Shown in pieces: positions 1 through 64,000 of a stretch of DNA of 64,000 bases. Origin of the DNA: Cyanophora paradoxa CCMP329 (taxonomy: Eukaryota; Plantae; Glaucophyta); NCBI GenBank assembly GCA_004431415.1, contig QPMI01000295.1:5239-69238 (forward strand). Reading direction: 5' to 3'. The notes below the pieces were generated by a model that worked only from the letters and a program-made list of their open reading frames with translations, was not told the DNA's origin and did no database searches. Each line of letters starts with the position of its first letter. Position 1 is the first letter of the stretch. A program made the translations under genes and the position numbers.

Positions 1-1234
1 GCTCGGGTCGCCCGGGGTACGTGGCGGGGAAGCCGGTCCTCGCGGGCATCCTCCAGACCCTCGACACGAGATACGCCGCCCCCGCCGCCGCCCGCCGCGC
101 GCTCGCCCCGACGCTTGGGGCACGCGGGCGATCTCGCAGCTGGTGAACGGGCTGACGGTGCTGGCCCCCGGGCCTGGCTCCCTCGCCGGCGACTGCACCA
201 CCGCCGTCCGCACCCAGGCGCGCCCCGCCCCCGCGCCCTTCCCTCCTCTGGTGCCGCCCCCCGACGGCGGGGAGCAGGCGCTGTTCGGGAACAACATGCG
301 GACGGCGTGCCGGGTGAGCTACACGCTGAAGGAGCTGGCGGCGAAGTGCAACGGGAGGCAGTTGGACCCGGTGCTGCAGCTCCCCGCGGGGGCGCTCTAC
401 GTGGGGGCCTGGGGCGACGCGGACGACCGCTACGCCTCCGACTGGGTGCCCCTCGAGCTCCTCGACCAGGCCGTCTCCGACATGCAGGCCCGCCCCCCCG
501 CCCGCCCCCCGCCCCGCCCCTGCGCGGCTTACCAGGGCGGGGCGGGGCGCAGAGCGGGGCGGTGCAGACGCAGTTCGTCGACGCCGACTCGCGCTGCGTC
601 AACTACGTCAACCGCCTCTCCATCGAGGCCCGCCGGGGCCCCTCCTCTCATGCGGGGCCGCCCCTGAGCCGCCGCCGGCGGCGCGCAGATCCTCACGGCG
701 CGCGCCGGGTCGGTGCGGGCGCCCCAGCGCCGCATCGTCGCCGCCAAGGCCCGCTACTACAGGTCGGCCCCTCGCCTCCCCCCGCCGCCCCTCCGCAGCG
801 CCCTTCCCCCGCGCTGACGCGGGGGCCGGGCAGCGTGGACTGGACCTTCCGGCGGCCCTCCCCGCGGGTCGCCGACGCGGTGCCGGCGGGCGGCGTGGAG
901 CCGCGCGAGGCCCGCCCCGCGCCGGCGCGGCCGCGCCTCCCCTGCTGACCCCGCGCCCCCCGCAGGCCTTCTTCTTCGAGACGAGCGTGACGTTCGTGGA
1001 CGTGCAGGACACGCCCCAGGTCCCGCCCCCGTGTCCCCCCGCCCCCCCCCCCTCGAGCCGGGGGCGCAGATCTTCCACCCGCCGGCCCCGCCGCTGCTGC
1101 CGACGGTGCCCCAGGACGTCTTCTACCCCTTCATCCTCACCAACGCCGCCCCGGCCCCCGCCCCCGCCCCGCTCCTCCTCCCCCTCCTCGCCGCCGCCCT
1201 CGCCCTCGCCCTCGCCCGCGCCCTCCCCCGCTGA
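1..1234 (+). CDS. TCTN: Tectonic-family ciliary transition-zone protein, 3' part (5' end outside window), about 8 exons here
   Basis: Spliced translation gives SGRPGYVAGKPVLAG (tectonic SGNPGY motif), LFGNNMRTAC, YVGAWGDAD..SDWVPL, SVTFVDV and the C-terminal LPTVPQDVFYPF followed by a hydrophobic tail; stop TGA at 1232-1234. Confidence 0.85.
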
Positions 1235-1761
1235 GCGCCCCGCAGCGCCGCGGCACCCTCCCCGTAGTCAGTCGAGTAGAGCACGCAAACGCAATCTTCA
1301 TCGGTCCGTAGGCTGCTCGTCGTGAGCATCGGGGAGCGCTGGGGCAAGGGGGAACTTCGGAGTGTGGGTCGAAGGCTGTGTGTGAGCGCCCCTCCGAACT
1401 TCGGATCGCTGAACTCTCGCGAGCTCGACTCGGTCATTCTCAGCGAGCAGCCGAGTTTGAGGGTCCACCGTGGCACGGTAACGCTGCGGCTCGTGCTAGA
1501 CTCTGAGACCCTGCTAGCGCTGCGAGCGCTCGATCCTGACCAACTTGTGGTAAGTCCCGGGTCCTTTCATGTCAAGCATGTGTTGAACTTGCGAGTCGCT
1601 GAGCCCTGCAGCTGTTCAACGCTCACCGTGGCACCCGCGTTTGACTCTACTGCGAGGCACTGCGGCACCCGACGCATCGAGCCCATTGATTAAAAGAAAG
1701 AAGCTTGAAAGAAGCGCGACACAAGGAAGCCGGCAGGGGCGCCACCGGCAGGGCAGGCGGG

Positions 1762-4424
1762 CTACTCGGAGGGGAGGACGGCGCAGCGGCGGGCCCAGGG
1801 GGAGGCGTACAGGCACACGACCTTCCCGCAGCAGTACGCCTCGCAGCAGGTCCCCCCCAGCACGTGCAGCCGCCGGCACGCCGGGCAGTTGCGCCGGAGG
1901 TCGGGGCCGGGCTGCGGGTCGGGCGGCGGGACGGGGGAGCGGGGCGGGGGCGAGCGCGAGGGCCCCACGCCGACGGAGCGGGTGCCGGGGGCGAAGGGCC
2001 CCTCCTCCCTCGCCCCCGGCCCGGCCTCGTCCTCTTCCTCGGAGGAGGAGGCCTCGATCTGGTCCTGCTCCACCCCGTCCCCGATCTCGTCCTCGTCACC
2101 CTCGTCCCCCTCCTCCTCCCTGCCCCCCGGCCTCACCCTCGTGCTTCCTTCGCGGGCCGGCGCGCGCACCCGTCGAAGGCGTCGGCGGGGCTCGGCGGCC
2201 GCTCCGCAACCGAATCGGCGCGCCGGAGCCGGGCGGGGATGCGGACGCGCTGCAGGGCCCTGCGCGGCGGCGGCTCGGAGGCGGGAGCGCTCGGGGAGGG
2301 GGGCGGGCGGGCCTGTGGCCGCCGCCGGGGGGCAGGAGGAGGCGGGCGGCGAAGGTGAGCGGGGCGCCCGAGAGGCGGTGCCCGACGAAGAGGACCTGCC
2401 CGCCTTCCTGAGCGGAAGGGGGCGGGAGGGAGGAGAGGGGGCGGGGGCACCTCGAGGGAGCGGGAGGCGCCGGCGGGGGCGGAGCAGAGGGGCGGGCTCG
2501 GGCTCTCGATCCCCGCCCCGGCCTGCAGCGCCGCCCCGAAGAGCTGCCGCCGGCGTCACGCGGGGCCCTGTTTTTGACCCGGCGGGGGGTGCCGCACGGA
2601 GAGGGAGATGAGGGAGGGGCACGCCTGCGCGATGGACACCACCGACTCCCGCCAGCTGCCCCGGCGCCCTCCGCTTCAGCTCCACGCCGGCGCGGGGGGC
2701 GGGGGGCTGGGGGCGGCGCGCCTGACGGCCCCCGCGGACTCGGCGGAGAGGGCGAGGTGGCGGAGGGCGCGGGGCGGGGCGGAGCGCAGCGAGTCGCGCA
2801 GGGGCGCCAGCGGGCAGCCCGCCGCCGGGGCCGCGTGGACGAGGTCGAGGCAGGCGATCTCGAGGGCGGGGCAGGCCGCCCAGAGCGCCCCGAGGTGCCC
2901 CGCCGAGACGCTCCCCGCGTCCAGCCGGCACGCCAGGCCGCTGCCCAGGGCGTGAGGGCACGGAGGGGGGGGAGGGAGGGGCGGGGCGCGCCGGAGGCCG
3001 GAGCCGAGGCGGCAGAGGGAGGCGACGCCGGCCGGGGAGAGGGACGGGATGCGCGTCGTGTGCAGCACCTGCCGGCGGGAGAGGAGCTCAGGCCGCCGAG
3101 CGAGGACGGCGGGGCGGGGCGGGGCGGGCACGTGGTGGTCGAGGACGCGCATGCCGATGCGCTGGTGCGGCGAGAGGTACACCACCTGCCCCGCGGTACG
3201 TCGTTCGGAAGGGGGGCGGGGCGGGGGCGGGGCGGGGCGGACGGCGAGGCGCGGGGCGGCGGCGACGAGGCGCGCGAGCTCCTCGTCCGAGAGGCACTGC
3301 CCCGCCCCTCAGCCCGCGCCCGCGCGCCGGCGGGAGTACCCCCACCTCGAGGAAGGCGGCGCGGAGCGAGGGGAGGGGGCCCTTCACCGCCTCCAGCACC
3401 GCGCCGGGCTGCCCGGGGGCACGCGGTCGGCGCCTGTCGCAGGGGAGGGGCGGGGCGGCGCACGGAGCGGCCCGGGGAGGGGAAGAGGGCGAGGGTGCGG
3501 AGGGTGTCGGCGCAGGCGTCGAGGGCGGCGGCGACGGCGGGGGCGCCGACGTGCAGGCAGAAGAGCAGCGAGAGCGCCTGCGGGGGCGCGGGCTCAGAGG
3601 GCCCCCCGGGGGGAGCGGTGCGCGGCGCGCCTCGAGGGAGCGGTGGGCGGCGAGGGCGGCCAGGCCGGCCTGCCGCGCCGTGAGGGAAGGAGGGCGGGGA
3701 CGAAGGCGGGGGCACGGACGTCTGTGAGGGCGCTGGTGAGGCAGGCGCGGCGGACGGCGGCGGCCTCCTCGAGGACGGCGTGGAGGGCGGCCGCGCAGGC
3801 CCCCGCGGGGAAGCGGGCGCGCAGGCAGAGCGACGTGAGGCGCCGGACGCCCCCGGCGGCGGCGAAGGACTGCAGCGCCGCGCCCGTCTCCTCCGTGAAG
3901 GTCAGCCGCGCGTGGCGGAGCGCCGGGAAGGCGCGCCCCGCGTGGCCCGCGCTCTCCGCCTCCGCGAACGCTGCCGCCAGCGCTGAGGGGCGCGCGCGAG
4001 GGCAGCGAGCGGCGCTGCGCACCGGCCTCGAGGGCGCGCACGCTGCGCCAGCGCCTCTGCGCGATGAAGCGCTCAACCCTCGCCCGCCGCTCATCGGACG
4101 GCTCCGCTTCCGTAAGGAGGAGTCTCAAAAAGGGCCACATCACCGCGTCCTGACGGCCGGCGTGAACCCAACGTGGACGCCCGTCAGAGCGAGCATGGCG
4201 AACTCTGAGAATGTCGCGTATGCGCCGGCACGTCGCGGCGCACGAACTCCTGTCCCGCTCGCTCAGGCGGAGGAGGATCTGCGCGGGTCTCACCGATCGC
4301 TTCGAAAGCGTTAGCTAGAGCGGAGGCGCACTTGCTGCAAGATCGCGTCGGGGAGCTGGAGTATCGGGGAGCTCGACGAAACGAGTTGGGCCGGGTCCGG
4401 GGACTCCGTGCTGCTCGCCGACAT
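1762..4424 (-). CDS. F-box protein with LRR-like body and an acidic plus Cys-rich C-terminus (multi-exon)
   Basis: ATG at 4424. Spliced N-terminus ILQLPDAILQQ|ILLRLSERDRSSCAATCRRIRDILR|DAVMWPFL is an F-box signature. Leucine-rich segments follow (FPALRHARL, LTSLCL, CPALEIACL). The last exon has an EEEGDEGDEDE stretch and CPAC..CC..CC..C. Joining of the 3' exons is less certain. Confidence 0.65.
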
Positions 4425-4789
4425 GGCGGGCGTCGCCGCAGGATTTCCATCGTGCATCGATCAGCTAGCGAGCTCGCGTCCCTCGCGTTCGCGGGCAGGC
4501 AAGTTCGTGCAAGGGGTACGCGACAAGGGGCGGGGGTGGGTGGGGGGTAGCAATTAACCAGTAAACCCAAACGTCGCAGCCTTAGCCCGCCCGGACGCGG
4601 ACGAGAGCGAGGCACCGAATCGCGTCATTGTACGGTCTACGCACCCGCTCCTTTGGCCCTTCGACCAGCTTTCGTGCTGCCGGTTTCCGACCGCGTTAAC
4701 GTTCGCGGCATCAGCTGCGTCCGTCGACTCGGGTCCGACTTCAGAGCAGCTAAGACACCGGCTCGAGTGCGGCTCGCCGCGCCGCTTCG

Positions 4790-7390
4790 ATGGAACATGT
4801 GCGGGCGGTGCTCTCGGGGGAGAAGGGCGGCGGCCTGGCGGCGGCCGTCGGGGCGCTGGGGGCGCTCTGGGGCCTGCGGGCCGTGCTGCGAGGCCGGCGC
4901 CTGGACCTCGACGACATGCCCCAGGCGCGCGGCGAGTGGCCCTGGCCCGTCGGCTGCGTCCCCCGTGCGCCTCCGCCGCCCCTGGCCGCCGCGCCGACGT
5001 CGCGCCGGCTCAGACGGCATCGCGCAGGCCTGCTGAAGCTGGACAACCACGAGTTCCTGCGCACGATCCACGAGGAGTCCGGGCCCGTCGTCCACATGAA
5101 CCTCGGCGCCAGTGCGCCGCCGCCGAGACCGCCGAGGCCGCCGGGGCCGGCCGCGCGCGGGGCTCGACAACCGCCCTGACCCACCTTTCTTGCGCGCCTG
5201 CAGTGGACGTGGTCAGCGTGGCGGACTTCGAGCTCGTGAAGACGGTGCGAGCGGCGGCGCCCGATCGCGGGCCTGCGCGCCCGCGCGCCCGCGCGCCGGC
5301 GAGCCGCGCCCGCCCCGCAGATCCTGAGCAAGCCGAACGTCTTCGTACCCGGGGAGCGCCTCGTCTGGCAGTACTTTCGCCCCCTCGCCGAAGGCCTCAT
5401 CAGTGCGCCGCGTACCCCCGATCCCTCCCCCCCCGCCGATCCTGTACCCCAGTGCTGTGGGGCGAGCAGTGGCGGCGGGAGCGGAACGTCCTCTCCCCCG
5501 CCTTCGGCGTCGAGGCCCTCGCCGCCATGGAGGCACCCCCCTCCCGTCCGCCCCTACCCCCCCTCTTTCCGATCGCCGTACCCCCGCAGCACATCTTCGC
5601 CCGGCACACGGCGACGGCGCTCGACATGTGGACGCGCGCCCCCGGCCTCGTCGACTTCAGCCGGGGTAGGCCCCTACCCCCACGACGCCGTACCCCCGCC
5701 GCCCGTCACCCCCCGGGGTGGCCGCAGGGTTCGGCAAGCTGACGCTGGACATCATCTGCCACGCCGCCCTCGGGCAGCCCGCCGGCGCCCTCGCCGGCGG
5801 TGCCCGCGTGCCCCGCGCGGTCCCCGTGCCCCCGCTCAGGCGGGTGCGCCAGACTCGGACTTCCCCGAGGCGCTGGACGGCATCATGGAGGAGGTCCAGC
5901 TCCGCACCACCGAGCCGGTGCCCCCGTCCAGCGCCCCCCGCCGGGCCGCGCCTGACAGCGGGGCGGGGCGCAGGTGCAGGTGTGGCGGGTTGTGGAGACG
6001 GCGCGGGCGAGGCGCTTCCGGAGGAACGTCGCACGCATCCAGCAGCACGCCGACAGGCCCGCCCGCCCCCGCCCCCGCCCCCGCCCCCCTCCCGCCGAGC
6101 CCCTGCCCCCAGGCTGCTCGAGCAGCGGCTGGGCCAGGCGGAGCAGCCGCCGGACATGCTGGGTCTGCACCGGCGCCCCCGCGCCCCGCCGTGGCCGACG
6201 CGGGGGCGGGGCCGGGGGCAGGGGCGATGATCGGGGCGCACCGGCGGGGGGAGCTCTCGCGGGAGGCCCTCCGCCACGAGGCCATCATGGTCATGGTCGC
6301 CGGCGCGCCCCCTACACCCCCGCCCCGGCCCCCCGGGCGAGCCGGCCGGCAGGGAACGACACGAGCGCGATCTCGATGAGCTTCGCCGCCCGCCTCCTCG
6401 CCGCCTTCCCCGACGCCCAGCACCGCGCCCGAAGCGTCCGCTTCCCCGCCCCGCGCCCCCCGCTCCCCGCTCGGGCGGGGCTGAGGGGGCTGGCAGGAGG
6501 TGCGGGGGGCGGTGGCGGGGGCGCTGCCGACCCTCGCCGAGCTCGACCGCATGCCCTTCCTCACCGCCGTCGTCAAGGCCCGCCCCCTCCCGCGCCTCCG
6601 GGGGCCCCCGCCCCGCCCGAGCCCCCGCGCAGGAGGCCCTCCGCCTGTACCCCTCCGGCTACGTCGTCTTCCGCGCCCTCGAGCAGGACGCCGACGTCGG
6701 GGGGTACGCTCTCCCCAAGGGCACCCAGCTCTTCATCAGCGTCTACGCCATGCACCGCGATCCGAAGCGCGCCCGAGTCCCCCGCCGCCGCCCCGCGCCG
6801 CCCGCCGTCGGCTGAGTGCCCCCTCCCGCAGGGTCTGGGGCCCGGACGTGCACAAGTTCCGCCCCGAGCGCTTCCTCCCGGGTGCGAGGCTCCCAGGCGA
6901 GCGCCTCGCCCAACGCCTTCCCCCCTGAGGCGGGGGCAGGGGGCGGCGGGGACGAGGTGAAGGCGTTCATGCCCTTCTCGTGGGGCACCAAGGTGCGGGG
7001 GCGAGCCCGCCTCCCCCGGGGGCCGCCCCCGCCGACGCCCCGCCAGATGTGCCCCGGGCGGCACCTCTCCATGGCCGAGATCCGCTACGCCCTCGCCTCC
7101 CTCCTCCTGGCGCCCGCCCCGCACCCCCCGCTCCGCATCCCCCGCCCCCGTCCCTGAGGCGCCGCGCTCGGGCGCCGCGCAGAGGTGCCGCCTGGAGCTG
7201 CCCGAAGGGACGCCGCTGGGGAGCCTCCCCGACGCCCGCATCGCATTCGCCCTCCGGCGCGCCCTTGCCCCCGCACGCGCACGCGCACGCGCGCGCCGCT
7301 GAGCGCCGGGGGGGGAGCAGGCCGCGGGAGAACGTCCTGCTGCGTGTCACGCCCCTGGACCCCGCAGCGCCCGAGGGACGCCCCGCCTGA
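4790..7390 (+). CDS. Cytochrome P450 (19 predicted exons)
   Basis: Removing 18 GT/GC-AG introns gives a continuous ORF with N-terminal hydrophobic anchor, C-helix WRRER, I-helix AGNDTS, K-helix EALR, FRPERF and heme-binding PFSWGTKMCPG. Confidence 0.93.
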
Positions 7391-7571
7391 GCTCGACACA
7401 AGGGAGCCCTCCCCGCAGCGCCACCGGCCCCCGCGCATTATGCCCACCAAGCGTTGTCCCCTTCGAACTCCAGCTTAAATTCGAACGATTATTTTCCGCT
7501 TTGGTTATGATCAAACAGGCCACTAGGTTCAGCCGGGCGCCTGGCAGACTAAAGAAATTGCTATCTGAAGT

Positions 7572-7632
7572 GTATGGCTGCCACGGCAGCCTTGCTTACA
7601 GCAAGCTAAGCACAACATGTCTTGTCATGAAG
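7572..7632 (-). repeat. Split direct repeat B, terminal copy (3' end of element 1)
   Basis: 61 bp (gtatggctgcc...gtcatgaag) identical to 14720-14780 and 16759-16819. Confidence 0.92.
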
Positions 7633-8040
7633 TGAAGGTCTAGATTCGCGCTTGCCAAAGCCGCGAAGCTAAGATCATGACTCGCTCGCTCACAAGAAGG
7701 GCAAGCTGCAACTGCGCTCGAGGACATCAGCTAGCGCACGCTGCAGAGTGAGTCTTGCGGACGTAGAATGATTGAACATTAGTGATCAATTGTTGATCAA
7801 TTATTCATCAAAAGATATCAATGGTTGGCACTAACAATAGCTTAAAGATGACTGAAGGCATAGTAAACAATGGGCATTGCTAACACACATTGAAAGCGGC
7901 TAAGCAAAGCCGCTCGAGCGGCTAGGGAACAAGCCGCTCAGCAAGTTACACAGCTTGCCCTCGCTTGTGAGCGAGGGAGACAAGCGCCGACAGCACAGCA
8001 AAGGCGCACAACTGCGAAGCAAGACTCTAAGACTAGACAA

Positions 8041-8725
8041 TCAACTACTGCGCCGAGTACGCGCGAGTTGCTGCCGACATGACTGCAGCGAAGCTGACGG
8101 GCCAGCGTAACGAGCACCAGGCCTAGCCATGAGCGCAGCCAAGGGCGGGCGCTCAGCAGAATCGATATAGCGTCGGTAGACCGCTGACAACAAGGACCAG
8201 CGACCAACCGCTTGAACAAGCTCTTCAGGCACGCCCGCCGCAGCCAGAGCAGTAGCTCCACCGCGACGCAAGCCATGAGGTGTGATACCAGTGGCGTCCA
8301 AGCCCGCCGCGTCAAATGCGAACCGGAGAACATAGGCCACGGTCTGAGCTGACAGAGAACGAGCTGCGTCCCGAAGCTGCCCAAAAAGAGGTGCGCCCGG
8401 ATCCGCGAGCGCTACAGTCCGCAAGTAGGTTCGAAACCAGAACACCGGACAGATGACCGACTCTGGGACAGCGCCCAAGACAACTTGCGCGCCTTGGCGA
8501 CGACGATCGGTCTTGGAACCGGCAATGAAGAGCACGACGCGATCCGCGCGGATGGACACATCTTGCCGCCGGAGTGCCACGATTTCGCCACGCCGCAACA
8601 GGCCAAAGAAACCGGTAAGCAACATCACAAGGGCGCGAAGGAGCTTGTTTGAGGGGGAACGAGCGTAGGTACGAGCAATCGCCTCCAGGTGGACGGACGT
8701 GACCAATGCAGATTGCTTTGCTGGT
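8041..8725 (-). pseudogene. Tyrosine recombinase, catalytic C-terminal part (gene interrupted by insertion)
   Basis: LLRRGE (R), SKTD (K), HGLRRGGA (HxxR), GRWS (W), YRRYI (Y). Confidence 0.92.
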
Positions 8726-9068
8726 TGTGCCGCCCACTTTCCGACTCCCAGCTAGCCCTGGTCGTCGGCTCTAAGCCGGCAGCTTGCCTTGCCTTGTACC
8801 CTTTGTAGCCTGCTATTCCTGGTGCCACGTTGTTGCCAACTGGCCCGCTTATTTTAGCCCTGGGCCCTCGCTTGCCCTGCGCGGCGCTCGCTTGCTGTCT
8901 GTCGACGTCCTTGTTCTCTTGTTCTCTCTGTCTTACGCTGGCTCTGCGCCTGCTGTGTACGTAATGGCACCCGCTTGCCGCCGCCCTACGGTGCCGTACG
9001 GGCCTGTCCCTCTCTGCTTGGGGCGCCTCTGGGCCTAGCCAACTGCTTAGCGCATCCCGCCCAGCGCA
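8726..9068 (+). repeat. LTR-like direct repeat, 5' copy (TG...CA, 343 bp)
   Basis: Apparently identical to 11655-11997; followed directly by PBS-like TGGGGGCT. Confidence 0.88.
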
Positions 9069-11654
9069 TGGGGGCTGCTGCGTTGGGCTTCGACTTTTTA
9101 GCTCGTATGCCTGGGGACGAACGCTGCGCTCTTGCCCGAACCCCTGGACAAGCACGCCATCGTTTGCCTTGGCTTGCGCGTACGGCCTCCACTTTCTTGT
9201 AGTGGGAAGCGCCTATGCGGCAGAGCTTAGCAATACGAACCGCATGGTTCATGCCTTTCCACCCGCCACTGCGCCTTTCTTGCTTACGGACCTGGCGCAC
9301 CACTCTTTCTGTAGTGGGAAGCGTCCGCCAACCCGTCTATTGAGCCGCATGCGCTCACAGTCATCTAAACGTGCCGTGGCTGCGCTCAAGAGCAAATGCT
9401 GATGCAGCCCGCGCGCATGTCGAGTGAAACTGTATTGCATTGTATCGGGGACGACACCACAACGTACTACTAAATGTATTGTATGTGGAGCAACACCCTC
9501 TACATCTACACACGTCGTCATTACGATCGAATTGCGTGTTGACGCCGATCGAATGATGATCTTGTTGTCGTCGTGGCATGTCGTTTCTTCCCTGGTCCAC
9601 GTGCAGTGAGACGTATGATGATTAAAGCTGTCTGACTGAGTATTCTTCACAAACATACCTTCTTTTCGTCGTCGTCTTGTTTTGTCGAGTTGCCCGCATG
9701 CTCGTGACATGCCAGGCTCGCAAGGCAGCTATGAAGCGCCAGTCAACCAATCTTTGCTCTCTGCAGAAAGTACAGAGTCAGCCCGCCAAGACGTGAATGC
9801 CCTGGGATAACATGGCCCCAGTCCGCGCCCGAGGTCTCACCTACGACGGCTGCGATGGCACCTCCGGCTAGCCCGAGGCACGCTCAATGGTGGCGAGTGT
9901 ATCTGAAGAACGCATGGAGTCAAACCGCTGCGACGTGAAAGCCCCTGGGATAACAAGGCCCAGTACGCGCCCGAGGTCTCACCTACGACGGCTGCAGTGG
10001 CGCCTGCGGACCTCCCGAGGCACGCTCAGCGGCGGCGAGTGGCATCCCTCGTGAGGATCACTCCACTTGACTCCACCCTGCATCCAGAGGACGTGCGGCT
10101 CCGCGTCTCTCTCGGCTCTGCGGGTTGCGTACGCGTCAGTGGAAGCCGGCGCAGCTCCACTTGACAGCGATCTCTATGCGAGGAAGCGCATCTATCTGTT
10201 GTCAAGCCTACCGGGCGCACTGTCGCACCTAGTCGGCAGACAAGATGCCAAGACCTTGCCCTGGCTCCGACGACGTAGCTGCCCTTCTCCGGGACGTCCA
10301 GCTCGTCAAGCCAGATGTCAGTCGCTTCACGCACATCTCAAGCGTGTGCGAACTGTCGTTTTCTTCCTGTCGTGGGCGTTTGATCAGCGACCGAGGCCTG
10401 TTCAGCGGGCGGAGGTCTGACCGAGGCCTGTCCGGCGGGCGGAGGTCAACAGAAGCGTAAAGGATGCGCTCTGGAACGTCCTACGACGACGTGAGCAGCC
10501 ATAGCTAAAGTTGGACGGCGGACAGCGGACCTGTCTGTTGAGGAGCGTCAGCAAGCAGCACTGGGTGATGCCCCGCGACCAGTCTTCACGTTCGCGCGTC
10601 GACTGCGTCGGCCCGTCGGGTGATTCCCGTGCATCGGTTGAACCTGGCAGCTGGGTGATGCCAGCTGGACGCCAGCGCTGTTTCGGTCTGCTTAGCTGTG
10701 GGTGATTCCACGCTGACCAAGCCAGCACGCACCGGCGCTCTAGTCCGGGTGATTCCGACCAAGCCTCCGCTTGCGACTCTCCGCTGCTGAGAGGTCCATA
10801 CGTCTTGCCTACGACTATCACGCGAGCACCGATGATCATTCCGGGCCGCGCTGATGCTGTCTCCTGTCCCGCGATGGTGGCCTGCCTAAGCCCCGGCTAC
10901 GCGCTGCATCTGCGTACGCTGGCGGACTCGATGGCTGTCCCGTCCGATCGTGGAGGATCCTTGGCGATGGGTCTGTATGATGCAACCAGTGGCCTGCTGC
11001 TGCTGCGGAGCCTGACCCCGTACGACTGGCTCGCCGCCTCTACTCTTCATGGCTTGCCTGCTCTACGCGTACGCGGCTGCACACTCTACTGTGCTGACCG
11101 ATCGCCCCGCCTTGTGACTCCGCCGGCCGAGTCACTTGGCAACGCAATGCGGCAAGCTGCGCCGAGCTTGGCCCGCAACGCGTACTCTGCCGCTGCGGCT
11201 CTGCTGATCGAGCCTGCGGTCCTACACTCCTACATTCTACATCAAGTACCTTCTACACTGTGGAACTTTCGACCCGGCGCCGCCGCAGCCCGGCGGCTTG
11301 CGGCGCGGCGCCGGTTTCGAATTCGAGCTTAGTGCTAGCGCTAGCACTCGTTTTCCCCTCCGGCGGGATTTAGAGGGTTTGCCCCGGTTGGCTGGCGGCG
11401 CTCCGCGCGCTCTGGCGTCAGGTCGTGGGTCCCTCACCCAACTTCCCTTGTTGGGCCCAGTTCCTCATACTGGTGCCGACGGCCTGATGGATTTTAATTT
11501 GCCCCTCTGGCCCGCCCGCTGTGGCGCCGAGGACGGCTTTCTGTGCAGGGACGGTAGCCGGCTTTTGGCTCGTAGTCCGTTCAGCCTCGCCTACGCAGCT
11601 TTAGTTCAGCCTTTAGCTCGTAGCGCCGAGGACGGCTTTTTGTAGCGGGAAGCG

Positions 11655-11997
11655 TGTGCCGCCCACTTTCCGACTCCCAGCTAGCCCTGGTCGTCGGCTC
11701 TAAGCCGGCAGCTTGCCTTGCCTTGTACCCTTTGTAGCCTGCTATTCCTGGTGCCACGTTGTTGCCAACTGGCCCGCTTATTTTAGCCCTGGGCCCTCGC
11801 TTGCCCTGCGCGGCGCTCGCTTGCTGTCTGTCGACGTCCTTGTTCTCTTGTTCTCTCTGTCTTACGCTGGCTCTGCGCCTGCTGTGTACGTAATGGCACC
11901 CGCTTGCCGCCGCCCTACGGTGCCGTACGGGCCTGTCCCTCTCTGCTTGGGGCGCCTCTGGGCCTAGCCAACTGCTTAGCGCATCCCGCCCAGCGCA
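11655..11997 (+). repeat. LTR-like direct repeat, 3' copy
   Basis: Apparently identical to 8726-9068; preceded by purine-rich agcgggaagcg (PPT-like). Confidence 0.88.
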
Positions 11998-12053
11998 AGC
12001 CGGCTTAGAGCCGACGACCAGGGCTAGCTGGGAGTCGGAAAGTGGGCGGCACA

Positions 12054-12374
12054 TGGTTTTCCACAAAGTCGGGCGATTCCTTGCAATGTTTGCAGCACAA
12101 GGGGGTGAGCAAATGCAGTAGTAGGCAACATCCTCTGCCTTGTCTGATGTAGCAGAGCAGAGTGACACTGGTCAATTGCTGAGAGACCGTACTCTTCATC
12201 AGCAAGAGCCACCAGCAGTGTTGCGACGCCAGAAGCTGTTGGTGGCCAGGCTGGAATGCAGTGAACCGCGCAATGGCCTTCATAGAGGACGACCCAGCGG
12301 GCGTAGAGGCTTTGGGTTCGCTCGCTCACAGAGTTTGTTCTGTAGAAAGTGACCCGGTTGAGCAGATCAGCCAT
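12054..12374 (-). pseudogene. Tyrosine recombinase, N-terminal part
   Basis: MADLL...SERTQSLYARW...HPLVLQTLQGIARLCGKP. Removing 8726-12053 plus one TGGT copy restores in-frame ARLCGKPAKQSALVTSVHL. Confidence 0.88.
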
Positions 12375-12527
12375 ACGAGCACCTGCATCACCAGTCAAGG
12401 GTATGTCAGACTACATTTCTTCTTCTTCTTTTTAAAGCCCCCACTCAAGCTTTCTATCCCTGTTGCTGGACAAAGTAAGCTGAGCAGAGATGAGCAGGAG
12501 TTGAATTCTGCAGCAAGAGCCTTCAAT

Positions 12528-14491
12528 CTACTCCCACGACGCATAAAGAGCAACAAGAATCCAGGAAGGTAACTGTGCCGAGCGAGGCCCGCGATAGCAC
12601 ACGTCATATGCTGGGCCGAGCACCATTGCAGGTGCACGCAAGGCAAGCTGCAACTGTGGCCACCATGGAGCTGAGGGCCACTGAGGGACAATAAAAACTG
12701 CCGAGGCCCTACACTGGCGGACATGTGACACAAGGTGCAAGAGGAAATTTGGGTCTGGAAAGACGTAATTACGAGCACCACGCCAGGTTGCTGTAAAGCA
12801 ATCATATCCTTCAGCATGTCGATCATTCAAATCAATGGAAAAGTATCGATTTAGGTGAGTGTTGGCTGATGAGGCCATACGATCAATATCAAAAGGTCCA
12901 AATGTCCGACTGACCATGGCAAAATATCCAGGTTTCAAAGAGTAGTCGGCGGGGTAAAAGTAGCGACTCAAAGCATCGGACCACTCATTGTCAACACCAG
13001 GAATGTGTTCTGCTTCAATGCTGATGCAGTTGAGCAGAGCAATATCCCAAATTGCTGCTGCAACTCGGCAAAGGTATTCATGTCTTCCGCCACCATTGTT
13101 GATGTAGGCCACAGTCACTGTGTTGTCCGAGCGAACTAAGATGTTCTGATTGCGCAATAAACCTTGATAGTGCTGCATAGCGCGAAGCACTGCCATTAAC
13201 TCGCGCCACGACGAAATTTGCTGAGCTTCTTCTTGGTTCCACAGGCACTGGAATGGGGCAGGCTCAAGCTCCCAAGCCACAGGTTGAGCATCACCAATTC
13301 GGGTAGTGATCCAGGCTCCTGCACCAACATGGCTTGCATCCGTAGTCAACACAAGGAGCCTTTCAGGCCGAATAGGGCAGCGGCCATTGTATCGGTGGAT
13401 GTTGGCCAGCCACCACTCAAGTTCCCGACGAGTCTCATTGGTGAGCTCCACTGGATGATTCCAATGCCATTCTCTTGCCACAACATTGATGTATCGAAAG
13501 AGGGACCTGGTCTTGATGCGAGCTGGAGCCAAGCCCGTGCCATGGACACAAGGGTGCCGGCGACCTTGGCCATTTCACGTGCAGATGCTGATTTCTTTTT
13601 CTTCAGAAGCCCTTTGATCAAAGCAAGCAGACGACCAAGCTTGTCTTGGGGTACTTCAAACAACATGCGGGCGGAGTCCACTATGAAGCCCAAGAAAGCC
13701 ACCGACTGTGCTGGGGTGAGCTCAGATTTGCTGTTGACCACAAGCTTGAGGGCAGCAAATGTTTTGAGGACGAAATCCCGCAATTCACAGGCCTTCTCGT
13801 AGGTTGGAGCAGCAAACCACCAGTCGTCAACATAGTTCACCACGAAGATGCCAAAGCGGCGGAAGTAGTTGACCACTTGTCGCATGATCTTGACGAATGC
13901 AAACGGTGAGTGCTTGAGGCCGAAGGGCAAAACTGTGTACACATAGAATTTGCTGTCAAACTCAAAGCCCATGTTCCGCCAGTCTTGCGGGGAGACTGGC
14001 ACGTGGTGGTATCCAGATTCAAGGTCAATAGTGAACATGTACCAGCCTTGGCGCAGCATGGCTGCAACATGCTCAAGAGTCTCATACTTGAAGGGGATGT
14101 CCGGAAGGCCTTTATTGGTAGGCCGGCCATCCCAGATGAGCCGCAACTTGGATCCAGTCTTCTTGGGCACCACAGACAGTGAGCAGACAATGTTCACTTG
14201 AGCTTCTTCAACTTCTCTGATCGCTCCCGTGCGCAAAAGCTTCTGAATTTCGGTTCTCACAAAGTCCTGATGGTCCACAGCCGCAGACTTGTGGTTGGCC
14301 CGGCGCTCTGCTGGCAGCCGCCTCGCTCCTGACAAAGGGAAACCACGCAAGATCCAGTTGAGCACGACATCATTGGCTCCAATCGCTCTCCACTGTTGGA
14401 CTGCAGCTTGAATGCAGGATGCAACAAAGCCTCCTGCAAAGTGAGGTGAGGCCTTGCATTGGCAGACATGCCCAATTATCGCGGTGCCCAT
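12528..14491 (-). CDS. DIRS-type Pol: reverse transcriptase, RNase H, DNA adenine methyltransferase-like domain (one 1-nt frameshift at about 13535)
   Basis: KLRLIWDGR, IDLESGYHHV, LPFGL, YVDD, FLGF; TTDAS, SWRELMAV, SDN, HIPGVDNEWSDALSR; IDRMAS..N, VPQWPSAPWW. Comparison with family 2 (ARGLAPAR) shows one G missing in a homopolymer. Confidence 0.92.
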
Positions 14492-14559
14492 CTAGCACTG
14501 CTACAGCTGATGGTCCATGCAGCCGCTGGCTTGAAGATGGTGACACGCGAACGGGAAGA

Positions 14560-14719
14560 AGCTTAGAGGCCTTGGCTGCGAAGCAAGACTGAGGCTTGTA
14601 CCCAGGGGCGCACTTATAACTTGTAAGTGCGCCCCTTGTACATATGTGCGTAAGCAAGGCTGCCTTTATTTGGCAGCCATACACTGCCCTATGCTACGCT
14701 GACGCTCACATAGGTTCGA
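14560..14719 (-). repeat. Split direct repeat A, internal copy upstream of pol
   Basis: Identical, except for one C in a homopolymer, to 16598-16758 and 18641-18801. Confidence 0.92.
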
Positions 14720-14780
14720 GTATGGCTGCCACGGCAGCCTTGCTTACAGCAAGCTAAGCACAACATGTCTTGTCATGAAG
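14720..14780 (-). repeat. Split direct repeat B, internal copy
   Basis: Identical to 7572-7632; abuts repeat A. Confidence 0.92.
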
Positions 14781-15506
14781 AATATAAGAGTGAGCGTGTC
14801 AATGTGCTTGTTGGTTCAAGTCTTGAGCTCACATGCACACACAGTGCCACAATGCACCCACAGTGCCACAACACATTTGCACAGGCATGGACTTTCTGGA
14901 TGAATGCGCCAACCTGCGATATCAGCGGGAACAGTTGGCATCATGGAATCTTCGTACCCTTGTGTACTCCTCACCTGCAAAATGCACTAGGTTAATTTCA
15001 GAGCGCCCAGTATGCGATAGCGACACACGGGAAGGCCGGAGGGGGCCAGGAGCTCGACAGCCATCAGCACTCCTGACCTGTGCTGGAAACAGGTCAGTTG
15101 CCGGGAGTCAGCTGGGGCTCTGCCAGGTTGGAGTCATCCAGACGGCAATATATGCCACTAGCATTGAAAAGAAAAGTAGACTACACTCACAGTCACACTT
15201 CACAGTGTTAACACATGCAAATGCACACAGGACCAATGCATAAAGCCACAGCACGCCGGCGCCACCACGGCTGGTAATGACTATGCCGCACCCGGCCACA
15301 ATGCCGCACCCGGCCACACCATCACATGAAATGGAAGCATAATACATGTATTGCATGTTTAGGGAAGCATACACGCACACTCTAGATCTTCTGAAGACTG
15401 CACTTGCATATGCTAGCAATACTTATGCTTGCAAGAACACACCGAAACACTAGTATCTAGCGAAATGCGAAACGAAAACTGCGCGTCCACACAAGGGCGC
15501 GCACGT

Positions 15507-16591
15507 CTACTTGGGGGGGTCGCGCCAGCCGGGGCGCGGCTCGTTCGGGCAATCCTTCACGACATGCCCGGGCTTGTTGCAGCGGAAACACATCCGCTGT
15601 TGCGCTGCGACGGCGGGCGATCGCGGCCCTGGTGCTGGGGCCGCGGGTTGGCGTGCTGCACATACGGGCGCCCGCCGGCGGCCTCCGGGCCAGCAATGTT
15701 GAGCGCGTGCGCCAGCGCCGCAGCCGTGCCCCGATACTCCTCTGGCACACCTGCCAGCCGCTCGGCAAGCTTGTCGCCGCCCTTGTCGCGAATGTCGATC
15801 CGCTTCCGGAGCTCGTCGAGGATTTTGAGGCTCTGCTTTACGTGATCGTAGCACGCAGTGCACGAAGAGCATCTCTTGAGCTGAAACTTAAGCTGCGATA
15901 GCTGCAGGGCAAGCTCACGAAGCCACGGGTTTTTGAGCTGCATAGCCTCATGGTTGTCTTTCTGCTGCTCGCCGAGCTGCTGCTGCTGCTGCTCTTGAAG
16001 CTTGATGACCGCGCTATCTATCCCACGCTGAAGTAGCTCAGCCCACGCTGGCGGAAGCGCACCCGCTGCCGGTTTGGTCGACGTTGGGGCAGTCGAGTTG
16101 CCAGCGGGTACAGCATAAGGGCCTTGAAGGTGACGGGTGAAGCCGGTTGACGGGCCAGCCGCGCCGGATCACTTGCGCCAAGTTCGGAAAGTTGCGCGCA
16201 GCCACTTGCTCTTCCTCGTCGTAGGCGCCACCGAACTGCTCACGCTGTGCCAGTCTAACGGCAACGTCGTCCTCAGGTTCATCTTCTGGGTCGGACTGCT
16301 GCTGGTCCGGATCCGGCGACACGGCTTTCTCCTTGCCTTTGCGAGATCGCGTCGGCGGAGGTGCAGGCTGCTCCTCCTCCGCACTGTCGTTGGCCGGAGC
16401 TTGAAGACGAGATGACGACCTCCGGGCCTGGGGCGCGGGGTCGTCGCCGTCTTGGGTTTGGCCGACTTGCGCGCACCAGTGGCCGTTGACTTGCGTTTCT
16501 GCGCCGCCTCGGCACAGGCGACGAGCAGAATGATGGTCAAGACGACTACGAACAGAGGGGCCCACGATGGGCTCCTCCGCGAGCGAGCCAT
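15507..16591 (-). pseudogene. Gag-like ORF, duplicated copy with apparent frameshifts
   Basis: Near-identical to 17546-18634, with four single-base losses in C/G runs and one substitution that I could see; could be sequencing error. Confidence 0.8.
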
Positions 16592-16597
16592 GACCTC

Positions 16598-16819
16598 AGC
16601 TTAGAGGCCTTGGCTGCGAAGCAAGACTGAGGCTTGTACCCCAGGGGCGCACTTATAACTTGTAAGTGCGCCCCTTGTACATATGTGCGTAAGCAAGGCT
16701 GCCTTTATTTGGCAGCCATACACTGCCCTATGCTACGCTGACGCTCACATAGGTTCGAGTATGGCTGCCACGGCAGCCTTGCTTACAGCAAGCTAAGCAC
16801 AACATGTCTTGTCATGAAG
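16598..16819 (-). repeat. Second internal B|A junction (A 16598-16758, B 16759-16819)
   Basis: Same sequence as 14560-14780. Confidence 0.92.
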
Positions 16820-17545
16820 AATATAAGAGTGAGCGTGTCAATGTGCTTGTTGGTTCAAGTCTTGAGCTCACATGCACACACAGTGCCACAATGCACCCAC
16901 AGTGCCACAACACATTTGCACAGGCATGGACTTTCTGGATGAATGCGCCAACCTGCGATATCAGCGGGAACAGTTGGCATCATGGAATCTTCGTACCCTT
17001 GTGTACTCCTCACCTGCAAAATGCACTAGGTTAATTTCAGAGCGCCCAGTATGCGATAGCGACACACGGGAAGGCCGGAGGGGGCCAGGAGCTCGACAGC
17101 CATCAGCACTCCTGACCTGTGCTGGAAACAGGTCAGTTGCCGGGAGTCAGCTGGGGCTCTGCCAGGTTGGAGTCATCCAGACGGCAATATATGCCACTAG
17201 CATTGAAAAGAAAAGTAGACTACACTCACAGTCACACTTCACAGTGTTAACACATGCAAATGCACACAGGACCAATGCATAAAGCCACAGCACGCCGGCG
17301 CCACCACGGCTGGTAATGACTATGCCGCACCCGGCCACAATGCCGCACCCGGCCACACCATCACATGAAATGGAAGCATAATACATGTATTGCATGTTTA
17401 GGGAAGCATACACGCACACTCTAGATCTTCTGAAGACTGCACTTGCATATGCTAGCAATACTTATGCTTGCAAGAACACACCGAAACACTAGTATCTAGC
17501 GAAATGCGAAACGAAAACTGCGCGTCCACACAAGGGCGCGCACGT

Positions 17546-18634
17546 CTACTTGGGGGGGTCGCGCCAGCCGGGGCGCGGCTCGTTCGGGCAATCCTTCACG
17601 ACATGCCCGGGCTTGTTGCAGCGGAAACACATCCCGCTGTTGCGCTGCGACGGCGGGCGATCGCGGCCCTGGTGCTGGGGCCGCGGGTTGGCGTGCTGCA
17701 CATACGGGCGCCCGCCGGCGGCCTCCGGGCCAGCAATGTTGAGCGCGTGCGCCAGCGCCGCAGCCGTGCCCCGATACTCCTCTGGCACACCTGCCAGCCG
17801 CTCGGCAAGCTTGTCGCCGCCCTTGTTGCGAATGTCGATCCGCTTCCGGAGCTCGTCGAGGATTTTGAGGCTCTGCTTTACGTGATCGTAGCACGCAGTG
17901 CACGAAGAGCATCTCTTGAGCTGAAACTTAAGCTGCGATAGCTGCAGGGCAAGCTCACGAAGCCACGGGTTTTTGAGCTGCATAGCCTCATGGTTGTCTT
18001 TCTGCTGCTCGCCGAGCTGCTGCTGCTGCTGCTCTTGAAGCTTGATGACCGCGCTATCTATCCCACGCTGAAGTAGCTCAGCCCACGCTGGCGGAAGCGC
18101 ACCCGCTGCCGGTTTGGTCGACGTTGGGGCAGTCGAGTTGCCAGCGGGTACAGCATAAGGGCCTTGAAGGTGACGGGTGAAGCCGGTTGACGGGCCAGCC
18201 GCGCCCGGATCCACTTGCGCCAAGTTCGGAAAGTTGCGCGCAGCCACTTGCTCTTCCTCGTCGTAGGCGCCACCGAACTGCTCACGCTGTGCCAGTCTAA
18301 CGGCAACGTCGTCCTCAGGTTCATCTTCTGGGTCGGACTGCTGCTGGTCCGGATCCGGCGACACGGCTTTCTCCTTGCCTTTGCGAGATCGCGTCGGCGG
18401 AGGTGCAGGCTGCTCCTCCTCCGCACTGTCGTTGGCCGGAGCTTGAAGACGAGATGACGACCTCCGGGCCTGGGGCGCGGGGGTCGTCGCCGTCTTGGGT
18501 TTGGCCGACTTGCGCGCACCAGTGGCCGTTGACTTGCGTTTCTGCGCCGCCTCGGCACAGGCGACGAGCAGAATGATGGTCAAGACGACTACGAACAGAG
18601 GGGCCCACGATGGGCTCCTCCGCGAGCGAGCCAT
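17546..18634 (-). CDS. gag: Gag-like protein with N-terminal hydrophobic signal/anchor, coiled coil and C-terminal CCHC zinc knuckle (362 aa)
   Basis: CFRCNKPGHVVKDC knuckle; first ORF of the element; homologous to 54146-55282. Confidence 0.85.
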   Translation of the reverse strand: MARSRRSPSWAPLFVVVLTIILLVACAEAAQKRKSTATGARKSAKPKTATTPAPQARRSSSRLQAPANDSAEEEQPAPPPTRSRKGKEKAVSPDPDQQQSDPEDEPEDDVAVRLAQREQFGGAYDEEEQVAARNFPNLAQVDPGAAGPSTGFTRHLQGPYAVPAGNSTAPTSTKPAAGALPPAWAELLQRGIDSAVIKLQEQQQQQLGEQQKDNHEAMQLKNPWLRELALQLSQLKFQLKRCSSCTACYDHVKQSLKILDELRKRIDIRNKGGDKLAERLAGVPEEYRGTAAALAHALNIAGPEAAGGRPYVQHANPRPQHQGRDRPPSQRNSGMCFRCNKPGHVVKDCPNEPRPGWRDPPK

Positions 18635-18640
18635 GACCTC

Positions 18641-18801
18641 AGCTTAGAGGCCTTGGCTGCGAAGCAAGACTGAGGCTTGTACCCCAGGGGCGCACTTATA
18701 ACTTGTAAGTGCGCCCCTTGTACATATGTGCGTAAGCAAGGCTGCCTTTATTTGGCAGCCATACACTGCCCTATGCTACGCTGACGCTCACATAGGTTCG
18801 A
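18641..18801 (-). repeat. Split direct repeat A, terminal copy (5' end of element 1)
   Basis: Identity to the internal copies stops exactly at 18801. Confidence 0.92.
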
Positions 18802-19309
18802 CTAAAGAGAAAGTATTACACATACATTGCGTTGCCTCTCGTCATGTAGAAACGGGGCAACGCAGCGAATCGAGCACGGGGGGCCTGGGCGCCCCCACAG
18901 CCCTCTCCTCATCTACTGCTGCTCAGCAGCATCTAGCAGCATCCAGCAGCATCTATCATAGTAGTGTAGCTAGATGCCGCGATAGGTAAAACAGTAGCGA
19001 ATAGCTATCTCAAAGTGTTATACATGTGGTGCGAGCACGGGCCAGGGTCGGGTCCGGCTCGGCGAGGCATGAAAAGGGGTGTCTAGGACGAATAATGATG
19101 GAGGGCCGGAAAGCAACGCGCTTAACTAGCGCGGGGGTGCCACGGCGATCTAATTGCGCCGCCGTGGAATACTCTGATGGAGATACGGACGGGAAAGGCC
19201 CGACCTGGGGCGCGCGCCCGGCCCCGGGCCCTGGGTGAATAAGGCTGCATAGAAGAGCGCTCAACTAGCGCTGGACCGGAGGTGACGGTGCCCCCGGGGG
19301 TCCGGGGCC

Positions 19310-22300
19310 TCACTGGGAGGCGGTGCCGCGGCTCAAGTCCGAGTGGACGGAGGCGGACGGGGAGAGGGCGGAGGCGGAGGCGGCGGGGGCGTGGGCGAGG
19401 TCCGAGTGGAGGGAGTGGGAGCGGGCGGGGCCGGCGCGCCCCGCGGCGCTGGCGAGGGCGATGTGCTGCGAGGCGGAGCGGGCGAGGTGCTCGGGGACGG
19501 ACTGCGAGTGGGCGACGCCGCCGGCGCGCGCCGCGAGGCCGGTGTAGAGCGAGGGGGAGGGGGAGATGGCGAGGCCCGAGAGCACCGAGGGGGAGCGCGA
19601 GGGGCCCTCGGGCACCGGCGTGAGCGCGGGGCCCGCTCCCGCCCCGGCGCCTCGTCCACGACCTGCCGGGGGGCGCGGCGTGAGGCGGCGGCGGCGCGGC
19701 GCGGCGGGGGCGGCGTGGAGGGGAACTGGATGTCGCGGTCGATGTCGAGGGAGGCGCCGCGGGAGATGGAGGCGGCGCGCCGCAGCGACTCCGCCGCCGC
19801 GCCGTGCATGGAGATCGACGAGGCGCGCGGCAGGTGCTCCCGCTTCGGCCCTGCGCCCGGCGCCCTCAGCCCGGGCCGGCACGAGCTCGGGGGCGGGGCG
19901 GGGGCGGACCGATGGCGTCGCGGAGGGCGGCGGCGCCGAGGCCGGTCTCCTCGACGAGGCGGGCGAAGTGGGAGGCGGGGTTGTCGAGGAGCGCCGCGGG
20001 GGCATCGAACTCGATGGGGAGGCCGGCGTCCATGAAGAGAATCTTATCGGAGGACACGATGGTGTCCAGCCTGTGGGCGATCTGGATGATGGTCGCCCCC
20101 TGGAAGACGGTCTCGATGGTGGAGACGAAGAGGGACTCCGTCTTCGGGTCCACCGACGCGGTCGCCTCGTCGAGGACGAGGATGGAGGAGCGCTTGAGGA
20201 CGACGCGGCAGAGGCAGCAGAGCTGCCGCATCCCCAGCGACCAGTTCGAGCCGCCCTCCGCCACCTCCGCCTCGAGCTTGCCCGGGAGCGCCTCGACGTA
20301 CTCCTTGAGGTGGGAGGTGCGGAGGGCCTCCCAGATCTCGGCGTCCGAGTAGGCCCCGAAGGGGTCCAGGTTGCTCCGCACCGTCCCCCGGAACATGATG
20401 GGCTCCTGGGGGATGATGGCGATGCGGGAGCGGAGCTCCTCGAGGGGCATGCGGCCCGTGTCCACCCCGTCGATGAAGATGCTCCCCGACTTGGCCTCCA
20501 CCAGCCGGAACAGCGCGATGATCAGCGTCGACTTCCCCTGCCCGCCCCCGCCCCCGTCAGCCCCGTCAGCGCCACCCTCGGGCCCCGGCCGGGCGCGCGC
20601 ACCGAGCCCGTGCGGCCGACGACGCCGACCTTCTCCCCAGCCTGGATCGTCAGCGTCACCCCCTTGAGCGCCGCCGGCTGCCCCCCAGCGCTCAGCGTCG
20701 GCCCCGGGGCGGGCGCGGGCGAGTTGGCGAGGGGGCGGCGCGCTGGGGGGGACCTGGTGGGGGAGGTAGTGGAGAACGACCTTGTCGAACTTGATCTCGC
20801 CGCGCGCCGGCCAGCTCGCCTCCACCTTCGGAGCGTCCGGGCCCGCCTCGGGCTCCTGCCCCACCGCCTCCGACCCGTAGCTGCCGGGGCGGGGCCGCGT
20901 GGGTGCGGGGAGGGGGCGGCGGGGCGGCGGGGGCACGCACTACTCGATGGCGGTGACGGAGGAGACCTGCGAGTCGATGTCGGCGTAGCCGCGCACCACC
21001 CACGTGAAGAAGACCAGCGCCTGGCCCCGGCCCGGGGTCAGCGCCGGCGCGTCGGGGACGAGGGCGGGGGCGGGAGGGCGCCTGGAGGGAGTTGGAGATG
21101 GTGAGGCCGAGGGTGCGGGGCGGGTAGTCGTCCCGCATCCCCACGCACAGCAGCGCGTTGCCCAGGATGATCAGCGCCCCGACGAAGTCGAGGCGGAACT
21201 GGGGTCGCGTCGGCGCGGGGCGGGTGCTGCAAGGGGGCCGGGGCGTGGGCGGGGGCGCACCGCGAGCCAGATGGAGGCGGCGTCCTGGTTGAAGACGCAG
21301 CGGTGGTTCCCGTCGACAAGCGCCGCGCTCTCCGCCGTGAAGCGGCCCTCCTCACCGAACGCCCGGATGACCGGCAGGCCCAGGATCGCCTCGTTCAGGT
21401 GCGAGAGCACCTGCCCCGCGGGATCAGGCGGGGAGGGGGGAGGCGGGGGCGCGGGGCGTCGGACCTTGCCGTTGGTGGCGCCGGAGAGGCGCTTGAGGGC
21501 GCGGCCGGCGCCGAGGTAGAGGCGCAGGTAGAGGAAGAAGGCGGCGAAGAGCCCCGCCGTCACGATCGCGAAGAGCGGCTGCCCGCCCCGCCTCGGCGCG
21601 CGCGGCGCCCGGCCATGGGCGGGGGCGGCGGGGGCGCACGAGGACGGCGGAGGAGAGGGAGACGGTGGTGAGGAGGATGCAGAAGTAGACGAGGGTGATG
21701 TGGAAGACGTCCGGCAGGCTCTCGTCCACCTGCGGGGCGCGCCTCGCGATCAGCCCGCCGCCCCCCCGCCCTCGCGAGCGCGACCGCGGCGCGCCTGGTC
21801 CAGGGCCCCCGCGAAGCAGTTGAGCACGCGGCCGAGCGGCGTGACGACGAAGAAGGCGAAGGGGGCCCGCAGCACCCGCCCGAACGTGTTGTTGTGCAGC
21901 GCCAGCGAGGCCTGCGCCGGCCGGGGCGGCTCGGGGGCGGCTCGAGGGAGGGGCGGGGCGGGGGCGGGCGGACGCGGCGGGCGATGCGGTAGAAGGAGAG
22001 GCCGCGGATCATGAGCCAAATGCCGAACCCGACCACGAACCCGAACCTGCGGCGGCCAGCGCGCTCGGGCCGGGCCCCCGGCACGGCGCCCGCGGCGGCG
22101 GCGGCGCTGGGCGCATGCGCACTGCACGAAGGCGTAGAAGCTGTTGTCCGCCTTGACGAGGATGGGGCGCCCCGGCACCTGTGCCCCCGTCCACACGTTC
22201 AGCCAGCTGCGCGCGCCACGTCGCCCGTCAGCGCCCGATGAGAGGGGCGCGGGATCCGGAGGGGCGAGGGCCGGTGCAGCGCACTAGTCGTTGCCGATGC

Positions 22301-25300
22301 GGACGCATTGCGCGAAGACGTGGATGGCGATCGAGATGAGCGCGAGGGTCGTCCCCGCCCGCCGCGCCCACACCTGCAGCCCGCAAAGGATCGCGCCCGA
22401 TATTGGACCCAGCGACTCCGAGGAGCGAAGCGGACCCGGTAGGACTCGAAGCCGGTCTTCTTCATGGACTCGTCCTCGACGATCATCTTGGGGGCCGCCT
22501 TGGCCTTCTTGCCCTTGGCGGGGGCCGGGGCGAGCTTGGCGCGGGCGAGGGCGGCGGTCCCGTCGTCGTCGAAGTCGAACGAGGAGCGCGTCTGCGGGCG
22601 GCTCGGGATGAGCGCAGGGCGGGCGGCGGCGGGGAGAGTGCGAGGGGATGGGGACCTGGACGGGGAGGGGCAGCTGCTGGGGGGGCAGGTCGTCGGCGGC
22701 CCCCACCAGCAGGTCCGTCACGTGCGGCTTGATCAGCTCCTGCCCGCCCCGCCCCGCGCCCCCGCTCAGCCGCGCTCCAGCCGGCGCCGGGCGCCGCCTC
22801 GCCCCGCCCTCGCCGCGCGCACCCGGTTGTACGCGCCGTAGTAGACGAGGCGGCCGTGGGAGAAGACGCCGCACAGGTCCGACTGCGCCAGCAGGTGCAC
22901 CTTGTGCGTCGACATCTGCCGCGGCGCCGGCGCGCGTCGGGGGCAGGGGCGGCTCGGGGCGCGGGGTGCTGGTGCTGGGGCGCACGAGGATGGTCTTGCC
23001 GGCGAGGAGGCCGCGGATGCAGTACTGGAAGATGTGGTTCGCCGTGTGCTGGTCCACCGCGCTGCCCCGCCCGGGCCGCCTCAGGCCCCGCCCCACCCGA
23101 CCCCACATCGGTGTCGATGCGGCCGGACCTGAGGGGCGCGTCCAGGAAGAAGACGTCGGCGTCGGAGTAGACGGCGCGGGCGAGGCTGATGCGCTGCCGC
23201 TGGCCCCCGGAGAGGTTCGCCCCGCGCTCCCCCAGCTCCGTCAGGTCCCCGTTCGCCATCATCCTGCGCCGCGTCAGAGCGCGAGGGGCTCGGGGGCGGG
23301 GGCGGGGCGGGGGAGATGCGCACCGGAAGTCGGCCTCGAGGGCGCAGGCGTGGACGACGCGGGCGTACTTGACGGGGTCGAAGGGCCGCCCGAAGAGGAT
23401 GTTGTCGCGCACGCTCAGGTTCTGGATCCAGGCCCACTGGGGCACGTACGCCACGCGGCCGCCGAGCGCGCACTCGCCGCGGGTGACGGAGGCGAGGCCG
23501 AGGAGGGCGGCGAAGGCGGAGGTCTTGCCGGAGCCGACGACGCCGGTGACGGTGAGGAGCTTGCCGGCGGGGAGCTCGAAGGAGACGTCGTGGAGCACGG
23601 GGGGCGTCAGCTTCCCGTCCACCACGTACGCCACGTCGCAGTTCCGCTGCCCCGCCCCCGCCACTCAGCCCCGCCAGCCCGCCCGGCCGGCGGCGGGGCG
23701 GGCGGCGCACCATGAAGCACGTGGGGGCGGCGAGGCGGGAGGAGCCCTTGGTCTCGGGGCGGAGGAGGTACGCCTGCAGGCGCTGCACCGCCGAGAGGGA
23801 CTCTACACCCGGCGTGAGGCGCAGGCGGCTCGGGCTGGAGGCCCCGCGGCGGGGCCGGCGCCCGTGCGCACCGGTGAAGTTCTTGAGGGCCTTGGGGAGC
23901 ACGACGAGGGGGAAGCGGAGCGTGTTCTGCCCCCCGCCGCCCCTCAGCGCTGGAGGGGGCCGGGGGGTGCGGGGCGGGGGCGGACGAAGAGGCTGAGCGT
24001 GGTGAAGGCGATGCTGGCGTTGAGGATCATCGCGTCCGGCACGCCCACGTTCACCGGGTCCGTCAGCCTGCCCCCCGTCCTCATCAGCCCGGGGCGCGGC
24101 CGGGCCGGGGCCGGGGGCGGGGCCGGGGGCGGGGGCGGACATGGAGAACATGGTGATGGCCATGGCGGGGGGGATGATGAAGACGATCATCAGGGAGACG
24201 CTGCGGGGGGCCGGGTGAGGCGCAGGCCCGCGCCGAGGCCGGGGCGGGGGCCGGGGCGGGGCGCGCCTCTTGAGGATGGCGGCCTTCCAAGCGAGGTCCA
24301 TCTCCTGCGAGCGGTACTCCTGCACCTTCTTCTCGAACTGCTTCTCCCAGCAGCTGCGCACCCCCGCGCGCTCAGCCAGGGCCCCCTCGCGATGGCGACG
24401 GGGATCGGGGCGCCGGCGCACTAGAACTTGACGACTTTGATGGCCATGAGGATCTCGTTCATCATCTGCACGCTGCGCGCGCGTGAGGCCTCCTGGATGC
24501 GGCCCGACGGAGCGGGCGCGGCGGCGTGCGGGGCCGCCGGGGCGGCGCGCACCGCAGGTCCGTGAAGGCGACCGTCTTCTTGCGGAGGTAGGCCGTCTTC
24601 TTGCCTGCGCGCCCCGTGATCATGAGCCCCGCCCCCGCCCCCGCCCTCCCGATCCCGCTCGCGCTGGCCCGGGCCCCGCACCGATGAAGAATTGCGTGGG
24701 GACGACGACGAGGAGGATGCCGACACCCGGAAGCACCGAGATTTTCAGCTGGGTGGCAAGGAGGATGCAGATCGCTGCGCGCGCCGGCCCCGCGGCTCGC
24801 GGTCGGCCCTTGCACAATTGCAACAGAGCTGGGGCGGATTTGATCGCACCGACGGCCTCCACGGGGCCCGACCAGAGGTAGTGCAGCGTCGTGCAGGCCT
24901 GTTGCACGTCGCGAGCGCGCGGTCATTGCCGTGGTCAGGCTCGAATGACCTCGGGATCAGATTCGGGAGGGGCGGCGGGCGCGCCTCCTGGAGCTTCTGG
25001 CAGTCTACGGCGGCGAGGGAGACGACGTCGCCCGTCGAGACGGTCACGTCCTCCAGCTTCATCGACTTGCGGAACACCGCCGACAGCAGCGCCGCCCGCA
25101 CCTGCCCACCCCCACCCGCCGCCCGGTCACGCGCCGCCGCGCGGGGCGGGGCGGCTGTGCAGCGGGCCGGCCGGACCTTCACGCCCAGAGCAGCCGACCG
25201 TGCGGTCATCTGCTGCATGGCCATGGAGAGGAACCTTCGAGGGCTCAGCAGCGCTCACGAATTTGATCCTCAAATATTTGCAATTGGCACACCAGCAATC

Positions 25301-26416
25301 TAGGAAGAAGAATATAGCAAGGATCCACCCTTTGGATGCGCCGGGCATGCGACCCGCCTTCTTGTCATTGTTGTAGCCTGCGCGCACGCGAATCATTTCG
25401 CGATCGCAAGAACAAATCTAGCTGGGCTCGAGCTGCACAGACGCGTACGCGTACGCGTACGGAGCATTTGAATACGCGAAACGCACCCTCAGCCCACAGC
25501 AGAAGCTCGCGAACAAAGAAGAATGCGGCGAGAATAATAAGAATGCCCCAAATAGCTTTCCAAACCTGGGCGATCGACCGTACGCGTTAGCGCCCGGCGC
25601 GGTTTCTGAGGAGCGGCCACGGAGACATCGCGCATATACATGCGCCTGCGCACCCCCGCCTTGAAGAATTCGCGAGCGAATACGCGCTGCAGCGTGCCGC
25701 GGAGGTTTGGCTCTCGGCCCTCCTTCTCCGCGGCCGCCTTTTCCGCTGCCCACTCCGCCTCGAATCGCGAAGAGCAAACGCCGGACGTCATTCCCTTGGG
25801 GAGCGACAAATCGTCCTCCGTGAGCTGGCCAGTCCTCCCCTTTCGCACAAGCGGGTTCATCCTGCCGCGATCAAATTCGCATGAGCTCAAGACGCGCTCG
25901 ATAGCGCGCGCCCGGGCATGCATATGGTTCTAGATCATTCCAGATGGCTGCGGCCTATTACTGCACTTCGCGCATTGATCGAAGCGCGTTTTAGAATGCT
26001 CGCGAATATGCGACCGTGCCGTTGCAGGACCGGGTGCGAAATGACCCCGCGCGCGCAGGCATGCGCAGGTGAGGAAAGCGTGCGCACCACCAGAATGAGA
26101 CTCGCGAGAGCCATCCCGCGGACTCGTAGCTGGTTGATGGCTGCGTCTTCACATCGTCCGAGTCGGTCTCACCAGATTCAGCCACCGACGCCTTTTCCAG
26201 CGCCGCTTGTTGCGGTGTCGCCGAAGGAGTCGGAGTGTTTACTGGCAAGACTTTCAGCGGGTTCGCAGCGGCGGCAGCGGTGTTGGGCGCTGCATGATTC
26301 GTGGCGGACAGCACGACATCCGAAAGAGAGGCGGTTTCCGCCGCGGGGCGGAACTGCACGGCCGGCAGCTGCGTTGGTGATGGGCATGGAGCCGCACCGC
26401 CTGCGGCTGCCGACAT
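19310..26416 (-). CDS. ABC transporter subfamily C (MRP-like, short form without TMD0), many exons
   Basis: AGWLSRVSFW|WMNPL lasso motif, RVQMMNEILMAIKVVKFYCWE, NBD1 GVVGSGKTS / LSGGQRQRISLARA / FLDAPLSAVD, TMD2 TPLGRVLNCF, NBD2 GRTGSGKSTL / WSLGMRQ / ILVLDEATASVD / IAHRL. Confidence 0.93.
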
Positions 26417-26732
26417 GAAGGCCGTTCCTTCAAGGAAGGAAAGTTTCTCGCCGGATGCGGAAAACGGGGGCGGGCGACTACAGTGCTGCTGCTAAGTTTC
26501 ACGTGCACGCTGCCTCCGCTGCTGCTGCGCGCGCTCGGGCTCCTTCTCGCGGCGGCGACACGCGGCGCGTCGCTCCGTGGAGTTGTTGGGCACGACTGTG
26601 TTATCGCAAGAGGAGCGCGCGCGGAGTCTAATTAATCCTCTGTAAGCTTTTTTTTACTTTTCCCGTCTTACTAAAATGTCTTTCCCCCCCTCTTTCTCCT
26701 TATTAAAATCCTTTAAGTTAAAGTTCGGTACC

Positions 26733-26906
26733 CGCGCTTTAGCGCAGTGGTATAAGGTCGTGCTACGACCTCCCGGATTCCCGGGTTCGGTTCCTGCTGT
26801 TTCCGCTACGTTGTACTTCGAATCCCTGTGATTCCCGATACCGTGACTTGTATCCTCGTTGTGTACTACGAGTGGGCACGCCCACCGTAGATCTTTAAAA
26901 AAAAAA
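26733..26906 (+). mobile_element. tRNA-derived SINE with poly(A) tail and 13-bp TSD
   Basis: A-box tagcgcagtgg, B-box gggttcggttcc, 3' A run; TSD aaagttcggtacc at 26720-26732 and 26907-26919. Confidence 0.8.
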
Positions 26907-27085
26907 AAAGTTCGGTACCAGTTACATAATTTATATAATTAACGGTTTTCTCCTCTTCGTATGACCCAGCTAGTCGCGATCGCGAACGAAGTGCGTCTCT
27001 ACCCAGCGCATCGACTTGAACCAACCGCGGCCAGACGCACCCAGCTAGCGACACGTCCGGGGGCGGATCAGAACATTAGGGCGCG

Positions 27086-30053
27086 ATGGGCAGCGCCAGT
27101 GCCGGCTCCGGCGCACGCCGGCTGCCGTACGTCGCCGGTCTCGTGGCGGACACGATCAGCGGCTTCTTCTTCTGGACCTGGCTCAACCGCTGCGGCGACA
27201 CGATCTTCTTCTTTCCCTTAGTCAAGGTCCGAACGCTCCCTCCCGCCGCCGTAGCCGCCGGCGGTTAGCCGCAGCGACGCCCGGCGCGCTCGGGCGCGCT
27301 CCGACGCGTGGTGCCGCGGCATTGCGAGCGGCGCTGACGCCGGCGGACGCCGGGCGCGGGGTCGCGCAGCTGGCGGTGTCGGGCTACGAGGTCTTCACGC
27401 TCGTCGTGCCGGCGGCGTGCGCGTTCGGCGTCGGCTGGACGCGCCGCGCCGTCTACCGCCGCTTCGCATTCATCCCCCTCGCCGTGCGCCCCCCCGGGCC
27501 CGCCGCCAGCCGCGTCGGCGCCGGCGCCGACGCCGCGGGGGCCGGCAGGACCTGACGGGGCTGGCGGCCTTCTTCTACCCCCACGAGAACGCGACGTACG
27601 CCCAGCTCCTCATCGTCGCTAACATAAACTCCCTCTTCTACCGGTGCCCCCGCGCCCTCTGGCCCCGGCCGCCCTTCCGCCCGCGCCCGCGCCGGCGCCG
27701 GCGCCGAGGCTCGGGGCGGCAGGCTGCTGGGGGTGGCGGCGGCGGTGTGGACGCCGGAGCGGGGGCGGCGGGAGCGGGCGGTGCTGGGGCTGCTGGCGGG
27801 CCTCGCGGCGCACCAGAGCCTCCGCCTCGCCTGGGCCTCGTTCCTCCCCATGTGGGTCCGCCCGGGGCACAACCTCGCCGCCTGCGGCCTCTCCCTCCTC
27901 TGCGCCCTCCTCTACTCCCGCGAGGACCTCGCCCCGCCCGACTTCGCCCCCGAGAAGGAGAAGGCCGCCTTCCGCGCCCGCCCCTGGCTCGCCACCGCCC
28001 TCGGGTTCGGCTCCGCCCAGGCCCTCCTCCTCTGGCTCGTCTCCGAGCGCGGCGTCATCCCCCGGTGCCGTGCCCTGCACCCCCTCCCCGAGCGCCCTGC
28101 TCCCTCTCACCGCCCCCCGCCAGCTACGTGGGGGCCGACCCCCTCTGGGGCGGCCTCGGCGTCATCGCCGCCTCGGCCCTCGGGGGCGCCTTCGGGCGGC
28201 ACCCCCTCTCCGCCTCCCGCGCATGGACCTGGGTACCCCCCTCCCTCTCGCGCGTGCACCCGCCTTCCGACGGGCCCCGGGCTATCAGGCGGGGCTCCTG
28301 GGAGCGCTGGCGATGCACTATTTCCGCCCCACGGGCCACCCGGGAGAGGCGTACCCCCTCCCCGAGCTCAGGCGCGCCCTGTTCTCCCCCACCCATCTCC
28401 CCCTCTCGCCCTCGCCCCGAGCGAGGCGGCACGGCCGGCAGCGCGGGCGGGGGCCTGCTGCTGGCGGCGTGGCTCGCCTCGCTGCTTCCGCGCTACGCCG
28501 ACGCTCTCGCCGCCACCAACACCCCGGGCCGCGTCCTCGCCGTGCCCCACCCGCCCCCGCGCCCTCCTCCGCCCGCCCCCCTCACCCCGCCCCGCAGGTC
28601 TCCGGCATGCTCTCCACGCTGACGCTCGTGGGGAGCTGCTGGTGCGCGGGGCCGGCGGGGCCCGCGGGGCCGGGGGGCCTGAGGGCGGGGCCCAGGTGCG
28701 TGAACTACAAGTTCGTGCCCGGGGGCGCCTACACGCGGGAGAGGGGCCACTGGCTCATCCTCGCCATGGCCGCCCTCGCCGCCCTCGGCTACCGCAACTG
28801 GGTCCGCCTCCCCTCCTCCCTTCCCCGCCCCCCGAGGGAGCGGCCCCGCAGGTCGGCAAGGCGGCGCACCGCTCGCAGGGGGCCGGCAGCGCGGGGCGCG
28901 CCCTCGCCGTCGCCGCCGCCTCCCTCCTCCTCCTCGCCGCCCCCGCCGCCTACTCCCGCCTCCAGGCCCGCCCCGCCCCGCCCCGCCCCGCCTTGCCCCT
29001 CCGCCCGCCCCCTGGCGCCCAACGGCGCGGGCAGTTCGAGGCGAGCGTAGAGCCGCCCCAGTTCCGCACGGAGGACTTCGGGAACGCCACAAACGGTGCG
29101 GCCGGCGCCCTCTCCGAGCCCCGCCGGCCCCTCCCGCGCTCCAGCCGCCGGCGGCAGAAGTCGCGACCTTCCTCGTCTGGACGATCCACTTCGGCTACGA
29201 CAACTTCGGAGGCTTCAACGTGCGCGCCCGCGCCCCCGGCGAGGCGAGGCGAACGCCCCCGCGCGGACTCGAGCCGGCGGGCGCGCAGCTGGACGAGGTG
29301 GCGGCGGCGATCCGGGGCGAGGGGCGCAGGCGCGGGCCCCGCGAGCTGCGCGCCGCATCGGGCCGGGGCGGCCCCCGACGGGGCGCGGCGGCGCAGGTGG
29401 TGGGCATCATCGAGAGCGACGGAATGCGGCCCTACTCGGGCAACCGCGACGTCATCGAGTACCTCGCCATGGTCCTCGGTGCGCCCCGGAGCCGCGGGGC
29501 GGGGCGGGGCCGGGGGCGTGAGGGCGGGGGCGTGAGGGCGGGGCGCGGGGGGGCAGGGATGAAGGCGCACTTCGGGCTCTCGTCGGGGGACCACTCCCTC
29601 GGCTGCGGCATCATGTCCTCCCTGCCCCTCCTGCGCGCCGCCCCGCACGCCCTCCCCTCCCCCCAGGGCGAGGTCGTGCGTGCTCCCCCGCCCCCTCCCC
29701 CGCCACGCCCCGCGCCGCCGCGCGCCGCCCCAGAGCGCCCGCGCAGGCGCCCCTCGTGCACGCCACCTTCGCCGTCCGCCCCGCCCCTCGTCGCCCTTGT
29801 CGTCGCGTCTCAGGGGCGCCGCAGTTCGCGGGGAGGGAGCTCGACGTCTTCGTCACGCACTTCGGCAACACCGGTGCGGCGCTCCCGGCCGTGCACCCCC
29901 GGCCGCCCCCCCGCCGACGCGAGCGCGCGCCGCGCCTCAGAGGACACGCTCGACCTCAAGCTCCAGTCCGAGTGGTCCGCCTCGCCCCCCGGCCCTCGTC
30001 GGCGCTGCGCCCCTCACCCCCCCCCCCCGCCCCCCCCCCCCCCCACCCACCCC

Positions 30054-30088
<35 letters not shown>

Positions 30089-30573
30089 CCCCAGGTTCGC
30101 GGAGCACGCGGCGCCCCTGAAGACCTTCGTGGGCCTGGTGCGGCCCCCGGCCCCCCTGGCGGGCCCCGCCGGCGAGCGGGGCGCAGGGGTACTTCACGAC
30201 GTGGCCGTACATGAACCACTACCTGACGCTGCACCGCTCGGGCCTCCACGACGCCCAGCAGGAGGTCGACTACGACCGGCGCGCCCCCGCCCCGCCCGCC
30301 CCGCCCCGCCCCGCCCCGCCCCGCCCCGCCCCGCCCCGCCGCCTCACGCGGCGGCGCGCGTGCAGGTACTGCCAGTACATCTGGCTGAAGGGGGGCGACC
30401 CCCTGGAGTACCGCCGCGTCCCCGCCGGCCGCCTCTCGGACACCGAGTACCAGGCGAGCGGCCGCACGCGGCGCCGTCGCCCCGCTGACGAGCGGGGGGC
30501 GCAGGTGGCGACGGTCGACTTCATGGCGCCCGAGCCCGAGCACGCCCTCGCCGTCGCCCCCCGCTCCGCCTAG
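27086..30573 (+). CDS. CWH43: CWH43/PGAP2-interacting protein (GPI-anchor lipid remodelling; multi-TM plus endonuclease/exonuclease/phosphatase-fold domain)
   Basis: Spliced motifs IFFFPL..LAVSGYE, YKFVPGGAYTRER, WTIHFGYDN, VVGIIESD..RPYSGNRD, HSLGC, LPSPQGE, VTHFGN, DRYCQYI, LSDTEYQ. No N-terminal Frag1/PGAP2 domain seen. Confidence 0.87.
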
Positions 30574-31206
30574 CCGCCCCGCCCCCGCCCGGGGGGCCCT
30601 GCCGCACTGCAATTGAAAGGCCATGGCCAGCGCTCCGAGCGCGCCTCGAGCTCAGCCTCAGTCAGGGTGAGCGTCGAGAGAGGGCGGAGCGGAAAGGGGC
30701 AGAAGACTAGAAGTCACACTGAGTGGCGCCGGCTGCCAAGCGAGGCAGGCTGCGTGCACTGCCACGTGCACGCGGGCAGCTGCACGCCACGTGAACTCAG
30801 TAAGCCAGTAAGCTTAAACTGATCATGAACTGCCAGGCTGGTTGCTATTCAATGATTTCAAGTTTCGAAATATCTGCCACAGTGCAGCTGCCGTGGCCGT
30901 CGGACACTGTCACCGTGACAGTCTGAACCTTAAATCCGAACTCGGAAGTTCGTGATCTAAACGTCACTCTCGAGTCCATTAAGCAAGACATCGATGCGGG
31001 AAGGTGAGCGCGCAGGCACTTCGGCAGGCAACTTGGAACTGCCGCCGCTGAGCTGCAGGCTGATCATGAGAAGCCGGGTGGTTCAGATCACCAGAGCCCA
31101 AAAATCGCCGGGCGGTTTGAATGTTTGGGATCTTCATGCACAGTTGCATCGTGGCATTTATGATTTATGGACTGCCGGCCCCACATCTGGTCATCTGGCA
31201 TGGTGC

Positions 31207-34200
31207 TCACAGCGGGCCCCCCTGCAGCCCGCCGGCGCCCGCGATCGGCCGGCCCGTGATCTGAGCCACTGTGCAGCGCGAGCGGGTCGGCGTCAGCGCC
31301 GAAAGGGCCTCCACGGGGCGCGCTGGGGGACGGCAAGCGGGCCGGCGCGCGCACCGCGGCTCAGAATCCCCTCCACACGCTGCGCGAAGGGCGGGCGGCC
31401 CTCTGCTACCGGCCCCGGCGCAGCCCCCGGCGCCGCTCCCGCCGGCGGAGGGGGCGGCAGGCCGACGACCCAGCGGGCAGCGGGGGCCGGGCCGGGGCCG
31501 GGGCCGGGGCCGGAGCGTGCTGGGGCCGCGGGAGCGCTCGGAGAGGACCGCGAGCTCGCTCGCCTCCGTCGTCTCCTCGTCGTCGTCGCTCGAGGGGTAC
31601 TCCGCCCGCTCCCGCCCCCGCTCCCGCCCCGCCCCCGGCTCGGGGCCTGCGCGCCCGTCAGGGAGGCGAGGGGAAGGGAGGGGGGGAGGGGGCGGGCCCT
31701 CGAGGGTGCGGGAGGAGTGGGAGGGAGAGGCGCGCGGGGCGGCCCCGCGCCTTCCCCCGGCCCCTCCCCGGCCACGCTGCTCGCCCCGCTCGGCTGCGCC
31801 GCCGTCACGCGCCCCGCCCCGCCCACGAGAAGGGCGAGCGGGGAGCCCCGGCACCGCCTCGCTGTCGAGGAGCCAGGCCCAGGGTTCGCGCCCCGGCGGG
31901 CGCGCGTGGCGATCGGGCACCGCTGCCCCGTGCGCGTGAGAAGGCGCGGCGCGGCGCAGCGCGGGGCGGTGGGGGCGAACGGGCGCAGAGAAGACGGGAC
32001 CGGAGGGGAGGGAGTGCGGGGCGGGGCTGACGGGGCCCGAGGAGGAGAAGCTGCGGGAGGCGGGCGTGAGGGGGTCGGGGCGGAGGAGGGAGGGGGCGGG
32101 CCTCGGGGCCGGGGCGGCCCGGGTCGTCGGCGAGGGAGGAGGCGGAGGAGGCGGTGGCGGTGGGGGAGACCTCCGCCTGCGCGCCCCTCGCTCCGCGAGC
32201 GGAGCAAGCTGCCGTCGCGCCAGAGCGGCGCACCCGCGGCGAGGCCGCCCGCACGCGGCTGAGGGCGTTCTGGAAGGCGCTCGCGAGCCCGTGCCGCACC
32301 CCCTGCCGGCCCCGGTCGGGCGGGGCGGGAGGTGAGGGGCGGGGCGCAGGGCTCGGGGCGGGGGTACCGGGGCGAGGTTGGAGAGGTCGGGACGGCCTCG
32401 CGGGGGGTGCGGCGCGCCTCGGAGCTCAGCGAGCGGCGCCCCGGCGGGGGCGACGGCGGCTCCCGCCCGGGCCCCGGGCGGGGGCCGCGCCGGCCCCTCC
32501 GCCTCCTCCTCGTCCCGCCAGGGACCCGAGAGGGCATCGAGGGGCCCGCGCGCCTGCCACGGGGGCCTCAGCGGGGGCCGAGCGCGGGCGGGCGCCTCCC
32601 CTCCGAAGCAGCGCACCGGCTCCTCGCGCCAGGCGGGGCCCTCCACCTCCTCCGCCGGGGCCCGCCGCCGCCCGAACCCGAAGAAGCGCCGCCGCCGGCC
32701 CTGCGCCGCGTCGGACGGCGGGGCGGGCGGGGCGGGGCGGGGCGCGCCTTCTTGCCGGTGGTGGCGGCCGCCGGGGGCGCGCCGCGGGGAATCGAGGGGG
32801 CGGCGAGAGCGAGGAGGTGCCCTGCGCGCGGGGGCCCTCCTGCGGGGCCACCGGCATGCCGGCCGCCCACGCGAGGGGCCCCGGGGCCGCCGGCAGCGCC
32901 CCGCCCCCGGTCCCCGAGCGCCGGGTGAGGAATGCGGCGGGGGCCCCTCCGGCCGGGGCGGCGCTGCGGCGGGGCGGGGCTCAGGGCGGGGCGCGGGCGC
33001 GGGCTCGGGGCGGGGCGGGGCGGGACCTGGCGCGGCTGGCACTGGAGCCGGCGCTGGCGCTCCGGGCCCCCTCCCCGCCCTCCGCCCCCGGCGAGCCCGA
33101 GGCGCCCGCCCCCGGCCCCGGCCCCGCCCCGGGCCCCGGCCCCGCCTCCGCTTCGCCTCCTCCGCCTGCTTCTCCTGCCGCTGCGTCAGAGGCGGGCGGG
33201 GCAAGGTGGCGGGCAGCGTGGGGCGGGCCTGGAGGGCGCGCTGCTGCTTCTGGTGCTCGACGAGGGCCTGGTACTGCTGCCCGTACGAGACGTGCTGCGC
33301 CCCGCGCCGTCAGAGGCCGGCCTGCGGCGCCCGTGGCGCCCGCCCCGGCGACCTTGGCGCCGAGCTCGGCGTCCTTGCGGCCGCGGAACCTGCGCGGGCG
33401 GGGCGGGGCGTGAGGGGCCGGCGTGGGGGCGGGGCGGGGCGGGGCGGGCGCGCTTGAGCCTCGTGTAGACCTCGTCGAGCGCCGACGCCGACGCCGGCTT
33501 CCCGGCGCCCCCGCCCCCCGCCTCGGGCGCCGCCTCCTGGGGAGGGGGCACGGGGCCCGGGGCCGGCGGGGGCACCGGGGGCGGCACAGGGGCGCGCGCG
33601 TGCGCGTGCGCGGCCTCCTCGGGGTGCTCCCAGGGGGCCGCCTCGTCCCCGCTGAAGACGTGCCCCGCCGCGTGCCCCTCGTGCCCCTCGTAGCCCCCGT
33701 CGCCGGGCGGCGGCTTGGGCTCCGACCAGGGCAGCCGCGTGTCGCCGCCCTGCCCCCGCGGCGGGCTCCCGTACTCCCCGGGCACCAGCTGCCCCTCAGG
33801 GGGCACACCCGGGTCTGCCGCCCGGCGAGCCTCAGCGCCGAGGCGCGCGAAAGGAGCAAGGGGGATCGGGAAAGCGGACTTGGGGCGAAGATGATGTCAC
33901 GGAGGGCGCTCACGTGAGCGTCCTGCGGCGCGGGCGTCGGGCCCTGGAGCCGCGGCGCCTCCGTTCCGGGGTACTGCATCGTCGGCGCCGGGTGGGGGTA
34001 TAGGCCCAGGAGCTCCGCGGCCCGGCGGCGTTCCTCGTCGGCGTCTGGGTAAACGTCGTGAACGGGGTACCCCGCCTCGTCCACGGGAGGGTACGGGTCG
34101 TAGGGGTAGGTGGGCCACTGGGGTTGGGGGGGCGATGTCTGGTGGGGCTGGCCCCGGGCTGCCAGTGGGGCGCGGGAGAGGGCGTGGGGGCCGGGGGCTG

Positions 34201-35075
34201 GCGGCGGGCGGGGCGCGAGGCCCGAAGAGGGCGGCGGAGGCGCGCGGGCCCTCCCGTCCTCGCTGCCCGCCCCCGCTCCCGCCTCGCCCTCCGCCCCGCC
34301 CCGCCCTCCGCGTCCAGGTCCAGCCTCCGCCGCGCCGTCGGGCGGGCCCCCTCCGCCCCGCCCCCGCCTCCGCTGCCGCCCCGCCTCCTCGGGGCCACGC
34401 CACATGTCCAGCCAGCCGGGCGCGTCGCTCGGGGTCTGCCCCACCGCCTCCCCCGCCCCGCCCCCGCCCCGCCCCGCCCCCGCCTCCTCCTCGGCCCCGC
34501 CGCGTGCGGCACGTGCGCCTCCGCCTCCGCCCCGCCTCCGCCTCCGCCGGGGCCGCCGCTTCGGCGGGGCGCTCGTGCTCGGGCGAGGCCTCCGGGGCGC
34601 GGGGCGGCCCGCGGGGCGCCCTCCGCCTGGACGGGGCGCGCGGGCTGCTGAAGGCCGAGGCGTGCGGGTGGGCGGCGGCGTGGGGCGCCCCGGCGAGCAC
34701 CCCGCCGCTCATCGCCTCCAGCCGCTGCACCCGCCCCTTCACCTGCCCGCCCCGCCCCTCACCCCGCGCCCTCTCGGCGGAGCGGGGCACCGCACCGTCC
34801 CCAGCGGCCGCCCGTCGATTCGCTCCTCGGGCGCAGCCGGCGACGCGCGCGTCGCGGGGGCCACCGCCGCCGCCGTGGCCGCCAGCGTCTCCGCAGCGAC
34901 CGCCTCCGCCCTGAGCGGCCTCAGCGAAGGGCTCCGAGGGCGCGCGAGGGACGCACTGCGGGGCGGCGAGCTCGGCTGCCGCCGGCGCCGGCCCCTGCGC
35001 GGCCGGCGCCAGCGGCGGCGCCGGCGCCGGAGCCGGCGTAGCGATCTGAGACGCGGCTGCAGTGGAGGCGGCGGA

Positions 35076-35107
<32 letters not shown>

Positions 35108-36142
35108 GCGTCTCGAGGGCGGAGGCGGCGGCGGCGGCGGCGGCGGCTGACGCGGCCTCGCGCGCCGCCTTGAGCTCGCTCGCGTCCCGCGCGAGCAGCG
35201 CCCGGTCGCGCCTGCGGGCGGCGTCAGCGGGGGCGGCGGGGGCTCGCGGGGGCGCCCGCGCGCACTCTACGCGCTCCCGGAGGGCCGCCAGCGCGCCCCG
35301 CTCCGCCTCCACCCCGGCCCCCTCGCCGGCCCCGGCCCCGCCCCCGCCCCGCCCTTCCCCGGGGGTACAGCCCCGCCAGCACGCCCAGGAGCGCCACCTG
35401 AGGGGCGCGGCCGGCCGGCCGGTCGGCGTGCGCAGGGGGCGCGACGGGCGCTGCGGGCGGGCGGGCGCACGGCGAGACAGCACTGCGTGCAGACGAGGGC
35501 AACGAGGACCTGGTAAGACCCGCCCTCCAGCTCCCGCCTCTGCACGCGCCGCCGCCGCCGCCTCAGCCCCGCCTCAGCGCCCGGGCCCCGGGCGCCGCAC
35601 CTCGGCCGGCGTGAGCAGCGGGGCGAGGCTGACGTCGGGGGAGGGGCTCCCGCCGGGCTCGCCGGCGCCGCGCGCGTTCCGGACGCTGGCGAACTGGATG
35701 GCCGCGCCCACGTGGCTCACCGCCAGCGCGCAGGCCACCATGCCCAGCGCCAGACTCTGCACACACGCCAGCGCTCAGCGAGCGCCCCTAGGCTGCGGGA
35801 CCTGGGTAGCCGATCGGACCGTTTCGCGGCGTCGGACATTGTCCTTGAAGAAGGATAACTCGACCAGAGCGTGTATCGCTGCGCCTGCAGGTGAGCGACC
35901 GGCACAACGCGCGGTTCGGCCCCGGACAAGCCAGGGCAAGGCCAGCCGAAGACAAAGCGGAATCGCTAACCAAACACGCCGCAAAGGGGCGCCGAGACGA
36001 AAACGAGGCTCAGGCCGGGAAGATGACCGGCGAACGCAACGTAGTCGAACTTGGAGCCGTACACGCCGACGAGCGCTGCCGATATCCCTAACAGAGACAG
36101 TGCCAGCAGAAGCTGGCCGATGCGGGCCGCGGTCGCTGGCAT
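31207..36142 (-). CDS. Hypothetical protein: N-terminal hydrophobic segments, coiled coil and long Pro/Ala/Glu-rich low-complexity region; 3' end uncertain
   Basis: ATG at 36142 MPATAARIGQLLLALSLLGISAALVGV; further hydrophobic exons (SLALGMVACALAV, VLVALVCTQCCLA|VALLGVLAG) and coiled-coil exons bounded by GY-AG introns; no recognisable family. Confidence 0.4.
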
Positions 36143-36686
36143 AGCTACGCGGCCGCCTTCGCGCTGGCGGTCCCGACGAGCTGGCCTAGCTAGCCACAGA
36201 GATTGAAAGCGCTCGAAAGAGCGCTGGACCGAGTTGTGGGCCAACCGTGGTACGGTGGCAGTTACGAGGGAGTACAGCTGACTTCGTTCGCAACTAAAAA
36301 ATGATCCGCCGCATCGGCCGCATCGCGCGCGTGGCCGCCAGCTCGGCGATCAGCGCGGCCTCTGTTCAGAGCCGCCAGCTGATCCGAGCCGCGAGCGCCG
36401 CATCCTCCCTGTCGTCACCCTTCGCCCGGCGCAGTGCGTCCGCCGCGATCCCACTCGCCAGCCCGCCTGACGCCCTCCAGCGTACCGCGCGGGCAGCGAG
36501 GGGTCCGCGTCCGGCTCTGCCGGGGCGGCAGCGGGCGCGAGCTCCGAGTGGATTCTCTTCGCGGTCGCCGGAGCTGGCTTCGTTGCAGTAGGTCCGCCAC
36601 AAATTCTACTTTCAATGCAATCTCTGCACCCAGCAAAGCCCTGTGAGAGCCAGGCAGGCTGAACGCGGATCCCGCCCTTCGCAGTC

Positions 36687-39159
36687 ATGACGGCCGGCGA
36701 TCCGCACAAGGCCTACGCGGAGAAGCTGGCAGAGAAGCAGGCGGGAGGGAAGGCGGTGCAGGCGGGCAGCTCGGACGGCTCGCCGGCGCCGATCTACCGC
36801 ATCGTGCTCACGGGCGGGCCCTGCGCGGGGAAGACCACGGTCCGCAAAGCGCTCGCGAGCCCGCGCGCCGTGCCCACGGGGCACTGATAGTACGCCTCGT
36901 TCCAGGCTCTCGCGATGGTCCACGGTACGCGCCCCGCGGTGCCGGCCTCGTGAGCGGGGCGGCGGGAGGCGCTGAGGCGGGGTGCGGGGCTGGGGGCGGG
37001 GCGGGGCAGACAAGCTGGCGGACGCCGGCTTCAAGGTCTTCATGGTGCCGGAGGCGGCCACGCTGATGCTCATGGGCGGCGCCCTCGAGAACAGCCACTT
37101 CAGCATGGAGCACATCGTCCGCTTCCAGGCGCCCGCGCCCGGCGTCCCGCCCCTCGCGCGCGCTGACGGCGTCGGGCGGGGGCCGCAGAGCAACATCGTG
37201 AAGGTGCAGATGGCGATCGAGGACGCGTTCACGGACCTCGCGCGCGGCTGCGGCGCCCCCGCCGTCGTCGTCTGCGACCGCGGTGCCCCCGCCCCGCTCC
37301 TCTGCGCCCCCGCCCCTCACCGCCCCGCCCCCTCACCCGCCCGCAGGCGTGATGGACGGGGCAGCATACATGTGAGACGCCCCCTCCTCCGCCCCCTTCC
37401 CCTCATCTGTGGGGTGCGCAGGCCGCCGGAGATGTGGGACGCCCTCCTCGACGAGAACGGCTGGAACGTCGTGCGCTGCACCCCCCCTTCCCCCTTCCCC
37501 GCCCCTCTCCGCCTCATCGCGCTCAGGTGAGCCTGCGGGACCGGCGCTACGAGGGGGTCATCCACATGGTCACGGCCGCCATCGGTGCGCCGTGGGGCCG
37601 GCGCGCCGCGGGGGCCCCGCGGGAGGCGGCGGGGCGACGGCGGTGCGCAGGGGCCTCGAATCACTACTCCAAGGAGACGAATGCCGCGCGCATGGAGGGC
37701 GCCGACGAGGGTCCGCCCCCGCGGCCCGCGCGAGGGGGAAGGGGCGAGCGGGGGCGGGGGGGCAGCGCGGAAGCTGGACCTGCGGCTGCGGGAGGCGTGG
37801 ACGGGCCACCCGCGGCTGCGGATCGTGGACAACAGCACCTCCTTCCAGGAGAAGTGCACCCGCGTGGCGCGCCCCCGCGCCCCGCCCCGCCCGCCCCCCG
37901 CCCCCCGCCCCCCTGCTCCCCCCCCGCTGAAGCTGCCTGGCGCAGGTCTCGGCGGTGCTGGCGATGTGCGGCCTGCCCATGCCCACGGCCCTCACCCGCA
38001 AGTTCCTCGTCCTCCCCCTCGACTCCTCCCAGGCCCGCCCCGCCCCCCGCCGGCCCCCGCCCCGCCTCACCGTCGCGGTAGGTGGCGGCGCTGACGGGGG
38101 GCGGGCGGGTGGAGGAGTTCGACATCGAGGACCGCTACCTCAAGACCACCGACGGCTCCGAGTCCAAGGCCCGCACCCGCCCCCGCCCCCCCGCCCCGCC
38201 CCGAGCGAGCCGCGCCCCCCTCTGAAGGCCCCCCAGCTCCGCCGCCGCGGCCAGAGCGGCAGCTGGGTCTACATGCACACCGTGCGCCCCCGCGCCCCCG
38301 CCTCGCCCCTCGCCGCCGGCCGCGGCCGCCTCACGCGCCTCCCCCGCAGGTGCTCACGCGGGCGCCCGACGGGCAGCTCGTCGAGTCCAAGCGCCAGATC
38401 TCGTCCGCCCGCCCCCCGCCCCGCCCCCTCCACCATCGAGAGAACCTGCATAGGACGCCACAGGCGAATGGGAGGGGGCCCACAGGGGAATCGTTCTCTG
38501 AACGCTAGTGCCGGCGCGACGGCTGCGAGGGGGCCAGGCGGGGGCTCTGCTGAGGCGGGCGCGCAGCGGGCGCGAGTACATGAACCTGCTCTCCATGGCC
38601 GACCCCACCCGCCCCGTCGTCAAGCGCCGCCGCGTACCCCGCCCCGCCCCCGGCCCCCGCCCCCTCCCGCCCCGCCTCACCCACGCGCAGGCGTGCTTCT
38701 TGTACCAAGACCACCCGTTCCTCCTCGTGCGTGCTCTTCCCGTGCTAGCGCACCGCGGGGCTGACTCGAGGGGCAGGACCACTTCGTGGACCCGCCGGCC
38801 GGTGCGGGGGCCTCTCGGGGGCAGGGGGGCGGGGGCGGGGCGGGGCGAGCGGGGGCGGGGCGGGCAGTGCTCGGCGTGCTGCGCGTCGACTGCGAGACGG
38901 GGGAGAAGGACGTGAGGATGCCCGCCCGCATCCAGGCACGCGCCCCCCTCCGCCCGCCCCCCTGCCCGCCCGACCCCCGCGCCCAGGTCGTCAAGGAGGT
39001 CACAGGCAAGGACACGTACGCGGCGGAGCAGGTACCCCCCTCGGGCTCCCCCGCTCGGGAGCCTCGCCGCCCGGGGCTTTAATCTCCCTCCGGTACCCCG
39101 CGCGCGCCCCCTGACGTGGAGCCGCTCGCCGCGCTCAGGTCGGCACGCTTCTGAAGTGA
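36687..39159 (+). CDS. Ttd14-like (TRPL translocation defect 14) protein: AAA_28-type P-loop NTPase plus CYTH-like domain
   Basis: RIVLTGGPCAGKTT, VPEAAT, VVCDRG|VMDGAAYM, LRDRRYEGVIHMVTAA, AWTGHP..IVDNSTSF, RKFLV, LRRRGQ, KRQIS, CFLY, VKEVTG. Confidence 0.85.
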
Positions 39160-40054
39160 GCTGCCGAGCCGCACCGGGTATAGGGCTGTCGGGCCGAGCC
39201 GCACCGGGTTGCTTCCCGCCCGCCATCATGGCATTGTAGTGTATTCCAACACGGTTTCGTCACGAGTCGTGTGGGATTCATGATTCAAGTCAACTATCGA
39301 TTCTATCGTCTTCCGAAAAGTTCTAGCAAGCCTGAAGCTCTAGCATGCGTTCTGGAACTTGGAATGCGAGCATCAAGTATCGGTCAGACACTCGTCTACT
39401 AGGCTAAGTAGCCTCGTAGCTGGGGACCGTCGGACGATGCGAGATTCCAGTCCGTTCTGGGTTCCGAAGTTCATGACAACGAACTCTCTAATCCGAGGCT
39501 CGATAGATGCTGAGATCTCGAAAGGGCCCGACGGTCCCGAAATTCAATGCAATGATTCGAAAGCAAAATGTCACCAGCTCGAAAGAAGGCCTCCTTACCC
39601 TACTAGGCTAATCATGAATTCATACGCATGCATGAACACGAATGATGCACTATGCTGTAGAAGAATTATGACCATATCAACAGAAACTACATGGATTAAC
39701 ATATCGATATCTGTAAATTACTGGCATGTAGAATTCTAACACAAGAGGCAAAAACTGATATGAAGGCAAATGCAAAAGGAAGCCTACGTAAACAAAACTG
39801 TACTCTAAGCAAAAGTCAAGTACTGATTGTGAGTCGCACGCATCAAACGTATCGATCACGCATGCGTGAAGAGGGACGTCTGCAGCAGCAGAGCTTGAAG
39901 GCCTCGGGAGGAAGGTGGCGCGGGTCGGGTGGCGTGGCTAGCAAGTCAAGGCCTGCAGCAGCCCTCGGCGATGAGACCTGGGGCCCGCCGCGTCAGGCGC
40001 CGCCCTCCCGGTGCCAGCGCCGCCCCCGGCCGGGCGGCGGGCGGTTTCGAATTC

Positions 40055-42143
40055 TTAAAGATTTAAAGCACTCCTGGCGACGGGAGTTGACGAGGGGGGC
40101 CCCGGGCGCCGGGCGGCGGGGCGGGGTGCCTCGGGGGCGGGAGGGGGCGGACCCTGGCGGATGCCGACGCAGCGGAGGAGGGCGGGGCGGAGGTGCGGCT
40201 CGCGGGCCCCCGCCTCGAAGACGTCCCCCACCGCCGCCACCGACCCCAGCGGCACCAGCACCCTGCCCCCGCCCCCGCCCCCGTCGGCCCCGGCGCAGCC
40301 GCTGTGCGGGGGCGGCGGGGCGGACGGCTCGGGGGCGGGGCGGCGGGGTCGACGGGGAGGACGAGGGCCCCCGGGCCGCGCTCCGTGCAGGGCGCGTGCA
40401 GGAAGAGGCCCACCTGCGCGCCCGCCGCCCCGCTCAGCCCCGCCGCCGCCCGGCCCGAGCGAGCGGCTCGCTGGCGCGCACCCCCTTGGAGGGCCCCGCG
40501 CCGCCCCCCAGGGCGCCGCGGGGGAGATGAGGACGACGGAGCAGAAGGCGGGGCCGGCCTCCGCGCCCCCGGCCGGCGGCGGCAGCGAGAGCCACGTGAC
40601 GCCCTCCTTCGGGGCCGGCGGGCGCGCGGCAGCGACGGGCGTCTCGCCTGCGCGCGGGACGCCGCGTGAGGCGGGGGGGGGGGGGCAGGGCGCGGGCTGG
40701 CCCGGGGGCGGGGCCGGGGCACCGCGGGGGCTCGCGCCGGGCTCGTCGTTGGAGGGGCGGCGGGAGAGGGAGGCGGGCCCCAGACGCCGGCGTGCGCCGC
40801 GCGGGCGCCCTCAGAGGAGAGCGGGCCCGGCGCCGGCGGCGAGGGCGGGCCCGGCAGGCGGATGGGGGCAGGCACGAGCCCGCCCCTCCCGCTCCCCGCT
40901 GGGCTCCCGCTTGACGAGCGGGCCCGGGGCGGGGGCGGCAGGATGGCGGGCGAGGCCGAGGCTCCCTCGCCCGGCGGGAGCATGGGGCGCTGCTGCGGGG
41001 TCTGCGCCTGCGCGTGCGGCCGGCGTCGGCGGGGCCGCGCGGTGCGGGCGGGGGGCGCGGGGGACCTGCGCGAGCAGCTGGAGGGCGCTGACGGCCGCCT
41101 CGCGAGAGCCCTCCTGGCCGCCCCCCGCCGCCCCCGCACCGCCCTCGCCAGCCCCGCCCACCGGCTGCCGCGGGGTCAGCCTGGGCCAGCGGGGCGCGTG
41201 CAGCGGGAGCGGGCACGTTCAAGAGCTTGACGGCGGCGGCGAGGGTGGCGGCGTTGAGTCCGGCCTGCGCGGCGAGCAGGCGCGCCCGCAGCTCCTCGTT
41301 CTCCTCCCGCAGCGCCTGCGCCCGCCGCGCCGCCCCCTCCGCCTCGTGCTTCAGCCGCTCCGCCGCCTCCGTCAGCAGGCTCAGGTGCTCCACCGTCCGC
41401 GCCAGGATCGTCTCCTGCTCCTCCGCTCAGCGCCGGCGGCCTCGAGCGGGGCGGGGCGCGAGGGGCGCCACCTTGTTGGGGGCGCCCCCCGAGGCGCGCA
41501 GGGCGGGGACGAGGGCCTTGAGCTCGCAGAGGCGCGTGTTCATCTTGTCCCGCCGCCTCTTCTCCCTGCGCGCCGCCCCGCCTCAGAGGGGGCGGCAGGG
41601 GGCGCGCGGGCGCGCGGGGGCCCCACTTGTCGTTGTGCTCCTCCCTGCGGCGCTTGCGGGAGGAGGACTCGTCCTCGGAGCCCTGGAGGGACTGCGTCCC
41701 GCTCGAGCCCGGGCCCCCGTGCGAGTCGGCCCCCGAGCGCGGCGACTGCAGCTGGCCCCCGGCGGCCGCGGCGAGGGGCCCCAGCACGTGCGCGAGGTGC
41801 ACGTGGCTCGAGTGCGATCCGGAGGAGGGGGACGGGAGGGGGGGCGACCCCGCCGGGCAGGCCTCCGGCGCGTGGGACGACCCCGACAAAATGAACGAGC
41901 TGCGGTTGCATCAGAGCGAGAATTCGAACCCGAAAGAATTCGCGGGCTGTCGGCGCATGCGTACAGGTCGTGCCGGGAGGAGGACGGGTCGGGCGGCTGC
42001 GGCGGGGTTTCGTGGAGAGGGCCGCTGGCTGAGCGGCGCCGCCCGAGCCGTTTGCCGCGCAACTCCTCAGCCGACTCCAGCGGGAGGTCGGCCAGCGGGC
42101 CGAGGGACGCCAGTGGGAAGCGCTGCTCCTTCATCTTGTCCAT
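40055..42143 (-). CDS. bHLH-leucine-zipper transcription factor
   Basis: Spliced RKRRREEHNDK|EKRRRDKMNTRLCELKALVP...PNK|ETILARTVEHLSLL followed by a heptad zipper (ALREENEELRARL). Gene ends approximate. Confidence 0.82.
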
Positions 42144-43131
42144 TAACGCGCCTGGCGAGCACAGGGCAAATCCAGTTAGAAAGGTGCAGGAAAAAGAGAG
42201 CGAGCTCCGAGAGAGAAATTGGGAGGAGCGTGCACGTTTTTTGCTGGCGCCGTCAATGTCAACTATCGGAAACGCCTGTTACGCCGGGAGCCAGGAATGC
42301 GCGCGCGTGTGCCCACGGCAAGAACACTTCCAGCACGGCAATTGCAGCAAAAAGAGCTGCTTTGCGTGCTTTAATTCGCGCAGTCGATGGCGGGTCGTGC
42401 GTCGCGGCGGCGAGCTGCCCAACTCGCGCCTTCGGTCGGACAAAGAACGCTCCCGCTAATCCGCTCGGGGCCGGGGCTTTTGCTAATCTCGGACTCCGGG
42501 AGTCTGTGCGTAGTGTGCGTTATTCGGAAACGACGAGCTGGCCAGCGGAGCGTGGCGCGGAAGCCTCTCTGTGCGGAGAACGAGTCCAAGCTACCAGCAT
42601 GCTGAGTAGGCTGAGAAGAGCGTCCGCAGCATGTGCCGCGCGTGTTGCTGAGCTGCAGGTCGCCGCGTTCGCCGGCCACTGTACACTATGCAGTAACTGA
42701 GTACTACGGCATGCCTTACTAGGCTACTATGCCGCCGTTTGCGTCAACGCATTGCCACTGCAATTTGCCAGTTGTTCGGAGACGACGAGCTGCTGCATGC
42801 GCAGCCGGACTCCGGGAGCCGCTGCTGGAGCGTGCACCGGCGCTGCACTGGCGCATGGCGCGCAAGCGGCGCAACTTAAAGCTTAGCAAGCTTTCAAGTT
42901 TGAAGGTCCGCGGCGCGGTCCGACGCCGGGACTCCGGGACCGACGGTCACCGTGGGTCACGCCGTCACTGAGTCACGCTCATGACAGTGATCACGTGCAC
43001 GCCGTCACGGCCGCGGGCCGCGGGCTCCGGGGATCCCGCGCGGCGGCGCGGCCCGGCCGCGGCGGCCGCGGCCGGGCGGCGGGGCCCGGCCCCGCCGGGC
43101 CGGCCCGGGGGCCGGGGCCGCGGGCCGCGGC

Positions 43132-43737
43132 TAGGGTTGCCGTTTTAGCTCAAGTTTTAGCAAATCCACTAAAACTAAAAGCCCTTGAAGTACGCTCAAT
43201 TAAACTTGAGCGTTTTAGCCTAAAACTTGAATCCATACAAAGAGCGCCCATCCGGATCCAACTTGAGAGCTCGAGAGGGGCGCTGCCTGCGAGTCTTCGA
43301 ACCTAGCTATGTCTCAGCTACGTATATATGCCTTTCCTACCGGGTTTTCGCTCTAGACACACGATTTTCGGATAATTATAATTATATAAAGAAGTGCGGT
43401 CCTAATATAAGCCCCTGAGGGGGGGTATATATACGTAGGCCTTCCAAGGGCACCCTGGCCTCAGAAAAGCTTAAGGTGCTTTACTGGTAGGTTTTCAATG
43501 CAGAAGGGCTTTATATCCGATGGAAGTACGATTAACATCCCGAATGGGGCGGTTCTGCGCCCAGAATAGGGCAATTCTGCCACCGGAAGTTCCGGAACCC
43601 CCCTCGATCGAGCCGCCGGCCGCGGCGCCGTCACGGCGTTTTCAAGTTTAGCTCAAGTCACTTGAAACTATGGAAACTTCCTATCAGTTTCCGTTTCCAT
43701 GGGGGCGTAGGAAACTTCCTAGGAAGCGGCAACCCTA
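43132..43737. mobile_element. MITE with hAT-like 11-bp TIRs (TAGGGTTGCCG), no clean TSD
   Basis: tagggttgccg ... cggcaacccta; AT-rich interior with repeated aaacttga/ttttagc subterminal motifs. Confidence 0.65.
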
Positions 43738-43809
43738 CTCCGAGGCTCCCGAGTCCGCGGCGTCCGCCGCGCGCCGATCGCGAGTCCGCGCCGACGCGAC
43801 TCCCAGAGT

Positions 43810-45043
43810 ACTACTGTAGAACGGGTAATATTTAGTATACTGGATCTTTTTAGTACCAAAGTTTTGAGGGCTGAGTACTAAATATTTACCGTATATTAAA
43901 CCTGAACCGCGTGGGGGGGGGTACATAGCACTGTCGCGTCGGCGCAGCCGGCGCCGTACGTAGTTGCAGCGCGGGAGATCTAGAAGCATGCCGCCGAAGG
44001 GAGTGCAGAAGCGTGCGGCGTCGCCGCTGAGTTCGAGCGACGAGCGTCCATATGCATCCAGCCGCCCGGCCACGCCTAGGCCTTCACAGCGGAACGGCGT
44101 TGTATGGCGCCCTATACGCTGACGAAAAAAAGTCTTCTATGTAAATCGTTAACTTAAATCGCGTGTTCGCGTTACTGCAGAACTGGGCGAACTCGACTTG
44201 AACAATTACGTACCCCCCTTTTGGACTTTGTCGCGGCGTCGCGCGGCGCAACGAGCTCGCTCAAAATGCACCAACCAGCGCCACCATGCACACAGATTGA
44301 AGATCAATCATGGAACGCATCATAGACGCGCTGGCCGGCGATTCCGTCTGTCCGTTTTCGATTCGCTCTGTGGCGAAGTTCGAACGCTTTTTTTGCCAAC
44401 GGCTTCCGACTTCACCCCCCACTTAATTTTTCAAGTTGAATATGTTTCGAATATATATTAAGCTCTAATAGACTTGACTTGAAAAATTAAACTTGAGCGT
44501 ATAGGGCGCCATACAACACCGTTCCGCTGTGCTTGGCCTGATGCGCATGCGTCCGCCAACGACCGTCGGACCCCGCGCACGGCGCTGCGCGGCCTGCCCG
44601 ACCCCGCTGCGCCCCCGCCCACCCCCGCCCGCCGGCGCCCCCGCCCGCCTGCGCGCCCGCCCCCGCCCGCCCCCGCCCCGGCCCCGCCCCGCCCCCGCCC
44701 CGCCCGCCCCGCCCCCCCTCCCCCGTGGTATCCCCTCCGAGGCTCTGGAACGAGGACCGTCGGACGAGATCTAGATCGATATCTAGATCTGAGCTGCAGC
44801 TAGCGCTAGTGCTAGCGCTAGCTATAGTGCTAGTGCTGTTTCTTGAAGTGCATACGAGCTGTGCGAAGTGCGGGGGGCCGGGGCGCACCAGCAGACCCCC
44901 CCCGCGCGCGCCGCGCCCACCCCCTACTAAAGCTCCCTACTAAAGCGCTCCGCGGCCAAGTCTTAAATATTTTCAGGCTACTGGGGTCTAATACTAAATA
45001 CTAAATATTTTGGGGTCTTAAATATTACCCGTTCTTCAGTAGT
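43810..45043. mobile_element. Non-autonomous TIR element (about 25-bp TIRs), superfamily uncertain
   Basis: actactgtagaacgggtaatattta versus taaatattacccgttcttcagtagt (1 mismatch); subterminal actaaatattt repeats at both ends. Confidence 0.75.
44085..44531. mobile_element. CACTA/CMC-like MITE nested in the previous element
   Basis: 36-bp TIR cacagcggaacgg(c/t)gttgtatggcgccctatacgct; 3-bp TSD CTT at 44082-44084 and 44532-44534. Confidence 0.85.
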
Positions 45044-45142
45044 CCGCGCCGAGCCTCGGAGTCCGCGGCCGGGCCCGGCCGCAGGGACTCCGGGATCCGG
45101 CCCCATCTCCGGGTCCGGGACTCTGGACCGGGAGTCCCGGAG

Positions 45143-45612
45143 TAGGGCTGGGTTCAGTCACTGTCAGTCAAAGTCAGAGGGTCTGACTGACCCGACTGAG
45201 TCACCAAATTGGCCGACTGAGGTTCTCTCAGTCCCATACAAAATACTGTTGGGAGCGTGCCCCCCTGTGGGCTTTTTCCATCTGAAGCTCGACGTAGATC
45301 GACCTAAAAAGGATCTTCTGTCGTCTTACCTCCAGAAAAACAACGAAATCTGAACGAAACCGCCCGCGCTAACGAGGCTAACGGGGGCCGAATTCCTTTC
45401 ACCAGTGTTCTTAAGCTTTGCTCGCATAATCACTCCCTACTGCCCGCGCACTGTGCTTGGCAACTTAGATGGATCGCATCTGGGTCATTTCCGGGTCATT
45501 TTCCTCAGTTTTTGCACGGTAGCCTGACTGAACCTCGGGTTGACTGATTCAGTCACAGTCAGGGGGGCTGAGCGACTGGGTCAGGGGTGGACCCTGACTG
45601 AACCCAGCACTA
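45143..45612. mobile_element. hAT-type MITE
   Basis: 18-bp TIR tag(g/t)gctgggttcagtca; perfect 8-bp TSD tcccggag at 45135-45142 and 45613-45620; subterminal tgactga repeats. Confidence 0.88.
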
Positions 45613-46128
45613 TCCCGGAGTCCGGCACTGTCCGGGAGTCCGACGGTCGCGCGCGCGCCGCGCGCGGAATCTGATCGATATCATGAGCCTACTACCCGGT
45701 GACCGTACCAGGCCTAGCCTGCGGCCGGCGGCGGGCCTGCGCAATGCGCATGCCTAGGCCGGGCTAGTAAGGTGCTAATTATAACAGGCTATAGCTAGTA
45801 TAGCTAGTGACTGGCACACTGACTGCCACAATCCGATGATCTGCCAGGCCCCGTCGCCGCCGGGCCGTGACGTCGGCCCACCGCGCCGCCCACGTGCGCA
45901 CTGCGCAGCGCTAGCTATAGGTATAGCCGCCGGCGCCGGCGCGCCACATGCAGGCTCCACATATGCATGTACAGCAGCAGATCTTGATTGCGCGTGTACA
46001 TGCCATGCCCGGCATGCCACGATGGTGCCGGCGCCTCGGTGAGCGCGCGTTGCGCATGCAGGCTTGAGGACCCGCGGGCCGCCGCCGCGGCCTCCACACG
46101 TGACATCTCGAGTCTCGGTGGGCGGGTG

Positions 46129-48672
46129 CTACGGCTGCCAGTACCAGAGGGGGATGTCGAGGGAGACGGCGTGGACGGAGCCGCGCGCGAACTTGAGCTC
46201 GTAGGCGAACTGCGCGCCCGCGCCGGGTGAGGCCCCGGGAGGGGGGGGGGGGGGGGGGGGGGGGGATGGCGGCCGGGCCGGGCGGGGGGCGGGGCGCGTG
46301 GGGGCGGGGCGGGGGCGCGGGCCTTGGAGAACCAGGAGGTGAAGGTGCCGACGAGGGCGTCGCACTCGGAGAGGAGGGCGAGGTTCTTCGCCGCCGTCAC
46401 GATCTCCCGCTGCACCTGCGCCCCGCCCTCGGCCCCGCGCTGCGCTGCGCGGCGCTGCGCGGGGCGGGGCGGGGCGGACGGCCTCGTCGCGGAGGACGCC
46501 CTGACGGATCTTGAGGCCCGCCCCGTCCGCCCGCTCCTCCGCCTCGTCGTACAGCAGCCGCATCCCCGCTGCGCCCCCGCCCCCTCACCCTCCCGCCGGC
46601 CCGCGCGGCGCCGGCGGGGGCGGACGGGGCAGGAGGGGCCGGAGCTCGGCGATGGCCCCGGGGTCGTCCGTCGCCACGAAGACCGAGCGCGCCCCGAACC
46701 ACTGGCCCGGGGCGGCCCTCAGCAGCGCCGCGCGCCGCGGGGGCGCCGGCGAGGGCACCTCGGCGACCTCGGCGATCTTCTTCGCGTACGTCTCCAGCGA
46801 GAGCTGCCGGCGGGGCGCTCGGGCGGGGGCCCCTCGGGGGCACAGCCGGCGGAGCCGGCGCGGCGCGCACCACCTCGAGGGCCTCCGCGATGGGGCCCTT
46901 GATCTTGTCCCCGCGCCGCACGTGCACGCATATCTGCGCGAGCAGGCTGGGATGGCAGGTGGAGGGGGCGGCTCCCGGCCCCGCGTCCCCGGCCCGCTCC
47001 CACGCACCCTCGGGCTGTACCCGAGCTCCCACTGCACCGCCGTCTTCGTCGCCTGTATCGCCTGGGGGTACGGCATCGAGCCTCATGGGGGGAGGTATGG
47101 GATGCGAAAGAAGAGAGCGGGGTACCTGCAGCACGCGGGGCAGGGGCTTGAAGAGGTACCTGGGGGGTGGCGGGGGCGTGAGCGTCTCGCGTCTCGTGCC
47201 CCTGGCCCCCGCCCACCGCGCGATCTGGGCCTTCCACCAGAGCACGCCCCGGTCCCGGAAGTGGTCGGGCACCATGTACCAGTACCTGCGGCATGCGTGC
47301 TCGCACTGAGGCGTCGGGCTGCGAGGGCGGCGGGGGTACGGAGGCGCACCGGCACCAGGCGTACGGGATGAAGTGCCTGCAGGCTCGGATCTCGTTTAGG
47401 GTGTAGTCAGGGAAGTTCCAGTCATACTGGCGGGTACGGGCACCGATCGGCGCGAGTGCAATGGGGGGGGGGGGGGGGGCGAGGGGGAGGGGGAGGGGGT
47501 TGCAGTACCTGGCTGGGGTTCATGTAGACGACGCGGTCCCCCTCCGTGAGGGACGAGAGAAGCACCTCCTGCGCCGCCGCATCAGGAGGGGGGCGGGGGG
47601 CAGGAGTGCGGGGCGGAGTGCACACGGAGCGGGAGGGCCAGACGTCGGCCTCGGAGCAGGTGGAGACGGGCTGCGGCGGGGCGTCGGCCGGCCGCGGGGC
47701 GGGGCCTGCGCCGCGATGGCACCTCGAAGTAGCACTCGAAGGTCTTGCCGGCGCAGCCGGGGGCCCACATCCACTCGTCCGGGCTCGCCACGACCAGCGT
47801 CCGCCCGTGCACCGCCGCGTACGTGAACGCCCCCACCAGCCACTGCGCGGCAGGCGTCGCAAGCGGCGCCGTGCTGCCGCGCGGGCGCGGGGGCCCGGGG
47901 GCAGGGGCCCACCTGGAGCATGGCTGCGGCGGGGCGTGAGTGAGCGGGGGGGCGGAGGCGAGGGGGCGGGCGGGGGCCGGGGGCGCGCCGGCGAGGCCGT
48001 TGTCGAACTTGGAGAACTTGACGACGAGGGCGCGCGCCTTGGAGCAGTCCGGCGGCCTCTGCCGCTCCCGCATCTCCCCCAGGAACCGCTTCTCGGGCTC
48101 CCAGTCGTACACCTGCGGCCGGTCGGCCACGCGGGCGCCAGCGAGGGGCGGTGCGGGGCGCGCACCTGCTGCGCGCGCTCCTTGGCGATGTACTTGGCGG
48201 TCATGCTCTCGAGGGTCTCGGCCTGGTCGACGCGGGGGACCTTCGTGCGCTTGTGCCAGCGCAGGTTCTCCTGCCGCATCCCCTCGCTGATGAAGTACGG
48301 CGTGAGGAAGCTCGCCAGCACGAAGACGCCCAGGACGGCAAGCTTGGCCCACGTCGGGAGGCGGTGGATCCGCAAGAGCAGGCGTCGAACGTGCATGCCG
48401 AGGCGCTGCACCTTCGCACGCCCCGCCGCCGCTGGCGTCGTGCGCTTGCCGCGAACGCCGTGGCTGTCCTCCTCGAGCGAAATCGGCAGCAGGTCGTCGG
48501 CTGCCGCGGGAGAGCGCAGCGGGCCGCGGAAGGGCGACTTGCTGGGCGCGGCGAAGGACGGCATGTCCACTTCGACGACGGAGGGGTGCCTGTGCGTGGT
48601 GCTCGACGTCGCGCGCCCCAGCAGCTTGACCGGCTCCTCCCCGCGCTGGGCATTGAGCTGACCCGCAGTCAT
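46129..48672 (-). CDS. GT23-family (FUT8/NodZ-like) alpha-1,6-fucosyltransferase, type II membrane protein
   Basis: TM WAKLAVLGVFVLASFL; QRPPDCSKAR; FECYFE|PVSTC; motif I VHVRRGDK, motif II VFVATDD, motif III NLALLSECDALVGTFTSWFSK|FAYEL. Confidence 0.87.
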
Positions 48673-49009
48673 CGCCGCCGCGGAGCGCCGCGAGACTCCG
48701 CGCGCCGGCCCGCCTGCGACTTTTTTACCGCTCGGTACGTGGACCAGTTTTGGGCTGGCGCAGCTGGCCGCGCCGTGTAGCGCGCGCGACCGCTCACGCA
48801 GTCGGCTCGCCCAGGATGCTGTTCCAGTCGTGGATTCTACGCCCGCTAGCTTTGGGTCGAACAGCTTCAGCCTGGGCCTGCCGGGTCGTCGGGCCGGGCC
48901 GAGGTCGCTTGAAAGCCACTCCCAGGGATCGAACCCGCGCAGCTATGAATTCCGGAGACCCCAGCGCTGCATGCGCAGATCTAGATAACATACGATGCGC
49001 GGGGTTTAG

Positions 49010-51483
49010 CTACGCGGGGGGGAGGGCGGCGGCGAGGACGCCGAGGAGGCGGCCCAGCTCCGACTCCGTGTTGTAGTGCAGCATCGAGACCCGCACCTGC
49101 ATGTGCCCACCCTCAGCGCATGCGCGCGCACGTGCACGTGCAGGATCCTGATGCCCCGGCCAGGACCGGGCCCAAAGCGCGTGCGCGCCCCGGCGGATCC
49201 AGAGCTAGCGCTCCAGGCGGCGGCGCCGGCCTAGCTATAGGCCTAGGGCCTAGGGGTCGACTCGGCGACGTCTATGGCCCCCGGGCCGCAGGGGGCAGCA
49301 GCGCTGGCGCTGGCGAACCACGCCGCCGCTGCCGTTCTGCGCAGCGGTGAGGCCAGGGTGGACGTCAGGGGCGGGGCCGGGGGCGGAGGCGGGGCCGGGG
49401 GCGCCGGCGCGGGCGGGCTGCGCTGGGGCTGGAGGGGTGGGTGCGGGGCGGCGCACGACGGGGAGGCGGAGGGCCTCCTCGACGAGGCGCTGGGCGTAGA
49501 AGTGGCCGCTGCGCACCCCCACCCCCGCCGCCTCCGCTGCCCCCACCACCTCCTCCCCCCGCCTCCCCTCCACCACGAAGCTTCACGCCCCCGGGCGTCA
49601 CTTCCGGGGTCCGGCGCCGGCGGGCGGAGATCCAGGCGGCACCTGACGGTGGAGACTCGGGAGTCGCGGGAGGCATCGGCCGGGCCCACGATGCGGACGC
49701 CGCGCCGGCCCTGCACGCCCCGCCGCCTCACGCGGAGCCTCGCAGCGCGCCGGCCAGCGGGGTGCGCTCGGGGCACCTGCAGGAAGGAGAGGAGGCGGGA
49801 TGCGAGGCGCTCCTCGTACCCCGCGATGGCTGCGAAGGCCTGCGCCGGCCCCGTCGTCACGGGCCGCGCCCCGGCGGAGGGGGCGGGGCGGCGGCCTGCT
49901 GGATGCGGGCGTGGCGCGCGGGGGCGAGCGGCACGCCGGCGAGCTCGCAGCAGCGCGCGGCGAGGGCCTGCAGGGGGAGACCCCCGCGGCCTCAGCCGAG
50001 CCGCACTTCGGACGCGGGGCGCGGGCGCGGGGGCGCGCGCCTCGAGGTACTCGATGAGGCCCACGGCGCCGTAGCTGAGCTCGTAGTTGGGGCCCCCCGG
50101 CTGCGAGCAGGGGCCAGTGAGGGGAGGCGGGGGCGGGGCCGGCGCGGGGCGGGCCTGGAGGCGGTAGGGGAGGTCGGAGGCGGGGACGAAGCGGTGGTTG
50201 AGGCTCGCGAGCGCCTCCAGCAGCGCCCGCCGCCCGTACAGCACCGCCCCGTGCGGCCCGAAGACCTGCCGCCCTCCCCTCCTGATCGGGGCGAGCGGGG
50301 CCGCGGGGCGGGGCGGGGCGGGGCGGGCCTTGTAGGTGGAGAAGCAGTAGAAGTCGGCGCCGAGGGCGCGCACGTCCGTCGCCCGGTGCGGCGCGTGCCC
50401 CACGCCGTCCACCACCCTGCGCGCACCTCCGGCCTCTGCAGGGAGCCCCGGGCCCGGCACCAGGCGCCGCGGCGCACGAGAGGGCGCCGTGCCGGCGGGC
50501 GACCGCCGCTGCCTCGGCTGCCTCCTGCGGGGCGCCTGCAAGTGAGTGCAAGGGCGGGCGGGGCGGGGCCGAGGGGGGCGAGGGCTCGGGCAGAGGCGCA
50601 CGGGCTTCAGGGAGCCCAGGATGTTGCTGCAGTGCGTGAAGCAGACCAGGCGCGTCCGTCGATTCGCCCCCGGTCCTGCACATGCGCGAGCGATGCGCTC
50701 GGCGCCGGCGGCCGGCGGCGCCCTGCGCGCGCCTAGTGGCGCACCGCCCGCCGAGAGGAGACTTTCCAGATCCTCGACCCGAAGCGATTGCGAGGGCTCG
50801 TGCAGCTTCCTGCCGGCAGGCGCGCCCGTCGACGTCGACCGTCTCGCCCGGGAGCGACGGCGGCCGCTGCCGGGCTGGGGCCCCCGCACCACCACCGGAG
50901 GACGACGCGGCCGCCGCTGCGCTGCGCGAGGCGCTCCCAGCATCCGACGTTCGCCTGCACGCTGCGCCTGAGCGGGATGGGCCGCGCGGCGCTACGGCCG
51001 CACCTCGTGATCCACATTTGTGCAAACGATGTCGTGCTGGAGGCCCGGCGGCGGGTCCGCCGCGAAGATCGAATGCTCCATGGCCAGGGCGAGGGAATTG
51101 AAGAGCTGCGTCGTGGAGGGCCCATAGACGATCTCATCGGGGTCCGCAGCGTTGATGAACTCGGCGAACGCCGCTGTTGACGCGGCCCGTCGCCTTCACG
51201 GACCGCGCGTACGTGGCCCCGAGCTGCACGTTCGAGGAAGTAAGATAGTCCACAGTACGCTCAACGCACTGAGTCGCTATCTGACTACCGCCCGCGTTGT
51301 CTGCGCATGCATGCGCATGCGCAGTGAGCGGGGTCGCGTGCCGCGTACGCGTGCGCGCGGCGCACCCAGAAGCACTTCATCACAGCCGCGCAGGGAACGG
51401 AACTGGGAGCGGGCGAAGGAGACGGGGAAGCGGGCGCCGAGCTGCCCGAGCGCTTCAAGCGAGGCGACGATGTCCTGCTCCAT
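49010..51483 (-). CDS. Class V PLP enzyme, cysteine-desulfurase-like (VC1184-type, no catalytic Cys motif); apparent frameshift near 51175
   Basis: DNAGGSQ, NVQLGATY, DHE|ANV..W, FTHCSNILG, VDGVGHAPHR, FSTYK|VFGPH (PLP lysine), RSGHFYA, VR|VSMLHYNT. Confidence 0.85.
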
Positions 51484-51643
51484 TTAGATCTCCGCTGCTG
51501 GCTGGGTGGGGTGGCTGCAGTCGCTGGCTCGCTGCGAGTCGCTGGCACTCGCTGCTGGATTTGGGGTACGGCACAATACCGTCGACCTGAGCGCGACCAG
51601 CAGCAAGTCGGTCGTTGCTAAGGCGCAAAAACGTGCTAGCTGT

Positions 51644-53988
51644 ATGGAGGAGGAGGAGGCACACGGCCCCGCGTGGGTACGCCCGGACAGCTCGCTCGTC
51701 CTCTGCGCCGCCAAAGCTTGCGATAGCTGAGAGATCTCTAATTTCATCGCATGCTTTAATTGCCTCTGCCTTCGCAGGTGGTGCGGCTTCAAAAGGCGCG
51801 GGCGGTCGTCTACAACACCTTAGACGAGCCAAGCACATCCAGCCTTGCATTTGCAGCAGCTATTCTCATCTTCGCTGCGATTCTGTGCGCCAGACTCTAG
51901 CTAGCTATGCGCCGCCGCTGATCCGCCGCAGGCTGTCTGCCGTGAGCTTTTGCCTCGAGACAGTTCCGGAGCTGAGGGACTGGCACGGCTGGCCCGCTAT
52001 CGAGATTCTCTGCATCGTAATCTTCACTGCCGGTTGCGCCCCGGCTTAGCTTGGCACTGCGGCTTAGCCGCCCAGAGTTTATGCTCTTTACACGGTAGCT
52101 ACACGCCCACATGCTACGCCCACAGAGTTTATGGGGCGACTTGTTACCTGCCCGAACCTGTGGGCCTTCGTGAAGAGTGCGCCTCTGCTTCTCCGCCCTG
52201 AGCGTTGCAGCGCCCGCTGACGAGCGCCGCGCAGCGCCCATGAACATAATTGGTCTGCGCCCCGACCCGCCGCGGGCGCCCCGGCCCGCTAGCTAATCGC
52301 GTGCACGCCGCGTGGTAGACGCCATCGCAATATTGCCGTGCGCCCTCCCACGCTGGTCTCGTCTTTCGACTGCCTCCTGAATCCTTTGCTTTCCCGCAGG
52401 TGGTACATTGAGATAGGGCTCGACGCCGACAGCAACATCGGTGCCCTGCGCTGCGGCCGTGCCGCGCCGCGCCCTCCGCTCCGGCTGATCGATCCCTGGC
52501 GCCTCCAGGCTCGAACCTCATCCTCTTCCGGCTGGCGCGGCTCACGCGGGTGGTGCGCGCGCCCGCTCCGCCCCGGGCGCCGGCGCCGCCTGCTCGCCGG
52601 GGCGGGGCGCGGGGCCGAGCGGACGGGGGCGCAGTTCCGGGTGATGAAGCTCACGAGGTACAGTGTCTCGCTGCGGCTCGTCGGCCGCGCCCTCCGCTCG
52701 AGCGTCGACGCCCTGGTACCCCCCACTCGCCCCGCCGCGTGCGGCAGCTCGGGGTGAGCCGGGGACAGGTGCTGCTTGCGTTCTTCATCCTGATCGCGTT
52801 GGTCATCTTCTCCTCGGGGGTCTACTACGCGGAGAAGATGGGCGAGACGTGGAGCCCCGAGCTCAGGTGCCCCGTCCGCGACGACGGCCTCTGGTGCCCC
52901 GCCCCCCGCCCGCCGCTATCCCCTCTCCGCCCACGCCCCGCTCTCCTCAGCAACCCCTTCACGAGCATACCGCACACCTTCTGGTGGTGGTGCGCCCCGC
53001 GCTTGGGCCCCGTCGCCGCCCTCCCCCGCCGGACGGCAACGACGCTGACGCCAGGGCGTACGCAGCATCACTACCCTGACCACCGTCGGATATGGTCAGG
53101 CTTGCGCTCAAGTCTACCCCCGAAAGCACTGCAAACGCATTCCGAGCAGGGGACGAAGTGCCGCGGACGGTGGCGGGCCGCATCATCGCGGGCATTTGCA
53201 TGCTGACGGGCCTCCTGATCCTGGCCCTCCCGACCTCCATCCTCGGCACCTCTTTCATGCAGGAGCGCCAGGCCGTCCGCGAGGTCCCCGCCCCGCCCCC
53301 CGCGCCCCGGCCTCCGCGCCCCGCGCCCAGGCGCCGGGCGCTGACGCCGGCGCAGCAAGCGATGATGCGCATGAACGCTGTGCAGAGCGACGCGCTGCTG
53401 GGGCGCAAGACGGCGCGCAAGTGGGTGCCCCGCGGGGCCGGCGAGGACCCGGCCTCGCCGAAGACGCGGGCGGGGGCGGCGACGGCGCGGCGCGCGGAGG
53501 GCGTCACTACGCGCGCCAGCGAGCTCGTCGGCGTCGACTCCCCGACGCCCAAGTCCAAGGAGGGGGCGCAGACGGCGCGGTCGCGCGTGTACGTGACGGG
53601 GCGGCACGTCTTCGGGCGCGTGGCGTCGAGCCCGTCGCCTCCGCCCGGGACGGGGGCCGGGGGCGGCGTGGCGGACGTGGAGCGCACGCTGCAGGCGCTC
53701 GAGGGCTACGCGGGGACCCTCGCCTCGCAGCTCCAGGCGATGGAGTCCGCCCTGCAGGTCCCCTCCCCGGCCCCCGCCTGCCCGCCCCACCGACGCCCCG
53801 CCGCGGGCCCCGCGCAGGCCGGCCGGGAGCGGCACCAGTACATATCGGACCTGGTGGCAATCCTGAGGAAACAGATCGTCGCGGCGCCGCCGCCCAAGGA
53901 CGGCGGGCGCGAGGCGGAGGGCGATGGCGGCGGCGGCGGCGGGGCTCTATCCTCCCCGGAGGACCCCGATGGGGCCCTCTTTCCATAG
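51644..53988 (+). CDS. Voltage-gated K+ channel (Shaker-like 6-TM, no T1 domain seen)
   Basis: LDEPSTS, SFCLETVP, NII|DAIAILP|WY, S4 FRLARLTRV|FRVMKLTRYS, pore FTSIPHTFWWCITTLTTVGYG|D, S6 ILALPTSIL. The start codon is the least certain part. Confidence 0.9.
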
Positions 53989-54018
53989 CAGCGCTTGGGT
54001 CTTTTGCGGCGCTTTTCC

Positions 54019-54147
54019 TATTGAATATGCGAGCGAACGCGTAGCATATGACTTTGTATGCCTGCCACTCCGTAAGCAGCCTTGATTCTATACAATGATT
54101 GTTAGGGGTACAACCTTCAGTCTTCTTTCGCGCGAAGCAGTGAAGAT
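54019..54147 (+). repeat. Repeat A, 5' copy (family 2)
   Basis: 129 bp, one mismatch versus 56105-56233. Confidence 0.92.
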
Positions 54148-55282
54148 GTGTCGCGTGGCTCGTCGTGGGAGGGGCCCTAGCTGGGCCCCTCTGGTGGTCA
54201 CACTTGTTCTCGTCGTCGTCGTTTTCAGCCTCTTGGCGGCCTGCGCGGAGGCGGGGTCGAAAAAGAAGGGCAAGTCTTCCGCAACGGGCTCCCGCAAGAC
54301 AGCCCGTCCGCGGCCGACCGCATCCGCCCAGCCACGAGCTCGCCGTTCCACGCGTGTGACCGAGGCGGCGGACTCCGGCGGCGAGGACAACGGTTCGGCG
54401 CCTACTCCAACGCCAAGTGGCCGTCAGTCAACCAGCAACAAGCGCAAGGCGCCAGCCGCCCCGGCAGTCGAAAACCGCACCAGTGACGGCGTTCCGGATC
54501 CGGAGCCATTTTCCGAGGACGAGGAGGATGTGATTGCCGGCGTGCAGCGTCGTGAGCAGTTCGGCGGTGCAGCCACACGAGAGGAAGCTCTTGCCGCACA
54601 GATGTTCCCGAATCTCGAGATGCCGGTTCCCGACCAGCCAGGACCCAGCCGGCACACTCGGCACCGCCACGGCCCGGTTCCCGTCGTCAATGCCACAACA
54701 GCCCCTGCCGGTGAGCTTAATGAGTACATTAAGAAGCAGATTCAGCAAGGCATAGACCGAGGGGTAGAGTCCATCCGTGAGCACCAGCATCAAATCGCTC
54801 AGGAGCAGCAGCGCGAACAGCATGAAGCAATGCAGCTTAAGAATACCTGGCTTCGGGAGTTTGCGTTCCAGCTGATACAGCTGCGTTTCCAGCTCAAGGG
54901 GCTCCTCTCGTGTGTCGCCTGTGCAGCAACCCTCAAAGCGTCTTTGAAGCAGCTCGAGGAGCTTAAGAAGAAGATAGATATCCGCGACAAAGGCGGCGAT
55001 AAGACAGCCGAGGCGCTTGCAGCTGTGCCGGAGGAGCACCGCGCACAGACCGCGTCGATGGCGTACGCGCTTCGTGTGGCTGGCGTCGGCGCCGGTAATT
55101 CGTATGCACCAGCTGAGCGCCAGCCGTCTAGCTATCGGCCCCCGCAGCGGCAGCGTGTCGAACGCGAGCAGGCGCCCACCGCCCAGCGGAATGGCGGCGC
55201 TTGCTTTAGGTGCAACCAGCACGGCCACCATGTGAAGGATTGCACCAACCCGCCGCGCCCGGATTGGCGCGAGAAGAAGTAG
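54146..55282 (+). CDS. gag: Gag-like protein with N-terminal hydrophobic signal/anchor and CCHC knuckle
   Basis: CFRCNQHGHHVKDC; shares HEAMQLKN.WLRE, IDIRDKGGDK and REQFGGA with family 1 Gag. Confidence 0.85.
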   Translation: MCRVARRGRGPSWAPLVVTLVLVVVVFSLLAACAEAGSKKKGKSSATGSRKTARPRPTASAQPRARRSTRVTEAADSGGEDNGSAPTPTPSGRQSTSNKRKAPAAPAVENRTSDGVPDPEPFSEDEEDVIAGVQRREQFGGAATREEALAAQMFPNLEMPVPDQPGPSRHTRHRHGPVPVVNATTAPAGELNEYIKKQIQQGIDRGVESIREHQHQIAQEQQREQHEAMQLKNTWLREFAFQLIQLRFQLKGLLSCVACAATLKASLKQLEELKKKIDIRDKGGDKTAEALAAVPEEHRAQTASMAYALRVAGVGAGNSYAPAERQPSSYRPPQRQRVEREQAPTAQRNGGACFRCNQHGHHVKDCTNPPRPDWREKK

Positions 55283-56044
55283 GCGGCTTCCTGTGCCCAG
55301 CCTTTCGGGCGCAGCTGTAGAGTGCTAGGTTTTTTTCGTTTTCGTGTGGCCCCCGACTTGGCATGTGCATGTGCTCGTAGCTGTGCTGTGCTGTGTGTGT
55401 GCCATGAAGGAATAAATCTGGGCTTTCTTATGTGTGTTTGAGCTTGCATTGCATTCGTGGTGATGGGTCTGTGGTGAACACTAGCTTGGCAATTGCAATG
55501 TGCATGACCTTGTGATCGTTTCAAATTTGCCATAGTCTACAAGGCCTTGTAACTACGAATTTTGCATAAGCTTTGAGCATCACAACTTTGTGGGCCATAA
55601 GTGCCACCTGGATGACTCCAACCTGGTGCGAGCCCCAGCCAATCCCCAACAGCCTGACCTCTTCTCGTCCCAGGTCACATCAGGCTGCGGTCGAGTTGCC
55701 GAGTTCCTGGCCAGCAACGGCCATCTCGTGTGTCGCCATCGCGCGCTGGGTGCTCAGATCTAATCATTTGGTATCGCAGGTGTGGAGGAAATCATCTCTT
55801 GGTATTCAGGTGTGTCTCCCAATTTTCTATTCTGTTCCGCAGGTTGGCGCATTCATCCAGAGGTGTGCATGCTGGACAAGTTTTGAAGCATTCAAGAGAA
55901 CAAGTTGTGTACTTGCATGAGTCCATATGTGTGTGCTGTGCATGCTGTGATGTGCCTTCATTCAAGAACTTCGCGCATCCACCGTGGAGGTGAACGTCAG
56001 GTGTTGTGACAAGTTCGTACCTGTGACACGCTCACTATTAAAGA

Positions 56045-56233
56045 CTTCATGATCGGACTTGGCTTAGAATTGCTTAGAAGCAAGGCTGCTTGTGGCAGAC
56101 ATACTATTGAATATGCGAGCGAACGCGTAGCATATGACTTTGTATGCCTGCCACTCCGTAAGCAGCCTTGATTCTATACAATGATTGTTAGGGGTACAAC
56201 CTTCAGTCTTCTTTCGAGCGAAGCAGTGAAGAT
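56045..56233 (+). repeat. Internal B|A junction of family 2 (B about 56045-56104 by homology; A 56105-56233)
   Basis: B aligns with family 1 B (cttcatga...gcaaggctgc..gtggcag.catac); A repeats 54019-54147. Confidence 0.82.
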
Positions 56234-56417
56234 TCCTCACGTTTGCGTGTCACAGCCGCCCTCCAGCGTACCAGCTCCAGCTCCAACTCAGCTCCAGCTG
56301 CAGCTGGAGCCAGACTCAACTGCAGCTCAGCCTGTCAGCTTGTGTCGTTGATAAGATGTGGCGACAATTTAAGGCCTCAAGCCCAATTCCTGTGCGCTTG
56401 TGACTTTTAGCCACCAG

Positions 56418-58332
56418 GTTCTTTTGTGGCGTCCTGCATCCGTGAGGCCTGGTCCCAGTGGAAGGAGATTGGTGCCAACTATGTGGTGTTGTCATGGATA
56501 CGTGACGGTTTCCCGCTGACTGGGGCCCGCAACCTGCCACCGGAGCATCGGCATATATATAATCACAAGTCTGCAGCCGAGGATCACAGGGATTTTGTGC
56601 AGACGGAAATTCAGAAACTCTTGCGCACCGGGGCCATTCGTGAAGTCCAACAGCACGAAGTGAACATTGTGTGCTCCTTGTCCGTGGTCCCAAAGAAGAC
56701 CGGCTCCAAACTTCGTCTGATCTGGGACGGTCGACCCACCAATCAAGGTCTACCAGATCGGAAATTTCGATTTGAGACTCTTGAGCATGTGGCGGCAATG
56801 CTCCGTCAAGGGTGGTACATGTTCACCATTGACCTAGAGTCTGGCTATCACCACGTGCCAGTGGCGGAGCAAGATTGGCGCAACATGGGCTTCTCTTTTG
56901 ACAGCAAGTATTATGTCTATACGGTTTTGCCCTTCGGCCTTCGACACTCGCCTTTTGCATTCGTCAAAATTATGCGGCAAGTGGTCAACTATTTCAGGAA
57001 ACTGGGCATCTTTGTTGTCAACTATGTGGACGATTGGTGGTTTGCGGCTCCTACTTTCTTGGAGGCCTGTAAGCTGCGAGACTTTAATTTGTGCTGGCTA
57101 CATTTAAACGGCTTAAGTTGGTGGTCAACAGCAAGTCAGCGCTTACCCCATCTCAGTCAGTGGCTTTCCTGGGCTTCATTGTGGACTCGGCTCGCATGTT
57201 GTTTGAGGTTCCTGGCGACAAGCTGAGCAGACTACTTCAGCTGATCCGCAAGCTCCTACGCAAACACTCAGCGTCTGCCCGTGATATGGCAAAGGTGGCA
57301 GGCACCTTGGTATCCATGGCTCGAGGGCTTGCTCCAGCTCGCATCCAGACTTGTGCTTTGTTCCGTTACATCAATGTGGCGGCCCGGGAGTGGCACTGGA
57401 ACCATCCTGTGCAGATTACTGATGAGACTCGGTCTGAGCTCCAGTGGTGGCTGGCCAACATACACAAGTACAATGGGCGCTGTCCGATTCGTCCTGAGCG
57501 GCTACTTGTGCTCACCACTGATGCTAGTCATCTTGGTGCTGGAGCTTGGATTACCACGCGGATCGGTGATGTACCTCCTGTGCTCTGTGCTCCTGGCCCG
57601 CCTCCATTCCAGTGCCTGTGGAACAGTGAGGAATCTCAGCGAATCTCTTCTTGGAGGGAGCTGCAAGCTGTGCTACGGGCTATGCAACACTATCAGTCTG
57701 TGCTTCAGAATCAGAACATCTTGGTTCGATCGGACAACTCTGTGACAGTTGCTTATATCAACAATGGTGGCGGTCGTCATGCTTATTTGACGGAGATCGC
57801 TCGTCAGATTTGGGACATTGCCTTGACAGGTTGTGTTAGCATTGAGGCCGAGCATATTCCAGGCATAGATAACGAGTGGTCAGATGCTCTTAGCAGGTAC
57901 TTTTTTCCAGCAGACTACTCCCTTAAGCCGGTATATTTTGCTATGGTCAGCCGCATTTTAGGCCCTTTTGACGTGGACAGGATGGCCACAGCTGCCAATG
58001 CCCACCTTCCTCGATATTTCTCTGTAGATTTGCGTGATGCCCGTGCCGAAGGGCATGATTGCTTCACTGTGTCATGGCTTGGTGCTCGCAACTACGTGTT
58101 TCCGGATCCCAATGTGATCCTGCATGTGGTCTCTCATGTTAGACAGTGCAGAGCAGCTGCAGTCTTTGTCGTACCTGATTGGCCCTCCGCCCCATGGTGG
58201 CCCCAGCTTGAGCAGGCAAGGCAGGCTCCTGTGTTGTACTTGGGGCCTGCTTCAACCGTCTGCTTGCCAGGCCCTCGTTCTCCTGTTCTTCCGTCTTGGT
58301 CTCTTGTGGCTATTTCCGCAGCCTGGCAGTAG
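56418..58332 (+). pseudogene. DIRS-type Pol (RT-RH-MT) with a 5-bp frameshifting insertion at 57086-57090
   Basis: YVDD, TTDAS, SDN, HIPGIDNEWSDALSR, VDRMAT, PDWPSAPWW; gacttt[aattt]gtg disrupts RDFVL. Confidence 0.9.
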
Positions 58333-58433
58333 CACACAAATTAGCCATCTGCAAATATAACGATTTCGCATCCGGGGCCCCTTCTTAGTCCTCGTACGCA
58401 GCTTGCCTGACATTGCATTTGCTGCAGATGTGC

Positions 58434-61400
58434 GGCGTCGGCTGGGTTCTTGTGCTCTTTCGCCCCCAGAGAGCTTGCGCAAAGCTTGGAAAAGCTCTCA
58501 AATGAATACTGTACGGATGGGCATGCGTGAGGATGCGAGGGCGCGCGGAAAGATGGGCAGGTTTGTCAAGGATCGAATTCTTGCATGGGGTCGGCTGGGT
58601 CCTCGCGGCCCGGCGCATCTGCAAAGCGCGCGGAAGGATTTGTCTACATCTCAAATGCTTATACTATTGTTCCGCGCATGCGCCGCGGCGTGGGCGCGCG
58701 GAAAGATGTCCGGGCCTGTGCAGGATCGAATTTTCCGAAGTTCGCCGCCGGGTGCCTTCCTGCACTGTTCCGGCTACGAAAAGCGGATCGCTGGAGCGCG
58801 CAGGCCGTGCTTTGTCTATGCGCGTGAGTACGCATCGATTGCGCGCGTCCCGGGACCGGGCGGGACCGGCTGGGTCAAAGTTTCCCCCGACTCTTCGCAC
58901 TGCAGTGTCGGCGGCGCCCGAAATTGAGCTTGCAGCGGTGCGCGTGCCGTCGGCTCTCATTCTGTACCGCTCTGGGGCGTTCCTGGTGCGCTTTCATCGC
59001 GGGACAGGGCGGGACCGGGTCCCACTTTTTGGAGTTCGCGTGACGCCCACGGGAGAGCCGAAATTCGATTTTTCGCGTGACGTCCACGGGAGAGCCGAAA
59101 TTCGATATTCGCGCGACGGCCATGGGAGAGCGGTCTCCCTCGAGAAGCCACGATTGGAATTCCTCGAGACGTCCGGACATGTCGGCGTACAAGTCTGAGA
59201 TTTGATCCATGAGAGAACTCGATGGAAAAATGCGTGACGTCACTGTCAAGGTGTGTGCGTGAATTGATCCACGACGAACACGGGGTACGGACATTACAGA
59301 GAGAGAACAGGAATTTCGATCGCCAGCCCTGGGCCCCTGCGGGTCCCAAACATCGGGCGAAGCCTCAGCCGCCCTCGATCCTCGCGCCCCCCTTGTTCAA
59401 CGCGGCCCGTTGTGGCTGTTGCTGGGTCAGCGGGGGAGGGAGAGGGGAGGGGAGGGCTGCTGAGAGGGAATATTATTGGGCTTGAGAATATTATAATGAG
59501 GGGAGGAGTGGTGCTGCCAATCAGCTGGCCTGGCGGGGGAGGGAGAGGGGAGGGGAGGGCTGCTGCACCGGAATATAATTATGGGGGGAGTTGTCCTGAG
59601 AGGAGATTTCCTGAGAGAATATAATTTTGTAATAAGGGGAATTGCTGCAGCTGAGGGAGAATATAATGAGGGGAGGAGTGGTGCTGCCAATCAGCTAGCT
59701 GTAGTTGAGGTCGAGGCTTTGAGGAAATTGCGAGGAAATTGGTGAGGGGAGGGGCGAGGTTCTCGTGGCCAGGCGTATGCGCAGAGCTTATAAATCGCTT
59801 AAACAGATTCTCGGATGCATGCAGGATCGATGTGCAGGCTGCAGAGACACGGGCGCGCGGAAATATGTGCAGGTCTGTCCAGGATCGAAAATTTGGCGTC
59901 GGCTGGATTCTCGTTCTCTTTCGCGGCCACAGAGCTTGCGAAAGGCTTTAAGAACCTCTCAAATGAATACTGTAGCGATGGGCATGGATGCGGACGCGAG
60001 GGCGCGCGGAAAGATGCACAGGTCCGTCCAGGATCGAATTTTTTGGGACGGCTGGGTCCTCGCGGCCCGGCGCATTTAGAGACCGTGCGAAAGTCTTCTT
60101 CTAAATCTCAAATGCTTATTCTATCTTTCCGCGCATGCGCCGCGGCGTCGGCGCGCGGAAAGTTGCCCGGGGCTGTGCAGGATCGAAGTTTTGCCGTCGG
60201 GCACCTTCTCGCGCTGTTCCGGCTCCGAAAAGCGGATATCTGGAGTGCGTAGGCCCTGCTATGTCTATGCGCGCCAGTACGCATCGAATGCGCGCGTCGT
60301 GGGACCGGACGGAACCGGCAGGATCGAAATTTCGGCCGACTCTCTGGACTGGAGCGTCGATGGCGGCCGAAATCGAGCTTGCCGTGATGCGCGCGCTCTT
60401 GGCTGTCATTCTGACCGTTGTGGAGTCTCTCTGGCGCGCTTTCGTCGCGGAACCGGGTCCCACTTTTTGGGATTTCGCGATCGAACCCCGGGGTATAAAT
60501 ACCGGAATTGATCCGTGAGGGAAATTTGATTTTCGCACGATGCCTACGGGAGAGCGATCGTCTTACATGAATTCTAGGGGAGCTATGATTCCGAAAATAG
60601 ATCAATGGAGCCGTGTAACTCTGTGTCACGTCGGAGACCGGTCGCCTTCATTGCGGAGGTTGCGAATCTGGACGCTCGGACCAATCGGACTCGAGTGGAA
60701 AAAAATAAATGGAAACGTTCACCATCGACCTACGGACAAGCCCTGGGCCCCTGCGGGTCCCAAACATCGGGCGAAGCCTCGGCCGCCCACCTCGCGTCCG
60801 CCTTGATCATCGCGGCCCGTCGTGGGTGTTGCTGGGTCGGCGGGGCAGGGAGAGGGAGGGCTGCTGAGAGGGAATATAATTATGGGAGGAGTTGTCCTGA
60901 GAGGAGTTAATTTAACGTTGTACTCAGAGAATATAATTATGCCTAAGGGAAATAACATTAATTGCTGTGGCTGATCGAGAGAGAATATAATATTAATGAG
61001 AAGAGGAGTGGTGCAAGGGGATGGGGCGAGGTTCTAGCGGCCAGGCGCATGCGCAGAGCTTAGGAATCGCTTAAACAGAGTCTAGAATGCAAACAGGATC
61101 GATGTTAAGGGCTGTGGAGGCGAGGGCGCGCGGAAATATGTGTAGGGCTGTCCAGTATCGCAAATTTGGCTTCGGCTGGGTTCTCGTGCTCTTTCGCGCC
61201 CACAGAGCTTGCGGAAGGCTTTAAAAAGCTCTCAAATGAATACTGTAGCGATGGGCGTGCGTGGGGATGCGACGGCGCGCGGAAAGAAGCGCAGGTCCGT
61301 CCAGGATCGAATTTTCGGGGACGGCTGGGTCCTCGCGGCCCGGCGCAATTAGAGATCGTGCGAAAGTCTTCTTCTACATCTCAAATGCTTATACTATTGA

Positions 61401-64000
61401 TCCGCGCATGCGCCGCGGCCTGGGCGCGCGGAAAGATGCCCGGGAATGTGCTGGATCAAAGTTTTGCTATCCGGCACCTTCCTGCACTGTTCCGGCTCCG
61501 AAAAGCGGATATCTGGAGTGCGCAGGCCCTGCTATGTCCATGCGCGCCAGTACGCATCGAATGCGCACGTCGGGGGACCAGGTGGAAATTTTCTAGATCC
61601 CACATTTTAGGTCGGACGGCGAAAGTCGGGGTTCAAGTAACAGAAATGATCCAGGAGGGAAAATCGATTTTCTCGCGACAAGCACCAGAGAACGATCTTC
61701 TTGGGCGAATGCTAGGGGAGATTCGAGTCCAAAAATACGTGTAACGTCCGCGGGCAGCTGAGTTACGTCTGTAACCGTTCGCCTTCAATGCAGAGGTTGC
61801 AATCTTTGATGCGCAGACGAATCGGAGGGGAGTGGAAAAAAAGTAATTAGACTAATTGGTTGGGCGGGGCCCAACAAGCCCTGGGCCCCTGCGGGTCCCA
61901 AACATCGGGCGAAGCCTCTGCCGCCCTCCTCGCGCCCCCCTTGTTCATCGCGGCCCGTCGCGGCTGTCTTTGGGTCGGTGGGGCAGGGAGAGGGGAGGGG
62001 AAGGCTGCTGAGAGGGAATATAATTATGGGGGGAGTTGTCCTGAGTGGAGTTGTCGTGAGAGAATATAATTATGGAATTAGGGGAATTGGTGAGAATATA
62101 ATGAGGGGAGGAGTAGTGCCGCCAATCAGCTAGCTGTAGTTGAGCTCGAGGCCCTGAGGAAATTGAGAGGAGAGTGTTGAGGGGACGGGCGAGATTCGCG
62201 TGGCCAGGCGCATGCGGAGAGGTTATAAATCGCTTAAACAGAGTCTCCAATGCATACAGGATCGATATGCAGGGCTGCAGAGGCGAGGGCCCGCGGAAAT
62301 ATGTGCAGGCCTGTGCAGGATCGAGAATTTGGCGTCGGCTGGGTTCTCGTGCTCTTTCGCCCCCAGAGAGCTTGCGGAAGGCTTCGTTTAGATCTCAAAT
62401 GAATACTGTAGCGATGGGCATGGGTGAGGACGCGAGGGCGCGCGGAAAGATGCGCAGGTCCGTCCAGGATCGAATTTTCGGGGACGGCTGGGTCCTCGCG
62501 GCCCGGCGCATTTAGAGACCGTGTGGAAGTCTTCTTCTACATCTGAAATGCATATACTATTGATCCGCGCATGCGCCGCGGCGTCGGCGCGCGGAAAGTT
62601 GTCGGGGACTGTGCAGGATCGAATTTTCGCCATCGGGCACCTTCCTGCGCTGTTCCGGCTCCGAAAAGCGGATATCTGGAGTGCGCAGGCCCTGCTATGT
62701 CTATGCGCGCCAGTACGCATCGAATGCGCGCGTCGCGGGACCGGGCGGAACCGGCAGGATCAAAATTTCGGCCGACTCTTCGGACTGGAGCGTCGGCGGC
62801 GGCCGAAATCGAGGTTGCCAGAGTGCGCGCGCTCTTGGCTGTCATTCTGACCGCTCTGGGGCGTCCCTGGCGCGCTTTCGTCGCGGGACCGGGTCCCACT
62901 TTTTGGGGTTTCGCGATCGAACCCCGGGGTATAAATACCGGAATTGATCCTGGAGGGAAATTCGATTTTTGCGCGGGTTCGCCGGGTTCCAGTCACGTCT
63001 ATGTCACGTCGGAGACCGTTCGCCTTCATTGCGGAGGTTGCGAACCAGGGCGCTTGGACCAATCGGACTCGAGTGGAAAAAAAATAAATGGGGCCGTTCA
63101 CCATCGATCAACGGACAAGCCCTGGGCCCCTGCGGGTCCCAAACATCGGGCGAAGCCTCAGCGGCCCTCTTCGCGCCCCCCTTTATCATCGCGGCCCATC
63201 GCGGCTGTCACTGGGTCGGCGGGGCAGGGAGAGGGGAGGGGAGGGCTGCTGAGAGGGAATATAATTAAGGGGGAGTTGTCCTGAGAGGAATTGTGCTGAG
63301 AGAATATAATTATGTGATAAGGGGAATTGCTGCAGCTGAGAGAGAATATAATGAGGGGAGGAGTGGTGCTGCCAATCAGCTAGCTGTAGTTGAGGTCGAG
63401 GCTTTGAGGAAATTGCGAGGAAATTGGTGAGGGGAGGGGCGAGGTTCTCGTGGCCAGGCGTATGCGCAGAGCTTATAAATCGCTTAAACAGAGTCTCGAA
63501 TGCATACAGGATCGATGTCCAGGGCTGCGGGGGCGAGGGCGCGCGGAAATATGTGCAGGCCTGTCCAGGATCGAAAATTTGGCGTCGGCTGGGTTCTCGT
63601 GCTCTTTCGCGCGCGCAGAGCTTGCGGAAGGCTTCGTTTAGATCTCAAATGATTACTGTAGCGATGGGCGTGGGTGAGGACGCGAGGGCGCGCGGAAAGA
63701 TGTGCAGGTCCGTCCAGGATCGAATTTTCGGGGTCGGCTGGGTCCTCGCGGCCCGGCGCATCTGTTAAGCATGTAAAATGCATGTTCTACATCTGAAATG
63801 CTTATACTATTGATCCGCGCATGCGTCGCGGCGTCGGCGCGCGGAAAGTTGCCCGGGGCTGTGCAGGATCGAATTTTTGCTGTGTTCCGGCTCCGAAAAG
63901 CGGATATCTGGAGTGCGCAGGCCGTGCTATGTGTATGCGCGCCAGTACGCATCGCATGCGCGCGTCGGGGGACCGGTCGGGACCGGCAGGATCAAAATTT
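58434..64000. repeat. Complex tandem satellite, unit about 1.1-1.4 kb, about 4.5 diverged copies, continues past window end
   Basis: Marker gccctgggcccctgcgggtcccaaacatcgggcgaagcctc at 59326, 60740, 61878 and 63119; internal subrepeats gcgcgcggaaa...caggatcgaa and gagagggaatataat. Confidence 0.92.

Follow-up and report, generated by a model that had tools for sequence, protein, structure and literature searches.

Two diverged retrotransposon families within the 64-kb window, the whole stretch of 64,000 nt that was analysed, have an internal B|A repeat junction between gag and pol, and the boundaries of the two junctions are homologous. The initial annotation had proposed both this position and the cassette order ([A-gag-B][A-gag-B][A-pol-YR-B] in element 1, [A-gag-B][A-pol...] in element 2), and both were confirmed, the order by self-comparison. 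On the layout and domains read from its sequence, element 1 (7572-18801, minus strand) is a PAT-like retrotransposon, with split direct repeats and of the DIRS order. It appears to be a layout variant of a known retrotransposon type, the new part being the gag|pol junction. Element 1 is probably a recent and by now defective copy of a multi-copy PAT-like family of Cyanophora paradoxa with the fixed order A1-gag-B1|A2-RT/RH/MT-YR-B2, which gained a gag block by recombination or template switching.

Self-comparison gave the coding order A(161)-gag-B(61) / A-gag-B / A-RT/RH/MT-YR-B for element 1, all parts of which lie on the minus strand. The 5' terminal repeat A (18641-18801, 161 nt) matches 16598-16758 and 14560-14719 and is followed by gag copy 1 (17546-18634), an intact 362-aa ORF with a CCHC zinc knuckle (zf-CCHC, 1.3e-5). 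Internal B|A junction 1 (16598-16819; B 16819-16759, A 16758-16598) separates gag copy 1 from gag copy 2, and the interior of the second gag cassette (14781-16597) equals copy 1 apart from four one-base homopolymer deletions and one substitution. Junction 2 (14560-14780; B 14780-14720, A 14719-14560) stands between gag and pol. The three B copies were 100% identical, the A copies were one homopolymer base apart, and the A-gag-B unit of 2,039-2,043 bp was repeated at 99.7%.

The pol region (12528-14491) comprises RT at 14491-13346 and RNase H with a putative Dam-like MT region at 13532-12528. A single-base deletion at 13533 is the sole break between its two ORFs; an extra C after 13533 was present in contigs of all four runs, and pol of the related contig L010 is one 662-aa ORF. 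RH-MT continues directly into the tyrosine recombinase (YR) with no repeat between them. The recombinase is divided into an N-terminal part (12058-12398) and a C-terminal catalytic part (8041-8721; HxxR...Y, Phage_integrase 9.1e-13) by a 3,328-bp TIR element (8726-12053) that is foreign to the retrotransposon. This insertion is bounded by perfect TIRs of 55 nt, contains a 343-bp internal direct repeat and is flanked by the target duplication TGGT at 8722-8725 and 12054-12057; its ORFs had no Pfam match. Downstream of the YR only the terminal B was found (7572-7632, 61 nt), with no A copy. Subtracting 3,332 bp for the insertion and about 2,040 bp for the extra gag unit from 11,230 bp leaves approximately 5,858 bp. 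The flanks of element 1, the only complete copy, read ...CTCTTTAG|A (5' flank from 18802) and B|ACTTCAGA... and showed no target-site duplication.

Pfam searches of element 1 returned RVT_1 (4.7e-19), RT_RNaseH (3e-5), Phage_integrase (9e-13) and the CCHC knuckle in gag, zf-CCHC being found in the gag proteins of both elements, and no ORF tested matched the rve or protease families. A Dam-like methyltransferase (MT) domain behind RNase H distinguishes the DIRS1/PAT branch from Ngaro and VIPER; the match of element 1 to it was weak (E 0.0036; 17.4 bits, under the 28.1 cutoff), and no Dam match was returned by Pfam for element 2 or P0165; the MT region of element 1 aligned end to end with relatives carrying PF05869. 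As in the DIRS order, RT/RNase H is thus accompanied by a tyrosine recombinase, without DDE integrase, aspartic protease or target-site duplication; as in the PAT group, the repeats are split direct repeats (A1...B1A2...B2) rather than ITRs with an ICR. The repeats are 161 or 130 nt (A) and 61 or 59 nt (B) long, and both elements have the internal B|A junction. The zinc finger in Gag, which is a trait of Pat1-like elements as opposed to TOC and kangaroo, is present. Element 1 has neither the MT|YR junction of nematode Pat1-like elements and kangaroo nor the Ngaro and echinoderm Pat1 layout, with adjoining B1-A2-B2 downstream of the YR. Its gag was 95% identical to Cyanophora paradoxa EukProt gag models, and gag searches matched the C. 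paradoxa cluster only; pol searches returned no EukProt models.

Element 2 lies on the plus strand. Its 5' terminal A (54018-54147, 130 nt) is 99.2% identical to 56104-56233, and its gag (54146-55282), which contains a CCHC knuckle, shares 47% amino-acid identity with element 1 gag. The internal B|A junction (56045-56233; B 56045-56103, A 56104-56233) is followed by pol with RT, RNase H and the MT region (56426-58433), which is about 73% identical to element 1 pol at the nucleotide level and is truncated at 58433/58434 by a satellite whose units repeat about every 1.2 kb. The order is therefore A-gag-B | A-pol..., and its B|A boundary (CATAC|T...) and the one in element 1 are homologous. Between the elements, B is 75% and A 60% identical, while within each element A1 matches A2 and B1 matches B2; such concerted evolution of A and B would be expected if the termini are re-templated in every cycle. 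In element 1, 14650-14747 was predicted to fold as a 98-nt hairpin enclosing the B|A boundary (DNA fold -35.8 kcal/mol, z -8.6), in which the last 28 nt of B would pair with nt 38-70 of A, and the homologous region of element 2 gave a fold z of -7.5.

Contigs from relatives point indirectly to a gag|pol junction in two further lineages, to judge by where the assembled sequences break, namely at A and B around pol-YR. Among the k=31 contigs, the first base lies about 60-80 nt upstream of pol in L006 and L007 (46-50% identity) and in L010 (76% nt). The other end of L006 falls 30 nt inside a B-like CTTCATG... block, and L001 opens at the A motif CGTAGCATA. An apparent 13-aa gag match in L001 was rejected as spurious, as it falls in a region with stop codons and no knuckle. 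The next relatives, L008 and L009 (35% identity), carry gag-pol-YR together on one contig, and L003 and L005 are of the ITR type (ITRs + ICR) and do not inform on split-repeat layouts. In the glaucophyte clade, the gag|pol junction appears to be kept across families down to about 48% pol identity.

The initial annotation had taken the internal junction of PAT/Ngaro/TOC-type split-direct-repeat elements to lie downstream of the ORFs, near the 3' end. As a general premise this was inaccurate, because the junction of nematode Pat1-like elements and kangaroo is MT|YR (Szitenberg et al. 2014, PMC4157794); two-cassette layouts are therefore not new, and what appears undescribed is the gag|pol position alone. 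Goubert et al. 2022 (PMC8969392) note that "other configurations exist". No description of a gag|pol junction was found in the literature compared, outside of which lie PAT 1992, kangaroo 2002 and Poulter & Butler 2015, and a published description of this layout may exist. Literature searches found no paper linking Cyanophora with DIRS elements, and a 2026 preprint on MT-carrying retrotransposons leaves Cyanophora unmentioned.

The Pat1-like nematode elements (PAT, Panagrellus redivivus) share with element 1 a zinc-knuckle gag, RT-RNase H followed by an MT region (putative in element 1), a sense YR and split repeats A1...B1A2...B2, and their internal junction also lies within the coding part and yields two A...B cassettes (PMC4157794); however, their junction is MT|YR, whereas that of element 1, which comes from a glaucophyte, is gag|pol. 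Kangaroo (Volvox carteri) and TOC3 (Chlamydomonas) likewise come from algae and have split direct repeats and an MT domain in pol (putative in element 1); in kangaroo, too, the internal repeats lie within the element (PMC4157794). In contrast to element 1, with CCHC in gag, a sense YR and a gag|pol junction, in kangaroo the YR is inverted, gag lacks a zinc finger and the junction is MT|YR, and TOC3 has no zinc finger either (PMC4157794). Ngaro, VIPER and the echinoderm-type Pat1 (A1-internal-B1-A2-B2) resemble element 1 in their split direct repeats, YR, lack of target duplication and internal copy of the circle junction, but their B1-A2-B2 stand together behind the YR (PMC4157794, PMC6681497), and Ngaro and VIPER have no MT domain. 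DIRS-1-type elements have a related pol (30-39% identity) and ends complementary to an internal or terminal partner, but carry ITRs and an ICR where the element 1 family has direct split repeats. In LTR retrotransposons, unequal recombination between direct repeats also yields reciprocal deletions and duplications (solo LTRs; LTR-internal-LTR-internal-LTR tandems), as in the gag duplication, but the repeats of element 1 are split junction repeats, and what was duplicated is one gene cassette rather than the entire internal region.

In the split-repeat model of Goodwin and Poulter, a full-length RNA is copied, the internal junction templates the termini and the YR inserts the joined form. Little is understood about split-repeat YR retrotransposons, and the model of their replication is not known to have been put to a direct test. 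Extrapolating from this model, element 1 would be copied as one unit via a full-length RNA, its internal B1|A2 junction would be the template restoring or joining the termini, and the joined form would be inserted by the recombinase without target duplication. The extra gag block is most simply explained by recombination or template switching between repeats. Element 1 contains two copies of the 222-bp B|A junction in direct orientation, so the second A-gag-B block could have been gained either by unequal homologous exchange between B|A junctions or by a reverse transcriptase template switch between A copies followed by run-on. The YR would have been split later by the TIR transposon.

The duplication is known from one long-read assembly; the 24 sequencing runs were covered as contigs (k=31), which do not bridge the 222-bp junction. 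The "frameshift" of gag copy 2 results from single-base homopolymer deletions only, and these look like long-read consensus errors; the deletion in pol at 13533 is of this kind too. Five of them occur in cassette copy 2 (the four in the gag cassette and a fifth in its A repeat, after 14600) and none in copy 1, which hints at a thinly supported consensus. A false tandem duplication, with a true locus of a single gag and the TIR insertion, would account for two copies that differ almost only by these typical errors, and the duplicated consensus of one real copy would also show common private variants. Such an artefact is nevertheless rather unlikely: one substitution (15787 C versus 17827 T) separates the copies, the duplication is cassette-exact and lies inside the contig with unique flanks on both sides, and long-read assemblers tend to collapse young repeats rather than expand them. 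When compared with the family-majority contigs of four runs, the two gag cassettes had in common the private substitutions at 15064/17103 and 15186/17225 and a 6-nt deletion after 15315/17354, indicating that they are sisters. These common variants favour one source for both blocks and speak against a nested or tandem insertion, in which a second element would have entered a resident junction and later been mostly deleted, leaving the second gag block. Tyrosine-recombinase elements may insert into their own junction sequence, and tandem copies have been reported among related elements, for instance TATE (PMC6681497), but this history requires two events with cassette-exact end points and there is neither a second pol-YR nor a scar, so we consider it extremely improbable.

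The initial annotation had further interpreted element 1 as a modular, bipartite element, in which A-gag-B and A-pol-YR-B would each circularise, use its own A for expression and reintegrate at an existing junction. Every B|A junction would then be an equivalent recombinase site, and the extra gag would be a reintegrated gag circle giving an adjustable dosage. Both cassettes do have the same termini, the B end and the arm inside A form inverted repeats with a strong predicted hairpin or palindrome at every junction, and one cassette-exact duplication is present in element 1. However, a single gag duplication is also expected from unequal recombination between the 222-bp direct repeats, and unequal crossing-over yields duplicated and gag-less forms without any recombinase. 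As sisters, the gag cassettes do not look like immigrants. In run X1, Logan DNA contig depth, which is a poor measure of copy number, was 1868 for pol, 1450-1489 for gag, 3290 for an A-only contig and 61 for the unique flank; the corresponding depths in X2 were 862-940, 797-913, 1897 and 23. Compared with the unique flanks, these values suggest that the element 1 family is present in tens of copies. The gag:pol ratio was 0.8-1.0 and A approximately equalled gag plus pol, so there was no excess of gag cassettes; the somewhat higher depth of pol in X1 (about 25% more than gag) would fit separate cassettes. Equivalent circle junctions should make permuted copies common, yet gag comes first and pol second in both elements of the window. 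Public RNA contigs showed antisense RNA and no sense-strand starts, giving no support to separate cassette expression. Circularisation, expression and reintegration of the cassettes as separate mobile units are thus unsupported, and we regard the modular interpretation as quite improbable.

It is similarly doubtful that the B|A hairpin junction acts as a recombinase site wherever it is present, the element's own YR excising, duplicating or losing cassettes. If it did, the gag-duplicated element 1 would be one of its products, gag:pol dosage would vary within the family, and the arrangement would represent a step towards a two-segment retroelement. Under the preferred reading of a fixed A1-gag-B1|A2-RT/RH/MT-YR-B2 order, the gag|pol placement implies that the junction is not tied to one position and adds a third natural "design" to the other two. 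A central junction also creates two long direct repeats bracketing gag, which would make cassette gain or loss easy, as in element 1. If B terminates transcription, the layout would offer a simple means of producing gag message in excess of pol message.

Public RNA contigs over pol contained a multi-intron spliced RNA that is antisense to pol and the junction (12855-14844). The exon pieces had no Pfam match, and in element 2 either GT or AG is missing from five of these nine introns; an antisense gene is not claimed. All nine introns are of the GT..AG type on the plus strand, with joints observed in the RNA-type runs X15 and X16, and lie at 12855-12931, 13074-13244, 13441-13500, 13554-13606, 13716-13802, 13906-13982, 14229-14280, 14446-14522 and 14790-14844. 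That the RNA is mostly antisense and spliced bears on transposon control in Cyanophora.

Self-comparison of the window and reading of the junction sequences gave the repeat map of element 1, a PAT-like retrotransposon on the minus strand. In coding orientation, a 161 nt 5' terminal A repeat (18801-18641) is followed by the first gag copy (18634-17546, 362 aa), a 61 nt B repeat (16819-16759), a second A (16758-16598), a second gag block (16597-14781), a second B (14780-14720), a third A (14719-14560), pol and the tyrosine recombinase (YR) gene (14491-8041), and the 3' terminal B (7632-7572). The order A-gag-B, A-gag-B, A-pol-YR-B proposed in the initial annotation was therefore borne out. All three B copies were identical, and the A copies differed by one base within a C run. 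In Pfam searches, the 362 aa Gag protein ended in a CCHC knuckle, pol matched RVT_1 (4.7e-19) followed by RNase H, with a weak match to a Dam-like methyltransferase (MT) behind RNase H, and the last ORF matched Phage_integrase (9e-13). Without its insertion and the extra gag cassette, element 1 measures approximately 5,858 nt. Its Gag was 95% identical to a 14-member cluster of EukProt gene models from Cyanophora paradoxa, located on many 'tig' contigs. No target-site duplication was shared by the flanks of element 1 (...CTCTTTAG/A...B/ACTTCAGA...). TTTAG lay directly 5' of A in element 1 and in two other genomic copies, and ATAC was shared with the B end in one other copy, as judged from contig flanks; a weak preference for certain targets, or microhomology during integration, may account for such sharing.

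Element 2, on the plus strand, comprises a 5' terminal A (54018-54147), gag with a CCHC motif (54146-55282), B (56045-56103), a second A (56104-56233), and pol, which runs to 58433. A satellite with a period of ~1.2 kb and copies 80-89% alike (58434-64000) begins exactly at the pol break and reaches the window end. The predicted order A-gag-B, A-pol also held. As the initial annotation had claimed, the internal B/A junction separates gag from pol in both elements, and its boundary (…CATAC/T…) occupies a homologous place, making the gag-pol junction a feature of the family. The pol DNAs of the two elements were ~73% identical and the Gag proteins 47% identical. Within each element the two A copies matched, as did the two B copies; between elements, A was only 60% and B 75% identical. 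Such concerted evolution is expected if each replication cycle re-templates the termini from the internal junction. Both Gag proteins open with a hydrophobic stretch (18545-18634, minus strand; 54146-54260, plus strand; …PSWAPLFVVVLTIILLVACAEA…) that resembles a signal peptide or membrane anchor, which is unusual in a Gag.

Judged by structure, with the criteria set out by Szitenberg et al. 2014 (PMC4157794), this family would belong to the PAT group of the DIRS order on account of its predicted domains and its split direct repeats. The assumption that such elements always carry their internal junction behind the ORFs is contradicted by the nematode Pat1-like elements and kangaroo, in which it lies between MT and YR (Szitenberg et al. 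2014, PMC4157794). In Cyanophora paradoxa, it lies between gag and pol. A curation guide notes of split-repeat layouts that 'other configurations exist' (Goubert et al. 2022, PMC8969392). Among the papers accessible to the search, none described an internal junction separating gag from pol, or split-repeat elements of this kind in glaucophytes. The layout is real, family-wide, and apparently new, in an element type that is already known.

Relatives were sought with the element 2 RNase H-MT ORF and the pol protein P0165 as queries, and four close relatives were obtained on short public contigs. Two further lineages of the clade (76% nt; ~48% aa in pol) were present on contigs L010, L006, L007, and L001 from samples ERR10034898, SRR31724264, and ERZ27275054, with two lineages in ERR10034898. 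Contig L010 (76% nt) starts ~60 nt 5' of pol and ends ~100 nt past the pol stop; L006 (46% aa) starts ~80 nt 5' of pol and ends 30 nt inside a homologue of the B start (CTTCACTTCATG...); L007 (50% aa) also starts ~80 nt 5' of pol. These three are k=31 contigs, and their ends would be forced de Bruijn graph breaks if multi-context repeats, A before pol and B after YR, lay there. L001, from a k=141 assembly (46-48% aa), starts at the invariant A motif CGTAGCATA. The contig ends thus point indirectly to the same layout in these lineages. In contrast, the next relatives, L008 and L009 (35% identity), carry gag, pol, and YR on a single unbroken contig in which 3-54 nt separate gag from pol, suggesting that the junction position marks one clade. 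In L003 and L005, which are more distant still, the terminal repeats are inverted.

B ends in 28 nt that repeat A nt 38-70 in inverted orientation; every B/A junction therefore forms a 98 nt hairpin or imperfect palindrome, and any A...B unit has complementary ends. Folded as single-stranded DNA, the element 1 hairpin (14650-14747, minus strand) had a predicted energy of -35.8 kcal/mol (z -8.6), and that of element 2 (56076-56172, plus strand) had a z of -7.5, its sequence differing but its shape being conserved. From these predicted folds, the hairpin could plausibly serve as a recombinase site or an end-pairing device. An 8-11 nt inverted repeat (TGACACGC...GCGTGTCA) also brackets the gag-pol junction in element 1 (~14782-14790 with 14530-14540, minus strand) and element 2 (~56024-56034 with 56245-56255, plus strand); at the gag-gag junction of element 1, it was absent on the gag side. 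Both features are compatible with movement of the element as a unit and with a modular element alike.

In a segmented element, each B/A junction would act as a recombination site and the cassettes would move separately. The depths of public DNA contigs give this no support. In run X1, the word depth was 1868 for pol, 1450-1489 for gag, 3290 for a contig wholly inside A, and 61 for unique flank; the corresponding depths in run X2 were 862-940, 797-913, 1897, and 23. Taken roughly, since contig word depth is not copy number, these values correspond to ~25-40 copies with a gag:pol ratio of 0.8-1.0. Gag cassettes are not in surplus. The depth of A roughly equalled the sum of gag and pol, indicating few A copies outside the two known contexts. 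Moreover, both elements are gag-first, whereas permuted copies should be common if circle junctions were equivalent. We therefore regard separate cassette movement as improbable.

The extra gag cassette, a probable duplication, is explained by ordinary recombination between junction repeats. Contigs from two DNA and two RNA-type runs were placed on 12900-18899, and both cassettes shared private differences from the family-majority sequence: T instead of G at 15064/17103, C instead of A at 15186/17225, and a 6 nt deletion after 15315/17354. These shared differences indicate that the cassettes are sisters and that neither immigrated from another master copy. Unequal exchange between the two 222 bp B/A junctions would produce such sisters, as might, under the split-repeat model, a template switch by reverse transcriptase from the first A to the second, followed by run-on. 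A solo A-pol-YR-B cassette, if one exists, would measure 3,779 nt between the inverted arms of A and B; it would be the deletion product reciprocal to this unequal exchange and would not in itself call for mobile cassettes. A false duplication in the assembly would equally fit sister copies with shared variants, and the uneven indels are a warning sign: copy 2, including its A, differs from copy 1 by one substitution and five one-base homopolymer deletions (one in A), and copy 1 has no residual indels. The 222 bp junction exceeds what k=31 contigs bridge, and we consider the duplication quite likely, though not certain, to be real.

Compared with either the sister copy or every public contig, single bases are missing from homopolymer runs at 13533, 14600, 15593, 16163, 16169, and 16436. 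At 13533, in pol, contigs from all four public runs have an extra C. These indels are likely residual long-read consensus errors rather than decay, and they give intact ORFs of this assembly a frameshifted look. The recombinase gene is also split by a 3,328 bp insertion (8726-12053) with perfect 55 nt terminal inverted repeats (TGTGCCGCCCACTTTCC...) and a 343 bp internal/subterminal direct repeat; the target sequence TGGT is duplicated on either side of it (8722-12057 with the insertion). No recognisable protein was found within its 3,328 bp, and it looks non-autonomous.

Over pol, contigs of the two RNA-type runs (X15 and X16) contained only spliced RNA, with nine introns between 12855 and 14844 on the plus strand and no contig covering the introns. 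Read on the plus strand, these introns begin with GT, end with AG, and show good GTGAG 5' splice sites, indicating that the RNA is antisense to pol. RNA bin depths over pol equalled exactly the exon share of the spliced contig; since sense RNA must contain these stretches, sense pol RNA is below the assembly threshold. The antisense contigs run on through A and B and across gag, to 18670 and past 18899. One X16 contig (1,569 nt, 0 mismatches) joins the outer A to 1.4 kb of unique flank (18700-18899 onward) at the depth of the antisense RNA across gag, which suggests read-out transcription from element 1 into the neighbouring region. In element 2, five of the nine introns lack GT or AG. The exon pieces gave no Pfam matches; on the joined exons, one antisense frame is open for 245 codons over six splice junctions (12769..14028).
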